64,000 bases of DNA from Nitrospirota bacterium. Its GTDB lineage: Bacteria > Nitrospirota > UBA9217. Positions 1-64,000 of the stretch are shown one piece after another. The stretch covers positions 1 to 64,000 of the forward strand of contig CAVVOB010000035.1 of the NCBI GenBank assembly GCA_963749655.1, in the 5' to 3' direction. Made by a program: the position numbers and the translations under genes. Below the pieces are notes generated by a model. It did not search any database and was not told the DNA's origin. It saw only the letters and a list, made by a program, of their open reading frames with translations. Position 1 is the first letter of the stretch; the number at the start of each line of letters is the position of its first letter.

Positions 1-1
1 T

Positions 2-406
2 GCAGTATACCGGAACAAGCGGTGGTACATCGACAGCGAGGCTGTGCCTTCTGTGCGCGGGCAAGCCGAGACCCAGAAGATCGTCTGTCCCGCCTGTCTG
101 AAGATCCGCGACAATTTTCCGGGCGGCGTCGTGACGCTGAAGGGCGACTACGTCCTGCCGCACAAGCAGGACCTGATGAACCTCATCAAGAACGAGGAGG
201 AGCGCGCGCGGGGATTCAATCCGCTCGAGCGGATCATGTCCATCAAGGAGAACGGCCACGGCAGCCTGGTGATCACCACGACGAACGAGAAGCTTGCCCA
301 GCGCCTCGGCCGCGCCCTCAAAAAAGCTTTTCACGGAGACGTGGCATATCAATGGTCGCATGACAACAAGCTGGCAAGGGTGGATTGGGAGAGGAATGAA
401 GGGTAA
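2..406 (+). CDS. BCAM0308/NMD3-like Zn-ribbon protein, 5'-truncated by window edge
   Basis: Frame open from base 2 (AVYRNKRW...IVCPACLKIRDNFPGG...NPLERIM...TTTNEKLAQRLGRALKKAFHG...VDWER), typical of the BCAM0308 family. Confidence 0.7.
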   Translation, partial: AVYRNKRWYIDSEAVPSVRGQAETQKIVCPACLKIRDNFPGGVVTLKGDYVLPHKQDLMNLIKNEEERARGFNPLERIMSIKENGHGSLVITTTNEKLAQRLGRALKKAFHGDVAYQWSHDNKLARVDWERNEG

Positions 407-473
407 GGTATCTTCAAAAAAAGAGGAGGCCGGCAGCAGGCGCTCATGACCGATACAGACGGACGCCGGTGTG

Positions 474-788
474 TCAGCGATTATCGGGGTTTTCCTGTCC
501 GAGCGCTTTGAGATACTCCTCCCATTCCGATGGGAGGAGATATTTTTTTTTGTTGTTGCAGTCCTTGCACGCAGGCACGAGATTGCCCTGCACGGATTTG
601 CCTCCCCGCACGATGGGGACCAGATGGTCCATGGTCAGATCAGCAGGCTTGAACTTCCGGCCGCAATAGTAGCACACCCCGCTTGAGCGTTTCCTTTTCC
701 ACCACTGCGAATTGCGCAGTTCCCGCGCTTTTGCTTTTTCCCGCTTGATATGCGAATCGTCAACGGTGATAAAAAAATTGTCCTTCAT
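474..788 (-). CDS. Small HNH endonuclease
   Basis: CYYC...LTMDHLVPIVRGG...NLVPACKDCNNKK HNH signature. Confidence 0.9.
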   Translation of the reverse strand: MKDNFFITVDDSHIKREKAKARELRNSQWWKRKRSSGVCYYCGRKFKPADLTMDHLVPIVRGGKSVQGNLVPACKDCNNKKKYLLPSEWEEYLKALGQENPDNR

Positions 789-891
789 AGGTACTTATAT
801 AGTACGTTTGATTCTCTTTTTTGTCACGAAGAAAAATAAAGGGCCGGCCTGCTCGCCCCACCACGTAACATCTCAAAAATTAATATTTTTC

Positions 892-920
892 TTGACAAAG
901 ATATATTTGAAATATATACT
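892..920 (+). promoter_or_regulatory. sigma70-type promoter of the dcw operon
   Basis: TTGACA (892-897), 17 bp spacer, TATACT (915-920). Confidence 0.8.
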
Positions 921-930
921 TTTGCCAGCA

Positions 931-960
931 AGTGGTATAAAGTGGGAAAGGGTGGAGAAG
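931..960 (+). promoter_or_regulatory. MraZ operator (three GTGG boxes, 10-bp period)
   Basis: aGTGGtataa aGTGGgaaag gGTGGagaag directly upstream of mraZ, matching the known MraZ-binding repeat. Confidence 0.85.
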
Positions 961-968
961 AGAGAGAT

Positions 969-1403
969 ATGTTCCGGGGCAGCGCCGAACATACCGTTGA
1001 TTCCAAGGGCAGGGTGAGCATGCCGGTGAAGTTCCGTGAAATCATCTCGGACCGGTACGAGGGCAAGCTCGTTCTGACGATGGACTTCGATCGCTGCCTC
1101 GCCGTCTATCCCCTCGAGGAGTGGGAAAAGCTCGAAGAAAAGATCAAGACCCTCCCGATGATGCAGAAAGAAGTAAAGGACTTCATGCGGTTCTTTTTTT
1201 CCTCGGCTACGGAGTGCGAACTGGACAAGCAGGGCCGCATCCTGATCCCGCCCGGCCACCGGGAGTCCGCGGGGATCGCGAAGAGCGTCATGCTCGTCGG
1301 GATCATGAACAAGATCGAGATATGGGACGCAAAAGCGTGGGAGGCGCGAAATATTCAAAACGGCGACAAGATCGGCGAGGCGTTGGCCGCATTGGGCCTA
1401 TAA
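969..1403 (+). CDS. mraZ: Division/cell wall cluster transcriptional repressor MraZ
   Basis: Two DxxGR motifs (VDSKGRV, LDKQGRI); first gene of the dcw cluster; ATG at 969. Confidence 0.97.
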   Translation: MFRGSAEHTVDSKGRVSMPVKFREIISDRYEGKLVLTMDFDRCLAVYPLEEWEKLEEKIKTLPMMQKEVKDFMRFFFSSATECELDKQGRILIPPGHRESAGIAKSVMLVGIMNKIEIWDAKAWEARNIQNGDKIGEALAALGL

Positions 1404-1407
1404 CGAC

Positions 1408-1767
1408 ATGGGCGAGAAACTCAAAGTATACCAGATGAACCTCGAAGGTGAGATCGACGCGGCGAAGATGGCCGAGATGAACCGCGTTATCGGCCAGCTC
1501 GTCAAGGGGGAGATGTACGGCCTGATCCTCAACTTTGCGCTCGTCGAGCACATTCACTTCACGATCCTGCAGTCCCTCGTCGAGGAGAAGCGCCGGCTCC
1601 AGTCCTTCGGCGGCGACATCCGGCTCGCTGCAATGTCGGACTATATCAAGAACATTTTCCGCACCACCGGGGTGCTCGAGGAATTCCAGGTTTTCGATAC
1701 GGTCCAGCAGGCCGCGAAGAGTTTCGGCGTGAACAAGCCCGAGACGAACCTGCCGCTGGGGCTTTGA
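1408..1767 (+). CDS. STAS-domain (anti-anti-sigma-like) protein
   Basis: LEGEIDAA...LILNFALVEHI...GGDIRLAAMSDYIKNIFRTTG...F.VFDTVQQA STAS pattern. Confidence 0.85.
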   Translation: MGEKLKVYQMNLEGEIDAAKMAEMNRVIGQLVKGEMYGLILNFALVEHIHFTILQSLVEEKRRLQSFGGDIRLAAMSDYIKNIFRTTGVLEEFQVFDTVQQAAKSFGVNKPETNLPLGL

Positions 1768-1770
1768 AGA

Positions 1771-1859
1771 AATGCGGAGTGCGGAATGCGGAATGCGGAA
1801 TCATCTGAAGGCAGGAAGGAACCCGAAACTCCGCACTCCGAACTCGACACTTCGAACTT
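1771..1859. repeat. Heptamer tandem-repeat hairpin (AATGCGG arm / ACTCCGC-ACTCCGA arm)
   Basis: aatgcggagtgcggaatgcggaatgcggaa ... actccgcactccgaactcgacacttcgaact, overlapping the rsmH N-terminus. Confidence 0.75.
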
Positions 1860-2841
1860 AGTCCACGTTCCCGTTCTGCTCCGCGAGGCTGTGGACCTGC
1901 TGGCCCCCCGGCGGGGCGGCGTGTATGTCGACGGCACACTGGGCGCCGGAGGCCACGCAGCGGCGGTCCTCGAACGGTCCGCTCCCGATGGGATCGTCAT
2001 CGGCCTGGACCGGGACCTTGATGCAGTGGAACGATGCACCGCGAGCCTCGCGAAGTACGGAGGCCGGGCGATCATCCGCCAGGCGAACTACCGCGATCTT
2101 CCGTCGGTGCTCGCCGACCTGGGTTATGAAGCCGTGGATGGGGTGCTGCTCGATCTCGGCGTTTCGTGGTTCCACCTCAAGACCCCGGAGCGCGGCTTCA
2201 GCTTCATGCTGGACGGTCCGCTGGACATGCGCATGGACAGGAACGGGCCGCGGACGGCGGCGGACCTGGTGAACGGTCTCTCCCGCGACGAGCTTGCAAG
2301 GATCATCGGTGAATACGGGGAGGAGCGCAAGGCCGGAGCCATAGCGAGGGCCATAGAGAAGGCGAGGGCCCGGAGGCCCATCACGAGCACGGTACAGCTT
2401 GCCGAGATAGTGTCCAGTGTCTTTCCTCCTTACCCTCCCCGGCGCATTCATCCCGCCACACTCACGTTCCAGGCCCTTCGGATAGCGGTCAACGACGAAG
2501 TCGACGCGCTCAGCGAAGGCGTAGCCGCGATGATCCCTCTGCTGAAACCGGGGGGAAGGATCGCCGTCATCACGTTTCATTCGCTTGAGGACCGGATCGT
2601 GAAACGCGCCTTTGTCGGCGCGGCAAAGGGGTGCATCTGTCCTCCCAAAATGCCCCTGTGCGCCTGCGGAAAAAAGCCGGAGCTCAGGATTCTCACGCAC
2701 CGTCCTCACATGGCGGGACCGGAAGAGGTGGCGCAAAACCCTGCCGCACGGAGCGCCAAGCTCCGGGCTGCGGAAAAACTGGCGTCTTCCGTTGAAGACG
2801 AGACCGGACGCCGTGCGAGCGGCGGACGGGGGCGCAACTGA
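1786..2841 (+). CDS. rsmH: 16S rRNA m4C1402 methyltransferase RsmH (MraW)
   Basis: HVPVLLRE, YVDGTLGAGGH, DLGVS, RGFSF, LDMRMD, HPATLTFQALRIAVN, FHSLEDRIVK, RSAKLR. Confidence 0.97.
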   Translation: MRNAESSEGRKEPETPHSELDTSNLVHVPVLLREAVDLLAPRRGGVYVDGTLGAGGHAAAVLERSAPDGIVIGLDRDLDAVERCTASLAKYGGRAIIRQANYRDLPSVLADLGYEAVDGVLLDLGVSWFHLKTPERGFSFMLDGPLDMRMDRNGPRTAADLVNGLSRDELARIIGEYGEERKAGAIARAIEKARARRPITSTVQLAEIVSSVFPPYPPRRIHPATLTFQALRIAVNDEVDALSEGVAAMIPLLKPGGRIAVITFHSLEDRIVKRAFVGAAKGCICPPKMPLCACGKKPELRILTHRPHMAGPEEVAQNPAARSAKLRAAEKLASSVEDETGRRASGGRGRN

Positions 2842-2878
2842 TTTCCGGCTTTGTTTTTGCCGGTGAACGAGTTATTTT

Positions 2879-3214
2879 ATGACAACACGGGTCGGCGGCA
2901 TAGGGTCACTGGTGTTCGAACGAGGCAGGCGCGGAAGCCTGCGGCGGATGTTTGCGACCCTCGTGATCATCACCGCCCTGCTTCTCTATGTGGGAGGGAA
3001 GGTCAAGATCATGCGTCTCGGGTATCAGATCGAGGCGCTCGAGCGCGAGAAACGGGAGCTGGAACGGGCGAACCGGTCCCTCAAGATCGAGGCGGCAAGT
3101 CTGACCACGGCGGCGCGCATCGAGGAGATCGCGAAAAAGCGGTTCGGCATGGTGGTTCCTCCCAAGGATTCCATTGTCGTTGTGAAACGGAAAGCAGCGC
3201 CCAAAGAGAAATAA
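2879..3214 (+). CDS. ftsL: Cell division protein FtsL
   Basis: Single TM followed by coiled coil ending RIEEIAKKRFGMVVP; lies between rsmH and ftsI. Confidence 0.88.
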   Translation: MTTRVGGIGSLVFERGRRGSLRRMFATLVIITALLLYVGGKVKIMRLGYQIEALEREKRELERANRSLKIEAASLTTAARIEEIAKKRFGMVVPPKDSIVVVKRKAAPKEK

Positions 3215-3357
3215 GGGCGGACTGCGTCGGCACTGTTCGCAGCGTGAAGAAGGGGAGACTGCTTTCGGCCAGAAGTCGGAATGCAAGGGTCGCGGTTTTT
3301 CCGGCTTCAGGAGATGTTCCGGTCTGGTCCGGCGCCAAGCGGGCTTGTCCGGGTTAG

Positions 3358-5097
3358 GTGAGTATGGAACGACGGGGGCGCATCCTCCTTATATTGTTTG
3401 TCATCACCGCGGGCTTCGGGCTCGTAGCCCTGAGACTTGTCTACCTTCAGGTGCTCGAGCGCTCCAAGCTTTCGGTGCGGGCGGAGCGTCAGCAGGAGCA
3501 GGTCGTGACGCTCGAGCCCAAGCGCGGGACCATCTTCGACCGCATGGGCAGGGAGCTGGCCGTAAGCCTCGATGTCGATTCCGTATACGGCGTTCCTTCC
3601 AAGGTCGACCGGCCCCGGGAACTGGCGCTGCAACTGTCGCGGATCCTGCATGAAGATCCCCGGCTGCTGGAGCGTAAGCTCGAGGGCGGCAAGCACTTTG
3701 TGTGGCTCAGCCGGAAGGTGGATCCGGACAAGGCGAAAAAAATAAAAGAACTCCGCTCCGATGAGGTCGGCCTCCGCACCGAGACGAGGCGGTTCTATCC
3801 CAAGAAGGCCCTGGCCGGTCCGGTGCTCGGTTTTACGAGCATTGACAACATCGGCCTCGAGGGACTTGAACGGACCTACGACTCGGTCCTCCGCGGCGTG
3901 AACGGGTGGGTTCTTGCCGAGAAGGATGCAATGGGCAGGACGGTCTTCCCCGGAGGCCCCGGCTACCAGTACAAGATGCCCAAGCCCGGGAGCGACGTCA
4001 TCCTGACGATCGACGAGGTGATCCAGCACATCGCCGAGAAAGAGCTTGACGCCGCCCTTGCCAGCTCCCGCGCGAAAGGCGGGGTCTGCCTTGTCATGAA
4101 TCCGCAGACCGGAGAGATCCTCGCCCTGTCGGTCCGCACGAACGGTCACGGTAGCGCGGCCTTCAATCCGAACGAGCCCCAGCGCTACAAGCCGGCCGAA
4201 TGGCGGAACCGGGCGGTAACGGACAGCTTCGAGCCAGGCTCCATATTCAAGGCGGTGCTGGCAGCCGCGGCCCTCGAGGAAAAGGTCGTCCATCCCCTCG
4301 AACGGGTCGATTGCAGCGCCGGCAGCATCAAGGTCGCTGATCGGGTGATCAACGACGCGCACCGCAACGGGGTGCTGACCTTTACCGATGTGATCGCCGA
4401 ATCGAGCAATGTGGGCACCATCAAGGTCGCCCTGAGGCTCGGAAAGGACCGCTTCTCGAAATACATCTCCGCTTTCGGCTTCGGCCGGAAGACCGGCGTG
4501 GACCTGCCGGGAGAGATCTCGGGGTCGGTCAAGGACAGCAGGCTGTGGTCGGGAGTGTCCATCGCCTCGATCGCGATCGGCCAGGAGGTCGGCGTTACGC
4601 CGCTCCAGATGGCGACCGCCTATTCGGCGCTGGCGAACGGCGGCACGCTGATGAAGCCGTACATCGTGTCGGAAATCGCCGGCGGCAGCAGCGGGCAGGC
4701 GAAAAAATTCGGCCCCCAGCCGATCGCCCGCATTGTTTCCGAGGACACGTGCAGCAAGGTGAATGCGATGCTGAAGCGGGTCATTGAGATCGGCACGGGC
4801 ACGCAGGCAAAGCCCTCCGGCTACAGCGCGGCCGGAAAGACCGGCACTGCCCAGAAGATCGACTCGCGAACGGGCTTGTATTCGAAGAAGGACTATGTGA
4901 GCTCCTTCGTCGGTTTTGTGCCGGCATCGGCGCCCAGGCTCGTGATCGTTGTTATGGTGGACACTCCTGAAAGCGGATCTATCTACGGCGGCACCGTGGC
5001 CGCGCCGGTGTTCAAGGCAGTGGCCGAGCAGAGTCTCGCCTATCTGCAGGTCCCGCCTGATGACATGGGAGGCAGGATGCTTCTGGTGACACGATGA
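3358..5097 (+). CDS. ftsI: Class B PBP FtsI (PBP3)
   Basis: RGTIFDR, RFYP, GLEGLE, EPGSIFK (SxxK), SSN, KTGTAQK. Confidence 0.95.
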   Translation: MSMERRGRILLILFVITAGFGLVALRLVYLQVLERSKLSVRAERQQEQVVTLEPKRGTIFDRMGRELAVSLDVDSVYGVPSKVDRPRELALQLSRILHEDPRLLERKLEGGKHFVWLSRKVDPDKAKKIKELRSDEVGLRTETRRFYPKKALAGPVLGFTSIDNIGLEGLERTYDSVLRGVNGWVLAEKDAMGRTVFPGGPGYQYKMPKPGSDVILTIDEVIQHIAEKELDAALASSRAKGGVCLVMNPQTGEILALSVRTNGHGSAAFNPNEPQRYKPAEWRNRAVTDSFEPGSIFKAVLAAAALEEKVVHPLERVDCSAGSIKVADRVINDAHRNGVLTFTDVIAESSNVGTIKVALRLGKDRFSKYISAFGFGRKTGVDLPGEISGSVKDSRLWSGVSIASIAIGQEVGVTPLQMATAYSALANGGTLMKPYIVSEIAGGSSGQAKKFGPQPIARIVSEDTCSKVNAMLKRVIEIGTGTQAKPSGYSAAGKTGTAQKIDSRTGLYSKKDYVSSFVGFVPASAPRLVIVVMVDTPESGSIYGGTVAAPVFKAVAEQSLAYLQVPPDDMGGRMLLVTR

Positions 5098-6785
5098 AAC
5101 TGGGCGAACTCCTGAGCGCCTTGGAGGGAACGGCGACGCTGCCGCAGGCCGCGATGAACGGCGAAGTGGCCGACATCGCCCACGATTCCCGGAAAGTGGC
5201 CCCGGGCTCCCTTTTTGTGGCCGTGCGAGGATTTCACTCGGACGGCCATCAGTTTATTCCGCAGGCCCTCGAGCGGGGGGCCGCGGCCGTGGTCGCAGAA
5301 CAGGCGGGTGTTCCCGCGGCAACGGGCTCCGGCTCCGTCCCCTTTGTCGTTGTCGAGGACTCGCGCCGGGCGCTGGCGCGACTGGCAGCGGCTTTTTACG
5401 GTCATCCTTCCCGCAGGATCAAAGTGGTCGGCATTACGGGGACGAAGGGAAAGACGACGACCAGCTATCTCGTCAAGTCCGTTATCGAGGCCGCAGGGCA
5501 AACAACGGGGCTCATCGGGACCATCGACTACCGCGTGGGCGACAAGGTCTATCCCGCTCCGAATACCACGCCCGAATCTCTGGACCTTCAGGCGCTCCTC
5601 GCCGAAATGGCCGCTGCGCGGGCCGGGTACTGCGTGATGGAAGTGTCGTCACATGCCCTTGCCCTCGGCAGGACCGATGAGTGCGTTTTCGAGGCAGCCG
5701 CGTTCACGAACCTCGCCCACGATCACCTGGATTTTCACGGAACGGCCGATGACTATTTTCAGGCCAAGCTCCTGTTGTTCACCGGGCTCGGCCGCGACAA
5801 GGTCGCGGTGGTCAATGCCGATGACGAGCGGTCCAGGCAGATCGTCGCAAGCAGCAAGGCCCGCCTGATAACCTTCGGGCTTGCCGGGAACGCCGACGTC
5901 CGTCCGCGGACGGCCATCGGCCATGGCCTGCAGGGGCTGGCTTTCACGGCGGCGACGCCTGCGGGCGACATTGCCGTCGAGTCCCCCCTGGTGGGGAGGC
6001 ACAACGTCTATAACATCCTGACGGCTGTCGGTCTGGGCCTCGGCCTCGGCTTCTCTCCCGGGACCATCGCGACGGGCATCCGGCGAATGCGGGCCGTGCC
6101 CGGACGGATGGAGAAGGTGGACGAGGGCCAGAAGTTCGGCGTGCTCGTCGACTATGCCCATACCGAGGGTTCGCTCGCATCGCTGCTGGAAGCCGTCCGC
6201 GACGTGGCTGCGGGCAGGATCATCACCGTCTTCGGATGCGGCGGAGACCGGGACCGGACCAAACGGCCTAAGATGGGAGCAGCGGCCCTGAAGGGAAGCG
6301 ATCTCGTGATCGTGACCTCCGACAATCCGCGCACCGAGGACCCGGCCGGCATCATTCGGGAGATCGAAGCCGGCATGGCCGCGGGATAAGAATGATCGAG
6401 TTCGAGTCGCTGAAGGGATATACAAAGGACGGCGTCCGGGGAAGCAGAACTCCCTACGCGGTCATCCCCGACCGGCATGCAGGCAATAGCCGCCGCAGTC
6501 GGGATGGCCGGTGCAGGGGATGTCGTCGTGCTTGCCGGCAAAGGCCACGAGGACTATCAGATCATCGGCGACCGGAAGATCCACTTTGACGACCGGGAAA
6601 TTGCGAGAGAAGAAATCAGGAAGCAATGCGGATTGCGGATTGCGAAATGCGGAATGAAGAAGGGGTTAGGGGCATTGCGGATTGCAAATTGGACAATCGA
6701 CGGTCAGCATTCTTCATCTTGTTCTCGTATTGCAATCCGCAATTCGAAATTGAACTATGAACAGCATCTGAAGAAATGTTGTTAA
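5094..6785 (+). CDS. murE: UDP-MurNAc-tripeptide synthetase MurE (meso-DAP type); frameshifted near 6385 and 6478, true stop uncertain
   Basis: [49 protein letters not shown]; C-terminal AGKGHEDYQ...FDDRE in another frame. Confidence 0.92.
6625..6753. repeat. Heptamer repeat hairpin (ATTGCGG/AATGCGG arm, AATCCGC/AATTCGA arm) at the murE-murF junction
   Basis: aatgcggattgcggattgcgaaatgcggaat...attgcggattgcaaatt ... ttgcaatccgcaattcgaaattg. Confidence 0.75.
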
Positions 6786-8129
6786 GCGATCTCTTGGGAA
6801 GGATGGAGCGCATGGAAATCAAAGGAGTATCCATAGACTCCCGGAGCATCAGGGAGGGCGAGCTGTTCGTCGCGCTCAAGGGCGACCGCTTTGACGGCCA
6901 TGATTTTGTTCCTGCCGCGATGCAGCGGGGCGCCTGGGGCGCGCTCGTGGACCGCGTTGCGCTGGAGAATAAGTTCGCCAGCCTGGGCGGGCTCAAGAAC
7001 ATTCTGCCCGTGGATGACACGCTGTTTGCGCTGCAGGAGATGTCGCTCATGCACCGGAAGAAAGTACGCGATCCCTGTCGTCGGGATCACGGGCTCGAAC
7101 GGCAAGACCACGACCAAGGAAATGCTCGCCGGCATCCTGGCGCAGAACGGGCCGGTGCTCAAGAACGAAGGGAACCTGAACAATCACATCGGCGTGCCGC
7201 TCACGCTCCTGAAGCTCAACGCAGGCCATCGGGCGGCAACGGTCGAGATGGGAATGAGCGCAGCCGGAGAGATCGACCTGCTCGCGCGCCTGGTGAGCCC
7301 CACGGTGGGTGTGATCACGAACATCGGACCCGCGCACCTGGAGTTTTTCGGCGGAAGCCTCGACGGTGTGGCCGCGGCCAAAGGGGAGCTCCTGGATAAT
7401 CTGGGGCCCGATGCAACGGCCGTGCTGAATGCCGATGATCCGTATTTTTCGGCCTTGCAGGCCAGGTTCAACGGGGCAAAGGTGACCTTCGGCACAACCG
7501 CTGGGGCGGATGTGGCTGCCACCGGCATCCGACAGGAGCGGGACGCCATCGAGTGTACGATCTCGGCCCATGGCGCTTCGGCGGACGTCCGGCTCCGCGC
7601 CGCAGGCATGCATAATGTCTACAATGCTCTGGCCGCGGCTGCAGGGGCGATCGCAGTCGGTCTTACCCTGGAGGCGGTGAAGCAGGGACTGAACAGCTTC
7701 ACTCCCGTTGCTCTGCGGTCCGAGATCAGGGATGTCCAGGGGAGGACCGTTCTCGCAGATTGCTACAATGCCAATCCGGCCTCCATGGCGGCGGCGATCG
7801 ACACCCTGGCGTCACTCGGCGCGGGCCGGAAAACCATAGCCGTGCTCGGCGACATGCTTGAGCTGGGCGATGCCGGCGTTGAGGCCCACCGCGAGATCGG
7901 CCGCGCCGCGGCGCGAAGCAAGATAGATCTGATCATCACGCTCGGCACGCTGGGCAGGCAGATCGGTCAGGGCGCCCGCGAAGCGGGAATGGAAAAGGGG
8001 CAGGTTCTGGAAGCGGGTAAGCACGCCGACGCGGCGGAACTGCTGCGCAAGCATTCGCGGCCGGGCGACGTCATCCTCATCAAGGGATCACGGGGCATGA
8101 AAATGGAGAAGGTCCTGGAGGAGTTCTGA
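6776..8129 (+). CDS. murF: UDP-MurNAc-pentapeptide synthetase MurF; frameshift near 7060
   Basis: VSIDSR...[15 protein letters not shown] in one frame; [47 protein letters not shown] in the next. Confidence 0.93.
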
Positions 8130-9211
8130 TGCTTTATCATTTGCTCTATCAGCTGCATAACACGGTCCCCGGCTTCAACGTGTTCCGGTACATAACGTTC
8201 CGGAGCGCCGGCGCCGTGCTGACGGCGCTGCTCGTGAGTTTTCTCCTGGGGCCGTCGGTGATCGCATGGCTGAGGCGGCTGAAGGTCGGGCAGCACGTCC
8301 GGGACGACGGGCCGCATACCCACCTGTCCAAGCAGGGCACCCCGACCATGGGCGGCCTTCTCATCATTGCCGCCCTGGTCACCTCGGTCCTTTTGTGGTC
8401 CGATCTTTCGAACAAGTATGTCTGGGTCGTGCTCTTTGCGACAATCACGTTCGGCGGCATCGGCTTCTGGGACGATTATCTGAAAGTGGTGAAGAAGAGG
8501 TCTACGGGGCTCCGGGCGTATCAGAAGTCGGGGCTCCAGGTCCTGGCGTCGCTCGCGATCGGTTTCTTCCTCTACTATACTCCGGGCGATCCCTTCAGCA
8601 CCCATTTGTCCGTGCCGTTCCTGAAGCGCCTGTTGCTGGACCTGGGCTGGTTCTACATTCCCTTCGTGGTTGTCGTGATCGTCGGATCGTCCAATGCCGT
8701 TAACCTTACCGACGGCCTCGACGGCCTTGCGATCGGCCTCGTGGGAATTGCGTCCACGGCCAACGCGGTGATCGTCTACCTGGGCGGGAACAAGATCATT
8801 GCGGATTACCTCAAGATCCTCTACATTCCCGGAAGCGGCGAGCTGGCGATCTTTTGCGGCGCGCTGCTCGGAGCGAGCCTCGGATTCCTGTGGTACAACT
8901 CGCACCCGGCCGAGGTATTCATGGGCGACGTGGGCTCCCTCTCCCTGGGCGCAGCGCTCGGGACTCTTGCCGTGGTCACGAGGCACGAGCTCATCCTGGT
9001 CATCACCGGCGGCATCTTCGTGGCCGAGACCGTGTCGGTCATGCTGCAGGTCGCATCGTACAAGCTGACGGGCAGGCGCATCTTCAGAATGGCGCCGATC
9101 CATCACCACTTTGAGCAGATCGGATGGCCCGAGTCCAAGGTCATTACACGGTTCTGGATCGTCGGGATCATCCTGGCGCTGATCTCGATCGGGACACTGA
9201 AGTTGAGGTAG
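8129..9211 (+). CDS. mraY: Phospho-MurNAc-pentapeptide transferase MraY
   Basis: KQGTPTMGG, GFWDDY, SNAVNLTDGLDGL, FMGDVGS, MAPIHHHFE. Confidence 0.98.
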   Translation: MLYHLLYQLHNTVPGFNVFRYITFRSAGAVLTALLVSFLLGPSVIAWLRRLKVGQHVRDDGPHTHLSKQGTPTMGGLLIIAALVTSVLLWSDLSNKYVWVVLFATITFGGIGFWDDYLKVVKKRSTGLRAYQKSGLQVLASLAIGFFLYYTPGDPFSTHLSVPFLKRLLLDLGWFYIPFVVVVIVGSSNAVNLTDGLDGLAIGLVGIASTANAVIVYLGGNKIIADYLKILYIPGSGELAIFCGALLGASLGFLWYNSHPAEVFMGDVGSLSLGAALGTLAVVTRHELILVITGGIFVAETVSVMLQVASYKLTGRRIFRMAPIHHHFEQIGWPESKVITRFWIVGIILALISIGTLKLR

Positions 9212-9222
9212 AAAACAACAGA

Positions 9223-9282
9223 AGTGCATGGTGCAGAGAGCAGAGCGTTAAATTCCTTGCGCCAAGCGCTCTGCGCTCTGCG
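9223..9282. repeat. Heptamer repeat hairpin (GCAGAGA arm / GCTCTGC arm) at the mraY-murD junction
   Basis: gtgcatggtgcagagagcagagcg ... tgcgccaagcgctctgcgctctgcg. Confidence 0.72.
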
Positions 9283-9296
9283 TGAGTGGAGGCATT

Positions 9297-10637
9297 GTGC
9301 AACCTGATTTCAAGGGCAAGAAGGTAACGGTCGTCGGTCTGGCGCGGAGCGGGGTCGCTGCTGCACGGGCATTGGAAGCCCTCGGCGCGAGCGTGACCGT
9401 GACGGACAGGAAGCCGCTGGACCAGCTGACGGCGCAGGTCCGGGCGCTCGGCAGCAGCCGGATCGCCGTTGAAGCGGGCGGACATCCCGACCGCATTTTC
9501 CTCGAGTCCGATCTTATCGTGCTTTCCCCCGGCGTGCCGAATACTATTCCGCCGATCATGCAGGCACGCGGCGCGGCGTGAAGGTGATCAGCGAGCTGGA
9601 GCTGGCGTGGCTCCTCTCGGATTCTCCCTACGTCGGCATTGCGGGCACGAATGGAAAATCCACGGTCACGACGCTCGTCGGGCTCATGCTCGCGCGGGCG
9701 AAGAAGAAGGTCCTGGTGGCCGGAAACATCGGCAACGCGCTCACGGACGATGTTTCGCTTCTCAGGGACCGGGACTGGATCGTCGCCGAGCTTTCCAGCT
9801 TCCAGCTCGAGGACATCGACACCTTCCGTCCGCGTGTTGCGACGATCCTGAACGTGACCCAGGACCATCTGGACCGGTATCGCGATATGAACGAATACGC
9901 CGAGGCCAAGGCCCGCGTCTTCATGAACCAGCAGAACTCGGACTTCCTGGTGCTTAACTTCGATGATCCGGTTGTGAAGTCATTTGCACGGCGGACGGCT
10001 GCGACCGTGGTCCCCTTTTCCCGCCTTCTGCGCTTTAACCCGGGCGCATGCGTTCTCGACGGGAGGGTCCGTGTTCAACGGCAAGCCCGTTATCAATGCC
10101 GACGAGATCAGGATCAAGGGCGTCCACAACCTCGAGAACGCCCTGGCCGCCGCCGCGATGGCGCTCTGCGCAGGGGCCGACACCGGGTCGGTGGCCGCTG
10201 TGCTCCGCGAGTTCCCGGGACTTGAGCACCGCCTCGAATTCGTGCGCGAGTTGAACGGCGTCACGTATATTAATGACTCCAAGGGAACGAATGTGGGCGC
10301 CGTGGTAAAGTCCGTCGAAGGGTTCACGCAGCCGGTCATCCTGATCGCCGGCGGCCTGGACAAGGGAAGCGACTTCAGCCCCCTCTTCGACCTGTTCAGG
10401 CGGAAGGTGCGGCTGCTGATCCTGATCGGCAAGGCAGCAGACAAGATGGCGAAGGCGCTCGGAGCTTCCACCGAAACGGTATTTGCGCAATCACTTCAGG
10501 ATGCGGTGAAGCTTGCGTCCCAGCGCGCGAATAAGGGGGACGTTGTGCTCCTGTCGCCTGCCTGCGCGAGTTTTGATATGTTCAGGGATTTCGAGGACCG
10601 GGGCAGGCAGTTTAAGGAAGCGGTGAAAGCGCTTTAA
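9297..10637 (+). CDS. murD: UDP-MurNAc-L-Ala:D-Glu ligase MurD; frameshifts near 9545-9578 and 10065
   Basis: VVGLARSG, LSPGVP; GTNGKSTVT, ELSSFQL, DHLDRY; HNLENA, LEHRLE, NDSKGTN, LLSPACASFD spread over three frames; GGAGG-GTG start at 9297. Confidence 0.93.
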
Positions 10638-10687
10638 GCAGAGAGCAGAGAGATCCTCCCCTCTGCGCCATGCTCCATGCACTATGC
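10637..10687. repeat. Heptamer repeat hairpin at the murD-ftsW junction
   Basis: agcagagagcagagag atcctccc ctctgcgccatgctccatgcactatgc. Confidence 0.68.
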
Positions 10688-10711
10688 AGGAGAATTCTAT
10701 TGCAGAACGTA

Positions 10712-11812
10712 ATGCATGAAAGAGGCCGCTTCGACCGGGTGCTGCTTTTCGCCATCCTTGCGCTGGTCGTGGGGAGCGTCGTGATGGTATACAGTGCGAG
10801 CAGCGTTGTCGCGCTCACCACCTATGACGACCCGGCGTTCTTCATGAAGCGGCAGGTCCTGTGGGCGCTGATCGGCCTCGCGCTCATGATGGTCGTGATG
10901 CGCATCGACCACCGAAGGCTGGCGGACCAGCGGGTTGCGCTCGCGCTGATCGCGGTCTCCCTGGTCCTGCTTGCGGCCACGCTGGTGCCCGGCATCGGGA
11001 GAATGGTGAACGGTTCCCGCCGGTGGCTGCGGTTCGGCATGTTGTCGTTCCAGCCGTCGGAGCTGGTGAAGTTTTCCCTCGTGGTGTACCTGAGCTACTA
11101 CGTCGCCAAGAAGGGCGAACGGCTCCGGGATTTTGCGAACGGCCTGGTTCCGGCCTACGTCGTCACGGCCGTGCTTCTGGCGGTGGCTGCGCTGCAGCCG
11201 GATTTCGGAGCGGCCATGACGCTGGCCTGCGTGGCGGGCGTCATGCTCTTTGCCGGAGGCGCCAGCCTGCTCCACATCGGGGGGACGGTGCTCGCGGCCC
11301 TGCCAATGGTCTATTTTGCCGTGACGCATGAAGCCTACCGCTGGCGCCGCATCTCGTCCTTTCTCGATCCCTGGTCCGATCCCCAGGGGGCGGGACATCA
11401 GATCATCCAGTCCTTTCTGGCCTTCGGCAGCGGCGGCGTGTTCGGGCGGGGGCTCGGTGAAGGCAGGCAGAAGCTCCTGTTCCTGCCGGAGCGGCACTCG
11501 GATTTCATCTATGCCGTGATCGGCGAAGAACTGGGCCTCATCGGCACGCTCGCGGTGATCGCGCTGTTTTTGATCATCCTGCGCCAGGGAGTGAAGATAG
11601 CGCTCAAAGCGGGCGAGCCTTTCAGCCGCATGCTCGCCCTCGGGATAACGCTTCTTATCTGCCTCCAGAGCCTGATAAACATGGCTGTGGTAACCGGTCT
11701 GCTGCCGACCAAGGGGATCGCGCTTCCGCTCGTGAGCTACGGAGGCTCGTCGCTCGTGATCACGATGGGGGCGCTGGGTGTACTGCTGAATATCTCTAAG
11801 GAAGCGTCGTGA
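10712..11812 (+). CDS. ftsW: SEDS peptidoglycan polymerase FtsW
   Basis: VMVYSAS, NGSRRWL, FQPSELVK, QPDFG, LPERHSDFI, GEELG, PTKGIALPLVSYGGSS. Confidence 0.96.
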   Translation: MHERGRFDRVLLFAILALVVGSVVMVYSASSVVALTTYDDPAFFMKRQVLWALIGLALMMVVMRIDHRRLADQRVALALIAVSLVLLAATLVPGIGRMVNGSRRWLRFGMLSFQPSELVKFSLVVYLSYYVAKKGERLRDFANGLVPAYVVTAVLLAVAALQPDFGAAMTLACVAGVMLFAGGASLLHIGGTVLAALPMVYFAVTHEAYRWRRISSFLDPWSDPQGAGHQIIQSFLAFGSGGVFGRGLGEGRQKLLFLPERHSDFIYAVIGEELGLIGTLAVIALFLIILRQGVKIALKAGEPFSRMLALGITLLICLQSLINMAVVTGLLPTKGIALPLVSYGGSSLVITMGALGVLLNISKEAS

Positions 11813-11818
11813 AGAGGC

Positions 11819-11850
11819 AATGCGGAATGCGGAATGCGGAATGCGGAATT
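11819..11850. repeat. (AATGCGG)x4 tandem heptamer at the ftsW-murG junction
   Basis: aatgcggaatgcggaatgcggaatgcggaatt. Confidence 0.85.
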
Positions 11851-11879
11851 GAGGTCCGCACGGCGCAAGCGGAACCCGA

Positions 11880-12953
11880 ATGAATGTCGTCATCGCAGGC
11901 GGGGGGACGGGCGGACATCTGTATCCCGGGATCGCGATCGCCCGGGAGCTCCTCCGGAAAACCGGTAATTCGGTGCTTTTCATCGGAACGGAACAGGGGA
12001 TCGAGGCCAGGGTCCTTCCCAGGGAGGGCCTGCCGGTCCGCTTTATTACGGCAGGCAAGCTGAAAGGAATGAAACTGCGGTCAATCATAAAAACGGTGTT
12101 CGGCCTGCCTGCGGGCGTCGTCCAGTCCCTGCGGCTGCTGCGGCAGGCAAAGGCTGAGATAGTGATCGGCGTGGGCGGCTACGCTTCAGGACCGGTCGCC
12201 GTTGCTGCGCTTGCGCTGCGGATTCCGCTTTTGATCGTGGAGCCGAATTCCTACGCAGGCCTGGCGAACAGAAAGCTCGGCAGGTTTGCAGACAAAGTGG
12301 TTCTCTGCTTTCCCGGCCTCGGAGCCCGGCGGTTCTTCCCGCAGACAAAGACGGTCATTACGGGCCCGCTGGTCAGGAAAGGGATCGATGAGGGCGACCA
12401 CGGCAAGGCGCTTGCCACCTTCGGGCTGGAGCCCGGACAATTCACGGTTTTCGTGATGGGCGGAAGCGGCGGGGCCCATGCGATCAATATGGCCATGAAA
12501 GAGGCGGCGCCGCTGCTTAAAGATCTGCCGAAGCTCCAGGTTCTGCACCAGACCGGCGAGAAAGACGTGGACGATGTGGCGCGGGGCTACCTGGCTGCCG
12601 GCATCAGGGCCGTGGTCCTGCCATATATCGATGATATGGCGGCGGCATATGCCGCCGCGGATCTGGTCGTGTCGCGTTCCGGCGCCACCACCATTGCCGA
12701 GCTTGCGGTTTGCGGAAAGCGGGCGGTGCTCATACCGTTTCCCTTTGCCGCGGACAACCACCAGGAGTACAACGCGCGAACACTCGCAGAGCGGGGCGGC
12801 GCGGAAGTGGTGCTCCAGAAGGACCTGACTCCCCTCAGGGTGGCCGGCCTGATACGGCAGTTCGCGGGCAAAGGGGGCGGACCCGGCCGGCCTGTGAAGA
12901 TGGAAAAAAACGCCGCAGCGGAAATCGTGAGGATCTGTTCAGACTATGTTTAA
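11880..12953 (+). CDS. murG: Lipid II GlcNAc transferase MurG
   Basis: [38 protein letters not shown]. Confidence 0.97.
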
Positions 12954-14331
12954 GAGAATAAAGCACATCCATTTCGTGGGAATCGGCGGCATCGGCATGA
13001 GCGGCATCGCGGAGGTGCTCCTGAACCTGGGGTATAAGGTATCGGGTTCGGACATGAAGGAGTCGGACACCACCGAGCGCCTGCGAAAGCTGGGAGGCGA
13101 GATCTTCATCGGCCACCGGGCGGAAAACATCACGGAACCGCACGTGGTCGTGATCTCGTCGGCGGTGAAAAGCGACAATGTCGAAGTCGTCGCCGCGCGG
13201 GAGAAGCAGATCCCCGTGATCCCCCGCGCCGAGATGCTGGCGGAGCTGATGCGGCTCAAGTACGGCGTTGCCATCGCCGGCGCCCACGGCAAGACCACGA
13301 CCACGTCCATGGTCTCGACCCTGCTGGCCGCCGGCGGCATCGATCCCACGGTCGTGATCGGCGGAAAGCTGAACAGCCTCGGCACGAACGCCAAGCTCGG
13401 ACAGGGGGAATTTCTCGTGGCCGAGGCGGACGAGAGCGACGGGAGCTTCCTCAAGCTCTCCCCCACCATCGCCGTGGTTACCACCATCGACGCCGAGCAT
13501 TTGGACTACTACCGGGACATCGATGAGATCAAGGCGGCTTTTCTCACCTTCATCAACAAGGTGCCTTTCTACGGCGTTGCGGTATTGTGTCTCGATCAGC
13601 CGCATATCCAGTCGCTGATCCCGCGCGTCGAGAAACGCTACCAGACCTACGGCTTGAGCACCCAGGCGGATTACCAGGCGCGCGACATCTCCCTGCGGTC
13701 CCTCGGGTCGACCTTCAGGGTCCTGCACCATAACGAGGACCTGGGCTCCTTCGAGCTGGCGGTGCCCGGCGTACATAACATCAACAACAGCCTTGCCGCG
13801 ATCGCCGTGGCGCGTGAACTGGAGATCGACCTGGAGGTCATCAGAAAGGCGCTCAAGGAGTTCAGCGGAGTCCAGCGACGTTTCCAGATCAAGGGCGAGG
13901 CGAGGGGCGTCATCGTTGTTGACGACTACGGTCATCACCCCACGGAAGTAAAGGCCACGCTGGCTGCCGCGGCCGCGGGCATGGAGCGCCGGGTCGTGGT
14001 CGTGTTTCAGCCCCATCGTTACACGCGGACGCAGCACCTGCTTGAAGAGTTTTTTACCGCTTTCAACCAGGCCGACAAACTGATCGTCATGGACATCTAT
14101 GCGGCCGGAGAGAAGCCGATTCCGGGTGTCACGGGCCAGGCTTTATACGAAGGGATCAGGAAGCACGGCCACAAGGACGTGACCTACATTCCTGAACGCG
14201 AAAAGATCGTCGATCATCTGGCCGAGGTTCTGAAGAAGGGCGACCTGATGCTGACCCTGGGCGCCGGCGACGTGTGGAAGATAGGGGAGCAGGTCGTGGA
14301 GCGATTGAAGCGTGAAAATTCCGGGATTTAA
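12946..14331 (+). CDS. murC: UDP-MurNAc:L-Ala ligase MurC
   Basis: [54 protein letters not shown]. Confidence 0.98.
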
Positions 14332-15220
14332 AGGAGAGCTCAGGAAAAACGAACCGCTCAGCCTGCACAGTTCCTTCCGGATCGGCGGGCCTGCAGACCT
14401 GTTTGCGCTGCCTGTTGACCGTGAGGATCTTGCCGTCCTGCTTCAGGAGATCGCAAAGCAGGGCCTCAGCTGGTTCGTCATCGGCGGCGGCACGAACCTG
14501 CTGGTCAGGGACGGCGGTTTCCGGGGCGTCGTGGTCAGCCTGCAGCGCATGAAGTCGATCAGTGTCGACAGACAATACCGTTCGATCGGAGGGAATTTTG
14601 CCGTCCTTGCGGTTGACGCTGGCGCGCTGCTGGCATCGGCCCTGTCCTTTGCCGTCGAGGAAGGGCTGACAGGCCTTGAGTTTGCCGCCGGCATCCCGGG
14701 CACCGTGGGCGGCGCCGTGTGCATGAACGCGGGAACAGCTGCGGGGGAGTTCGGCGATATCGTCGAGTCAGTGACGCTCCTCGCGCCTGACGGAGCGTTC
14801 CTCGTCCGCGGGCGGGAAGAAATGGGCTTCGGATACCGGACTGCTACGGTGCCCGACAGCCACGTGGTTGTGGATGTGCGAATCATCCTTCGCCGCGGCG
14901 AAGCGGACCGGGTCAGGGCAACGGTCCAGGAGCTCATGGACGGGAGAAAGAAACGGCAGCCCGGCGGGTTTCCGAACGCGGGGTCCGTATTCAAGAATCC
15001 GCAGGAAGCCGCCGCGGGAAGATTGATCGAGGCGGCGAAGCTCAAGGGAAAGCGGATCGGCGGGGCGCAGGTCTCGGAAAAGCATGCCAATTTCATCGTG
15101 AATACGGGGAATGCGACAGCTTCGGATGTGCTCAGGCTCATGGAGATCGTGAAAGAGGCCGTGCTCGACACCCAAGGCGTGCGGCTTGAGCCGGAGATCA
15201 AGATCGTGGGAGAAGACTGA
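14312..15220 (+). CDS. murB: UDP-N-acetylenolpyruvoylglucosamine reductase MurB
   Basis: [55 protein letters not shown]. Confidence 0.97.
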
Positions 15221-15225
15221 ATAGA

Positions 15226-15270
15226 ATTTCGGAATGCGGATTTCGGAATGCGGATTGCGGAATGCGGAAT
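15226..15270. repeat. Six-unit heptamer array (ATTTCGG/AATGCGG/ATTGCGG) after murB
   Basis: atttcgg aatgcgg atttcgg aatgcgg attgcgg aatgcgg aat. Confidence 0.85.
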
Positions 15271-15310
15271 GAAAATCGGAAATCATGTAAGCAAAGACAA
15301 AACAAAGTTA

Positions 15311-15392
15311 GCCACGAATTACACGAATTTGCACGAATTGGAAAAGACTTGCTGACGGGTTTTAATTCGTGTCAATTCGTGAAATTCGTGGC
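15311..15392. repeat. Inverted pair of CACGAATT 9-10-mer tandem arrays before ddl
   Basis: gccacgaattacacgaatttgcacgaatt ... aattcgtgtcaattcgtgaaattcgtggc. Confidence 0.85.
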
Positions 15393-15406
15393 AAGAAGGA
15401 TTTGAC

Positions 15407-16372
15407 ATGGCCTTGGTGACAACGAAAAAGATCGGCGTTTTGATGGGCGGGCTTTCGTCGGAGCGCGAGGTTTCGCTCGCAACGGGCAACGCCATTCTGA
15501 AAGCGCTCAAGGAAAAAGGTTACGACGCCGTGGGCGTGGACGTGGGGCGTGACGTGGCGGAGCAGCTGCGGAAAGCCGGGGTCGCGGTGGCGTTCAACGG
15601 GCTTCACGGCAAGTTCGGCGAGGACGGAGCGATCCAGGGGCTGCTCGAGATCGCGGGCATTCCTTACACGGGTTCGGGCATCCTTGCAAGCGCCATGGGC
15701 ATGAACAAGGTCGTCTCCAAGCTGGTTTTCAAGTCCCACGGCCTTCGTGTCGGGCCCTACGCGGTTATCGACGCGGACCGGCGCGAGCAGCTGAACGAGA
15801 TCCCGTCGATCATTCCCTTTCCCGTGGTGGTCAAGCCCATTTCGGAAGGATCGAGCGTCGGCGTCAGTCTCGTGTACACGTTCGAAGAGCTGAGGCCCGC
15901 GGCCGAACTCGCCTTCGGCTTCGACCGGGAGATTCTGGTGGAGAAGTTCATTGCCGGCAAAGAAGTCCAGGTCGGGATCCTCGGCAACCGCGCTCTGGGC
16001 GCGATCGAGATCGTGCCGAAGAAGAGCGCCTTTTACGACTACGAAGCAAAATATGCAGAAGGAATGTCGGATCATTATTTTCCCGCCAGGATCGATGCGG
16101 AAGCATATCAGCGGGTCCTCGATGCCGGTCTGGCAGCGCACCGCGCCCTGGGGTGCAGGGGCTACAGCCGCGTGGACTTCATTGTCGACGCTCTCGGTTC
16201 GCCCTCTATCCTCGAGGTGAACACGCTTCCGGGGATGACTGCCACGAGCCTGCTGCCCGACATCGCCCGGGGCGTAGGCATGGAGTTTCCCGATCTCGTG
16301 GAGGAGATCCTGAGATTGGCGCTGTTGAAAAGCGGAATGCGGAATGCGGAACCGGCATGGAATGCGGAGTGA
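15407..16372 (+). CDS. ddl: D-Ala-D-Ala ligase
   Basis: GGLSSEREVSL, LHGKFGEDG, PYTGS, GSSVGV, YDYEAKY, RVDF, EVNTLPGMT; last residues encoded by an AATGCGG repeat. Confidence 0.97.
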   Translation: MALVTTKKIGVLMGGLSSEREVSLATGNAILKALKEKGYDAVGVDVGRDVAEQLRKAGVAVAFNGLHGKFGEDGAIQGLLEIAGIPYTGSGILASAMGMNKVVSKLVFKSHGLRVGPYAVIDADRREQLNEIPSIIPFPVVVKPISEGSSVGVSLVYTFEELRPAAELAFGFDREILVEKFIAGKEVQVGILGNRALGAIEIVPKKSAFYDYEAKYAEGMSDHYFPARIDAEAYQRVLDAGLAAHRALGCRGYSRVDFIVDALGSPSILEVNTLPGMTATSLLPDIARGVGMEFPDLVEEILRLALLKSGMRNAEPAWNAE

Positions 16373-17288
16373 ATGACGCAGGCGCGAACCATGCGTGACT
16401 ACAAGAACGTCAGAGTTCCGAAGTCGTACCGCGGCGGATCGAACCGCAGAACGGTTAAGCGGGTACAGGTCACCCGTTCTGCCGGGCGGTCCGGCGAACG
16501 AAGCGGCAGCGGGCTGGTCGGTTTTCTGCAGAAAACCCTGGCTGTGCTCGTTACCGCCGCGGCCATCGGCCTCTGCTGGCAGGGCTACCGGACGCTGACC
16601 ACCTCCGGCATGTTCATCGTGTCCGGCGTGGATATCAAGGGCGTTCATCATCTGAGCGACGGCGACCTCGCCGAGGTTGCAGCGGCTTTTTCGGGGCAGA
16701 ACATTTTTCGGGTCGACGTGGACGCCGCGGTGCGGCGCGCCCGCGCCAATCCCTGGGTAAAAGACGTCCGGGTCCACCGCCGGCTTCCGAACCGGATCAC
16801 CATGGTGGTCACGGAGCGGGTGCCGGCGTACCTTCTCGAAACAGGAGCCGGGCGTTTTGTGATGGACAATGAGGGAGCGATCATCGAGCGCATAGCGCAG
16901 AACGACGGCCATCCATGGCCGCTCCCCGTGGTAGCGATCAGGGACTGCCGCGTCCGCCCCGGAGAACAGGCGGCGACCGAGGGGCTGGCCGAGGCGATGC
17001 TTCTTCTCGACGAAATCGCGGCCCGGGGCGGGTGGAAGCTTGCGGACGTGACCATCAAAGCTGCCTCGCCGGAGGCGCTCACCATCGTATATGCGGACCA
17101 TGAGTTCAAGATCGGGAACGGCCGCTATGGTGAAAAGCTCCGCAGGCTCTCAGAGGTCCTGGCGGACGTGCAGCGGCGCGGCATCGAGATCGCTTACGTG
17201 GACCTTCGGGCGGAACGCCAGGCCGCGGTAATGGTGAAGAAGCAGGGGCCAGGGTCCGGGGGCCAGGAACAAGGGAAAACGTCTCTAG
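16373..17288 (+). CDS. ftsQ: Cell division protein FtsQ/DivIB (stop not in frame as sequenced; reads through into ftsA)
   Basis: Basic N-terminal tail, single TM, POTRA domain (NPWVKDVRVHRRLPNRITMVVTERVP), C-terminal YVDLR; end placed at the nearest out-of-frame TAG. Confidence 0.88.
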
Positions 17289-17324
17289 CCGTTCCCTGGA
17301 CCCTTGCTACTGGACCCTTGACCC
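17243..17324. repeat. Heptamer repeat hairpin (AGGGGCC/AGGGTCC arm, TGGACCC arm) at the ftsQ-ftsA junction
   Basis: caggggccagggtccgggggccagg ... ccctggacccttgctactggacccttgaccc. Confidence 0.7.
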
Positions 17325-17341
17325 GAATGAGGAGGTTGCTT

Positions 17342-18565
17342 GTGGCCAAGAAAAAGCCGGACAATGTTCTTGTGGGTCTGGACCTCGGAACGACCAAAGT
17401 CTGCGCCATCGTGGGCGAAGTCAAGGAGGGCGGCCAGGTCGACATCATCGGGATCGGGATCAGCGCTTCCCACGGCCTCAAGAAGGGCGTGGTCGTCAAT
17501 ATCGACAGCACCGTGGAGTCCATCAAGAAGGCGATCCAGGAAGCGGAGCTCATGGCCGGCGTGGAGATCAACTCGGTCTATGTGGGGATCTCGGGCGGAC
17601 ATATCAAGGGCATCAATTCGCGCGGGGTGGCGGCCATCAAGAACCGCGAAGTCGGGCCGGCGGACGTGGCACGGGCGATCGACGGGGCGCGGGCGGTGAA
17701 TTTCCCCATGGACCAGCAGATCCTCCACGTGCTGCCCCAGGAGTTCATCATCGACGACCAGGACGGCATCAAGGACCCGCTCGGCATGTCGGGAACGCGT
17801 CTCGACGTGAAGGTCCATATCATCACCGGCGCCGTCACGGCAATCCAGAACATCGTTAAAAGCTGCTCCCGGGCCGGACTGAGCGTGAGCGACCTCGTGC
17901 TCCAGCCGCTCGCCTCGAGCCGGGCCGTGCTCACGGCCGAGGAGCAGGAGCTCGGCGTCGTGGTGGCCGACATCGGCGGCGGGACCACGGACCTGGCCTT
18001 CTTCCTGGAGGGAAGCCTCTGGCATACCGAAGTGCTTCCGATCGGCGGCAACCACCTGACGAACGATATCGCCATCGGCCTCAGAACGCCGGCGTCGGAG
18101 GCGGAAAAGATCAAGATCAAGTACGGCTGCGCGCTTTCGTCTCTCGTGAAGCACGAGGAGACACTGGACGTCCCCAGCGTGGGCGGAAGGCCCCCGCGCC
18201 TGTTGTCGCGCCAGATCCTGTGCGAGATCATCGAGCCGCGCGTGGAGGAGCTCTTCGGCATGGTGCAGCAGCGGCTCAAGAAGACGGGCTTCGAGGACAT
18301 GTTCGCCTCGGGCGTCGTGCTGACGGGCGGTACGGCGTTGATGGAGGGCGTGCAGGACGCCGCCGAGCGGTACCTCGGCCTTCCGGTGCGCAAGGGCGCG
18401 CCGCGGAACATCGGCGGCCTGATGGACGTGGTGAACAGCCCCATTTACGCTACCGGTGTCGGGCTCGTGATCTACGGAGCAGAGAACCTGCAGGAATCGC
18501 CACGCAAGTTCAAAAGCGCCGGCTCGGTGAGCCGGATCTGGAAATGGCTGGGGGAGTATATTTAG
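17342..18565 (+). CDS. ftsA: Cell division protein FtsA
   Basis: GAGGAGG RBS then GTG at 17342; VGLDLGTTKV, GLKKGVVVNI, ADIGGGTTD, GGNHLTNDI, VLTGG. Confidence 0.96.
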   Translation: MAKKKPDNVLVGLDLGTTKVCAIVGEVKEGGQVDIIGIGISASHGLKKGVVVNIDSTVESIKKAIQEAELMAGVEINSVYVGISGGHIKGINSRGVAAIKNREVGPADVARAIDGARAVNFPMDQQILHVLPQEFIIDDQDGIKDPLGMSGTRLDVKVHIITGAVTAIQNIVKSCSRAGLSVSDLVLQPLASSRAVLTAEEQELGVVVADIGGGTTDLAFFLEGSLWHTEVLPIGGNHLTNDIAIGLRTPASEAEKIKIKYGCALSSLVKHEETLDVPSVGGRPPRLLSRQILCEIIEPRVEELFGMVQQRLKKTGFEDMFASGVVLTGGTALMEGVQDAAERYLGLPVRKGAPRNIGGLMDVVNSPIYATGVGLVIYGAENLQESPRKFKSAGSVSRIWKWLGEYI

Positions 18566-18566
18566 G

Positions 18567-18672
18567 AATTGCGGATTGCGAATTGCGGATTGGAAGCAGA
18601 CGGCTCGGCTGAATGTTTTTCGATCTTCGGTTTTTCCTCAATGCGAAATCGACAATCCGCAATTCACAATTG
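18567..18672. repeat. Heptamer repeat hairpin at the ftsA-ftsZ junction
   Basis: aattgcggattgcgaattgcggattgg ... cgaaatcgacaatccgcaattcacaattg. Confidence 0.78.
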
Positions 18673-18689
18673 TATTATCCGGAGGAGCT

Positions 18690-19916
18690 ATGGACGACAA
18701 TCTCGAGTTCGGGTTTCAGGACATCATGGAGTTCGTTGCCGGTTCGCATGACGCCCCGGAGAAGAGCGAGCCGGTCGCGGAGAGGAGGGCACACGGGATG
18801 TTCCAGTTCGAAGAGGAAAGGCTGCCCGCGGTCATCAAGGTGATCGGCGTAGGAGGCGGCGGGAGCAACGCCGTCAGCACCATGTACCAGTCCGACATCA
18901 AAGGGGTCCACTTCATCGTGGCGAACACCGACATGCAGGCCCTGGAACTGGCGCGGGCGCCGATCAAGCTCCAGATCGGGTCCAAGCTTACCTGCGGCCG
19001 TGGCGCCGGAGCGAATCCCGAGATCGGGCGCAATGCCGCGCTCGAAGATGCCGAGAAGATCAAGGCCGCCCTGGCGGGCGCAGATATGGTTTTCATCACG
19101 GCGGGCATGGGCGGCGGCACGGGAACGGGCGCCGCGCCCGTCATCGCGAGTCTTGCGCGCGAGACCGGGGCGCTTGTCGTGGGCGTAGTCACCAAGCCCT
19201 TCAGCTTCGAGGGAGAGGCGAGAAAGCTCAAGGCCGACGAGGGCGTTGCCGAGCTTAAAAAGAACGTGGACGCCCTGATCGTGATCCCGAACGAGCGCCT
19301 GCTGAACCTTGCAGAGCGAAAGACCACCCTGCTGCAGTCGTTCAAGCTCGCCGACGGCGTGCTGGCGCAGGCGGTGAGGGGGATTTCGGACGTGGTCACG
19401 AAGCACGGTTATATGAACGTCGATTTCGCCGATGTAAAGACGGTGATGGCGAACCGGGGCAGGGCGGTCATGGGGACCGGCGTCGGGAAGGGCGACGGAC
19501 GGGCCATCGACGCAGCGCAGAAGGCGATCGCGAGCCCCCTGCTCGAGGACGGATCCATCAAGGGCGCGCGGGCGGTGCTCATCAACGTCACCGGCGGCGA
19601 AGATATGGGGATCTACGAGTTTACCGAGGCCTCGGCGATCATCAAGGAGGAAGTCGATCCCTCAGCCAATATCATCGTGGGCGTTGTGATCGATCCTGTC
19701 ATGAGCGAAGAGCTCATGGTCACCGTGATCGCGACGGGGTTCGACGAAGAGGGCATCCGGGAGCGCGTGAAGCGGCCGGTGAACCTCAAGGAGTTCATGA
19801 AGGTCGTGGATAAGCCGAAGCGGAGGCAGGAGTCTTTCGATTTTCGGAACGAGGCCCTCGGCATCGACAGCGAGGACTTGGACAAGCCGACGTTCCTGAG
19901 AAGGCAGGCGGATTAG
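18690..19916 (+). CDS. ftsZ: Cell division protein FtsZ (alternative start at 18798)
   Basis: IKVIGVGGGGSNAV, GAGANPEIG, AGMGGGTGTGAAP, NVDFADV, C-terminal LDKPTFLRRQAD. Confidence 0.98.
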   Translation: MDDNLEFGFQDIMEFVAGSHDAPEKSEPVAERRAHGMFQFEEERLPAVIKVIGVGGGGSNAVSTMYQSDIKGVHFIVANTDMQALELARAPIKLQIGSKLTCGRGAGANPEIGRNAALEDAEKIKAALAGADMVFITAGMGGGTGTGAAPVIASLARETGALVVGVVTKPFSFEGEARKLKADEGVAELKKNVDALIVIPNERLLNLAERKTTLLQSFKLADGVLAQAVRGISDVVTKHGYMNVDFADVKTVMANRGRAVMGTGVGKGDGRAIDAAQKAIASPLLEDGSIKGARAVLINVTGGEDMGIYEFTEASAIIKEEVDPSANIIVGVVIDPVMSEELMVTVIATGFDEEGIRERVKRPVNLKEFMKVVDKPKRRQESFDFRNEALGIDSEDLDKPTFLRRQAD

Positions 19917-20031
19917 AACGAAAAACCGCAGAACAAACGCCGCATCGATTTCGATATGCGTGCGGCCGTGTCCTGCGGTCGGAATGGAATGATGGCCGGC
20001 TGTGCTTCAACAGCCGGTTGTGCACTCGTAC

Positions 20032-20403
20032 CTAGTGGCGTTTCGCTTCAAGGGCCGCTTCGTGCGCCATTACCATGACCCCGCCCCTCTTTTTCTCCAG
20101 GGCCTTATCCAGTCCCAGCCGCGTGGCTGAAAAGCCGATGGGGCAGTCTTCCTCTTCTTTCTTCACCCTGTTCATGAAATCGCATCGCCAGCAGTTATTC
20201 AGCTTCTGGGCGTAGGTCCCCTGGATCTTACCGCCGCAGAGCGAGCCTGCGATCGCCCAGCAGGCCCTGCCGGCGTTCTTCCCGTCATGCGCGCCGTCAA
20301 GAGCATGGTACGTCGTCACCGGACAGATACCCAGTTCGGCAGCCTTGTGGCCGCCGGGCTGCCGGCCGCAGTTCTTGTGTTCCCAGCAATTCAGCTTTCC
20401 CAT
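20032..20403 (-). CDS. Two-CW-domain Cys-rich protein, copy B
   Basis: NCWEHKNCGR...ICP...GRACWAIAGSLCGG..QGTYAQKLNNCWRCDF. Confidence 0.82.
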   Translation of the reverse strand: MGKLNCWEHKNCGRQPGGHKAAELGICPVTTYHALDGAHDGKNAGRACWAIAGSLCGGKIQGTYAQKLNNCWRCDFMNRVKKEEEDCPIGFSATRLGLDKALEKKRGGVMVMAHEAALEAKRH

Positions 20404-20465
20404 GCTTTCACCTCAGGAGAATTGGATTCCATTGATGGGGACCGGCTATCCGGCAGTCCTGCCGG

Positions 20466-20870
20466 TCAGTGGTCCGCATCAGGAGAGAGATCGGCAGCAG
20501 TGGATCCCTGGCTCCGCTGTTTTTCGAGTGTCCTGTCCATGCCGAGGCGCGTATGGGAGAAGCCGGAAACCGTCGGATCCTCTTCCATCTTCACCTTGTT
20601 CATGAATTCGCACCGCCAGCAGTTGTGCAGCTTCTGGGCGTAGGTCCCCTGTATCTTTCCGCCGCAGAGCGAGCCCGCGATCGCCCAACAGGCCCTGCCG
20701 GCATTCTTTCCCCCGTGAGCCCCGTTCAGCGCATCATAGACGGTGGCAGGGCAGATTCCGAGCTCCGCAACCTTATTGCCTCCGGGCTGACGACCGCATT
20801 TCTTGAATTCCCAGCAGTTCATCTTCTTGGCCTGGTCGACAACAGGTACGATACTTTTGAGAATTGCCAT
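20466..20870 (-). CDS. Two-CW-domain Cys-rich protein, copy A
   Basis: NCWEFKKCGR...ICP...GRACWAIAGSLCGG..QGTYAQKLHNCWRCEF; close paralog of copy B. Confidence 0.82.
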   Translation of the reverse strand: MAILKSIVPVVDQAKKMNCWEFKKCGRQPGGNKVAELGICPATVYDALNGAHGGKNAGRACWAIAGSLCGGKIQGTYAQKLHNCWRCEFMNKVKMEEDPTVSGFSHTRLGMDRTLEKQRSQGSTAADLSPDADH

Positions 20871-21061
20871 GGCAGGTTAACCTCTCAACAGGACCGGACC
20901 TTGTCCTGTATTCATTAGTATTGCAGGCGCCCCGACGACTGGCAGAGCGCATTTTTTCTTTTCGCGACAATATAATAATGGTCAAATACCCAGATTGTCA
21001 ATCCGAATGTTAAACTAGACATTATATGCTAATTCTAGATTGAGGTGGGAGCGGTCGGCGC

Positions 21062-21787
21062 TTATTTACGCTCCAGCCTGTCGATGCTGCTCAGGATTCC
21101 CTGGAGAATACGTACTTCCCTGGGGTCAAGTTTCGCTCTGCTGAATATCTGGCGGAGCGAAAACATCATTCGATCGGGCAGGTCGTGTTCGATAAAACCT
21201 GTCTTCTCCAGGGTCTCCTGCAAATGGCGATAAAAGTTTTCAAGATCTTCGGATTTCGCCAGAATGACATCGGCAGCCGGGCCGCCGGCTGCCGCCTCGC
21301 GATATAGTTCGTAAGCAAGTACCATTACTGCGTGGGAAAGGTTGAGCGAGGGGAAGGCGTCTGCAGAAGGGATCGCGACGAGTGAATTGCAGAGGGCAAG
21401 ATCGGAATTTTCCAGCCCGTTGATTTCATTGCCGAACACGACTGCGACCTTGCTGTTTGCCAGAAGGGGGACGACCTCGCAGGCCATATCACGGGGCGTC
21501 ATCGTGTTTCGTCCGAGCCTGCCCGCATGCCGCGAAGCCCCGACAACAATGTTGTGGCCCACCAGCGCTTCTGCCAGGGTTGCCGTACTCAGGCTGTTCC
21601 TCAGGATCGCATCTGCCCCTGCCGCGAGCCGGACGGCGTCATCGTTTCTGTCAGCCGGGGGGCGGACGAGGATGAGCCTGGAGATGCCGGTGTTCATCAT
21701 GCACCGCGCGGTTGAGCCGATGTTGGCCGGCGTCCTGCATTCGACGAGGATGATGCTGATATTATCGAGGACGGTATTGGTAGGCAT
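21062..21787 (-). CDS. SPOUT RNA methyltransferase, TrmJ/LasT family
   Basis: IILVECRTPANIGSTARCM, VFGNEINGLEN, PSLNLSHAV. Confidence 0.92.
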   Translation of the reverse strand: MPTNTVLDNISIILVECRTPANIGSTARCMMNTGISRLILVRPPADRNDDAVRLAAGADAILRNSLSTATLAEALVGHNIVVGASRHAGRLGRNTMTPRDMACEVVPLLANSKVAVVFGNEINGLENSDLALCNSLVAIPSADAFPSLNLSHAVMVLAYELYREAAAGGPAADVILAKSEDLENFYRHLQETLEKTGFIEHDLPDRMMFSLRQIFSRAKLDPREVRILQGILSSIDRLERK

Positions 21788-21900
21788 AGCGGGTCGCGTG
21801 GTCCGGTCCGGCGTTCCTTGCGCGCGGGTTCATTATAGAAGATGTGTCCGAAGGCCACAAGAAGATTCTGCGAGGGGGCAGCGAAGGAAGCGCTGCGCAA

Positions 21901-21929
21901 TTGACAAACAACCGCGGGGCTGGTAAAGT
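21901..21929 (+). promoter_or_regulatory. Putative sigma70 promoter of the MBL hydrolase gene
   Basis: TTGACA, 17 bp spacer, TAAAGT. Confidence 0.55.
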
Positions 21930-21939
21930 GCAGTCAACG

Positions 21940-22719
21940 ATGACCATGATCGCCATATCACTGCAGTCGGGGAGCAACGGCAACTGCATTTACGTCGAAA
22001 CGTGCGGCGTGAAGCTTCTGTTCGATGCCGGCATCACCGGTGTGCAGGCCGAGGAGCGGCTCGCCTCGCACGGCCGGAATATCCGGGACGTCAATGCCGT
22101 GATCATCTCCCATGACCATTCGGACCATATCCGCCATGCCGGCGTGCTTCAGCGCAAATTCGGGCTGCCCGTCTACGTGACGCCGGCGACCCTCGCCGCG
22201 GCAAAGGGGCGGTGCACCCTCGGAAAGCTGCAGGACGTGCGTCATTTCCGGTCCCATGACAAGCTGCGCTTCGGCGACGTGCTCGTTCACGCGATTCCCA
22301 CTCCCCACGACGGCGTGGACGGATCGGTCTTCGTCGTCGAGGCCGGGGGCAAGCGGCTCGGCATCCTGACGGACCTGGGGCATGTGTTTCAGGACCTCGT
22401 GCGCGTCGTGAGTTCGCTCGACGCCGTGTTCCTCGAAAGCAACTATGACCCCGACATGCTGGCCCGCGGACCCTACCCCGCCTATCTCAAGCAGCGAATT
22501 CGAGGTCCGCGCGGACACATATCGAACCTCGAGGCAGCAGAGGTACTGCTCCGCGCCTCAACCGAAAATCGCCTCCAGTGGGTCTGTCTGGCCCATCTCT
22601 CCGAACAGAACAATCATCCCGACGTGGCGCTGCGCACGCATCGCGCAGTCGTCGCCGAGACGCTCACGCTCCATGTCGCGGACCGCTATTCAGTTTCCGG
22701 CATTTTCACGGTCTCGTAG
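21940..22719 (+). CDS. MBL-fold metallo-hydrolase (YycJ/WalJ-like)
   Basis: SLQSGSNGNC, DAG, SHDHSDH, PHD, TDLG, LESNYD, GHISN, LAHLSEQNN. Confidence 0.9.
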   Translation: MTMIAISLQSGSNGNCIYVETCGVKLLFDAGITGVQAEERLASHGRNIRDVNAVIISHDHSDHIRHAGVLQRKFGLPVYVTPATLAAAKGRCTLGKLQDVRHFRSHDKLRFGDVLVHAIPTPHDGVDGSVFVVEAGGKRLGILTDLGHVFQDLVRVVSSLDAVFLESNYDPDMLARGPYPAYLKQRIRGPRGHISNLEAAEVLLRASTENRLQWVCLAHLSEQNNHPDVALRTHRAVVAETLTLHVADRYSVSGIFTVS

Positions 22720-22843
22720 CGTCGGGCATTCTTCCCCGCCCCTCCGTCATCTCGACTGCTCTTCCGAAGTCCCGCGGAAAGTCCCGGCCCAATCCAGATA
22801 GAATAGATGTATCGAGAATGCGCTGATTTGAGGGAAAAGCGAT

Positions 22844-22920
22844 CTCGCGCGGAGACGCGGAGGGCAAGGCTGAGGAGATCAACCTAAACCGTTCTCTGCG
22901 TCTCTGCGCCTCTGCGCGAA
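22844..22920. repeat. Inverted pair of 9-mer arrays (CGCGGAGA arm / TCTCTGCG arm) between convergent genes
   Basis: ctcgcgcggagacgcggag ... ctctgcgtctctgcgcctctgcgcga. Confidence 0.72.
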
Positions 22921-22950
22921 AAACAGATTCTGGTTTAAGCGGTTGTTGTT

Positions 22951-24565
22951 CTACTGCCTGCGAAGCGCTAGGAACAGCCAGAGGAAGAGAACGCCGCAGG
23001 CCGCCAGGGACCAGGTGCTCTCCGTATCAAAGCCGTTGATGCGGAACGTCGCGCCAGCCATGCCTGCGCCCACGATGAGGATGGAAAGCACGAAGGCTTT
23101 TCCGATACGCGAAATCGTGCGGAGTTCGTCGACGATGTCCTTCGATGTGATCTCCACGCGGGTTTCGCCGCGGCTCGTCGTTATCAGGAAATCGTGCAGC
23201 AGCTTCGGGAGCTGAGTGAACGAGCGGGCCGCAGTCCAGGCCCGACCCAGCAGAGCCGCGGGCGCCGCTTCCTCGCTTTTGATGAATCGGCGGGCAAAGG
23301 GCGTGGCGATCTCGATGATGTTGGTTTCGGGGTCGAGCCGGGAGCCGAGGCCGTTCAGCATGCCGATGACCCGGCCGAAAAGAATGAAATCGTTCGGGAT
23401 CTGGATGGAGGGGCTCAGCCGGAGTGCTTCCGTGATGTCGTTTCCGATGTCCTGGATGTCCATGGACTTGAATTCCGAAGCGGACATGTCGCGGTACTTC
23501 TGGAAGATCCGGTCCACGAAATGCACGAGCGGATTGATGTCCTTCGTTAAAGGAATGAAGTCCATGTCCACAAGGGAGCGGACCAGGCCGAGGGAATCGC
23601 GGTCCATGACGGCCGTGAAGGCCCTGCGGAGCCCCGCTTTCTTCGGCGTCGAAATGCGGTCGACCATGCCGAAGTCGACGAGGATGATCTCCGGTCCGGG
23701 CGTCACGAAGATGTTGCCGGGGTGGGGGTCTCCGTGGAACAGTCCGTCGGCGAAGAACATCTGGGCATAGGCTTCGGCCAGGACGCGACCGATCTCTTTG
23801 CGGTCGATCCCCGCGTGGTCGATCGCGTCGAAGTCCGTGATCTTGATGCCTTCGAGATATTCGAGCGTCAGCACCTTGGACGTCGTGAAAGGCCAGTACA
23901 CGAGGGGAATCTTGATTTTCGGGTTCTTGGCGAAGTTCCGCGCAAAGGTCTCTGCGTTCTTGCCTTCCTGTATATAATCCAGCTCCTCGCGTATGATCCG
24001 GGAGAACTCCGAGTAGATCACGTCAAGATTGATTTGACGGTAGAGCAGCCGCAGGATGCGGATCACGAACTTCAGCGTCCGCATGTCGGAGGCGATGACC
24101 TCTTCGATTCCGGGATACTGTACTTTCACCACGATGCAGTCGCCGTCCCTGAGACAGGCCTTGTGCACCTGGCCGAGGGACGCTGACGCAATCGGCGTTT
24201 CGTCGAATGAGGAGAAGACCTCGTCCATGGGGCCGAGCTCCTCGGTGACGCGCCGGGCGATCTCGGCAAAGGGCGCGGGCGGCACCTGGTCCTGCAGCTT
24301 CGAGAGCTCGCTCGGTATATTCCTCGGGAAGGATGTCGACGCGGGAGGACAGGAACTGGCCGATCTTGATCAGGACGCCGCGCATCTGGATCATGCGTTC
24401 GCGCAGCTTGAGGGCATTGCGTGCGTGCAGCCGCTTCAGCCGCTCCCTGCGCACTGCAGGATTGACGAAGGCGTTCCTCAAGGCATGAAACTTATAGCTC
24501 AGGAGGATTTCCAGGAACAGGCGCACGCCCTTGAGAAACCGGCCGCGATAACTGTAAAATTGCAT
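22951..24565 (-). CDS. ABC1/UbiB (AarF) family kinase; frameshift near 24310
   Basis: IKIGQFLSSRVDILP in one frame; ASASLGQVH, VKVQYP, ELDY..EG.N, LEYLEG, FHGDPHPGN, DFGM in the next. Confidence 0.92.
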
Positions 24566-24626
24566 ACTTGATTATACCAGAAGCCATGCAGGATAGGTAT
24601 CGGGTTACATACGAGGAGCAAGTTGG

Positions 24627-24786
24627 GAGTTTCGGGTTTCGAGTCTCGAGTCTCGAACTTCAGGTCTCAAGTCTCAGGTCTTAATCCTGAGCGAACTTTA
24701 CACGGATCGCTCGATGCAGATGAATCTTAGTGCTCCATGGAGTTTGAAGCTCAAACTTGAAACATGAAACTCGAAACTTGAGACTG
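24627..24786. repeat. Heptamer repeat hairpin (GTTTCGA/GTCTCGA arm, AAACTTG/AAACTCG arm)
   Basis: gagtttcgggtttcgagtctcgagtctcgaacttcaggtctcaagtctcaggtct ... ctcaaacttgaaacatgaaactcgaaacttgagact. Confidence 0.78.
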
Positions 24787-24792
24787 AATGCT

Positions 24793-26041
24793 TTACGCAA
24801 AGATCCCGATCACCGCGCCGGTCATGCAGGTGGCGAGGGTGCCGGCCACGAGGGCCTTCATGCCGAGTCCCACGATCTCGGTGCGTCGCTCCGGCGCCAG
24901 ACTGCCGAGTCCCCCGATCAGGATGCCGAGACTTCCGAAGTTGGCGAAGCTCGACAGGGCGTAGGCCATGATCAAACGGCTGCGGTCTGCAAGAACGCCT
25001 GCGGGAAGCTTGGCCAGATCCAGGAAAGCCAGCAGCTCGTTCAGAACCGTCTTGGTCCCCATGAGCTGGCCGGCGGTCTGGGCCTCGGACCAGGGGATGC
25101 CGAAGAGCCACGACGACCGGAGCCATTACGAATCCGAGAATCCGCTGGAGCGTGAGCGGCCTGCCTGCCAGGTCCGGAAGCAGGCCGATCAGCTGGTTTG
25201 CGAGATGCACCAGCGCCACCATGACGACGAGCATTGCAATAATATTGAGCAGCAGGTGGAGGCCGTCCATGGTTCCCCTTACCACGGCGTCCATGGAACT
25301 CGTCGCGGTCCGCTCCGGAGCCAGGCTTCCCGATGTCTCCGGTCCCGTCTCGGGCACCATGATCCGCGCGATCGTTATGGCAGCGGCCACATGGATGAAG
25401 GAGGCGATCAGGATGTGGCCAAGGGGATCGGGGATCACGTTGTTCAGGAAGGTCGCGTAGAGGATCATGACGGTGCCGGCGATGCAGGCCATGCCCACGG
25501 TCATGAGTGAAAAAATCTCGCTCCGGGTCATCGCTTTCAGGTAGGGTTTGATGACGAGGGGCGCCTCGACCATTCCGAGGAAGATCGTGGTAGACGCTCC
25601 AAGGCCCAGTGCGCCGCCGATGTTCAAGGTTTTCTGGAGCAGAAAGGAAAAACCGCGGACCACGACGGGCAGGATGCGCCAGTAGAATAAAAGGCCCGAA
25701 AGTGCGCCGATCACGAGCACGAGCGGCAGCGCTTGAAATGCGAGGATGAAGTTCGCACCGGGGTCCTGAAGCAGGAACGGCGGGACCCCGCCCCCGATGT
25801 AGCCGAACACGAACGAGGTGCCGGCCCTGGTTGCCGCTTCGAGGGAAAGTACGAGGTTATTCAGGAGAAGAAAGAGCTTTTTGAAGACCGGGACATAGAG
25901 GAGGATTGCGGCAACTGCAAGCTGAACCATGACGCCGGTGAACACTACGGCCGGTTTTACATTTTTCTTCTTTTCACTGAAGATCCATGCCACCACCAAA
26001 AAGACGATAATGCCGAAAAAACCCTGAAAGCGCATGAACAT
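24793..26041 (-). CDS. NupC/CNT nucleoside:H+ symporter; frameshift near 25110
   Basis: GTSFVFG, LAFQALP, IFLGMVEAPL, GMACIAG; KTVLNE, FANFGSLGI in the next frame. Confidence 0.92.
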
Positions 26042-26519
26042 GCCCCTTGTGAGTCCTGTGGACGATTTTTTCCGGGCTATTATGGCATGGTGGACTGCAA
26101 AATTCAACGCGAAAAAAACGGTTTTCACGCCTTCAGCAGGCTGAAAAGGAGGGAGTGGATTGCTTGAACGCAGGTCTGTCCCGTTGAACCTGCTGGGTAT
26201 GCGGCTGGCGTGCACTGGCCAACTTTGAAGGTGCTCATGGCTTGCTGTACGGAAAAGGGCCAAATAGTTACGAAGTATTTTATTTCTCATTTTTGCCAAC
26301 TCGTTGATATATAACGGTTCTGTTTTGGCATACCCTTAAAATACCCTTATAATAATATTGACATGTAAAGTTTGTTTGTAGTACTTTTATTGTGTAAAAT
26401 CCGCTCCCCTGACGGCCTCGCAGGTCCGACAGGAAAGTCATCTCTGCTGCGGGCGGAGGTCACGCGGAAGTGCGGCAGGGAGTGTCACCTTTCCCGCGGC
26501 TTTGAACGGCCGGACGGTT

Positions 26520-27746
26520 ATGGCAAAACAAAAAATTCTCCTCATACAATCAACAGAGACGCAGGGCAACGGGACCAAACGTTTCCTCGAAGAGAGGGGC
26601 TACAAGGTCATCTGGGCCCGCTCCGGACTGACTGCGCTCATGATGGCGACCAACATGGCCATCGACGTCATCGTCCTCGATGTCGCGCTGCCCGATATTG
26701 AAGGTCTCGATCTCTGCCGCCGCTTTCGCCAGCGGAGCGACACGCGCTCCATTCCGATCATGCTGCTCACTTCGCGAGGGTACGCGCCGGAGCAGGCGAA
26801 GCGCACGGCCTTCGGCCCGGACGATTACCTGGCAAAGCCCTATTCGGGGAGTGAACTGGACAATCGGATCTCTGCGCTGCTCGATGCGGGAATGCCCGAA
26901 GCGGCGGGATCAGGGACACCGGCGCCGTCTGAACAACCGTTAGCGCCTGAGGCGCCGAAGAAGCCCCTTTTGTATGCTGAATCCATATTGCTGCCGGAAC
27001 CGAGGCGTGCGATGATAACGGTGGCGCAGCAGGCGCAGCAGCAGGACGTAATGCTGGGAGCGAGCGGGGATACGAGGCCCCGGCAGGAGCCGGTGCTCGG
27101 CGCAGAACCGGAAGAGGACCGGCTGCACAAGACGGACCTCAGGGCCGGTTCGCAGCCCGCAGCGGCGTCGGAGAAAAAAGAAGAGGCCTCAGCACAACCG
27201 GCGTCGGATGCTCCGCCGTCGTTGCCCCTGCTTCCGGTCCCGGCAACGGGCGACGTCGTCATCGATCCGGCCACCGGCCTCTTCGGCCGGCCGCAATTCG
27301 AGGCCATGTTTGCGAAGGAGTTTAAGCGGGCGACGCGCTTCAAACAGCAGATGAGCTGCATGCTGATCGATCTTGACGGGACGAAGGTGGGGAGGCGCGC
27401 CGAGGCGGGTCTGGTCACATCGATTATCGGGCTCGTGCAGAAGACGATTCGGGAAATAGACACCGCGGCTTGGTGGACCGGCGAGACGCTCATCGTACTG
27501 CTTCCAAACACCATCCGCCATGACGCCCTGCAGGCTGCAGCGCGCATCCTCGAGGCTGTTGCGATACATCCGTTCACGTGGCCCGACGCCACAAATGTTA
27601 CGATGAGCATCGGTGTTGCCGGCCTGCCCGACCCTCACATCGATACGGAAGAGAAGCTGCTCGAAGCAGCAGAGGCGGCCCGCAGCCGGGCGCAGGATCT
27701 GATGGTGCCGTCTCCCGACCACAAGTCTTTCCTGAAAAAGCGCTGA
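26520..27746 (+). CDS. REC - Pro/Ala-rich linker - degenerate GGDEF protein
   Basis: REC (LDVALPDIEG...IPIMLLTS...DYLAKP); DPATGLF, MLIDLD, REID, WWTGET in place of GG(D/E)EF, SIGVA. Confidence 0.85.
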   Translation: MAKQKILLIQSTETQGNGTKRFLEERGYKVIWARSGLTALMMATNMAIDVIVLDVALPDIEGLDLCRRFRQRSDTRSIPIMLLTSRGYAPEQAKRTAFGPDDYLAKPYSGSELDNRISALLDAGMPEAAGSGTPAPSEQPLAPEAPKKPLLYAESILLPEPRRAMITVAQQAQQQDVMLGASGDTRPRQEPVLGAEPEEDRLHKTDLRAGSQPAAASEKKEEASAQPASDAPPSLPLLPVPATGDVVIDPATGLFGRPQFEAMFAKEFKRATRFKQQMSCMLIDLDGTKVGRRAEAGLVTSIIGLVQKTIREIDTAAWWTGETLIVLLPNTIRHDALQAAARILEAVAIHPFTWPDATNVTMSIGVAGLPDPHIDTEEKLLEAAEAARSRAQDLMVPSPDHKSFLKKR

Positions 27747-27872
27747 GCGCGATATTCTCCTGAGCACCATCGGTAGCGGGATCGCTCCTTTCTCTCGTCT
27801 GCAAGCCGGGAACAGAATCCCCCCGATTTCTATTTTTCATCGAAAGGTTCCAGGCCAAATCCGGTCATCCCG

Positions 27873-28253
27873 TCAGGTCCGCGAGGCGGGAATGAGTTTC
27901 TCGATCAGCGCATGCAAAGCTGCCGTCTGAATGGGTTTTGTCACGTATCCGGCCGCGCCCATTTCCATGCCCCGCCGGGTGTCCTCTTCCTTTCCTTCCG
28001 TGCTCTGAATGACGATGGGGATATGCGAATATTCCGGACTTTCTTTCACTTTCTTCAGGAACTCCAGCCCTCCCATGATCGGCATGTTGATGTCGAGCAG
28101 CACCAGGTCGGTGTCTTGGTTCTGAGCCAGCAGTTCCAGGCCCGCTTTGCCGTTTTTCGCCAGTAAGATGGTGCATTTATAGCGCATCAAGGCCATCTTG
28201 TACATCTGGTGTATCAACGCCGAATCATCAACTACCAGAACCTTTTTCAACAT
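27873..28253 (-). CDS. Single-domain CheY-like response regulator
   Basis: VLVVDDS, LLDINMP, STEG, YVTKP; GGAG RBS before ATG at 28253. Confidence 0.92.
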   Translation of the reverse strand: MLKKVLVVDDSALIHQMYKMALMRYKCTILLAKNGKAGLELLAQNQDTDLVLLDINMPIMGGLEFLKKVKESPEYSHIPIVIQSTEGKEEDTRRGMEMGAAGYVTKPIQTAALHALIEKLIPASRT

Positions 28254-28392
28254 GACTCCTCCGCTGATATGCTGATCTCGGGTGCTGCTGATAAGATGTG
28301 CATCCGGGCCTTGCCGCCGCAAACGGGCCAGGACTCCGTCGTCTCTGATTCTTGATGAAACGCCTGCACCGCTGTTCCGTCGGCGGGCCGCC

Positions 28393-29244
28393 TCAGCTCG
28401 TCAGGCTGCGCCCAGGTCCGGCCTTGTCCTTCAGCAGGTCGAGGAAGCTCTGGATCGTGGCGAGCTTCCGCTCGGAATGCGAATAGAGCTGTGAAGAAAA
28501 AAGCGCCGTGGCCGCGTGTCCGGCCAGCATCGAAAAGAGTTCGTAGTCCACATTCGTCAGCTCCGGCTTCTGGATCAGCAGCTTGTATATCACGATCGCG
28601 CCGATGACGTGCTCCTTGATCTTGAGCGGTATGACGATGAGCGGGTGGTCATAGTCCACGCCGGAGAGGTCGGAGGGATCGCCTTGACGATAGTATGCTT
28701 CACCGGTCTTGACCGATGTTCCGATGACGCCGTTGCCGAGCCTGATGCCGGGCCGCGACTGGGGCCCGAGGCCTTCCTGGGCGACGACGAGGAGCTCATT
28801 TGTCTTTTCATCGAGCATCATGATCGCGAATTCTTCCGCTCCGATAAGGTTCATTACGATCTCAAGGATGATCTTGAGGCTTTCACTGAAATCCAGCGTC
28901 GAATGAAGCTGGTAGCTCGCCACGTAGAGATTGGCAAGGTTGTTGTTCTCCGATTCCACCTCCACATAGCGGTTCGCAAAATCCTTGTTCTCCTCTTCCA
29001 CCATGCGAAACTTGTTGAGCAGTTTCTGGTTTTCTTCCTCCAGAAGCCGGACCCGTTCCGAAAGGGAGTTCACCTGGGCGCCGCTCGCCTTGCCGGGTAT
29101 GCGGGTTTCGTTTTCACGCTGGGCGATCCGATACCTGAGCTTCTCATTCTCTTTCAGCAGCTCCTGGGTGAACTCTTCTCCTTTTCTGAAGATGTTCAGA
29201 AAGTCCTCAACCTTTTTGGACATCGCTCCGCCTTCTTGCTCCAT
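28393..29244 (-). CDS. Coiled-coil plus GAF-domain protein
   Basis: Heptad region (LLKENEKLR...ENNNLANLYVASYQLHSTLD) then GAF (GVIG, IVIPLKIKEHVIGAI, ELFSMLAGHAA). Confidence 0.85.
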   Translation of the reverse strand: MEQEGGAMSKKVEDFLNIFRKGEEFTQELLKENEKLRYRIAQRENETRIPGKASGAQVNSLSERVRLLEEENQKLLNKFRMVEEENKDFANRYVEVESENNNLANLYVASYQLHSTLDFSESLKIILEIVMNLIGAEEFAIMMLDEKTNELLVVAQEGLGPQSRPGIRLGNGVIGTSVKTGEAYYRQGDPSDLSGVDYDHPLIVIPLKIKEHVIGAIVIYKLLIQKPELTNVDYELFSMLAGHAATALFSSQLYSHSERKLATIQSFLDLLKDKAGPGRSLTS

Positions 29245-29465
29245 GGCCCTTTCCTCCGTAATCCCTGGCGTTCTTGTTTCGTTGGTCCCTCGTATTATTG
29301 GTATATTGTAGCATAGACACGATATTTGTCACCTAATTCATGCACGACCAGGGAAATAATCTTATCGCGCCCGGCGGGCTGAGCAGGCAGTTTGCGGCTG
29401 AAACGGAATCGGTATTCCCGCGGCAGGGCAGGAGTTTCTATTTACCGCAACCGCAATAATAATCC

Positions 29466-29494
29466 TTGACTTCCTGCCAGGGAAGTGGCATTAT
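29466..29494 (+). promoter_or_regulatory. Putative promoter of the csp gene
   Basis: TTGACT, 17 bp spacer, TGnCATTAT. Confidence 0.55.
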
Positions 29495-29529
29495 TACTTT
29501 CAGAAGTTCCGGATGTACTTGTAGGGAAA

Positions 29530-29565
29530 CCGCAAAGACAGATCGGCTTTGCGGCATTTTTTTTG
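29530..29565 (+). terminator. Terminator-like hairpin inside the csp 5' leader
   Basis: CCGCAAAG-acagatcgg-CTTTGCGG followed by catttttttt. Confidence 0.65.
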
Positions 29566-29610
29566 TCCTTTTCCGTCGCTTCAATTCACAAGAAGGAGGT
29601 AGCTCATCAC

Positions 29611-29811
29611 ATGGAAACAGGCACAGTAAAGTGGTTCAATGATTCCAAAGGCTTTGGTTTCATTACTCGTGAAAAGGGCGGCGATGTATTCGTTCATTTC
29701 GGCGACATTCAGGACAGCGGCTTCAAGTCGTTGGCTGAAGGCCAGTCCGTACAGTTCGACGTTGTCGACTCACCCAAGGGCCCCAAGGCAGCCAATGTTG
29801 TAAAGCTCTAA
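29611..29811 (+). CDS. Cold-shock protein (CspA family)
   Basis: [38 protein letters not shown]; AAGGAGG RBS. Confidence 0.97.
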
Positions 29812-29833
29812 GCTGACAACGCTTAAAACCTTG

Positions 29834-29870
29834 AAGCAGATCCTGATTCGTCAGGGTCTGCTTTTTTATT
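29834..29870 (+). terminator. Intrinsic terminator after csp
   Basis: aagcagatcctga-ttcg-tcagggtctgctt followed by a T tract. Confidence 0.85.
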
Positions 29871-30181
29871 TCCCCCGCCCGCCCCTCCGGCGAAATGCCG
29901 AATCGACCTTCAGACCGTAACCTTAAATAGTCGTCCTGCCCGTCTCCCGCAATCGTGATTTCCCAGTTGTTAAGCCGGCGCTCTTCAGGTATTTCAGCAC
30001 CTGTTTGCGAGCATGCTGTTTTTTCTGTTGGAACGGACAGTAAATTGCAAACATAAAAACCTGTCTAAACTAAAATTACAGGTTGACAAAATGCTAATAC
30101 TTTAGCTATATATGAAAGTAAGGGATAAAAGGATTTTCCCTTCACGAACATCGGAGTCAAATACTTCAAGGAGGTGCTCTC

Positions 30182-31797
30182 ATGACGCAGTGGAAAGATA
30201 TCGGGATCGGGAAGAAGATCATGATTGCCATCGGGATCATGATCGCCGCACTGGCATTTGTTTCGATCATTGTAGTGCGTGGAATTTCCGATATTGTCCG
30301 GGACGGACTCGAGGTGCTCGGCCGGGAACAAGCTGCGCGGCGAACTGCTCCAGCGTGAGGTCGACCACTTGAAGTGGACCCAGGAATTGGGACGGTACGT
30401 CTACGATGACCGGGTGAGCGACCTGAAAGTCCAGCTCGACCCCACGCAATGCGGGTTCGGCAAATGGTACTACGGCAACGGCAGAAAAGAAGCGGAAAAA
30501 CTGCTGCCGGCGCTGCGCGATTCCTTGAGGCCATAGAAGAGCCTCACCGCAAACTGCATGAGTCGGCAGTCGCATATCAAGGACCTTCGGCGCAGGGCAG
30601 GAGCAATGAAACCCATGACTATTATGAGTCAACGACGATGGCCCATCTGGGCGCGGTCCAGGGATTGCTGAGAAACATGGCAGAGACCGCGAAGGAGAAC
30701 ATCCTGTCCGAAGAGGGGATGCTGTCGAATGCCCTCAAGACACGGATGAGCACCATCATTATCGCGCTCGTTGCGAGTCCTTGCCGGGTTGCTCCTGGGA
30801 TGGGTGGTCGCACGGACCATGTTCGAAGCCCGTGCAGAAGAGCGTCGAGTTCGCAGAAGCGGTCGCGGCCGGGGATTTCCGTCAGCACCTCGATATCAAG
30901 CAAAAGGACGAGATGGGGCGGCTGGCGCGTTCGCTGAATGCCATGGTAGACAAGTTAAAGCAGGTCATTTCCGATGTACAGTACGCCGCGGACAATGTGG
31001 CTTCGGGGAGCCATCAGCTCTCGGCCGGGTCGGAGCAATTGTCCCAGGGCACGACGGAGCAGGCGGCCTCGGCTGAGGAGGCATCGTCCTCGGTGGAAGA
31101 GATGAACGCAACGATCAGGCAGAATGCCGACAGCGCCAGGCAGACGGAGAGCATCGCGCGCATGTCCGCGAGCGACGCGCAGGAAAGCGGAAAGGCGGTG
31201 ATCGAGGCGGTGGCGGCGATGAAGGACATCGCGTCGAGGATCTCGATCATCGAAGAGATCGCGCGCCAGACGAACATGCTGGCATTGAACGCCGCGATCG
31301 AGGCCGCACGGGCCGGCGAGCACGGCAAGGGCTTTGCCGTCGTAGCGGCCGAGGTGCGGAAACTCGCAGAGCGGAGCCAGGTCGCCGCCGGCGAGATCAG
31401 CAAGCTCTCCGCATCGAGCGTCGACGTGGCGGAGCACGCAGGAGCAAAGCTCGCGAAGCTCGTACCCGACATCCAGAAGACCTCTGAGCTCGTTCAGGAG
31501 ATCGGCGCCTCCACGCGGGAGCAGGCGACCGGCGCGGACCAGATCAACGGCGCCATCCAGCAGCTGAATAACGTGATCCAGCAGAACGCCGGCGCTGCGG
31601 AAGAGATGGCGTCCACTGCGTCTGAACTTTCTTCCCAGGCGGAGCAGCTTCAACAGGCCGTGTCGTTCTTCCAGGTGGGTATCGAGAGCGGAAGCCGCGC
31701 GCCGCTTCGTGTTCTTCGCGGGAAAAGCTCGGTCACGAGCAAAGGACGGAGCATTCCGGCAAAATGCGGTGGTGATGAGCTGGCCAAGGCGGCCTGA
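30182..31797 (+). CDS. Methyl-accepting chemotaxis protein with CZB-like sensor and HAMP; several frameshifts
   Basis: TM1; HLKW...CGFGKWYY...H..LH (CZB); TM2; HAMP (KDEMGRLA); signalling [40 protein letters not shown]. Confidence 0.9.
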
Positions 31798-31842
31798 AGC
31801 CGGCAAATGTTCGCTGTTCTCTGCCAGTGAGAGGAGGTTGCC

Positions 31843-32347
31843 ATGAATGCACCCGTGATGATCCGGCCGACCCAGTTTCTGACCTGCAGGTCTCGGGGAA
31901 GAGGTCTTTGCCGTCGATATTGCGAAGGTCCGTGAGGTCCTCGACGTTGCAGAAGTAACGCGTGTGCCCGGGATGCCCGGGTTCATGCTCGGCGTTATCA
32001 ACCTCCGTGGCGCAGTGGTGCCCATCGTGGACCTGCACGTCAAGTTCGGCATGCCGAAGGCCGAACGAACGGTGGATACGTGCGTGATCATAGTCGAGGT
32101 CATGGTCGATCGTGAAAGCACGGTTCTGGGGGTCCTCGCCGACTCGGTCCGGGAAGTGGTCGATCTCGACAGGGAACAGATCGAAGCAGCGCCCCGGATC
32201 GGGACAAGGCTCCGTACGGAGTTCATCGCCGGCATGGGCAAGCAAAACGGAAGCTTTGTCATCATTCTTGATATCGACAAGGTCTTTTCAGCCGGAGAAA
32301 TGGGCCAGGTCCAGGCCGGTCGGGAAGAACATGTCACAGTGAAGTGA
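31843..32347 (+). CDS. cheW: Chemotaxis coupling protein CheW; frameshift near the 5' end
   Basis: GAGGAGG-ATG; FAVDIAKVREV...GVINLRGAVVPIVDL...GVLADSVREV...IILDIDK. Confidence 0.92.
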
Positions 32348-32368
32348 CTGCTGTTGAAGAGCACTGAA

Positions 32369-32400
32369 AAAGGCCGAAGGGATGCTTCCCTCCGGCCTTT
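32369..32400. terminator. Hairpin terminator between convergent genes
   Basis: aaaggccg-aaggga-tgct-tccctc-cggccttt. Confidence 0.6.
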
Positions 32401-32447
32401 GTGCGTTTGCTCCACGGCGAGCGCGAAGCCCATGGTGCTGAATCGGA

Positions 32448-33195
32448 TTACCTGAGGTCTTTCTTCCTCGCGACGTTTACTTCAGCGAGTCCCTCCCTTG
32501 CCAGGAGCTCAACATCATCCCGATCCAGAGCGGTCGTTGATAACGAAATCCTGTAGTCTCTCTCTGCCTCGTTCCATTCGCGCCTCAGCAAATGGAGCTC
32601 GCCGGAAATACAGGAGATCCTGCCTCCCATGCGTCCGGACAAATCATAGCGCTCTGCCATCCGTTTTGCAGCATCGAGCTCTTTTTGGGCGGCAGTCAAC
32701 GGAGCGGCAAGAGAAGTGCCGTTGCCCTGGACCTGCCTGGCCAGCGCGAGGTTTTCACGGGCAAGGAGTATGTGGTGTGCAATTGCCGTTTGCCGGTGAT
32801 CCGCTAGAAAGACGGGCAAGCTCAGCGAGGCAAGCGCAATTATGATCGCTGCGAAAAACGCAGTCGACCACAGGGAAACCTGCCGTTTCTTCGGACACGG
32901 AGCCGTCCCCGGCTGTTGTGTAAAGAAAAGCCTCCGTGCCATTACGGTGATCCCGATATAGGGGACGATGACGACAAAGGCCGTGCTGTAAAAAGTCGGC
33001 GTCCTGAAGGGCCGGTACCCCTGTCCCTGGAGGCCCAGATAGTATCCGGAAAACGCTGGCACGAACGAGATCAGATAAAAAAACGTCCAATGCGGTTCGA
33101 GCACGATCAGGGCCTCGAAGAAATCCGATGATCTGAAACGATGCTGCAGCAGTGATCGCTATCCATGATGCATGCTTCAATTGTTGCAGGTTCAC
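32448..33195 (-). CDS. Membrane protein with TPR-like C-terminus; frameshift near 33100
   Basis: ORFs 32755-33195 and 32448-33104 join; several TM segments; C-terminal GELHLLRREWNEAERDY helical repeat. Confidence 0.6.
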
Positions 33196-33274
33196 GGGTA
33201 TTCACTCCTATACTATGCGCTTGAATTTGCGCCGGCAAGTCCAAATCGGCCGGGCGCCGTTTTGCCGCGCACGT

Positions 33275-34175
33275 CTACTGCTTTTCCCATTCCTCCGCCG
33301 AGTTCTTCTTCCGGAAGAGCAGGTCATCCGATCCGGACCGGATCATATATTCCAAAGATCCCGTTCGGTGATAGGCAGTCAGAGTATACCCGTCCTTCGT
33401 CATCGACACTGCGGTCATAACTACATCCCTGGACTGCTCACATTTCGCTTCCTCCAGCGTTGACGGATAGCGCTGATGGTCCATAACATATGCAGAGAGA
33501 ATAGTCCTGCAATTCCGGAGATCGTACCCTGCAACCCTGCTCCGTATCCTTCCCGCACCTTCATCTGTACCGGACCAGAGCGAAGACCAGAATCCGACGA
33601 GCAGCACGAGCACGACGGAGGTCAGGACCAGCATCTTTTTCGATCCTTCTCCCGTCTTGAATGCCCATGCTTCCCTTACGACCTTTCCGAAAGCAGCGCC
33701 GGCCATGCACGCCGCAAGTACAATGAAGAGGAAACGGTCCTCCTCCGCTCGGTGAATCCCCCGTGCCTTCCAACGCCTTTCCTGCCGTGATGACGCCGAA
33801 GACCAGCCCTGCTGCCCCGCCGGCGATGACCTGCCAATCAGTATGCCCTTTCTCGATATCACGAACAGGAGCCGGTTCTCCTTTCTTGCCGAGCCATGAC
33901 AGGCGCCACATGACAGCCAGAGTTATTACGATTGCCATGGAGGGGACCAGCGCTGCCGCGGCAGGGTATACATAGAGCTGCCATTGCTTGAACGGTTGGT
34001 ACTGCTTCGACCGAAGATGAGCATAAATGCCGCCGCACAACGGCAGTAATGAGATCAAGCTTAGGAAAGACAGTATCGGGGACGCAAGGTCGAATGCATA
34101 ATAGTGCGCGGCCTGCACGGCTGCGGCAACCCCCATCAGACACCAGGACATCTTTTCCAATCTTCCGTCGTTCAC
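33275..34175 (-). CDS. Multi-TM protein with C-terminal pilin-like domain; frameshift near 33740
   Basis: ORFs 33561-34175 and 33275-33862 join; DLRNCRTILSAYVMDHQRYP...YTLTAYHRTG. Confidence 0.62.
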
Positions 34176-34229
34176 GTGCCGTCCTCCTCGTTCAATTGGC
34201 TAAAGCCCTGTCGGCCGCTGAAGATTCTG

Positions 34230-35238
34230 CTACTGATCTGTCCCGGACATTGATGTTTCTCCGTTCCTGCAGGAAACCAAGCTGATACTATTCGAAAATA
34301 ATCCGCCCCGGATTACCAATGCCCCGTCCCGGACACCGGCGCCCTGATAATTGACCACCACTGCCTGTGCACCATGGGGAACGCCGCATTGGTCTGGTTG
34401 CCATCGCCGGCTTCTTACGACGAACTTTTTTCCGGGATCGATCCTGACAGGGACATCGTCGTCTCCGGGTCTCTGGTCCCGCGCCAGGGGTAATCTTTCC
34501 CACGCCGGCGGTCCGGGGATAACGCCTGCCTGTTCTTGAGGGTAGACCGCGACCTTCACTCCCGCCCATTCGTGTGCATTGCCTCCGGCGGGCGGGAGCG
34601 CAAAATACACTGCTTCCCGACCGGGATTGACGATGTCCATTTCAAAGTACTCGTCGTCGCTTGCGACAACGTGGCGGACCTCCAGCTTGAGCGCCGCTCT
34701 CGGATGAGACCGCAATTCGGCCTGCAGTGTATGGAGCTCCATCATAAGCGGTTCGAGGAGCGCCAGGGATCTTCGTTCGCCGCTTCCCGACGGTTTTCGC
34801 GACTTCTTTCGCTGCGGTCTTGTACGTGAATGTCAGAAGACTTTCATTGGACATCTCGTACCTGCCTTCAGGCTGAAGACTGGTGAAGTTCGCGGATTCA
34901 AGAAGAGCTCGCAGCCGTTCAAGCGCAGAATCTTCAATGGTCATCTCGAATCGTCCGATCGACTGACCCGCATCGTCTCCCGGGTGGCGGTTAATATCGA
35001 GAGTGGCTTTGCCGGACCTGCTGTCCACGGTGATGGTGGTCTCCCACATATGCATATCCTTCGCGATGTTTGCTCCGCCACGGGAGGAGTACGCAAACAA
35101 GTAAGTATCTTTCACTTCGCTCATAACGCCTCCGGCCGGCATCGGGCTCTGCTTCCCCGACCTGTCAGACACCGTGCCGGCAATCGCGGTCATACAAAAA
35201 ACGAGCAGCAGAATGACAACAGCCCCCCCTGTCCGCAT
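34230..35238 (-). CDS. Hypothetical exported protein; frameshift near 34780
   Basis: Signal-peptide-like N-terminus with GGAGG RBS; ORFs 34642-35238 and 34230-34745 overlap and join. Confidence 0.55.
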
Positions 35239-35346
35239 GCTGGTCCTCCTTGTCGGTTCGTTCTCTTCAATATACGACTGTCGACCGGAACTTCCCGTGA
35301 TAACCGTGACGGCGACAGCACCCGGGGTCTCATCTTTCGGCTTAAG

Positions 35347-36520
35347 CTACCGCTCCTCGATCGCAGCATCGCCGGCCTCTAAGGGAACTTCCAGCGCGAA
35401 AATCTTATCGCTGCACGCACAGGTGAAAAAGATCCTGCTTCCCTCGTCATGGCGCGTGAACAGCGTATACTCTGCAGCGGTCGCATTCTTATAGGGCACA
35501 TCGATCCTGGCGCCGTGATCACGAGCCAGGTCCTCGAATGTTCGGTCTTCGATCTTTGCATCACGGTTCTTCAGCGCCATCTCGGAAACATTTTGCCTGG
35601 CAGCCAGTACCATCCTGTATGCGTTTGCGTCGTTTTCCGGCAGCAGAGGAACACGGGGCCGCGAGATCTCGGAAATCGCGGCCGCCATGTGCATCGTTGT
35701 CGCCAGACGCACTTTTACGATGCCGCGTGCGGAATCTGAATATCCCCGATGTCCGACTGCGTAGGAGATCGCCAGGTAAATCTCCCTGCCTTGTTCGTGC
35801 AGCGCGCTGATGAGATAGCAGTCCTTTTTCACATCGAGAAGACTTAGCGTCACGCCTCGCTGCAGGGAAAAATTGCTGTACGATGATGCCGCATCAGCGC
35901 GGTCAGCGCCGACGATCAGAGAGGTGACGCCGGTAGACGAGCTCAGTCTTGCCGACGCGTAGCTCCGGAGATCGGCGTGGACGGCGTCCAGTGTTGTCAC
36001 GGCATTTCTTAAATCAGATAATGCTGAAGCGTCGCAGGCTCTGTCACGGTAAGAAAAATAGGCGGGAACGTTAAGTCCCACAAACAGGACCATGGTCGTC
36101 CAGAGCGCCGCGATCGCAGCGCCGCCTATGGTAACGCCGCAGGGGACCGCCTTTCCGGCGTTTTGTCTCATTGCAGAGCGGATTTTCAGAAAGTAAAGGT
36201 AGTTGCCGGTCATCCCAAGAATGAGGCCCGGCAGACAGAAATATGCTATCGGAGACCCATTGAACTGCTCCACCCACCAGGGCAGGAGAACAAACAGGAG
36301 GGGCGCTGCGATCGCCAATCCGTACATGCGCCGGTACGCCGGCCAGATAAAAGGCAGCAGGAAGGCCGCCCAGTTCCAGGTGAATCTGAAGCGGTCCTCT
36401 GCCGTCTGCGGTGAACTTGCGGAATTGTAGGATATAGTATTCATGATTCTTCCTGATCAAATGGGCCGCTTCTGTCGAGGAGCTCTTTTCCTGGTCGTTT
36501 TCCTTCTGCTTGCTGTTCAT
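35347..36520 (-). CDS. DUF2628 membrane domain fused to two pilin-like domains; frameshift near 36395
   Basis: EYY...F, FTWNWAAFLL...YRRMY...GNYLY (DUF2628); PAYFSYRDRACDASALSDLRNAVTTL pilin-like helix. Confidence 0.72.
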
Positions 36521-36653
36521 TCTTATGCCTCGCTTGAGCAAACTCATTCCGGTGTACATTGTATGCCGATCATCGCTTTCAAGCCGTGACTATCTTCACT
36601 GCACCATCGGAGCACCTGACTGTCTATAGCAATGTCCAGGACGAATGTTGCAC

Positions 36654-37322
36654 TCATGACGAATGCCTGTGGCTCTCGGTGAGAGGTTTCGTTGTGCCGC
36701 CATTGATGTAGAATGTCTCATAGCCGTCCAGCTTGCCGCCGAGTGAGAATTCTTGAATAGTGATCCTATTTTTGTCGTTATAATGATCAGGATAGGAATA
36801 ACGATAATAGATCGTATATCCGTTTTTTTGAATAGAACAGACACCTGAAAAATTGTCCTTGCAGGAGAAACCGTCAATAGTTTCCGGGCATTTACTACTC
36901 TCTTTGCAGATACGGTCCACATGCGCTGCTGTCTGCCTGACAAAATCAATAGTCGACGTCTTGTTTTTATTACCTGCGTACTGACTAGAAAAGAAAAAAA
37001 TGAACATCGACGCTACGGCCAGCAGACGTACAAAAGCATGGCGTGCGGCATTCTTTTCGACCGAGAGATATAATCTCACGGCAAGGAAGATGACCGGGGC
37101 AATGCCGATGAGGAAATAGCTCGTATTGCCACGACTCATAACTTGAAGTATTACCGTAAGAACAAAGTAGAGAATAATTGCTCCTACGGTGTTCAGCACT
37201 TCATCGAGGTTGGTATTCGTCGGCGTCGAAGGCTGCTCCAGGGCGTTCCCGCATTGTATGCAGACCTTCAGCCCCAGGGGATAGGACGAACCGCATCTTT
37301 TGCAGTAGTCTGTTACTTTCAC
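36654..37322 (-). CDS. Zinc-ribbon membrane protein
   Basis: CKRCG...CIQCG N-terminus, three TM segments, Cys-containing C-terminal domain; AT-richer than flanks. Confidence 0.65.
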   Translation of the reverse strand: MKVTDYCKRCGSSYPLGLKVCIQCGNALEQPSTPTNTNLDEVLNTVGAIILYFVLTVILQVMSRGNTSYFLIGIAPVIFLAVRLYLSVEKNAARHAFVRLLAVASMFIFFFSSQYAGNKNKTSTIDFVRQTAAHVDRICKESSKCPETIDGFSCKDNFSGVCSIQKNGYTIYYRYSYPDHYNDKNRITIQEFSLGGKLDGYETFYINGGTTKPLTESHRHSS

Positions 37323-37380
37323 GAAGCTCCTCCCCGCAATTGTGGATTCGCGCTATCAATAAACAGTCACTGCTCTTCAC

Positions 37381-39397
37381 TCACTGTTTGCCGCTGTTCT
37401 CAACGCTTCCCTGAAGGCGCTCGCCCTTCTGCTTCTCCTTCAGCCACATTCGCGCCGACTCTCGCAGGTTTTCCCGCTCTTCGGGCGTGATGCCCTTCGG
37501 ATCGAACCGATAACGATTATGGAGAGTGATAAGGTCGGACAGCCGGCTGCACTGCTCAGCGGAAAAAATCCGCTGTTGCTCCATTTTTCCAAGCCAGGCG
37601 CCTGTTGATTCCCAGGGCTGTCTGAGAAATCCCCGCTCTTTCAAGACCGCTTCCACCGTGTAGAACTCGGAATCATTTCCCGGAGAGGCGTGTGCACCGG
37701 TATCACATGTTCTCCCGAGGTTCTCGTTTCTTCCGTGTCTTATAGATCTTCCATGCGAAAAAAATAACAGCCGCGCCCAGGCCCCAGATGCTTAAGGACC
37801 GGAATCGCGTGATGCCGAGCCCGCGCCGCCATTGCGAAAAAAGGAAAACCGCTCTTTGCCAGAGGTCGTGGACATAGGTGAATATCGGAGCCTGCGTATT
37901 TTCAATATCCGCCCATGAGGGCGGCGTGGTGTCGAAATCGCGCCATGCGCCATTCACGTAGACCAGGCACCAGGCATGGGCATGGCGGGACCGGACGATG
38001 AACATTTTCTCAAGGTCGCTGTACTCCTGGACAGAGTAGCCGACTGCATACCGCGCGGGGATGCCCGCGGCGCGCAGCAGCAGAACCGTGGCGGTGGCGA
38101 AATATTCGCAGTGCCCCGCGCGCGTCGTGAGCAGAAATTTCGAGAGCGGCAGAGGGTCCTGATCGTCTGCTTGGGCGAGGGAATAGCGGAACCGGTCACT
38201 GAAAAAGCCTGCCAGGGACTCCATGGCTTTCTCCGGTTCCCCTGAACTGAGTCCCAATCCGGCAACCATGGTCCGGAGAACGACTGCTTCGTTTTCCGGG
38301 ACAGCGACATCCTTGTCCGTGGGCTCGTCAAGCAAGACACTGTCGGAATCGGTGAAGACCTCATAATCGGCCATGCCGGGTCCATCTTTGACCTTGACGG
38401 TCCCCAGCCTACTCCGCGACAGCGCCGCGGCGGGAAGCTCCTCGATCCGCGCCGCATCCAGGGGCAGCGGCAGGACCTTTTCGCCCTCACCCAGAGCCGC
38501 GTGAACAGTCATGATCCGACGTGCGCTCCCGTCCGCACCAAGACGCCACGTTCCGTTCCCGGCAGGTTGAACCGAAAGTTCAGCGGCATTGCCCGAACTC
38601 CAGACCCGAGCGCGATACGCTGTATAGGCGGCCTCGCGCAGGAGCAGGGGGGCGGCGGCCTTATCCGAAAGCTCCACCCTGAGCACGATCCGGTTCGAGA
38701 GCTTGCGGGAACCGACAGCGCCGATGGCGCTGTGTTTCGGGTCAACCTCTCCTTCGCCGCTGCGGTCCCCTGCGAACCAGTTCGTGAATACCTGCTCGAC
38801 CTTGCCCTGCAGGGAATGGAGTCCCACATGCCCGGCATATCCCGACAGGCCGCACAAAGCGATAAGCGCCAGCCAGGTGACCAACGACAGGGAGCGTGAC
38901 CGCGCGCCCCAAAGCGCCCACGCTAGGAACACAACGCCGCCTGCGTAGAACCACGATGAGCGCTCCGGCGCCGCGCTTGCAGACAGGATGCAGAGCGCAA
39001 GAAAAGGATAGTCAAGCGTTATTGCCTTGCGGCCGGCTTCTCCTTCCCGGCGCACTCTGTTCCGGGATAGAATGGACAAGATATCGAGATCGACCTTGCC
39101 CGCGGAGCTGTACGCGATCGCCGCCATCATCGGCAGCATGGTTACCGGCGCCCATCGAAGCGTCGCAGCAACTGTTTTTGAAGGTTCTGTAACGACAAAA
39201 AATGCGGCAATGCCGATGAACAGGGTCGCGCAGCCGTTCCAGATAAAGCCGAACTGTCTGCGGGAGACCTCCAGCCGCCAGGAGATGAACCGAGGCGCTT
39301 CCAGCAGCAGTGCCGCAGCAACTCCCAGGACCAGGTGTCCGTTCAGCCACCCCTGGAAGATCATTGCCGCGCCGAGGATGAACGCAGGTGTATTCAT
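37381..39397 (-). CDS. TgpA-like membrane transglutaminase with DUF4129-like tail; frameshift near 37700
   Basis: Multi-TM N-terminus; GHCEYFATA, GIPARYAVGY, HAHAW, DFDTTP catalytic triad; tail ORF 37381-37656. Confidence 0.88.
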
Positions 39398-40735
39398 AGC
39401 GAGGCGAGTCCTTCCCCGATCTTTCCGACCTCGATCACGCGGACACGGTCATTTTCGGGATCAGGCCGTGCTGCGCCGGGCGACGCGGGGTCAACGATGA
39501 CGATCGCAAGCACGGGGATGCCGAGCGACCGAAGGCCGTGAATGAGGCGTTTTCGCTCATCGTCCCACGCCAGCAGAATGCAGATGCACCCGCTCAGCGA
39601 AGATACGCGCTCCATGACCGCAACGCGAAGATCCTCGAAAGGCCTGGTCTCGCAGGGCAGGACCGAGGCAAGGGTCTCCAGCGCCTGCTCCATCCGGCCG
39701 ACGCCCCGGCCCACGGTGACGCAGAACACGTCTGCGCCCACGAACAGCAGGTCGAGCAGGCTTTCCTGCGTTTCTATCGTGCAGGCAAAGGAGGCAGCCA
39801 CGGAAACGGCTTCCTCGAACACCGCTGCGCTGACGCCGGCCTTGAACGTGTCAAGGACCAGCGCATGGCGCACAAAATACTCTTCCTGATATTCCTTCAC
39901 CACGGGCTTGCCGGAACGCGCCCAGCTTTTCCAATGGATGCGTCGAAGCGGATCGCCCGGACGGTAATCCCGCAGGGATACGAACTCCTCGGAATCTCCG
40001 ATCGAGCCGGCCATCGATACGCCGCCCTGCTGGTACACCCGCGTCCCCGGGGAGGCTGACCGCAGGAAGCGGATACCTTTTGGGAAGGATGAGAACGGAC
40101 TGACGAAGAGGAACGGCGCGACCGATCTTGAGCAGTCCGAGAGGATCGCGTTTCGAAATGGTCACGCCCTCGAACTGCACGATCCCCCGCCGCGTGGGGA
40201 TGAATTCGCCCCGTACTTCGCCGTCGCTGTTCTGCGACACTGCGGGGACGGTCTGCTCTTTGATCGCAGCGCAGCTCTTCGCCGCGACCAGGTCCAGCCA
40301 TCGGGAATATCCGAGGAATTCGAACGTTCCTTTCCGGCGGGCGCCGCCCGGGTCCGCAGTGCCGCTGAATTCCTTGTACGAGGGGCGGGGATCAGCGAGG
40401 TTTTCCTCAAGCACCAGGTCCCGGAGCGTCCCGCGCTCCCCGCTGCTCACGATGACGCGGTAGGCAAGCGGCTGGCCTGCAGTGCCGAATTGCGGAAGAA
40501 CGCGGCGGGCAACGGCGCGGGTGTCGAGAAAGAACCGTGAAATGAATGAAAGCGCTACCAGGGACAGGAGGAGCGTGAAGAGCTGATAGGCCATGGTGAG
40601 ATTGGTGTCGACCCCGATCACCGCGGAAGCGACAAGAGTGGAAAGCACGAACGTTCCCGCCGGGGTGAACCTGCGCGTGATCCGGTACCTGACTGCGGAC
40701 AGGATACGGAACAGCATGTAGGGAATGCGTTTCAT
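39394..40735 (-). CDS. DUF58 protein; frameshift near 40045
   Basis: RRG...DPLGL...ILP; EFVSLRDYRPGDPLRRIHWKSWAR..KPVVKEY; FEEAVSVAAS. Confidence 0.9.
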
Positions 40736-40754
40736 GATTGATGTTTAAAGTTTT

Positions 40755-41004
40755 CCGCCACAGAGATCACCGAGGGAACGGAGAAAGTCTTTTGTGTCAT
40801 ACCCGGTGGCCATATACTTCAAAAACAATTTTTCGCGCGGAGACGCAGAGACGCTGAGAAAGTTTTCATCTTTTATATCAGGACTGTCATCCCCTGTGCT
40901 TTTGGGACGTTTCTGCCGTTCTTCGCGACTCTGCGTCTGCGCGCGATACGCCGTGCTTTCGTTGCGTCCCTGCCGTTCCTGCGACTCCGCGGCTCCGCGC
41001 GAGA
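40755..41004. repeat. Nested 9-mer repeat arrays in inverted orientation between moxR and DUF58
   Basis: ccgccacagagatcaccgag; tcgcgcggagacgcagagacgctgag ... ttcgcgactctgcgtctgcgcgcga; ctgcgactccgcggctccgcgcgaga. Confidence 0.7.
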
Positions 41005-41031
41005 CCGTCTTGCTTTTGACCCGCTTCCCTG

Positions 41032-41982
41032 CTACGCGGGCACGGGGACCTTCTTCAAGCAATCCTCCACGACCGACCGCGAGGTGAGCCCTGAAAACTT
41101 CGCCTGCGGATTGAGCACGACCCGGTGAGCGATCACGGGCGCGGCCAGTTCCTGGAGCTGCTCGGGCAGAACGAATTCCCTGTTGTCCACGAGCGCCAGC
41201 GCCTGGGCGGCCTTCACCAGGGCGATCGATGCCCGCGGGCTCGCGCCGAGCTGGACGCCCTGGGCCGACCGGGTCTCGCGAACGATGTCCGTCGCATACC
41301 GCTTCAGCTCATCGCTGATCCTCACCGATTTCACACGCTCCCGAAGCAGGGTCACGTCTTCCTTGGTCACGCAGGCCTTGAGATCATGGATGGGATGGCG
41401 CTTTTCCTGGGCGGTCACGACCTTGACCTCGTCTTCCGCAGAGACATAGCCGAGGCTGAACTGCATGGCAAAGCGGTCCATCTGGGCCTCGGGCAGCGGA
41501 TAGGTCCCGCGGAACTCGACGGGGTTTTGTGTCGCGATGACGAAGAACAGGTCATCAAGGGGCAGGGTTTTCCCGTCTATGCTCACCTGTCCCTCGGCCA
41601 TGGCTTCGAGCATGGCCGACTGGGTCCGCGGCGAGGCCCGGTTGATCTCGTCGCCGAGCAGGATATTGGTAAAGACCGGCCCGCGGTGCAGGTGAAACGC
41701 CTGGGCCTGCTGATCGAAGATGGATACGCCGAGAATGTCCGAAGGAAGAAGATCGGGCGTGAACTGGACCCGCCGATACTCGGCCCCCACGGAGAGCGCG
41801 AGCGCTTTTGCCAGCGTCGTTTTGCCGGTCCCGGGATAATCCTCCAGAAGGACGTGCCCCCCGCTGGCAAAAGCGGCGAGCAGGAGCCTGATGGCCGCTG
41901 ATTGTCCTTTCATCACGGTTTCGACGTTCTGCATGATGCTGTGAAGGGTTTCTACAGGTGACTGCTGTTGTCCGCTCATCAT
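41032..41982 (-). CDS. MoxR-family AAA+ ATPase
   Basis: GHVLLEDYPGTGKT, QFTPDLLPSD, DEINRASPRTQSA, ATQNP, YPLPEAQMDRF, GASPR. Confidence 0.95.
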   Translation of the reverse strand: MMSGQQQSPVETLHSIMQNVETVMKGQSAAIRLLLAAFASGGHVLLEDYPGTGKTTLAKALALSVGAEYRRVQFTPDLLPSDILGVSIFDQQAQAFHLHRGPVFTNILLGDEINRASPRTQSAMLEAMAEGQVSIDGKTLPLDDLFFVIATQNPVEFRGTYPLPEAQMDRFAMQFSLGYVSAEDEVKVVTAQEKRHPIHDLKACVTKEDVTLLRERVKSVRISDELKRYATDIVRETRSAQGVQLGASPRASIALVKAAQALALVDNREFVLPEQLQELAAPVIAHRVVLNPQAKFSGLTSRSVVEDCLKKVPVPA

Positions 41983-42103
41983 GATCTCCTTATGGTGACT
42001 AGCAGCTGATACGGGCTCTACTCCTCGATCAGCGTTTCACAATATGACGACCCGGATTGCCGCGCCGGCGACAAGGCCGGGAATGACCGGAACCATCAGT
42101 GCC

Positions 42104-42230
42104 GATCTCGTAAAAAGTCTTTTTAGCCACAGAAGTCACAAAAGTTTAATAAGTATCATTGATTTTTCAAAAACTCTTTTTATGCCTTCTGTGCCTTTTG
42201 TGGCAAATCTTGACTTCATACGACTACATC
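42104..42230. mobile_element. Short MITE-like element with imperfect terminal inverted repeats
   Basis: gatctcgtaaaaagtc ... gacttcatacgactacatc ends enclosing gccacagaagtcacaaaag / ccttctgtgccttttgtggc; AT-rich island. Confidence 0.5.
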
Positions 42231-42278
42231 ATCAGTGCTGTCTTCTATAATCTGCCTGAAAGGCGGGTACCACGGCAC

Positions 42279-42842
42279 TTATGCGGGCTTCGGCCTGCCG
42301 AACCGCTGCCGGAGCGCTTCCGTAAATTTGCCGTCCGCTTTCAACGAAACGAGCTCGATCGGCGAATAACCCCGTTTCCATGCCCAATAGAACATCAAGA
42401 GGAGGAGCGCGCCGGTGATCGCAAAATTCTGGCAGCCGTTCAGGGGCCACTGCCCGCTCCAGACATATGCACGGTTCGAGAACGGCCAGAAATAGGGGAC
42501 GGCCCAAAAATCGTCTCCCAGGCCGCGGGAGCCGACGAGGTCTTCCAGAATATGCACATGAAAGCTGACAAGAACGAGCAGCAGGACGACCCGCCTGCGC
42601 ACGCTCATCGCGAACCCGAGCGCCGAAAGAATCAGTCCGAAGAATATGTTATGGCCGAAAACATGATGATACCGCTGATAGAACTCGAATTCGTTGCCTC
42701 TCGACAGCACGTCCCACACGACGCCCAGGCCGTCGATGTCGGGGAGGACCGCAGCGAGGGTCACGATCATCCGCTCGCGTCTGCTCAGCGTTGTCGTGTT
42801 TGCGACGGCCCATCCGGAGAGAAAATGGGTTATGGGGCTCAT
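42279..42842 (-). CDS. Membrane-bound metal-dependent hydrolase (YdjM/DUF457-like)
   Basis: MSPITH, LPDID, YHHVFGHN, HVHILEDL, PYFWPFS; AGGAGG RBS. Confidence 0.85.
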   Translation of the reverse strand: MSPITHFLSGWAVANTTTLSRRERMIVTLAAVLPDIDGLGVVWDVLSRGNEFEFYQRYHHVFGHNIFFGLILSALGFAMSVRRRVVLLLVLVSFHVHILEDLVGSRGLGDDFWAVPYFWPFSNRAYVWSGQWPLNGCQNFAITGALLLLMFYWAWKRGYSPIELVSLKADGKFTEALRQRFGRPKPA

Positions 42843-43088
42843 AAGCAACTCCTCCTTGCTGGAAAGCCAGTGGTCACGGGAAGGAACCGGATATCGTCTT
42901 TCCCGGAGTCTGATCCCAACCTGTTGTTGCAGATTCACTCCTATGTATGAACGTCTCGATAGCTCATGACGCATCGACGTTCACTGCCCAAAACACCTGC
43001 CCGAGTATTCTTTGGCCCTGCCCGGAACAACTGTTGGTCTTTGCAATCGGTTTTTACAGCTGTGTTCACGGCGGTTTGATCCTTCTTT

Positions 43089-43403
43089 TCAGTGTCTCCC
43101 TCGGTAGGCCGTGGTGCTCCCTGGCCTGTTTGCAAACTCCTCCCGTTTCACCTCATCGAGCACTTTTTTGGCTCCGTACACGCCGAGGAGACCGATAGGG
43201 ACGAAGGCGACGCAGCCGATGATCGCCAGGATGGCGCCCGTTCTTCTGTTTCCCGACGAGATCATCACGGCCCCGAAAACGGACAAGGCTACAAAGGAGC
43301 CGAAAATAAACATCACCACACCCTGGAGCTCGGGGTCCCTATCTGCTATTCCTACTGTTGCCAGGGCATTAATAATGATGCTGATCACAATAAGTTTATT
43401 CAT
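43089..43403 (-). CDS. Small hypothetical membrane protein
   Basis: AGGAG-ATG at 43403; three hydrophobic segments. Confidence 0.6.
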   Translation of the reverse strand: MNKLIVISIIINALATVGIADRDPELQGVVMFIFGSFVALSVFGAVMISSGNRRTGAILAIIGCVAFVPIGLLGVYGAKKVLDEVKREEFANRPGSTTAYRGRH

Positions 43404-43479
43404 CTCCTGTCTCCTCTGAGTGGTACGCTCGTTTCCCGAGTTTCGTTCGGCGCCGGTCCGTCGAAACTCTGAAACGCAT

Positions 43480-43905
43480 TTATGAAGCTGCCTTGCTCGA
43501 AAGAAATTCAGCAAGCTGTTCTCCCTGGTTCTCTTCGAGGAGGTCGAGCGCAATCGTGATCTTCCGGGTCCCGCCGTCATCGCTTCTCACCACCAGGGCG
43601 AGACGTCTCCGCGAGGGCCGCTCCACTTTCTGAATATCGCTGTAGCGGATCAAGTGCAGGCTCGTCTGGTCGATCTCGACATGGTCGTCATGGATGGTCA
43701 CCATGGGTTTCTTGCTTCTCATCTTCGTCTGAATGTAAATCATGATCCCCGTCGCCGGCAGTATGCCGAGCTTCACGTCGGCGTTTGCGTCGTCTGACAT
43801 GAAAACGATCGCGATCAGCACGAGTCCTGCTCCTATTGCGCCGTAGCTGACCCACAGCCACTGTTGAGCCAGTGCTTTACGCTGAAACAGCGCTTGTCCG
43901 ATCAT
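43480..43905 (-). CDS. Hypothetical 2-TM protein with beta-rich (bPH-like) tail
   Basis: AGGAG RBS; 2 TM, then PMVTIHDDHVEI...IRYSDIQKVE. Confidence 0.6.
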   Translation of the reverse strand: MIGQALFQRKALAQQWLWVSYGAIGAGLVLIAIVFMSDDANADVKLGILPATGIMIYIQTKMRSKKPMVTIHDDHVEIDQTSLHLIRYSDIQKVERPSRRRLALVVRSDDGGTRKITIALDLLEENQGEQLAEFLSSKAAS

Positions 43906-44045
43906 ATCGCCATCTCCTTTTTCAGCATTTCCTTTGAACTGGGCAGGGCAGCTCTCCGTTTGTTCTTGCGGGAAAAACAATCCTGTTGTCCGCTATTGTT
44001 CTCTTTCGTCATCAGCGAGGTGTCAACTCATAAGGCTGTCGGGTT

Positions 44046-46253
44046 TCACTCCTTCGCCCCTGCAGCCCGCAGGACCTGCGCCATCCCGGCATATTCTTTC
44101 TCCTTCGCAAACCGCAAGGCGGAATAGCCGCTCTTGCTCCGGGCGTTCACATTCGCGCCTTTGTCCAGGAGTAATTTCACCGCCTCCGTATGGCCCTTGG
44201 ATGCCGCATTCATCAGCGCCGTGTACCCGTTTATTTTTTTCGCATTTACGTCCGCCCCTTTTTCGAGGAGAAGTTTTATCAGTTCCGTGCGTCCAAAAAC
44301 CGATGCCCCCATCAGGGGCGTGAACCCTTCCTTCGTATGCGCGTTTACGTCTGCTCCTTTTTCAATCAGGAGTTTTGCCGCGTCGTTTTCATAGAATGTG
44401 GCGACAATAAGAGCCGTGTGGCCGTCCTGGTCATATACTGCATTAAGGTTCGCCCCCTTGCCCAGGAGCAGGTTTACCATCCCGAGCTGTCCTTTGCTTA
44501 CGGCGGCCGTCAGCGGAGTATATGTGTTCTCCTCCGACGTGTCCCTGGCCTTGCCGTTGATATCCGCGCCGTGTTCAATCAGAAAGGACACTGTTTCGGA
44601 ATTATCTCCGAAAGCCGCCCATATAAGAGCGGGCATGCCGTTATATTTATCCCGCGCGACCGCTTTCGCATCTTTACTCACAAGAGACTCGATTGCGCCC
44701 CTGTCTCCTTCCATGGTCGCCCAAAGAAGAGGAGGGACGCCCTTGATGTTCTTGGCGGCGCCGCTTTTCAAAAGGATCCGGACCGTCTTCATTTCATGAT
44801 CTTTCAGCGCATGGAGTAAAGGCGTCAGCTCTGTACTGTTCCGGATATCGAGGTTCGCGCCCTTCTCCGCCAGCAAATTGACAATATCGAAATGTTTGGC
44901 ATCGGATGCATGGAAGACGGCGGTCGCGTTTATGATATTCTTTGCATCAAGGTCGGCGCCCTTGTCGATCAGCAGTTTGACAAATTCAATGTTGCCCTTC
45001 TCTGCCGCTATCATAAGCGCCGTTGCCGCGTCGATTCTGCTCTGAGCGTTGATCTTCGCTCCTTTTTCGAGAAGAAGCCCGCCTATTTCCGGGTTTCCGC
45101 CCTCCGCTGCGAACATCAACGCGGAACAATCGCCGTCCTCGAGCTTTGCGCCCTTGTCGAGGAGATAGCGCACGAGATCCACATGTCCAAGCAGGGCTGA
45201 CAGCTTCAGGGCCGTAGTTCTTGTGCGCTCCTGTTTTTCTACATAGCTTTGTTCCCCATGGCTTTCGTCCGCAGGGGCGGCCCCATCCGCCTCGACTGCA
45301 TCGACATTGACGCCCTTTTCCACCAGGAACCGGACCCCTTCGAAATTGCCGTTCCTGGCCAGGTTGATCAACCCGGTGCCGGCATGCTCCGATTTCGGAT
45401 TGAAGACCACGCCGTTTTCCATCAATACGTTCATGGCACCTGCGTTTCCCGAACGTAAGGCGAACATGAATGCCGTCTTTCCCGCCTTATTTTTCCGGTT
45501 GATGTCGATGTTTTTTGCGATCAGATACTTGATGGATTCTGAGGTGCCACTTTGGGCGGCAAGTATAAGGACGGTATTGCCCTTCTTGTCCAGGGCTTTC
45601 ACGTCGGCCCCTTTTTCAACGAGAAGCTTTATGGTGTCCGGATTTCCGTTCTCGGCCGCCATCAGGAGAGGCGTTGCTCCGTTCATTTTCGGGTCGATCT
45701 GTGCGCCCTTCGCGAGAAGCGCCTCTGCCGTCCCGGCGAATCCGCCTGCCGCCGCAGCCGCCAGGGCCGTCCAGCCGTTCAGATATTGCTTTTTCTTCAT
45801 TTCGTCGTTGAGCGCCTGAACGGAGCGTTTGGACGCTGATTTCAGAGCGGTTATGCTGTCGGATTGCGGCTGGGTAAAGGGGCTTAAAACGGTATTTACT
45901 TCGCCGTGCATGGTTTTCCAGAATGCATCTACCGCGGCCCTGTCCATTCCCTCGACATCAATGATGGAGGCTTTGGCATTCGGGTCAGCGCCCTTCTCCA
46001 GCAGAAGCTTCACGACTTCGGTGCGGCCCCGGGACGCCGCGATCATCAGGACCGTACAGTCTTTGCACTCGGCGGTGGCGGTCCTTGTGTCCGGCTTCGC
46101 TCCTTTTTCCAGAAGCGCGGCCACCCCAGCGACATCGCCGCCGCCCGCCGCTGCCGTCAATTGATCGCCGATGGATGCTCCAAACACCGTGAGCGGCGAA
46201 AGACAAAGGAAAACCACTGCGATACACATTCGTTTCATTGAAGGCCTCCTCAT
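44046..46253 (-). CDS. Exported ankyrin-repeat protein
   Basis: Signal peptide; many G.T(P/A)L..A...G....VKLLLEKGADVNA repeats. Confidence 0.95.
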   Translation of the reverse strand: MRRPSMKRMCIAVVFLCLSPLTVFGASIGDQLTAAAGGGDVAGVAALLEKGAKPDTRTATAECKDCTVLMIAASRGRTEVVKLLLEKGADPNAKASIIDVEGMDRAAVDAFWKTMHGEVNTVLSPFTQPQSDSITALKSASKRSVQALNDEMKKKQYLNGWTALAAAAAGGFAGTAEALLAKGAQIDPKMNGATPLLMAAENGNPDTIKLLVEKGADVKALDKKGNTVLILAAQSGTSESIKYLIAKNIDINRKNKAGKTAFMFALRSGNAGAMNVLMENGVVFNPKSEHAGTGLINLARNGNFEGVRFLVEKGVNVDAVEADGAAPADESHGEQSYVEKQERTRTTALKLSALLGHVDLVRYLLDKGAKLEDGDCSALMFAAEGGNPEIGGLLLEKGAKINAQSRIDAATALMIAAEKGNIEFVKLLIDKGADLDAKNIINATAVFHASDAKHFDIVNLLAEKGANLDIRNSTELTPLLHALKDHEMKTVRILLKSGAAKNIKGVPPLLWATMEGDRGAIESLVSKDAKAVARDKYNGMPALIWAAFGDNSETVSFLIEHGADINGKARDTSEENTYTPLTAAVSKGQLGMVNLLLGKGANLNAVYDQDGHTALIVATFYENDAAKLLIEKGADVNAHTKEGFTPLMGASVFGRTELIKLLLEKGADVNAKKINGYTALMNAASKGHTEAVKLLLDKGANVNARSKSGYSALRFAKEKEYAGMAQVLRAAGAKE

Positions 46254-46652
46254 CGTGTGGTTTGCACCCGTGCTGCAGGCTTGATCGTTTGTTTGATGTT
46301 CAAGGTAGTGCCGCTAGCATATGAACAATGTTTCTCTCACCAACCCTGTTCGAGCGCCGCTGTTTATGAGTGGGCGACAGCGCCCTGTCGGTAAAGACCA
46401 GGATTTCTATCGAGGGATACAGGTTCTTGATGGTTGTGATGGCATCGTAACGCGGCTGCAGGGTGTTTACGGCATTCAGACTACAGGAATAAAAAGCGAA
46501 AAGCAATAGTCCTAGAAGGGTATTTTAAGGGTAGAAGAGGCAAGTCGCAATTCAGAGGCTGTCAGCTCGCAGCGGTCAGCTTGTTGCTTAATATCCAGTC
46601 CGCAAGCCGGAAGCACGACGGTTTCTCCTGACTCCCGGCAGTGCTCAGGGCC

Positions 46653-48138
46653 TTACCCTTTCGCCACCCGGATGAGCGTATTGTTCTCGTTCATGCCGTC
46701 GATGATGGCGCCGAGGCCGGCCATGTTCTGCAGGTAGTCGATGGCGTCCCGGGAGATCTCCTCTCCGGGGACGAGGAGCGGGATGCCGGGAGGGTAGACG
46801 GTCACGATCTCGGTCGAAACCCTTCCCGCGGAATGATTGACGCTCACCAGCTCGCTGTCGGAATAGAAGGCCTTGCGCGGGGTCATGGCAAAGCGGTTCT
46901 GGAGCATGGGAGGATGGACCTTGTCCAGGGGGAGCAGGGCGCCCTGGAGTCCCGTTTCAGCGGAAATCACCTGCAGCGCCTCGACAAGGCGGTTCAGGTC
47001 GTCCTGCCGGTCGCCGATCGAGACGATCACCAAGACGTGAAAGGGATCGGCCATCTCGACCTGGATCCCGAAGCGGTTGTTCAGCACATGGGAGACGTGG
47101 TAGCCCGACAGCCCGAGGTCCGAGACCGTGATCGTGAGCTTGGTCACGTCCATGTCGGCCATGCCCACCTGTTTTGCCCGGTCCTTGCCGAAGCAGGAGA
47201 TGCCGGGGATCTTGTCGATCGCGGCCCTGGCGTCTTCGGCCAGCTTGATCGTCCGGTTCAGGAGCTTTTTCCCCTCCGTGGCCATCTGCATGCGCGCCAG
47301 GTCGAGGGACGCCATGAGGATGTAGGACGGGCTGGTCGTCTGGAGGAGCTTCAGGGTGTTGGTGACGTCGTCGATGTTGATCCTGCCCGCTTTCGCGTGG
47401 AGCATGGACGCCTGGGTCATGCCGCCCACGATCTTGTGGGTCGACTGGACGCACATGTCCGCTCCGGCCTCCAGGGCGCACATGAGGGAGCTTGGAATTG
47501 AACTTGAGGTGCGGGCCGTGCGCTTCGTCTACGAAGACCAGGAGGCCCTTCTCGCGCGCGTAGGGGATGATCCTCTCGATGTCCGCGCAGAGTCCGTAGT
47601 AGTTCGGGCTGGTGATGAGCAGCGCCCGGGCGCCCGGATTGTCGTCGATGGCGGCCCTGGCCGCCTCGAAGGTGATGTTCAGGGTCATTTTGAGATCGCG
47701 GTCGAAAACCGGCTGGAAAAAGATCGGCTGGGCCCCGCTCATGATGAGCCCGGTCAGAACGGACCGGTGGCAGTTCCTGGCGATCAGGACCTTGTCCCCG
47801 GGTCCGGTCATGGACGCGACCATGGCATGGTTGCCGACGGTCGTTCCGTTCACCAGGAAATAGGACCGGTCCGCCCCGGCTGCTTTGGCGGCCAGTTCCT
47901 GGGCTTCCTTGATCACGCCGGTGGGGTTCTGCAGGGAGTCTACTTCGTCGAGGGTCGTCAGGTCGATGGAAAATATTCTGGGCCCCACGAACTTGCGGAA
48001 CCGGGTGGAAATGCCCTTGCCGCTCTTGTGTCCGGGGGTATGGAAGGAAACCTTGCGGCTCTCCGCAAGATTGACCATGGCGTCAAACAGGGGTGTGCGG
48101 AACTGCTCATCCTCGAATCGTGAAGGAGGAGGATTCAT
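46653..48138 (-). CDS. PLP-dependent Orn/Lys/Arg decarboxylase (Bacillus SpeA-like); frameshift near 47485
   Basis: FHTPGHK, FLVNGTT, RNCHRS, PNYYG, VDEAHG; QSTHK (PLP lysine), TTSPSY, YPPGIP. Confidence 0.92.
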
Positions 48139-48143
48139 GGCCT

Positions 48144-49064
48144 CTAGTGGTACGTGAAGAGGGGGGCGTTGTCCTCTATGATCTTCGTCTCTTCAGCCAT
48201 GGCTTTGCGTATATGCTTGGGGAGCATATACATGCCCTGGTTCGTGATGCCGTCATAGTACCGGCACTCGCCCTTGATCCGCTTCTTGATCAGTTCATCC
48301 ACGTGCTGGGGCGTGAACTTGCTCGGGTCGAGGTTCTTGGAAGCCAGGGTGAAGCCCCAGGGAAGACCGAATGACGGGATGCACACGTTGTAAGGGGTCA
48401 CCACGGGGAAAACGGCGTTGAGTGTCTTGTTTACGGCCGTGAAGTTCAAAAGCTGGTGCAGGGCCGTGGTGCCGGCCTGGAGGGCGATGGTGCCGTCCGG
48501 CGTGAGACGCTCTTTTACGATCTCGTAGAACTCGCGGGTGAACAGGAGGTAGGCGGGGCCTTCCTCGACCGGTTCGGAAATATCGATGATAATGGCATCA
48601 TAGCTGTCGGTGGTTTCTTCCAGGTACTTGCGGGCGTCCATGTACCGGAGGTCGGTCCGCGGATCGTCGAATGCGCCCTGGTGCCACTCGGGCAGCAGTT
48701 CCTTGGACTTTTCAACCACTTCCTGGTCTATGTCCACCATCATGCAGTACTCGACGCTCTTGTGGCGGAGCACTTCGCGCAGCGTGGCGCCTTCGCCGCC
48801 GCCGACGATAAAGACCCGTTTGGGGTTCGGATGGGTCAAAAGAGCAGGATGGACCAGTGCCTCATGGTAAATGAACTCGTCGGTGAGGGACGACTGCATC
48901 TTGCCGTCCAGAACGAGGCACCGGCCGTAGCTCCCGCTTTCCATGATTTCCATGTTCTGGTACTTGGTCTGGCTCGCGTAATGAATGGTACGAATCCCGT
49001 GGATATGGCCTTCCTGGGGACTCGTATATTCGATGAACCACTTGTAGCTCTTGGGTTCGATCAT
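48144..49064 (-). CDS. speE: Spermidine synthase / polyamine aminopropyltransferase
   Basis: LVLDG, DEFIYHEALVHP, VFIVGGGEGATLREV, VDID, YDAIIID. Confidence 0.95.
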   Translation of the reverse strand: MIEPKSYKWFIEYTSPQEGHIHGIRTIHYASQTKYQNMEIMESGSYGRCLVLDGKMQSSLTDEFIYHEALVHPALLTHPNPKRVFIVGGGEGATLREVLRHKSVEYCMMVDIDQEVVEKSKELLPEWHQGAFDDPRTDLRYMDARKYLEETTDSYDAIIIDISEPVEEGPAYLLFTREFYEIVKERLTPDGTIALQAGTTALHQLLNFTAVNKTLNAVFPVVTPYNVCIPSFGLPWGFTLASKNLDPSKFTPQHVDELIKKRIKGECRYYDGITNQGMYMLPKHIRKAMAEETKIIEDNAPLFTYH

Positions 49065-49462
49065 GCGGTGACCAGTTCGGCCTGCGCCATGGGTTTATGG
49101 GGAAGCTTTGCCTGGCCCAGGATGCCCCGCTTCATCTCGATGATGGAGGGGTTTTTGGATTCGAATTTTTCGATCAGGAATTTTGCGGCGACCCGGGGGT
49201 CGATAAGGTCTCCGCAGGTGAAGACATCGACGGCAGCATAGCCGTATTCCGGCCAGGTGTGGATGGCAAGGTGGGATTCGGCGATGACCACCATCCCGCT
49301 GATGCCAAAGGGGCTGAATTCGTGGAAAGCGACTTCAACAATGGTCGCCTTTGCCTCAAGGGCTGCATTTTTGAGTGTTTCCTGTACAAACTCTAAGTTG
49401 CCCAGGGTTTTGGAGTTGCATTCCCGCAGCTCCAACAAGAGGTGAGTCCCCAACGCGTGCAA
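49061..49462 (-). CDS. speD: S-adenosylmethionine decarboxylase proenzyme
   Basis: AAGGAGG then TTG at 49462; GTHLLLE, FHEFSPFGISG, AESHLAIHTWPE, AVDVFTCG. Confidence 0.95.
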   Translation of the reverse strand: MHALGTHLLLELRECNSKTLGNLEFVQETLKNAALEAKATIVEVAFHEFSPFGISGMVVIAESHLAIHTWPEYGYAAVDVFTCGDLIDPRVAAKFLIEKFESKNPSIIEMKRGILGQAKLPHKPMAQAELVTA

Positions 49463-49483
49463 CCTGTTTACCTCCTTCTCCGC

Positions 49484-49590
49484 CCGCCGAACCAACTTCT
49501 CCCTGTTCGGGAGATCCTGCGAGCACCGCCCTCCGTTCCCACGGAAGGGATTGCTGTTCGAATCCAACCCGCCTCGACTTCAGACGGCGC
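49484..49590 (-). ncRNA. Candidate structured cis-regulatory leader (SAM-I-like four-way junction) of the speD operon
   Basis: Four helices found by eye, AGCAAUC...GGUGCU P3-like motif, located between a TTGACA element (49637-49642) and the RBS. Confidence 0.5.
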
Positions 49591-50010
49591 CAACAACATC
49601 AAAAACTAGTTTTCATTTATCAAAATTACAACTCTTTGTCAAGAATAAAAACTCTCGGGCCTCATTTTTTTTCGAGAGCGTCCGGCGTCGCGCTGAGACT
49701 GCCCGGGAAATCCCTCCGACGCGGCGCGAACAGCGTCTTCGGGACCATTTTTTTGAAGCGCAATATACTCTTTTTTACATCAATTGCAAGAGAAAATTAG
49801 CGGAGGAGAAAAAAAACTTTACAACCATCCCCGACTGACTTAAAATGCCTTTCACGCAGAGACCGCGAAGACGCAGAGAGCTTTAGCGCGGAGCCGGCGA
49901 AAGGGGGAATCGGAGAGTGCAGGCGACCGCCGGAATTTTCACGCTGTTGCTCCGGTTTCCCCTTGCGTACTCCGTATCCGGTAAATTTCGTTTTGTTTCA
50001 GGAGGCTTTC

Positions 50011-50673
50011 ATGTCATCCGGCCAAAAAGGCTTCGTCGAAATCGCTTCCGTGCTCGTCAATCCCGAGATCTTCACCCGTCCCTACACCTGCGACGTGGAA
50101 AAATACGGCTGCAAGTCCATGTGCTGCTACCGGTCCTGCATCGTGCCTCCCCAGGAGGCGGAAAAGGTCGAGAAGCACCTCGACGGGATCCTCGCCTACC
50201 TGTCCCCGGAGAACCGCGAGGCGATCAAAAAGAACGGGTCCATCCTCGGAAACTGCAAGACCCAGTGCCCCACGGGCTGCGTGATCCACGAGGACGAGGC
50301 CCAGGCCATCCGCCGGAACTTCGGCGGCCAGGACTTCCGCTGCGTGCTGCTGTTCAACAACGACTGCGCCCTGATCTACACCAACAAGGAGGGCATGCGG
50401 TACTGCAGCGTGCACAGCTACGCCATCGAAAAGGGCATGGTCTGGGAGGAGTTCAAGTTCGCCGACTGTGTCCAGTACCCCCTTTCCTTCTATACGACCG
50501 AGGGCGGGAAGAAGGTGCTCTCGATCCAGGACACGCCTTTCCTGAGCCATATCAAGTGCATGACCGATCCATCCGGCGAACCCATGTATAAGAGCCTCAA
50601 GAGGACCATCGAGACCTACATGGGCAAGGATTTCTATAAAGCGCTGGAAGCGTACGCGGCAAAGAGAAAGTAA
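50011..50673 (+). CDS. DUF3109-like Cys-rich protein
   Basis: AGGAGG-ATG; IFT..Y.CD...CK..CC, CAL, YCSVHSYA, KFADCVQYP. Confidence 0.65.
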   Translation: MSSGQKGFVEIASVLVNPEIFTRPYTCDVEKYGCKSMCCYRSCIVPPQEAEKVEKHLDGILAYLSPENREAIKKNGSILGNCKTQCPTGCVIHEDEAQAIRRNFGGQDFRCVLLFNNDCALIYTNKEGMRYCSVHSYAIEKGMVWEEFKFADCVQYPLSFYTTEGGKKVLSIQDTPFLSHIKCMTDPSGEPMYKSLKRTIETYMGKDFYKALEAYAAKRK

Positions 50674-50736
50674 TGCATAGATTGTGCATTTTTACTCATC
50701 TTTGGTTGTCCGGCAGCTCTGCTATAATTTGAACCT

Positions 50737-51492
50737 ATGGGTAACCTCTTCCTCAGTTTCACTATCGCGATCGGCGGGGCCATCGGTGTGGTGACCCTCA
50801 GCCGTGTACTCGATTTCGACTCCTACATCAGCAAGATACTTCCCATCGTCCCTCTTTTCTACGCCATCATCTATGAGCTCCTTGACCGCAAGAAGGCCAG
50901 AAAAGCGGGCAGGGCCGCTGTTCCCGCCCCGGCGGAAGGCGTAAAGGCCGCCCCAACCAATATCGAGGCGGGCATTTCTGCCGGCAAGATCATCGTAGAC
51001 GTGGCCGTGAGCTTCGTGGTGAAATTTGCCGCTGAAATATTTCTGGTTGCCCTGTTCATCCGCCTGAGCGGCCGGCCCTTCACCGAGATCTACGGGTCCT
51101 TCAGCATCGAAACCATGGCCACGTTCCTCAAGGGAGAACATCCCTGGCTCGGCGACAGGGAGGGGATCTATCTCCTTGCCCTGGTTGCCATCCTGTCAAG
51201 CTTCGCAACGGGCGTCTGGATCGGGAATACTTCGAAGGGCAATGCAATCCTGGAGGGCGTCCTTGCAGGCGCCTTCGTCACGCTCGTCAGCACCATGACC
51301 AGCATGCTCGTCCTTTACCGCACGATCGAGGAGACGACCGTCAGGCTTGCCGATTCCATGGGCTATGCCTTCCATGCCGGCTTCCTCATCGTCATCGCGG
51401 TCCAGGTGCTGCTTTACGGCCTCTGGAGCGGGCTGTCGCAGAATGCGAAACAGGAGCGCGGAGCGAGAAAAACGCGGAGAGCGCGGAAGTAG
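50737..51492 (+). CDS. Hypothetical multi-pass membrane protein
   Basis: About six hydrophobic segments; host-like codon usage. Confidence 0.7.
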   Translation: MGNLFLSFTIAIGGAIGVVTLSRVLDFDSYISKILPIVPLFYAIIYELLDRKKARKAGRAAVPAPAEGVKAAPTNIEAGISAGKIIVDVAVSFVVKFAAEIFLVALFIRLSGRPFTEIYGSFSIETMATFLKGEHPWLGDREGIYLLALVAILSSFATGVWIGNTSKGNAILEGVLAGAFVTLVSTMTSMLVLYRTIEETTVRLADSMGYAFHAGFLIVIAVQVLLYGLWSGLSQNAKQERGARKTRRARK

Positions 51493-51649
51493 CCTCCCCC
51501 TGCCGATTCACCGCGGCCGCCGAACAGGCGGCCGTCCCTGCCTGACATGTTCAACGGAACAAGTATGAAATGATCCTGAGGCGGCATTTACACGGGGCCG
51601 GTGCGGAGGGGGCTTTTGTGTTCATGGAAATCGCGATTGCGGCGGGTTT

Positions 51650-52135
51650 CTAGGCAAATCGTCTTGCTTCGACGAAGGACTTTTTCCAGTAGGGGTCCTG
51701 CAGGCTGTTCTTCCGGACCTTCTGTCCCGAGCTGGGAGCGTGGATAAAGGTGTCATGGCCGATATAGATGCCGACGTGGGAATATCGTTTCCCGTTTTCG
51801 TTAAAGAACAGGAGGTCGCCCCGCTTCATTTTGCCCGGGCTGACCGGGACGGTCGTGCTTCTGAGCGCTTTCGTGCCGTGAGGCACGTTCAGGCCTGCAG
51901 CGAGAAAGCTGTACTGCACCAGGCCGCTGCAGTCGAACCCCTCGGGACTGTCTCCCCGGTACTTGTAAGGCCTGCCTATCATGGAAAGGGCGGTCTTTAC
52001 CGCCTTTTCGCCGATGGCGGGAGTGTAGCCGGTGACGGGCTTTATCGGGGCCGAGAAGCAGGCGGGGAGCGCCATGAAAAGGCAGAGGATGACGGCGAGC
52101 GCAGGCAGGCGGCGCCCTTTTTCCGGATCAAGCAT
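51650..52135 (-). CDS. NlpC/P60 (C40) peptidase, probable lipoprotein
   Basis: IGRPYKYRG, GFDCSGLV, GDLLFF, HVGIY, FIHA; LPAC lipobox-like motif. Confidence 0.93.
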   Translation of the reverse strand: MLDPEKGRRLPALAVILCLFMALPACFSAPIKPVTGYTPAIGEKAVKTALSMIGRPYKYRGDSPEGFDCSGLVQYSFLAAGLNVPHGTKALRSTTVPVSPGKMKRGDLLFFNENGKRYSHVGIYIGHDTFIHAPSSGQKVRKNSLQDPYWKKSFVEARRFA

Positions 52136-52182
52136 GTCGGCATTGTAGTGTTTTGCGGCGAGCTTGTCAATGATCCGCCGCC

Positions 52183-53310
52183 TCAGTACGTGGAGGCGGG
52201 CTCGTCCTTGTAATGCTCGTAGATCTTTTCAAAGGTCTTGTGGGTGTCCTTGAAGACCTCGATCAGCTTCGGGTCGAAATGGCGCGGACCCATCCGCTCG
52301 TTTCCCTCGACCATGATGCGGTACGACATGACGTAGTCGAAGGGGGGCTTGTAGGGCCGGATGCTTCGCAGGGCGTCGTACTGGTCCGCGAAGGCCGTGA
52401 TCCTGCCTTCGAGGGGGATCTCCTCTCCCTTGAGTCCCGCCGGATACCCGCTTCCGTCCCAGCGCTCGTGGTGGTTTATGGCGATGGTCTCCGCCATCCT
52501 GAGGTATTCGGAGGTCGAGCCCTGCAGGATCTTTCCGCCGATGATCGTGTGGGTCTTGACCAGGGCCAGCTCCTCGGGCGAGAGCGCGGCGGGCTTGAGC
52601 AGGATGTCGGAGGGGATGCCGATCTTCCCGATGTCGTGCATGGGAGACGCGTATTTGATCGTCTCCACCTGCTCATCCGACCAGCCGAGCTGTTTTGCGA
52701 TATGGGCGCAGCACAGGCCCACCCGTTTGATATGGGAGACCGTGGCCTCGTCCTTGTACTCGGCCACGACGGTCAGCCGGAAGATCGTGTCCAGGTAGCT
52801 CACCTTCAGCTTCCGCTGCGAACGCTGACGATGTCCTGGAGCGCGGCATTCAGCTCGAAGGTCTTTTTCTCGGTCTCCGCCTTGAGACGGCCCGCATGGT
52901 CTTTCAGGAAGTCCTCGAACTCCTTGATGCCGAAGCAGGTTCCTCGTCCTGATCGTCACTTCGGTGCCGTCGATGGGTTTGGTCAGAAAATCGTTTGCTC
53001 CCGCTTCGAGCGCCTTGAGCTTGGAGGCCTTGTCGTCGAGCGCCGTCACCATGACGATCGGGATGTGCCGCGTGTCGAGGTTGTCCTTCAGGAGCTTGCA
53101 GACGGCGTACCCGTCCAGCTCCGGCATCATGATGTCGAGGAAGATCAGGTCCGGATCGAAGGACGACGGTCTTGAGAATGGCCTCCTTGCCGTCCTTCGC
53201 CGTCTCGAAAACACCGTGAAAGGTTCTTCAGGATCGACGGAAATGAGCCGGTGGTTCTTCTCCTCGTCATCGACAATCAGGATCCTCGGTTGTTTATGTG
53301 CGTCCGTCAT
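52183..53310 (-). CDS. REC-HD-GYP c-di-GMP phosphodiesterase (with compensating frameshifts)
   Basis: ILIVDD, LDIMMP, FLTKP; MHDIGKIG, HHERWDGSGYP, ADQYDAL, RPYK. Confidence 0.9.
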   Translation of the reverse strand: MTDAHKQPRILIVDDEEKNHRLISVDPEEPFTVFSRRRRTARRPFSRPSSFDPDLIFLDIMMPELDGYAVCKLLKDNLDTRHIPIVMVTALDDKASKLKALEAGANDFLTKPIDGTEVTIRTRNLLRHQGVRGLPERPCGPSQGGDREKDLRAECRAPGHRQRSQRKLKVSYLDTIFRLTVVAEYKDEATVSHIKRVGLCCAHIAKQLGWSDEQVETIKYASPMHDIGKIGIPSDILLKPAALSPEELALVKTHTIIGGKILQGSTSEYLRMAETIAINHHERWDGSGYPAGLKGEEIPLEGRITAFADQYDALRSIRPYKPPFDYVMSYRIMVEGNERMGPRHFDPKLIEVFKDTHKTFEKIYEHYKDEPASTY

Positions 53311-53418
53311 CATACCTCCCATTACCTGCCTGATCACTGCTGCCTGCGGTCGTATTTCCGGCCGTCGGAGTAAATTCCCGTTATCGCTGTTTATCCGGCG
53401 CCGCAGCCCCCCTACCCG

Positions 53419-55679
<2,261 letters not shown>

Positions 55680-55778
55680 GCCGTGCTTTCAGTATAACTC
55701 CGTGGCCGGGTCTGCTGCAGAGTGTACAGATTGTAACATAATCAGGTTCCGATGCAACTGAAAACAGCCACAAACCGC

Positions 55779-55807
55779 TTGACCCTTTCGGGTCACCCTG
55801 TTATATT
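55779..55807 (+). promoter_or_regulatory. Putative sigma70 promoter of the RACo gene
   Basis: TTGACC, 17 bp spacer, TGnTATATT. Confidence 0.6.
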
Positions 55808-55837
55808 CCGTGAAGGTACACACGAAAGACAGCTCGT

Positions 55838-55946
55838 AACCACAGATGAACACAGATTAACACTGATAGAAGCAGGTAAAGAAAAAATTTAAACGTGACT
55901 TTGCCGCTGTTTTTTCATCTGTGTCAATCTGTGTTTATCTGTGGTT
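55838..55946. repeat. Inverted pair of 10-mer CACAGAT arrays in a 5' leader
   Basis: aaccacagatgaacacagattaacactgata ... tcatctgtgtcaatctgtgtttatctgtggtt. Confidence 0.85.
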
Positions 55947-55985
55947 CCAGATATTTTTTTTGATCCAGCGAAAGGAGCTGCAGAG

Positions 55986-57907
55986 TTGAAGCATACGGTA
56001 ACTTTTCTTCCCGACAATATCGCGGTGAGCGTCGACGACAACACGAACCTGTTCAGGGCCGTGAAGGCGGCCGGGCTGTATGTGCTGTCGTCGTGCGGCG
56101 GCAAGGGCAACTGCGGCAAGTGCAAGGTCGTGATCAGGGACGGGCAGGTCGACGGCGGCAAATCTTCGTCCTACCTCACGGCGGAGGAGATCGAACGCCG
56201 CTATGTCCTCGCCTGCCACTCGCGCGTGAAGAGCGACCTGCTGGTCGAGATCCCGCCGGAGTCGCGCATGCAGGCCAAACACAAGATCGCGACGGGCGCG
56301 AAGGCCGAGGAGCTCCTCAAGCGCATGCATGACGCGGGCGGGTGCCTCGAGTCGCGCATCCACCGGATCTACCTGGAGCTCGAGCCCCCCCACGATCGAC
56401 GACAACATCGCGGATTTCGAACGGGTCCGCCGCGCCCTGGACGAGGCGGGCTTCGAAGCCGCGCACCTGCACATGAACTACATGATGCTCTCCAAGCTGT
56501 CGCGCGTCCTGCGGGAGGGGAACTGGAAGGTGACGGCCACGGTCCTCACCGTCACCGATGTGCTGGAAGTGCTCGACCTCTTCCCCGGCAACGTCACGAA
56601 GTCGCGGTACGGCGCGGCGGTGGACATCGGAACAACGACCGTCGTCGTGTACCTCGTGGACATGACGAACGGCCGCGTGATCGGCACGTCGTCCACGTAC
56701 AACAGCCAGGTCAAATGCGGCGACGACGTGATCACGCGCATCGTCTACGCCACGGAGCGGAACGGCCTCAAAGAGCTCCAGGAGCTGGTGGTGGGCAACA
56801 TCGGCGTCATGCTCGCCGACCTCGCGGAAAAGAACAAAGTCTCGCCGGGCATGATCGACTACATCGTCGTCGCCGGCAACACCACCATGGAGCACCTGTT
56901 CTACGGCATCGATCCGGCCGCATATCCGCGAGGAGCCCTACATTCCCGCCGCCACCTTCTTCCCGCCGATCCGCGGCAAGAGCGTGGGGCTGCAGGTCTC
57001 GCCCCAGGCCATCATCTATTCCATGCCGAACGTGGCGAGCTACGTGGGCGGCGACATCACGTCGGGCGTGCTCGTGTCCCAGATCCACAAGCGCGACGAG
57101 GTCTCGCTCTTCATCGACATCGGCACGAACGGCGAGATCGTGCTCGGCAACCGCGAGTGGCTCGTGACCGCGGCCTGCTCCGCCGGCCCGGCCTTCGAGG
57201 GGAGCGGCATCAAGTTCGGCATGCGCGCCATGGAAGGGGCCATCGAAGAGGTCGAGATCAACCCGAAGACCTTTGACGTGAACTACCGCGTCATCGGCGA
57301 CGCAAAGCCCATCGGCATCTGCGGCTCGGGCATGATCGACATCCTCGCCGAGATGTACCTGAACGGCGTCATCGACCAGAAGGGCAAGATCCGCGAAGAG
57401 ATCGGATCGAAGCGCATTCGCCGGGGCGAGAGCGGGCTCGAGTTCGTGCTCGCCTGGCGCGTGGAGTCCGCCATCAACAAGGAAATCGTGATCACCGAGG
57501 TGGACCTGGACAACCTGATCCGCGCCAAGGCGGCGATCTACGCCGGCTTCGCAACGCTCGTGTCCCACATGGGCATGACCTTCGCCGACGTCAAGACGCT
57601 CTATATCGCCGGCGGGTTCGGCCGGTACATCGATGTGGAGCGCGCCATCATCATCGGCATGCTCCCCGACCTGCCGGTGGAAAAGTTTCAGTTCCTCGGC
57701 AACACGTCCATCATGGGCGCCTACTACGGGCTCCTGTGCGACCGACTGCGGCACGAGGCCGAGGATATCGCCAAAAAGATGACTTATGTGGAATTGTCCG
57801 TGTCGCGGAGCTTCATGGACGAGTACATGTCCGCGCTGTTCCTCCCCCATACGGACCTGAACGCTTTTCCCACGGTGAAGAGGGAGATGGAAAAGAGGAA
57901 GAAGTGA
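55986..57907 (+). CDS. RACo / ASKHA (DUF4445) ATP-dependent corrinoid reductive activator with [2Fe-2S] domain; frameshifts near 56390 and 56920
   Basis: CGGKGNCGKC...LAC; VDIGTTT, GDDVITRI, AGNTTM; YVGGDI, DIGTNGE, SAGPAFEG, GICGSG, AGGFG, LPHTD. Confidence 0.92.
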
Positions 57908-57936
57908 TCGCCTGACGGCGCCGGGATGAAACGATT

Positions 57937-57974
57937 ACGGGCTGACAGCGTTCCTGCGGTCAGCCCGTTTTGTT
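57937..57974 (+). terminator. Intrinsic terminator after the RACo gene
   Basis: acgggctgac...gtcagcccgt followed by tttgtt. Confidence 0.7.
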
Positions 57975-57985
57975 CTGGAAGGCAT

Positions 57986-58014
57986 CGTCGGGTTTCACTT
58001 CGTTCTACCCTACC
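57986..58014. repeat. Single GTAG-type REP-like copy
   Basis: cgtcgggtttcacttcgttctaccctacc, similar to 60257-60291. Confidence 0.55.
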
Positions 58015-58022
58015 GACTGATA

Positions 58023-58739
58023 TTATTTCAAGGAGAATGACTTGATCCTATTGGCTTCCAAGAGTGTTTTTGGCACCGTGAAGGCGATGAAGCGCACATC
58101 GCCATAGAACTCAAGCACCCATGCCGTCACATGCTCATGATCGCCGGTAGCATACCAGTAGCGCAGGACATCGCGACCTATAGAGCATTCGGGATTAGTA
58201 AGCACGGGGTCTACGAGCGTACTCCGCAGATGTAGAGCATCAGATGGCTTGATACCCTTGAGCCCGTCCTCTGACCAGACGGTTACTTCGTGATCGTTTG
58301 GCAAGCGCACGTGGCCATAATGGTGCCAGTAAAGGCCACGGGTGACGCGTATGACGACACGGTCGAGTCGGGCGAGGTCCACATCGATTCCTTGAACCTT
58401 ACCTACATGAAGCCCTGCGGGAGTTCGAAGCGCCAAGCGTCGTATGCTACCCATAATCCGCCGCGTGAATCCAGTCTTTTTCGGCTTAGTAAGCCCACGG
58501 AAAACTGACTCGCGGATCGCCACAGCCTCCGGATGGCTCCCCGCACGATCTTTCAAGACCATCATCGTCTTGAAGTACTCATCGTCTTTAGATGCTCCTC
58601 CGTTACACAGCTCGCAGCTGGGTACCACTATGAGATCCGAAGGTCTCGGCTTGCCGCAAAGAGCTTGCGGAGGAATATGATCTTCGGTGAGCGGTAGGAT
58701 GCGTCCACAATAAACGCATTCGCCAGTTCTTACTTTCAT
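58023..58739 (-). CDS. HNH endonuclease with C-terminal extension
   Basis: CVYCG...TEDHIPP...VPSCELCN...KDDEYF. Confidence 0.82.
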   Translation of the reverse strand: MKVRTGECVYCGRILPLTEDHIPPQALCGKPRPSDLIVVPSCELCNGGASKDDEYFKTMMVLKDRAGSHPEAVAIRESVFRGLTKPKKTGFTRRIMGSIRRLALRTPAGLHVGKVQGIDVDLARLDRVVIRVTRGLYWHHYGHVRLPNDHEVTVWSEDGLKGIKPSDALHLRSTLVDPVLTNPECSIGRDVLRYWYATGDHEHVTAWVLEFYGDVRFIAFTVPKTLLEANRIKSFSLK

Positions 58740-58760
58740 AACGTCATCCAGGATATGGTG

Positions 58761-58820
58761 TATGCTACACGGCGCTGACGCGCCGCTTTTGGCGCGATGC
58801 TGTCGAGCGCCAGGTTGGAA
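58761..58820 (-). other. attC-like integron recombination site (R' degenerate)
   Basis: Bottom-strand pattern GCTGAC-gcgccgcttttggcgc-GTCGAGC (extra G)-gccag-GTTGGAA. Confidence 0.6.
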
Positions 58821-58847
58821 TCAGCCTGATGATTATTTTATCTGAGT

Positions 58848-59474
58848 TCATATTTCATCATTGGCGATCATCAAGAGAAGTTTGTCGATTTCTCGTGGTG
58901 TTAATTCTGCACCGAGACTCTTCTGGACATGATCTCGAAGCCATACGCACCGTCTGACAAAGTCCTTGTACTCTGGGTCGTATTCATCTGCTTTTAATTC
59001 TGGTATTTCGTTGAGTCGTGGAACGACTTTAGTGATTGATTGACGAGCTCTACTATCGTAAATGAAAAAGGCATTTGGCTTGTGGAAGTGCAAGTATTTT
59101 GCGGCCAATGATCGCTTTTCGAGATCGGTAATTGACTGAAACAGGTCCATTAGTTTCCTGTGTATTACAACCGTTCTCACACAGCCCGACTTATCTGCAC
59201 TTTGTATTGAATCAAGCCACAAGTCTATCGGCTGACTCCGCATAGTCGGAGCCACAACAGTCTCATAGAAATCGTCCCCAATGTGTTTTGCATTCTTGCG
59301 GCGTTCAATTGCGGCTGCATATGAGCGCCCAATGAGACAAATTTTCGCAATAATCGCATCATGTTCGGTGTGTCCTGGATAAGTCTGACACATATCATAG
59401 AGAATGCGATTACCGAGGTCCCACACCCAAGGTTCACGGATTGAGTCAATATCTTCTCTTGTGATTTGTCTCAT
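58848..59474 (-). CDS. Hypothetical protein with HhH-glycosylase-like motif
   Basis: RSLAAKYLHFHKPNAFFIYDSRA; flanked by complementary GTTGGAA/TTCCAAC cores. Confidence 0.65.
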   Translation of the reverse strand: MRQITREDIDSIREPWVWDLGNRILYDMCQTYPGHTEHDAIIAKICLIGRSYAAAIERRKNAKHIGDDFYETVVAPTMRSQPIDLWLDSIQSADKSGCVRTVVIHRKLMDLFQSITDLEKRSLAAKYLHFHKPNAFFIYDSRARQSITKVVPRLNEIPELKADEYDPEYKDFVRRCVWLRDHVQKSLGAELTPREIDKLLLMIANDEI

Positions 59475-59535
59475 TTTAATTTTTCCAACGAGTCTGTAGA
59501 GTCGTTTTGCGTGAGTTCTAACCTACGCAGAGAAC

Positions 59536-60084
59536 CTACCGGCTCGTTTTCTTAATATGTTTTTCTAGCCAACCTTCGATTTGCAGCAATCTCAGCACGG
59601 GCGACTTTAATTCTTCCGAATTGCTTGCCGCATATTTCTTTAATTCTAGAAAAGCCGAGTGAAATTTTTCGTTTACCATCAGTTGGACTTTGATTTTAGT
59701 TCTTTGTTTTATTTCATCTGTCATTCTTTTCAAATGATCTGCTTGGTTATACTCAATCATTCCTTTTGAATCTTTAACAGTTGGGCTCCACAGCATAAAT
59801 TCTTTTTTGTAGCCTTTGAAGTATTTATTGGCGTATGCGATATCCTTCGTAAACTTATCGATTAGTCTTTGGCACGTGTCGGGCCTCTTGTTTTTTGTGT
59901 ATTTAAGGCCTGTCTTCAGGTGACTTGCCACTTCACAAATAAAGACTTTCTTCGCTTTATTGTTTATACCTACAACATCAATTTCTCCTTGAGAGTCACG
60001 CGTATATACGTTGTAATCGATGAAGTCACAGTTCCCTTTTATTCTAAGATAATCTCCAACTAAAATTTCACCCGCATTTGCCTT
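59536..60084 (-). CDS. PD-(D/E)xK restriction-endonuclease-like protein (start codon appears as AAG)
   Basis: Frame open upstream of the called ORF: ANAGEILVGDYL...QGEIDVVG...FICEVASHL. Confidence 0.7.
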   Translation of the reverse strand, partial: KANAGEILVGDYLRIKGNCDFIDYNVYTRDSQGEIDVVGINNKAKKVFICEVASHLKTGLKYTKNKRPDTCQRLIDKFTKDIAYANKYFKGYKKEFMLWSPTVKDSKGMIEYNQADHLKRMTDEIKQRTKIKVQLMVNEKFHSAFLELKKYAASNSEELKSPVLRLLQIEGWLEKHIKKTSR

Positions 60085-60100
60085 CTTAACCTCTTTTAAA

Positions 60101-60156
60101 AATCAACGATGAGTTCACACGCCGCGAAGCGGTCGGCGTAGAACGATTTGTTAACG
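60101..60156 (-). other. attC integron recombination site
   Basis: Bottom strand AATCAAC-gatga-GTTCAC-acgccgcgaagcggtcggc-GTAGAAC-gattt-GTTAACG, same layout and central GCCGCGAAGCGG as classical aadA-type attC. Confidence 0.78.
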
Positions 60157-60181
60157 CTTGATTTTGGTGTACTGTGAGTCG

Positions 60182-60291
60182 GTAGGTCGGGTAGCGCGTA
60201 GCGAAACCCGACATCTTCGGTCCCTTGCGCTACTGCAAGTATTCCGGCAAATAAACGTCGGGTTTCACTAAAGACGTTCTACCTGACCTAC
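60182..60291. repeat. GTAG-type REP doublet (REPIN-like)
   Basis: gtaggtcgggtagcgcgtagcgaaacccgac ... gtcgggtttcactaaagacgttctacctgacctac. Confidence 0.75.
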
Positions 60292-60428
60292 ACGGCTGTC
60301 GAGGCGCAGGTTAATATTTCAGGACTTGGTCTCTCAGGGGCGCGACCCGATCCCCCGTATTCCCTGGCGTTGATTTGCTCCCCGAGGCGGCGGCGAAGTA
60401 GGTGGGGCAGGCATCCGGCTACCCTGAT

Positions 60429-61484
60429 CTAACAAAGCGATATTGTTCGCCGAAATTCATGAAGTAGAGCTTTACAATCAAAACTATTCCTTATATCTAT
60501 CTTGTCACCCTTTCCCTCGAACAGACTACGCAGCTCCCCTTTAATAAGCTGACAATCAGTATCTGAAATATTAAGCGCAGTTCCGAAACAACCTGATTTT
60601 CTTCTAGTGTTTGTTTCATGTGGCCCTTGCTGTTTCATAAGCTCTAAATTCTGTTTCCAGTACGCGAAGCCTAAAAATAGTATTTTGTCTGCCTCTCGAA
60701 TCTGCCGTCGTATTGAACCAATTTCACTTGATCCTGGATCTATACCTTCTGTAAAGGTCTTTATACCCCGGGATAGTTGAAGCAGCTGATTGGCATCTGG
60801 CATAGCGCCGTATGCAATAGAATCGCCCGGACTTTGCCAGGGAAGCTTTCCAACCGTTCCGTAGGGATGATATATTTTTATACTGTTGACATATTCTGCC
60901 GCTTTCGAAGCATCCATCCCGTAAATGTTTTGTAAAGAGATATACAGAAAGTGCTCAATGCAACGATCGTAATTGAAAATGATTAATGCAACAGACCCAA
61001 GTCTTGACGGTAGCTCGCGCTCATTACAGTTCTCCGTGAGGATACGAATGAATTTGTTATGCCACGTATCCTCGATTAAGCTAAAATCCGCATACTCATT
61101 GCCCTTGCGATAAATTTGAGCAAGTTTACTTGTACCCTCCGCCATGAGGATCGATCGAACGATTGCGATTTTTCCGCAGAACTCGACATCTTTATTATCT
61201 CGGTGCTTGTCGATGCAATTGTCGATAGAAGCTTCCTGTGGTAAAGCAGTTCGGATTCTTTGGCATGCATTAAGATATGATTTTAGCCGTGTAGGATAAT
61301 TAATCTTCGATTCATTTTCTATTACATGATATATAAGCCTATCACCGCCGCGCGAACTTCCCATCGAATCCAACTGAATGTCAAGAAGACCTATGATGTT
61401 ATTCTTCAATGTTTCACCTGCCGGCATATTGATATCATAGCCAGCACCTGCTCCCACTATCACTAGTATTTCTGTTTTTGCCAT
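60429..61484 (-). CDS. SIR2-like (SIR2_2/AbiH-like) domain protein
   Basis: VIVGAGAG...P, SID, IIFNYDRCIE, IYHPYG, ILFLGFAY. Confidence 0.78.
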   Translation of the reverse strand: MAKTEILVIVGAGAGYDINMPAGETLKNNIIGLLDIQLDSMGSSRGGDRLIYHVIENESKINYPTRLKSYLNACQRIRTALPQEASIDNCIDKHRDNKDVEFCGKIAIVRSILMAEGTSKLAQIYRKGNEYADFSLIEDTWHNKFIRILTENCNERELPSRLGSVALIIFNYDRCIEHFLYISLQNIYGMDASKAAEYVNSIKIYHPYGTVGKLPWQSPGDSIAYGAMPDANQLLQLSRGIKTFTEGIDPGSSEIGSIRRQIREADKILFLGFAYWKQNLELMKQQGPHETNTRRKSGCFGTALNISDTDCQLIKGELRSLFEGKGDKIDIRNSFDCKALLHEFRRTISLC

Positions 61485-61675
61485 AGTTGGACTTCTCTCT
61501 TACAATTAACCAGTGTGACTTTGGGGACAACCTCATGCTCTACCCATATATAACGTTGTTTCTATGCTTGACTTTCTCCCCTTACTCAAACCTAAGCACA
61601 AAGCAACGATAGAAACAACGTCTCCCTACTGTTCCCTTGTCCTTTTCAACGATTAAAATCGTGTGCGTATTTGAT

Positions 61676-62797
61676 TTATGTGCTGCCTTTCTTAATTGCA
61701 ATGTCAATAAGCACGGAACCATAACCTGTAACAAGTGGGATTGAAGCCTTAATGCTAAATTGTCTTAAAAGACTTCCTGAAATTGGCCAGACTGGATAGA
61801 CTTCTTTAATTTGTTTGTGTCGTTCCTGAAGTGATTTCAGATTTTCCTGGGATACATTAGGAGCATTATATTCTTTCCGAAATAGAACTGATATCTTTGA
61901 AAGTTCAGAATCACGTTTGTTAACCATTGCGGCATGGGCTGACCAAATAGGCATTATCAAAGTGATTGGTACGAGAATAATATATAAGGTATATAGCAGC
62001 AGGACATCCGCATAAGCCCATCCGACGCCTAAAATTAATCTCGCAATTGTAACACCCGTCGCCATAAAACCCAATCCCACGGCGACGCTGCTGAATTTTA
62101 TTCCAAGTCTCCCTACTGGTCCGAGGCCCCCTGCTTCGTCAGGATGTAATGGAATAGTTTCAACAATGGCATGCCTGAAGAGGCTATTGAGCATGAAAAG
62201 GATTCCTATTGCTCTAAAAACGAGCATGGCAGCCAGGTAGTATCCCACTGTGGTGCTGGTGACAAAGAAAAAATAAAAGTACAATTTGTTTTTGTACCAA
62301 AAAAAGTATTTAGCCATTTTACTAGATTCGTTAGGAAAGACATAACATATCTGAACTGTTATAAATAGAACGGCTACGAGTAAAGCTAATAACGATAGAC
62401 GTAGATTGTCTATTGAATAGACTTTAGATGCAACAAAATCACTTAATGATTTAAAGCCATCGATCTTGATAATCTTTTCTTTTTCTAGTTCGGTAAGAGC
62501 GGAAGAGACTACGCGAGGTTGCACCAAGTACAAATACCAAATGACAGGAAGAAGTACAAAGGATGCAAATAGGGCATAAAGCAGGTGCTCTGAATCAAAT
62601 ACACGTATGATCGGTGCATCCCTGAAAATATAATAGCTTAGAAATGCGCCACCAGCAAAAATGATGATAGCATTCAATATAATATGAGACAGCGCAAGAT
62701 ATTTAGGCGACACTTTCAGAACTTGCTTGGCAAGGTATATGATCGGATCCGAGGAGTTCAATGAGGGTAAATTACATGAATCTTTCATATCTGCCAT
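61676..62797 (-). CDS. Hypothetical multi-TM protein, AT-rich
   Basis: About seven hydrophobic segments; PLHPDEAGGLG and PVWP motifs; GAGGAG RBS. Confidence 0.72.
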   Translation of the reverse strand: MADMKDSCNLPSLNSSDPIIYLAKQVLKVSPKYLALSHIILNAIIIFAGGAFLSYYIFRDAPIIRVFDSEHLLYALFASFVLLPVIWYLYLVQPRVVSSALTELEKEKIIKIDGFKSLSDFVASKVYSIDNLRLSLLALLVAVLFITVQICYVFPNESSKMAKYFFWYKNKLYFYFFFVTSTTVGYYLAAMLVFRAIGILFMLNSLFRHAIVETIPLHPDEAGGLGPVGRLGIKFSSVAVGLGFMATGVTIARLILGVGWAYADVLLLYTLYIILVPITLIMPIWSAHAAMVNKRDSELSKISVLFRKEYNAPNVSQENLKSLQERHKQIKEVYPVWPISGSLLRQFSIKASIPLVTGYGSVLIDIAIKKGST

Positions 62798-62824
62798 AGT
62801 TGCACTCCTCTAATATGCATGAAT

Positions 62825-62862
62825 TTACAACGACGAGTTGAGCCCCGCGCCATAAGCGCGGG
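62825..62862 (-). other. Partial attC-like site (R'/L' half)
   Basis: TTACAAC-gacga-GTTGAGC-cccgcgc cataa gcgcggg; partner half not found. Confidence 0.5.
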
Positions 62863-63203
62863 AGACCGAACGGGGTCAGACATAAGAAACTAAGTTTTTT
62901 CCATCTGCCCTTTTGCTTACGTCAAAAACGAGCTTAATATTCTCCCTGCACGAGTACTTAAAGACAGCGGTGCAGAGTGCTTCCTCTGAGTTGTACAGTA
63001 GGATAAATGAATACGAATGTCAACGATTTCGACGGGGGTATTTATGGGGTAGACGAATTCTTTCCGTTTCGAGTTCCGAGTTTCGAGTCAGGAATAGGAA
63101 TGCAGCGCATAGACACCAGTGACAATAACGAAAATGTAATCTGCATTAAACTCTCGATTCCACTCAGTGCAGACTTCAGGAAGAAGTCCGGCACTTTCCC
63201 ACA

Positions 63204-63620
63204 TTATTCAACCGTGAGATATTTGAAGTCGTACACTTCCCGAATAAGTTTGAAGTCCTTTTCATTCCTGGTAACAAGGACCGCGCCCTTTCCCCGGGCC
63301 GATAACGCTATCAAAATGTCTGCCAGGAGCCCTTTCACTCTCTCCCGGTCTATTCTTCTGTCCCTTCTCAGTTTCATCATGATCTCGCCGCACAGAAACC
63401 ATTGGCGCTCGGTCACTGAAATCACGGTAAAGTTACGTGCGATCTGATCGATTAGTTTTCGTTCCTTCGGATCGAAGGCGCCGGCGAGCAGCTCCATGAG
63501 CACCACTGAGCTGAAGGCAATATGGTAATACCGGTTGAGGTTCAGGAAGGCTTCTTGGACCGTTTCTTTTCTGAAATGCTCAATAAGGAAGGACGTATCG
63601 GGGATCGCCTTCGGCTTCAT
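63204..63620 (-). CDS. vapC: PIN-domain toxin (VapC family)
   Basis: DTSFLI, SSVVLMELLAG, ADILIALSA, LVTRNEKDF. Confidence 0.92.
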   Translation of the reverse strand: MKPKAIPDTSFLIEHFRKETVQEAFLNLNRYYHIAFSSVVLMELLAGAFDPKERKLIDQIARNFTVISVTERQWFLCGEIMMKLRRDRRIDRERVKGLLADILIALSARGKGAVLVTRNEKDFKLIREVYDFKYLTVE

Positions 63621-63814
63621 GTAAGACCCTCGAATTTGAACTTGCCGGTGGTCTGCTCAATGAACCTCCGCATCTTCTCCTGGTAGATGACCTCGGCAAG
63701 CGCCGTTTCGATCGCCTCAGTCTCGGTTTTGGAACCCAGAATCTTCTGGGCGTTCTTGATCATTGCCTCATCCAGCCTGAAATGTTTGGCGGTCTTTTTC
63801 GTTGCCGTCTGCAT
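63617..63814 (-). CDS. Cognate antitoxin (VapB-like, RHH type)
   Basis: KHFRLDEAMIKNAQKILGSKTETEAIETAL; 4-bp overlap with the toxin; AAAGGAGG RBS. Confidence 0.85.
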   Translation of the reverse strand: MQTATKKTAKHFRLDEAMIKNAQKILGSKTETEAIETALAEVIYQEKMRRFIEQTTGKFKFEGLT

Positions 63815-63832
63815 GGCCCCTCCTTTCATGTG

Positions 63833-63868
63833 TGTATATACATTATATTATTTAGTGGCTACAGTCAA
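63833..63868 (-). promoter_or_regulatory. TA promoter with palindromic operator
   Basis: TTGACT (63868-63863), AT-rich -10 region, palindrome TGTATATACA at 63833-63842. Confidence 0.6.
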
Positions 63869-64000
63869 GGCTTTTAAAAGAATGACATGCCTGGCGGAGA
63901 AGATGGAAAATTGCGCTATTCGCCCTTCATTTTTTTCGGATTCTGGATTTTGCCTCAATGCCTTCCCGCCCCGATTTCCATTTCAAATATGCAACTTTGC

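What the first reader, a model, noticed from the sequence alone, without database searches (positions are those of the whole stretch)
1771..18672. Heptamer tandem-repeat hairpins occupy 9 of 16 gene junctions in the dcw operon
Seen: 7-mer tandem arrays lie at STAS/rsmH (1771), murE/murF (6625), mraY/murD (9223), murD/ftsW (10637), ftsW/murG (11819), murB/ddl (15226), ddl/ftsQ (about 16331), ftsQ/ftsA (17243) and ftsA/ftsZ (18567), and also at 24627 and 63066. Most have a degenerate reverse-complement array within about 100 nt downstream, forming a hairpin. The unit differs between sites (AATGCGG, GCAGAGA, AGGGTCC, GTTTCGA), but both arms at a site use the same unit, so this is not one transposed sequence. 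Established: dcw genes are normally tightly packed. Inference: a junction-targeting element or repeat-generating mechanism whose products fold out of the mRNA. From recollection, such heptamer arms flank four-helix-bundle (TIGR02436, IVS/Avd-like) genes elsewhere, so these may be cargo-less versions or RNA processing/translation-tuning sites.
Basis: partly seen in the sequence, partly recalled or inferred. Interest (0 to 1): 0.82.

Follow-up and report, generated by a model that had tools for sequence, protein, structure and literature searches.

The report
Counted repeat arms behind gene ends
The short repeats between this bacterium's cell-division genes are gene-less copies of a genome-wide family of small hairpin cassettes, whose arms stop at five repeat units and wear away in relatives that lost the cassette's five-subunit protein, which suggests that this unstudied protein recognises and maintains them.

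Summary
The arrays are real: period-7 repeats at 9 of 16 dcw junctions and none at the other 7. Only 5 of the 9 have a significant complementary arm. They are not dcw-specific: 268 genome-wide, 119 within 25 nt of a stop codon (3.6% expected). The same arms enclose all 5 full four-helix-bundle (fhb; S23p/IVS) genes. Different 8-10-mer arms enclose all 3 GxxExxY nuclease genes. The scan noted this layout before on other DNA.

Two results I found in neither papers nor scan notes. (1) Heptamer arms stop at five cores (162 with five, 8 longer, in five relatives) and GxxExxY arms at three; fhb is a homopentamer. (2) Across 56 family genomes, arrays track fhb: 13 of 16 genomes without it are array-poor, against 4 of 40 with it. 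A prediction written beforehand held for fhb (6 of 8; 22 of 23), less well for GxxExxY.

Against: three genomes keep arrays without fhb, no dcw junction with cargo was found, and the GxxExxY model is an open chain, not a closed trimer. Best reading (0.55): selfish cassettes whose protein maintains or re-seeds the arms in trans. The mechanism of movement is untested.

The parts
1771..1801 (+). 5' arm, AATG-CGG family, 3 nt behind the STAS stop
   Evidence: z -3.1 with its partner
1827..1858 (+). degenerate 3' arm running up to the rsmH start
6625..6656 (+). five-core 5' arm (32 nt), overlapping the murE C-terminal codons
6729..6751 (+). 3' arm before murF
9223..9247 (+). 5' arm, GCAGAGA family, mraY/murD
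9266..9283 (+). 3' arm, mraY/murD
10637..10688 (+). short GCAGAGA 5' arm at the murD stop and degenerate 3' arm
   Evidence: stem p=0.195
11819..11850 (+). solo five-core 5' arm, ftsW/murG
15226..15271 (+). solo 5' arm, seven cores (the longest of its family in this genome), murB/ddl
15311..15392 (+). second element: gene-less three-core CACGAAT hairpin of the GxxExxY type
   Evidence: (z -7.3); same arms around GxxExxY gene L010
16332..16351 (+). solo 5' arm read through as the ddl C-terminal extension
17242..17324 (+). GGGCCAG/GGGTCC arm pair at ftsQ/ftsA, in frame with both genes in this assembly
18568..18592 (+). 5' arm, ATTG-CGG variant, 2 nt behind the ftsA stop
18639..18670 (+). 3' arm before the ftsZ ribosome-binding site
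24627..24785 (-). AGTCTCA/AGTTTCG arm pair behind a nupC-family gene
63066..63088 (-). solo 3' arm of the AGTTTCG family
55841..55943 (+). gene-less three-core CACAGAT hairpin (GxxExxY type)

Best explanation
The dcw arrays are gene-less members of a family of small selfish cassettes built as repeat arm - cargo gene - complementary arm, which sit directly behind gene 3' ends. SHOWN: full copies carry a four-helix-bundle gene (fhb; TIGR02436/PF05635, Avd-like); each fhb lineage goes with its own 7-mer word; arms of the two commonest families hold at most five 4-nt cores (32 nt) in shuffled order; genomes without fhb have mostly lost fresh arms. A parallel system pairs GxxExxY PD-(D/E)XK nuclease genes with three-core arms. 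INFERRED: the cargo protein oligomer binds its arm one subunit per core (five for the fhb pentamer) and acts in trans on the roughly 250 gene-less copies. It either re-seeds them (a transposase-less master-gene/mini-element pair, like RAYT and REPINs in logic) or makes their sequence matter. Gene-less hairpins and solo arms arise by loss of the cargo and then of one arm, and newer elements replace older ones at the same junction. The chemistry of movement is unknown and probably uses host recombination or repair. In the dcw operon the arrays are tolerated passengers of non-overlapping junctions.
For: 5 of 5 full fhb and 3 of 3 GxxExxY genes in this genome sit between arms. In 66 of 75 fhb loci both arms were detected, and in 41 of 66 the two words match within one base (permuted mean 1.8, maximum 8). 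fhb pairs >=65% identical at different junctions share the word in 72% of 18 pairs, against 0-2% below that. Five-core cap: this genome 49/38/3/1 arms with 4/5/6/7 cores, second family 25/17/0; five relatives 204/162/6/2; IMG/VR loci 83/54/4. Three-core cap, whatever the linker length: 192 with three cores, 4 with four; IMG/VR 118/8/1. The nearest solved relatives, 2GSC and 2RLD, have five chains, and 2GSC is described as a toroidal homopentamer (PMC4990558, passages). Co-occurrence in 56 family genomes: 13 of 16 without fhb have <=2 triple-unit matches, against 4 of 40 with fhb. The first seven double-negative genomes fall in four separate lineages, and three keep stop-containing or partial fhb relics. 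Pre-registered test on 31 new genomes: 6 of 8 array-poor lacked fhb and 22 of 23 array-rich had it. Dissociation: G067 and G070 (GxxExxY only) have 11 and 42 three-core arms but 0 and 1 heptamer triples; G029, G038 and G034 (fhb only) have 31, 12 and 5 heptamer triples but no decamer pairs. Allelic series at one hydrogenase-operon junction: 12 empty, 2 filled, 4 arm-only of 18 loci; at mutS one genome has both arms joined without cargo. The STAS/rsmH arm keeps 23-25 of 25 motif positions in 9 of 10 cargo-bearing genomes whose four-fold sites are only 0.42-0.62 identical, against 17-23 in the 7 cargo-less genomes. A three-copy GxxExxY model supports head-to-tail self-assembly: score 0.65, best of 3 controls 0.01; the mark was reached by 20 of 30 proteins solved as pairs and 1 of 23 solved as single chains; runs agree in >=97% of contacts; pLDDT >=90.
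Against: G009 (47 matches), G022 (185) and G044 (21) have fresh heptamer arrays with no fhb found; they are 84-91% complete, so missing contigs or recent loss are possible but unshown. G007, G015, G066 and G071 have fhb but <=2 matches of the tested family, and a second pattern rescued only G015. The pre-registered prediction failed for GxxExxY in 4 of 8 genomes. No cargo was found at any dcw junction (21 relatives by gap inspection; 0 of 160 loci by HMM), none within 700 nt of 254 arms in IMG/VR, and no partial cargo relic in this genome's loops. The GxxExxY model is an open chain (copy 1 to 3 to 2), not the closed trimer I predicted. The AGTCAGG and GCAGAGA families exceed five cores (up to 12-18 units). 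40 of 42 five-core arms have distinct sequences and their loops looked unrelated by eye, unlike recently copied MITEs. Genomes are kin, so the Fisher p-values (2.5e-4 and 5e-7) overstate. No binding or mobility was measured.
Confidence: 0.55

Rival explanations
1. Passive scars with a common cause. Cassettes arrive continually by horizontal transfer and homologous recombination between conserved flanking genes, lose their cargo, and leave arms. Lineages that stop exchanging DNA lose cargo and fresh arms together. The protein binds at most its own message.
For: Two near-identical copies of one junction in this assembly carry different cassettes, and their identity falls from about 95% to about 55% over the last ~75 nt of the upstream gene, like a conversion tract. 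fhb and GxxExxY mostly occur together. Unrelated words replace each other at one junction.
Against: No general rise of flank similarity towards dcw junctions (13 gene ends). The two arm types dissociate by cargo in five genomes. About 250 arms to 5 genes and no cargo relics in loops. Cargo-less G001 and G002 carry 20-22 Y1 transposase matches, so they still receive mobile DNA.
Confidence: 0.2
2. Domesticated RNA regulation. The pentamer binds the purine-rich arm on the transcript just behind stop codons and tRNA ends, or the arm pair forms an RNase III site as in 23S intervening sequences, and the host selects the arms to tune operon mRNA.
For: The 5' arm stays a median 6 nt behind the stop whatever the gap size, while the 3' arm is not tied to the next start. 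Solo sense arms outnumber solo antisense arms 84 to 33 (p=3e-6). Arms follow 6 of 46 tRNA genes. RNase III cuts the heptamer-bearing IVS stem in vitro (PMC4990558, passages). Arms persist at STAS/rsmH across near-saturated synonymous divergence.
Against: Words, presence and decay vary at the same junction between relatives, and several lineages live without the system. There is no G.U bias. Five-core matches also occur on the antisense arm. The three-core arms show no sense bias (36 vs 30).
Confidence: 0.15
3. A repeat-writing enzyme adds a counted number of units de novo at gene or RNA 3' ends, with the fhb ring as a ruler or as an Avd-like partner of a reverse transcriptase.
For: Fixed count with shuffled unit order and fixed phase at both ends. 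fhb hits the bAvd profile below its cut-off (E 3.5e-8). Arms are pinned to 3' ends.
Against: RVT_1 does not track the arrays: none found in array-rich G006, G021 and G024, ten in array-free G001. Orthologous arms look vertically inherited and drift.
Confidence: 0.07
4. Ordinary slippage microsatellites or G-quadruplex motifs, unrelated to the small genes.
For: Two families do expand homogeneously. Xanthomonas heptamers were read as G-quadruplexes (PMC4692102, abstract passages and section 10).
Against: Sharp cap instead of a smooth length decay (p=1e-24). The main words here have no G-tracts. There is a tie to cargo genes and to gene ends.
Confidence: 0.03

Closest known systems
ORF-bearing 23S rRNA intervening sequences with S23p (PMC4990558; passages read)
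   Same: Complementary ends enclosing a PF05635 four-helix-bundle gene; tandem heptamers upstream of the ORF; sporadic distribution.
   Different: Here the cassettes sit between protein genes and behind tRNAs, most copies are gene-less, and excision from RNA is untested.
Intergenic GGGAATC heptamer repeats of Xanthomonas and GGGGAYT of Nostoc (PMC4692102; passages and section 10 read)
   Same: G-rich strand in sense within 50 nt of stops, inverted partners, few in divergent gaps, mode of four full units, not at the same genes in related species.
   Different: Read there as G-quadruplexes, with no cargo gene named in the parts I read; the words here cannot form quadruplexes and several word families coexist.
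TAACTGA repeats of Beggiatoaceae (PMC4679880; abstract, passages and section 23 read)
   Same: Two to six heptamer copies at gene junctions in core operons; the author suggested that a repeat-binding protein might be the mobile element.
   Different: No such protein was identified there; here fhb is the candidate, with count and co-loss evidence.
REPINs and RAYTs (PMC3116915; abstract and passages read)
   Same: Few master genes flanked by the repeat, many gene-less extragenic hairpins, tandem clusters.
   Different: The master gene is not an HUH/Y1 transposase, PF01797 does not track the arrays, and arms are counted tandem words rather than one palindrome.
P6b heptanucleotide hairpins of the Nostoc tRNA-Leu intron (PMC3488679; passages read)
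   Same: Degenerate heptamer arms that base-pair, swapped repeat classes at one site, and extra elements inserted into the arms.
   Different: One intron locus; no cargo gene in the passages read.
TRAP-type ring proteins that bind one short repeat per subunit (recalled, from no call)
   Same: Proposed one-subunit-one-repeat logic.
   Different: Unrelated fold; an analogy only.

Membership tests
ORF-bearing rRNA intervening sequence (IVS) | Complementary termini around a PF05635/S23p gene | tested here: met
   5 of 5 full fhb genes in G000; not met by the dcw copies themselves, which are gene-less
ORF-bearing rRNA intervening sequence (IVS) | Located inside an rRNA gene | tested here: not met
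   The window copies lie at protein-gene junctions
ORF-bearing rRNA intervening sequence (IVS) | Excised by RNase III | not testable with these tools
   Needs RNA-end data or an in vitro assay
REPIN-RAYT | Y1/HUH transposase that covaries with and is flanked by the repeats | tested here: not met
   PF01797 in 23 of 25 genomes, 20-22 matches in array-free G001 and G002; the flanks of the 6 matches in G000 were not inspected one by one
REPIN-RAYT | Many extragenic gene-less hairpin doublets | tested here: met
   88 of 267 period-7 arrays have a partner within 200 nt, null 0
MITE / insertion sequence | Near-identical copies including the internal part | tested here: not met
   40 distinct strings among 42 five-core arms; 26 listed loops differ by eye
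MITE / insertion sequence | Target-site duplication | not tested
   No systematic search; none noticed in the empty/filled series
Diversity-generating retroelement | Avd together with a reverse transcriptase and template repeat | tested here: not met
   fhb is Avd-like (PMC10053308 passages) but RVT_1 does not covary with the arrays; template repeats were not sought
Homing endonuclease element (GxxExxY system) | Intact nuclease active site | tested here: met
   D62 and K74 invariant, E72 >=90%, in 28 proteins; Cas4/lambda-exonuclease-like fold
Homing endonuclease element (GxxExxY system) | Co-conversion of flanks | tested here: inconclusive
   One suggestive pair; no general signal at dcw

The most novel reading that the evidence does not exclude
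Two widespread, transposase-less selfish elements each use a small self-assembling protein that reads its own tandem word by counting, five cores for the Avd-like pentamer and three for the GxxExxY nuclease. Each seeds hundreds of gene-less arms behind gene 3' ends, essential operons included. This would explain the long-noted excess of heptamer repeats in bacteria, give PF05635 and PF13366 a function, and make rRNA intervening sequences and the DGR accessory protein Avd offshoots of one mobile-element class.
Probability: 0.35. Interest if true: 0.9.

Novelty: new variant of a known kind. Interest (0 to 1): 0.72.

Why it matters
Heptamer repeats at gene ends and the S23p/four-helix-bundle family have each been unexplained for years. 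The count cap and the co-loss turn the link between them into two cheap experiments: bind the pentamer to four-, five- and six-core arms, and watch for new arms with and without the gene. If it holds, it is a programmable one-subunit-one-word nucleic-acid binder with many natural specificities, and a route by which DNA lands safely behind genes, even in essential operons, sometimes rewriting protein ends.

Tried and rejected
No RNA holder listed for window 9000-18900. Laying four low-share DNA runs gave only scattered pieces, no contig across the stretch and no usable joint. G.U versus A.C bias in 26 stems: none (18 vs 14). Co-conversion test on dcw flanks: no gradient towards the junction. 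Y1 transposase and reverse transcriptase as drivers: neither covaries. Cargo at dcw junctions: none in 21 relatives or 160 further loci; the HMM positive controls passed. Partial cargo relics in loops: none. Cargo beside arms in IMG/VR: 0 of 254 loci. A length cap of about 32 nt instead of a count cap: rejected for the three-core arms, which stop at 23 nt with 1-nt linkers (34 with three cores, 3 with four). Closed GxxExxY trimer: not seen. Sequence search of PDB for GxxExxY: only two weak SmE hits, E 0.02. The 9-of-16 binomial mixes lenient and strict calls and was dropped for 5 of 16. The cargo co-orientation count was too crude to use. Several minus-strand loci were mis-oriented in the listing; orientation was redone by tblastn. 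Nine literature searches showed no paper linking these arms to fhb or GxxExxY genes outside rRNA, or reporting a count cap. The library lacks most subscription papers, I opened no supplements, and the NCBIfam comment texts for the two TIGR models were not available. Two scan look-ups for the cap and the co-loss found no note holding all the words.
Full report
OBSERVATION. The window holds a complete dcw cluster of 17 genes. The lineage is probably Nitrospirota: the only named record near 89% MurC identity is so titled. Period-7 arrays are significant at exactly the nine junctions named and at none of the other seven. Five of those seven are overlapping or near-overlapping junctions; three of them (mraZ/STAS, murF/mraY, murG/murC) stay closed in all relatives listed. 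Five of the nine have a significant complementary arm, one a weak arm, and three are solo. At murB/ddl a second element with 9-10-mer units lies behind the heptamer run.

GENOME-WIDE. Period 7 dominates: 231 arrays at score >=12, none in a Markov control. Of 268 at score >=11, 119 lie within 25 nt of a stop (random 3.6%), and 105 of these have the G-rich strand in mRNA sense (gene calls from my own self-trained caller, which covers 74% of this frameshift-rich assembly). Strict patterns hit 150 of 2044 co-oriented, 18 of 204 convergent and 3 of 166 divergent junctions. Where both arms are present the sense G-rich arm is first in 33 of 33. The 5' arm stays a median 6 nt behind the stop at all gap sizes, whereas the 3' arm is not tied to the next start. 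Arms also follow 6 of 46 tRNA/tmRNA genes, so the anchor is a gene 3' end and not a stop codon as such. This placement pattern is in print for Xanthomonas GGGAATC repeats (PMC4692102).

CARGO. All 5 full TIGR02436 genes of the genome lie between heptamer arms, each with a different word; 2 further partial hits (long-form proteins) lack such heptamer pairs. All 3 GxxExxY genes lie between 9-10-mer arms. In 75 fhb loci from the family and phylum, 66 show both arms and 41 of these match in word within one base (permuted maximum 8). Protein clades follow junction and word, and close proteins at different junctions share the word (the tree has only 107 columns and my junction clustering may split true orthologues). 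Allelic series: one hydrogenase-operon junction is empty in 12, filled in 2 and arm-only in 4 of 18 loci (18 of the 30 fetched were used, the rest being paralogues). At mutS one genome has the two arms joined without cargo. At a gspM-like junction (name recalled, from no call) cargo-less genomes keep only remnants. In G000, two copies of one junction carry an fhb cassette and a GxxExxY cassette respectively; the bin is 5.8% contaminated, so these may come from two organisms. At dcw, 21 relatives show unrelated words, decayed arms or nothing at the same junction, but never cargo, and nor do 160 further loci, 33 of them family-level.

CO-LOSS. Seven of the first 25 family genomes lack both cargo genes. 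They have 0-1 genome-wide matches to three units of the main word family and decayed dcw arms, and fall in four lineages; three keep broken fhb relics. I then wrote a prediction for 31 new genomes. For fhb it held in 6 of 8 array-poor and 22 of 23 array-rich genomes. For GxxExxY it failed in 4 of 8. That failure is informative: G067 and G070 keep GxxExxY and three-core arms but have no fhb and almost no heptamers of the tested family, the mirror image of G029, G034 and G038. Over 56 genomes, 13 of 16 without fhb and 4 of 40 with fhb are array-poor. Counter-examples: G009, G022 and G044 have arrays without fhb; G007, G066 and G071 have fhb without the two patterns tested. Only one word family was counted genome-wide in relatives, and kin are not independent. 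Y1 transposases and reverse transcriptases do not covary.

COUNT CAPS. Arms of the main family are strings of 4-nt cores (A-D-T-K) joined by 3-nt linkers, in shuffled order (40 distinct of 42). Core counts fall off a cliff after five: 49, 38, 3, 1 for 4-7 cores here, and 25, 17, 0 for the AGTT family; 204, 162, 6, 2 in five relatives (derived; p=1e-24); 83, 54, 4 in IMG/VR loci. GxxExxY-type arms stop at three cores whether the period is 8, 9 or 10 (192 vs 4; 118 vs 9), so this is a count and not a length. Two heptamer families break the rule by homogeneous expansion. The fhb relatives 2GSC and 2RLD have five chains, and 2GSC is a toroidal pentamer (PMC4990558). Rehm et al. found a mode of four full units in Xanthomonas and read it as four G-tracts; four units plus a partial core is the same five-core arm, and the words here have no G-tracts. 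GxxExxY keeps its catalytic residues and folds like Cas4 and lambda exonuclease. A three-copy model passed (0.65 against best control 0.01; mark reached by 20 of 30 solved pairs and 1 of 23 single chains; >=97% contact agreement; pLDDT >=90; calibrated on two copies only). It forms an open head-to-tail chain, not the closed trimer I expected, so the three-for-three match is unproven.

MECHANISM. Shown: anatomy, 3'-end anchoring, the word-protein link, count caps, co-loss with exceptions, and allelic series. Inferred: that the cargo oligomer binds one core per subunit and acts in trans. Unknown: whether it moves the elements, refreshes them, or only makes them selectable, and on which nucleic acid. 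Both arms obey the word code on opposite strands without compensating each other's variants and without G.U bias, which points to DNA-level recognition. The excess of solo sense arms (84 vs 33) points to RNA. I put 0.55 on trans-acting selfish cassettes, 0.2 on passive scars of continuing influx, 0.15 on domesticated RNA control, 0.07 on a repeat-writing enzyme and 0.03 on slippage or quadruplexes.

RELATION TO THE KNOWN. It is built like an ORF-bearing rRNA IVS but is not in rRNA. It is organised like RAYT-REPIN but fails the transposase test. It is not a MITE or a DGR. Papers: passages or named sections of PMC4990558, PMC4692102, PMC4679880, PMC3116915, PMC10053308 and PMC3488679 were read, none whole and no supplements. 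Nine searches (listed under Tried and rejected) showed no report of the arm-cargo link outside rRNA, the caps or the co-loss. Earlier notes of this scan had the arm-cargo layout on many other genomes, and one note on this genome read the repeats as 'not cassettes'. I agree with that note for the dcw copies taken singly, but not for the family.

VERDICT. Real; a new variant of the IVS/heptamer-repeat kind; interest 0.72, resting mainly on the count caps and the co-loss, which make a long-open question directly testable.

Noticed in passing
window 16373-18565: ftsQ and ftsA form one 730-codon ORF, the arm pair being read in frame. Relatives stop ftsQ 0-23 codons past the conserved end. A real read-through or an assembly indel.
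   Followed up: partly
window 5094-10637: murE, murF and murD are frameshifted in this assembly, probably sequencing indels.
   Followed up: partly
window 1408-1767: A STAS/anti-sigma-antagonist-like gene sits between mraZ and rsmH and is 75-92% identical in the 16 relatives whose fetched DNA reached it, an unusual fixed member of a dcw cluster.
   Followed up: partly
window 20032-20870 (minus strand): Two paralogous small Cys-rich ORFs behind ftsZ; no Pfam match at E<=0.01.
   Followed up: partly
dcw junctions of G006, G009, G014, G019 (L019/L020, L023, L031, L040/L041): A third kind of small palindrome (CCTGC...GCAGG ends) is inserted inside heptamer or 8-10-mer arms.
   Followed up: no
L005 and L010 (G000 C38 and C17): The same small-gene/dinB-like junction carries an fhb cassette in one copy and a GxxExxY cassette plus a gene-less hairpin in the other; in L005 the 3' arm is read in frame as a new N-terminus.
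   Followed up: yes
G000 C13:301408-301995: A cluster of several consecutive gene-less decamer hairpins.
   Followed up: no
G000 C18, C19, C20, C21, C28 tRNA genes: Heptamer arms begin shortly behind 6 of 46 tRNA/tmRNA genes, in sense orientation.
   Followed up: partly
window 22850-22917 and 40836-41000: Further 8-mer GxxExxY-type gene-less arms.
   Followed up: no
L035 (G016 ftsQ/ftsA): A 439-nt AT-rich insert between heptamer-like ends, with no fhb or GxxExxY hit in that genome at E<=1e-10; possibly another or a decayed cargo.
   Followed up: no

Follow-up and report, generated by a model that had tools for sequence, protein, structure and literature searches.

Which RNA precedes speD in this Nitrospirota lineage, and how might it act on the genes behind it? 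In the stretch of DNA analysed (64,000 nt, hereafter referred to as the window), speD is preceded by a leader that an earlier note had read, from the sequence alone, as a divergent SAM-I-like four-way junction and a riboswitch acting on translation. The locus is organised as follows.

49963-50673, plus strand: DUF3109 gene with a cysteine-rich product, divergent from the speD promoter region
49614-49642, minus strand: putative promoter, with a -35 box TTGACA (49642-49637), a 17-nt spacer and TGATAAATG with TAAATG at 49619-49614
49463-49607, minus strand: structured 5' UTR (leader) of speD-speE-decarboxylase, about 145 nt
49460-49480, minus strand: GAG, Shine-Dalgarno sequence AAGGAGG, spacer and TTG start, in columns (nearly) invariant across the lineage
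49462-49061, minus strand: speD (Pfam PF02675, AdoMet_dc, E 1.7e-39)
49064-48144, minus strand: speE (Pfam PF01564), the start ATG of which overlaps the speD stop as ATGA
48138-46653, minus strand: Orn/Lys/Arg decarboxylase gene (Pfam PF01276), in two frames in this assembly
46653-49462, minus strand: putative regulated operon speD-speE-decarboxylase, from the Pfam matches and a gene order as in relatives' loci

The Shine-Dalgarno sequence (49477-49471), an 8-nt spacer (UAAACAGG) and the TTG start codon (49462-49460) are found on the minus strand, in agreement with the earlier note, which had placed a weak TTG start of speD behind AAGGAGG. All 57 leaders have the TTG codon with M(H/Q)ALGTHLLLE after it. 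The speD-speE pair was retained in all 34 relatives' loci examined, as was the order of the divergent DUF3109 gene, speD and speE (34/34). The decarboxylase gene is split between two overlapping frames on the minus strand (46957-48138 and 46653-47483), which match positions 1-215 and 233-416 of the Pfam profile, respectively; the frameshift, near 47480, means that the gene is either broken or wrongly assembled. Some 400 nt beyond the downstream end of the operon, the minus strand encodes a 735-aa protein consisting almost wholly of ankyrin repeats (44046-46253).

The TTGACA sequence is a perfect -35 box, about 150 nt upstream of speD, and both TTGACA and a TTTTGATAAAT-like box were retained in 20 aligned relatives. 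A consensus promoter scanner did not call the TTGACA/TAAATG site, because its second hexamer does not end in T. From this putative promoter, we infer a transcription start near 49607. A short inverted repeat lies directly after GATAAAT (49590-49614, minus strand) and occurs at the same place in relatives, with arms that change in concert between genera (for example, ACAAC..GUUGU, CACACU..AGUGUG and GGAAA..UUUCC). Repeats of at least five pairs, with G-U pairs allowed, were present in 39 of 83 distinct 5' regions, versus 20.6 +/- 3.8 in shuffles; the corresponding figures for Watson-Crick pairs only were 16 (of the same 83) and 9.2 +/- 2.7. The repeat could be a fifth hairpin, at the 5' end of the RNA, or a DNA operator; if it is an RNA hairpin, transcription would start earlier than the position given above.

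An A-run and a T-run, both conserved across genera, flank a variable hairpin (GAAAAAAAAUGAG...UUUUUAUU) just upstream of the -35 box (49643-49690, minus strand), an arrangement suggestive of either a bidirectional terminator-like hairpin or an UP element. Matches from other genera start at about 49680 (query positions 121-130, with one short match at 308) and run into speD, so the DNA upstream of the promoter is not conserved or alignable there. The leader is 69-79% identical over these matches (93% for one short match). Metatranscriptome contigs from four RNA-library runs, belonging to relatives at 85-99% likeness, cover speD, and those of one run extend from speD into the leader up to 49549, with DNA carry-over being possible; these contigs give no transcript ends, and the parts that they leave uncovered are uninformative.

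Comparison between relatives makes it nearly certain that the leader is a conserved RNA folded into a row of hairpins: H1, P3 with its GNGA loop, and a long hairpin consisting of P4a and P4. The elements of this fold are as follows.

49569-49587, minus strand: hairpin H1, CCGUCU (49587-49582) with AGGCGG (49574-49569) and a 7-nt loop
49549-49568, minus strand: linker J1, conserved at its ends (RUUGG on the 5' side, ARC on the 3' side), its pairing unsupported
49529-49548, minus strand: hairpin P3, pyrimidine arm CCUUCCGU (49548-49541), GGGA loop (49540-49537) and arm ACGGAGGG (49536-49529)
49481-49525, minus strand: long hairpin P4a/P4, in which P4a is UGCUCGC (49525-49519) with GCGGGCG (49487-49481), followed inwards by an internal loop and P4
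49514-49498, minus strand: P4, UCUCCC (49514-49509), GAACA loop and GGGAGA (49503-49498)

H1, P3 and P4a were predicted, with compensatory changes, by RNAalifold from a MAFFT alignment of 23 leaders, independently of any covariance model; a covariance model was built from the same alignment, with P4 added. The leader sets comprised 57 leaders from 56 genomes and 70 more that a DNA pattern retrieved from metagenome contigs and that all matched the model. Standard pairs were formed in 97.0% of cells for the 57 genome leaders, 97.3% for the 60 distinct metagenome leaders and 97.1% for the 90 distinct leaders, with 16, 17 and 17 of the 27 pairs, respectively, changed on both sides; these three alignments were fitted to the covariance model and are hence biased towards it, whereas the RNAalifold prediction was unfitted. 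None of 500 column shuffles equalled the observed fold, and the share of paired cells fell to 44-52% when registers were shifted. In a mutual-information scan with average-product correction, all the strong signals fell inside the four helices.

Among the 90 distinct leaders, five of the six H1 pairs changed on both sides (96.5% of cells paired), compensatory changes were found for five of the eight P3 pairs (98.2% of cells paired), and all six P4 pairs covaried. In P4a, one pair changed from CG to UA in 19 of 90 leaders, with four one-sided compatible changes and 99.4% of cells paired. The pyrimidine arm of P3 has the consensus CCCUYCCG, and its 3' arm, ACGGAGGG, is purine-rich and resembles a Shine-Dalgarno sequence. 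The P3 loop is GNGA at a level of at least 90% in the consensus, the loops of H1 and P4 being variable. P4a ends 3 nt before the Shine-Dalgarno sequence and is followed by GAGAAGGAGG, with no U run; the Shine-Dalgarno sequence and the start codon lie outside all four helices of the conserved fold.

Folded on its own, the window sequence was not unusually stable (MFE -52.3 kcal/mol, z -1.46, with 13 of 200 shuffles as good), and the case for structure therefore rests on comparison. P4a had a mean pair probability of only 0.28 in single-sequence ensembles, despite its covariation, a result compatible with a helix needing extra stabilisation, such as might come from tertiary contacts or a ligand. 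Alternative partners of the H1 5' arm were rejected: two registers with the P4a 3' arm and one with the AGGCGG after P3 had ensemble probabilities of 0.03, 0.11 and 0.05 and no covariation. J1 gave no signal in the mutual-information scan; a hairpin inside it (UUGG with YYAR before CCC) was set aside as unsupported, with 64% of cells paired versus 34-53% in shifted registers. Pairing of J1 (CGRAC, GAUUC) with the 3' side of the P4 internal loop was likewise discarded: its register shifts between genera, and there was no signal for such pairings in the covariation or mutual-information scans.

The leader is confined to one uncultured class-level lineage of Nitrospirota. A DNA search of 41 related genomes detected it in 22 of the 24 genomes of the same family and in none of the 16 genomes of other families. 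With the covariance model, the motif was found in 56 of the 64 genomes of the family, including 31 of the 32 of high quality, in one copy each except for one genome with two; in the genome collection searched, this family is the whole class, class and family searches returning the same 64 genomes. The leader lay before speD in 57 of 57 cases, always with a TTG start. None of 123 other Nitrospirota genomes contained the motif at E 0.1 or better (seven noise matches scored 17.7-20.6 bits), and 91 of these 123 genomes have an AdoMet_dc (speD) gene. With one genome taken per prokaryote species, an exact-pattern scan yielded 38 loci, 33 of which were confirmed by the model at 116 bits or more; the records concerned are titled Nitrospirota or Nitrospirae, save one MAG titled Betaproteobacteria. 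The five pattern matches outside Nitrospirota were rejected as chance matches (at most 14.7 bits with the covariance model, or no score).

Two individual records call for comment. The leader of the Betaproteobacteria-titled MAG scored 166.8 bits, equal to the score of one genome of the window's genus, which suggests a mislabelled or mis-binned record. The family genome with two copies carries two different leader and speD pairs on two contigs, corresponding to a paralogue or to contamination (the genome is about 4% contaminated).

Sister Nitrospirota lineages have short speD leaders containing one or two small hairpins, and their speD genes begin with TTG or GTG. These leaders resemble the leader described here in their non-AUG start and purine-rich Shine-Dalgarno sequence, and one family has a similar 5' segment and spacer, but they lack the H1-P3-P4 core of about 109 nt. 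When the model was run unfiltered on ten speD loci of other Nitrospirota families, two of these loci aligned, at about 19 bits, and only with the first 27 and the final 19 model positions; in both, 14 nt occupy the place of the 109-nt core. As only the end segments align in these sister loci, the H1-P3-P4 module looks like a lineage-specific addition, to the extent that so weak an alignment can suggest one. Comparison with the short leaders would thereby offer a view of a structured regulatory module added to an existing leader. In one sister family, a UCUC(C)..GGAG(G) hairpin overlaps the Shine-Dalgarno sequence.

Judging from sequence comparison, the leader is most likely a new cis-acting translational regulator. 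The mechanism that we prefer, with a probability of roughly 0.35, is that of a riboswitch for a product of the polyamine pathway, operating as a translational feedback switch, with the ligand predicted. The leader would control initiation at a strong Shine-Dalgarno sequence paired with a weak TTG start, and ligand binding would turn translation off; the ligand would be a pathway product, spermidine or a related polyamine, with dcSAM a less likely candidate. Without ligand, the pyrimidine arm of P3 would stay paired to the Shine-Dalgarno-like arm, leaving the true Shine-Dalgarno sequence and the start codon open. In the bound state, the bases at the foot of P3, ARCC and CCUYC, would be redirected to the GGUU at the start codon and/or to the GGAGG of the Shine-Dalgarno sequence, and this re-pairing would close a junction around the ribosome-binding site. 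The earlier proposal of a riboswitch acting on translation thus survives in part: a structured, probably regulatory RNA does precede the speD ribosome-binding site and is a credible candidate, whereas the relation to SAM-I is unsupported.

Several features argue for such a riboswitch. The consensus has about 35 conserved unpaired bases in its linkers and loops, with no conserved upstream ORF and no terminator; in a scan of 49300-50100, no intrinsic terminator was found on the leader strand, and the sole terminator-like site was on the plus strand, inside speD (49347-49363). The leader is conserved between genera while the upstream DNA is not alignable, which points to selection. P4a covaries yet is predicted to be marginal, as would be expected of a helix needing a tertiary or ligand contribution. 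There is also a precedent, in the spermidine riboswitch that controls speD, speE and speB in Bacillota (PMC10853860). On the other hand, a row of hairpins with no proven multi-helix junction is less typical of metabolite aptamers, and the narrow distribution of the leader and the conservation of sequence inside its helices fit a protein-binding site equally well.

The pairings proposed for the switch itself are widely available. CCUYC:GGAGG can form in 99.3% of cells and ARCC:GGUU, which overlaps the start codon, in 97.2%. The latter was also proposed by RNAalifold with ribosum scoring and would close a three-way junction, with the Shine-Dalgarno sequence in a junction strand; when the Shine-Dalgarno sequence was forced to pair or the helix arms were blocked, RNAalifold returned only these two pairings. 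Neither displays covariation (500 of 500 shuffles equalled the observed value), because the Shine-Dalgarno/start region is invariant and hence uninformative in this respect; thermodynamic ensembles assign each of them a probability of about 0.00-0.01, which weighs against the switch. In four leaders of one genus, GGUUG has become GAUUG, with ARCC uncompensated, and in the window itself ARCC is AUCC, such that only three of the four pairs form with GGUU. The pyrimidine arm of P3 was the best partner of the Shine-Dalgarno sequence in only 62 of 103 leaders (-8.1 kcal/mol, versus -7.6 kcal/mol for the best other segment). Shine-Dalgarno accessibility averaged 0.53 in single-sequence ensembles, a value that is uninformative.

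More tentatively, the leader could represent a new class of riboswitch for a polyamine compound or dcSAM, unrelated to the SAM-I-derived class, that emerged within this uncultured class of Nitrospirota when a module of about 109 nt was inserted into an ancestral short leader, and in which a ligand-stabilised three-way junction (ARCC:GGUU, P3 and P4a) captures the Shine-Dalgarno sequence and the TTG codon.

It is rather doubtful that the leader is instead the binding site of a trans-acting factor (an RNA-binding protein, the 30S subunit or a small RNA), with no small-molecule aptamer. A protein of this kind might be a pathway enzyme acting on its own mRNA; binding beside the Shine-Dalgarno sequence would repress or activate initiation, with three GGCGG-type purine blocks, or the hairpins, as the recognition elements. 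In H1, in P4a and at the foot of P3, conservation is high for the sequence as well as for the pairing, and AGGCGG occurs after H1 and again after P3, with GGCGGGCGG before the Shine-Dalgarno sequence; these repeated blocks are, however, largely explained as strands of covarying helices. Tandem hairpins and restriction to one lineage are common in protein-bound leaders, but here P3 alone has a conserved loop, those of H1 and P4 being variable. The synteny of the divergent DUF3109 gene in 34 of 34 loci would fit this reading, but may reflect plain conservation of gene order.

A constitutive structural leader with no sensor, which would determine how stable the mRNA is or keep initiation at a fixed low rate through a structured standby site and the TTG codon, seems unlikely. 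It would account for the position of the Shine-Dalgarno sequence and TTG codon outside all four helices, no alternative pairing has comparative support, and the non-AUG starts and small hairpins before speD in sister lineages suggest some general tuning. Short leaders nevertheless suffice in those lineages, and the usual needs of tuning or stability are well exceeded by a core of about 109 nt that maintains four helices and many conserved unpaired bases and is combined with an invariant spacer. If the leader is protein-bound or constitutive, it would be an ordinary lineage-specific leader. A leader peptide encoded by an upstream ORF, as in eukaryotic AdoMetDC mRNAs or bacterial speFL, is highly improbable. 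In the window and in its genus, an ATG at leader position 16 does begin a frame of about 43 codons, but, with ATG starts only being considered, 16 of the 57 leaders lack one and the others differ in frame, peptide and stop. The lengths of P4 and J1 also change by numbers not divisible by three, and the compensatory changes point to selection on RNA pairing.

We attach a similarly negligible probability to the SAM-I-like four-way junction of the earlier note, with its helices P1-P4 and a pseudoknot between the P2 loop and J3/4, and to the divergent kinship with SAM-I or the spermidine variant that it implied. All the strings quoted in support of that model are indeed found on the minus strand at 49484-49590, and two of its elements are present as drawn and covary: P4 (UCUCCC-GAACA-GGGAGA, 49514-49498) and the inner hairpin of P3 (CCUUCCGU-GGGA-ACGGAGGG, 49548-49529). 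The outer part of P3 (AGCAAUC/GGUGCU) had no comparative support, nor did P2 (UCGAG/UUCGA) or P1 (CCGuCUGAA/UUCGGCGG). The strands of P1, P2 and outer P3 can be written as pairs in the window sequence, and the inner four pairs of P1 are compatible in most leaders, though mostly invariant. Over the 57 leaders, however, the 18 pairs of these three helices formed in 67.2% of cells, a value equalled by 151 of 500 column shuffles, and their covariation score was reached by 124 of 500. The P1 register had an ensemble probability of 0.03.

The strands in question belong to other helices. The 5' strand of P1 pairs with AGGCGG in H1, and its 3' strand with UGCUCGC in P4a. A G-to-A change in GCGGGCG is matched by a C-to-U change in UGCUCGC, giving the UA pair of 19 of the 90 distinct leaders, whereas in the earlier P1 the same G-to-A change is uncompensated, leaving that pair unpaired in 10 of 57 leaders. 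The bases assigned to the GCG/CGC pseudoknot lie in the 3' arm of H1 (96.5% paired) and the 5' arm of P4a (99.4% paired). Since H1 and P4a, which covary, take up the strands of the earlier P1, the leader forms hairpins in a row rather than a four-way junction. The covariation among relatives' speD leaders that the earlier note proposed to look for does exist (97.1% of cells paired, 17 of 27 pairs compensatory), in this other fold; the search with SAM-family covariance models that it also proposed gave no SAM match in the window, the leader or the loci of 20 relatives.

The speD leader resembles no catalogued RNA family (Rfam 15). At the gathering score, no family was found in the whole 64,000-nt window. 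At E values up to 10, the region 49350-49900 gave no riboswitch and no SAM family, its four chance-level matches being a PyrG leader, two snoRNAs and Methylosinus-1, and at E values up to 5, nothing was found on the leader in the loci of 20 relatives. No Rfam 15 model match on the leader thus speaks for kinship with SAM-I, SAM-I/IV, SAM-IV or the spermidine variant. A link to SAM-I (Rfam RF00162) is offered by the use of SAM by SpeD, and the GC-rich hairpin of the leader, with its purine-rich 3' arm followed by GGUGC, presumably recalls P3 of SAM-I in a superficial manner. Unlike SAM-I, SAM-I/IV and SAM-IV, the leader has no match at E values up to 10, and P1, P2 and the pseudoknot fail the comparative test; the kink-turn of SAM-I P2 was not evident in the earlier reading of the sequence either. 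The preferred riboswitch would have in common with SAM-III/SMK box, SAM-VI, SAM-II/V and SAM-SAH a possible control at initiation, with the ribosome-binding site beside or inside the folded domain. These aptamers are much smaller and have other folds; the leader has no Rfam match to them, and enclosure of its Shine-Dalgarno sequence is hypothetical.

It is reasonable to regard this element as a well-supported, uncatalogued, lineage-specific structured leader and a riboswitch candidate. No description of a speD leader motif in Nitrospirota was found in full-text searches of the main text of non-subscription articles. A study of Hfq in B. subtilis only lists an uncharacterised speD leader peak (PMC3574147). 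The ldcC motif (Weinberg et al. 2017; PMC5737381) is an orphan 5' UTR motif before arginine, ornithine or SAM decarboxylase genes, thought to be tied to polyamine homeostasis. Its gene context is like that of the Nitrospirota leader, the comparison being by description only; no match named ldcC was among the Rfam 15 matches of the leader or of the loci of 20 relatives.

A close parallel is the spermidine riboswitch, a rare SAM-I variant confined to Bacillota and, according to Salvail et al. (2023; PMC10853860), the only polyamine riboswitch to have been demonstrated convincingly. It is described there as a close four-stem variant of SAM-I, with 13 representatives, all from Bacillota genera and found by SAM-I searches, with altered bases in J1/2 and the P3 internal loop relative to the SAM-I consensus, and acting through an intrinsic terminator, by transcription termination (PMC10853860). 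The Nitrospirota leader is like this riboswitch in lying in the 5' UTR of polyamine genes, including speD and speE, and in the expected logic of a feedback OFF switch; it is unlike it in having no SAM-I match, no four-way junction and no terminator, and in adjoining the Shine-Dalgarno sequence (PMC10853860). An independent RNA dedicated to speD in another phylum would show how uncultured Nitrospirota control polyamine synthesis, and at about 145 nt it is compact and directly testable for ligand binding. The Nitrospirota leader has its gene context in common with the spermidine riboswitch and the ldcC motif, but appears to differ from them in fold, model match and expression platform.
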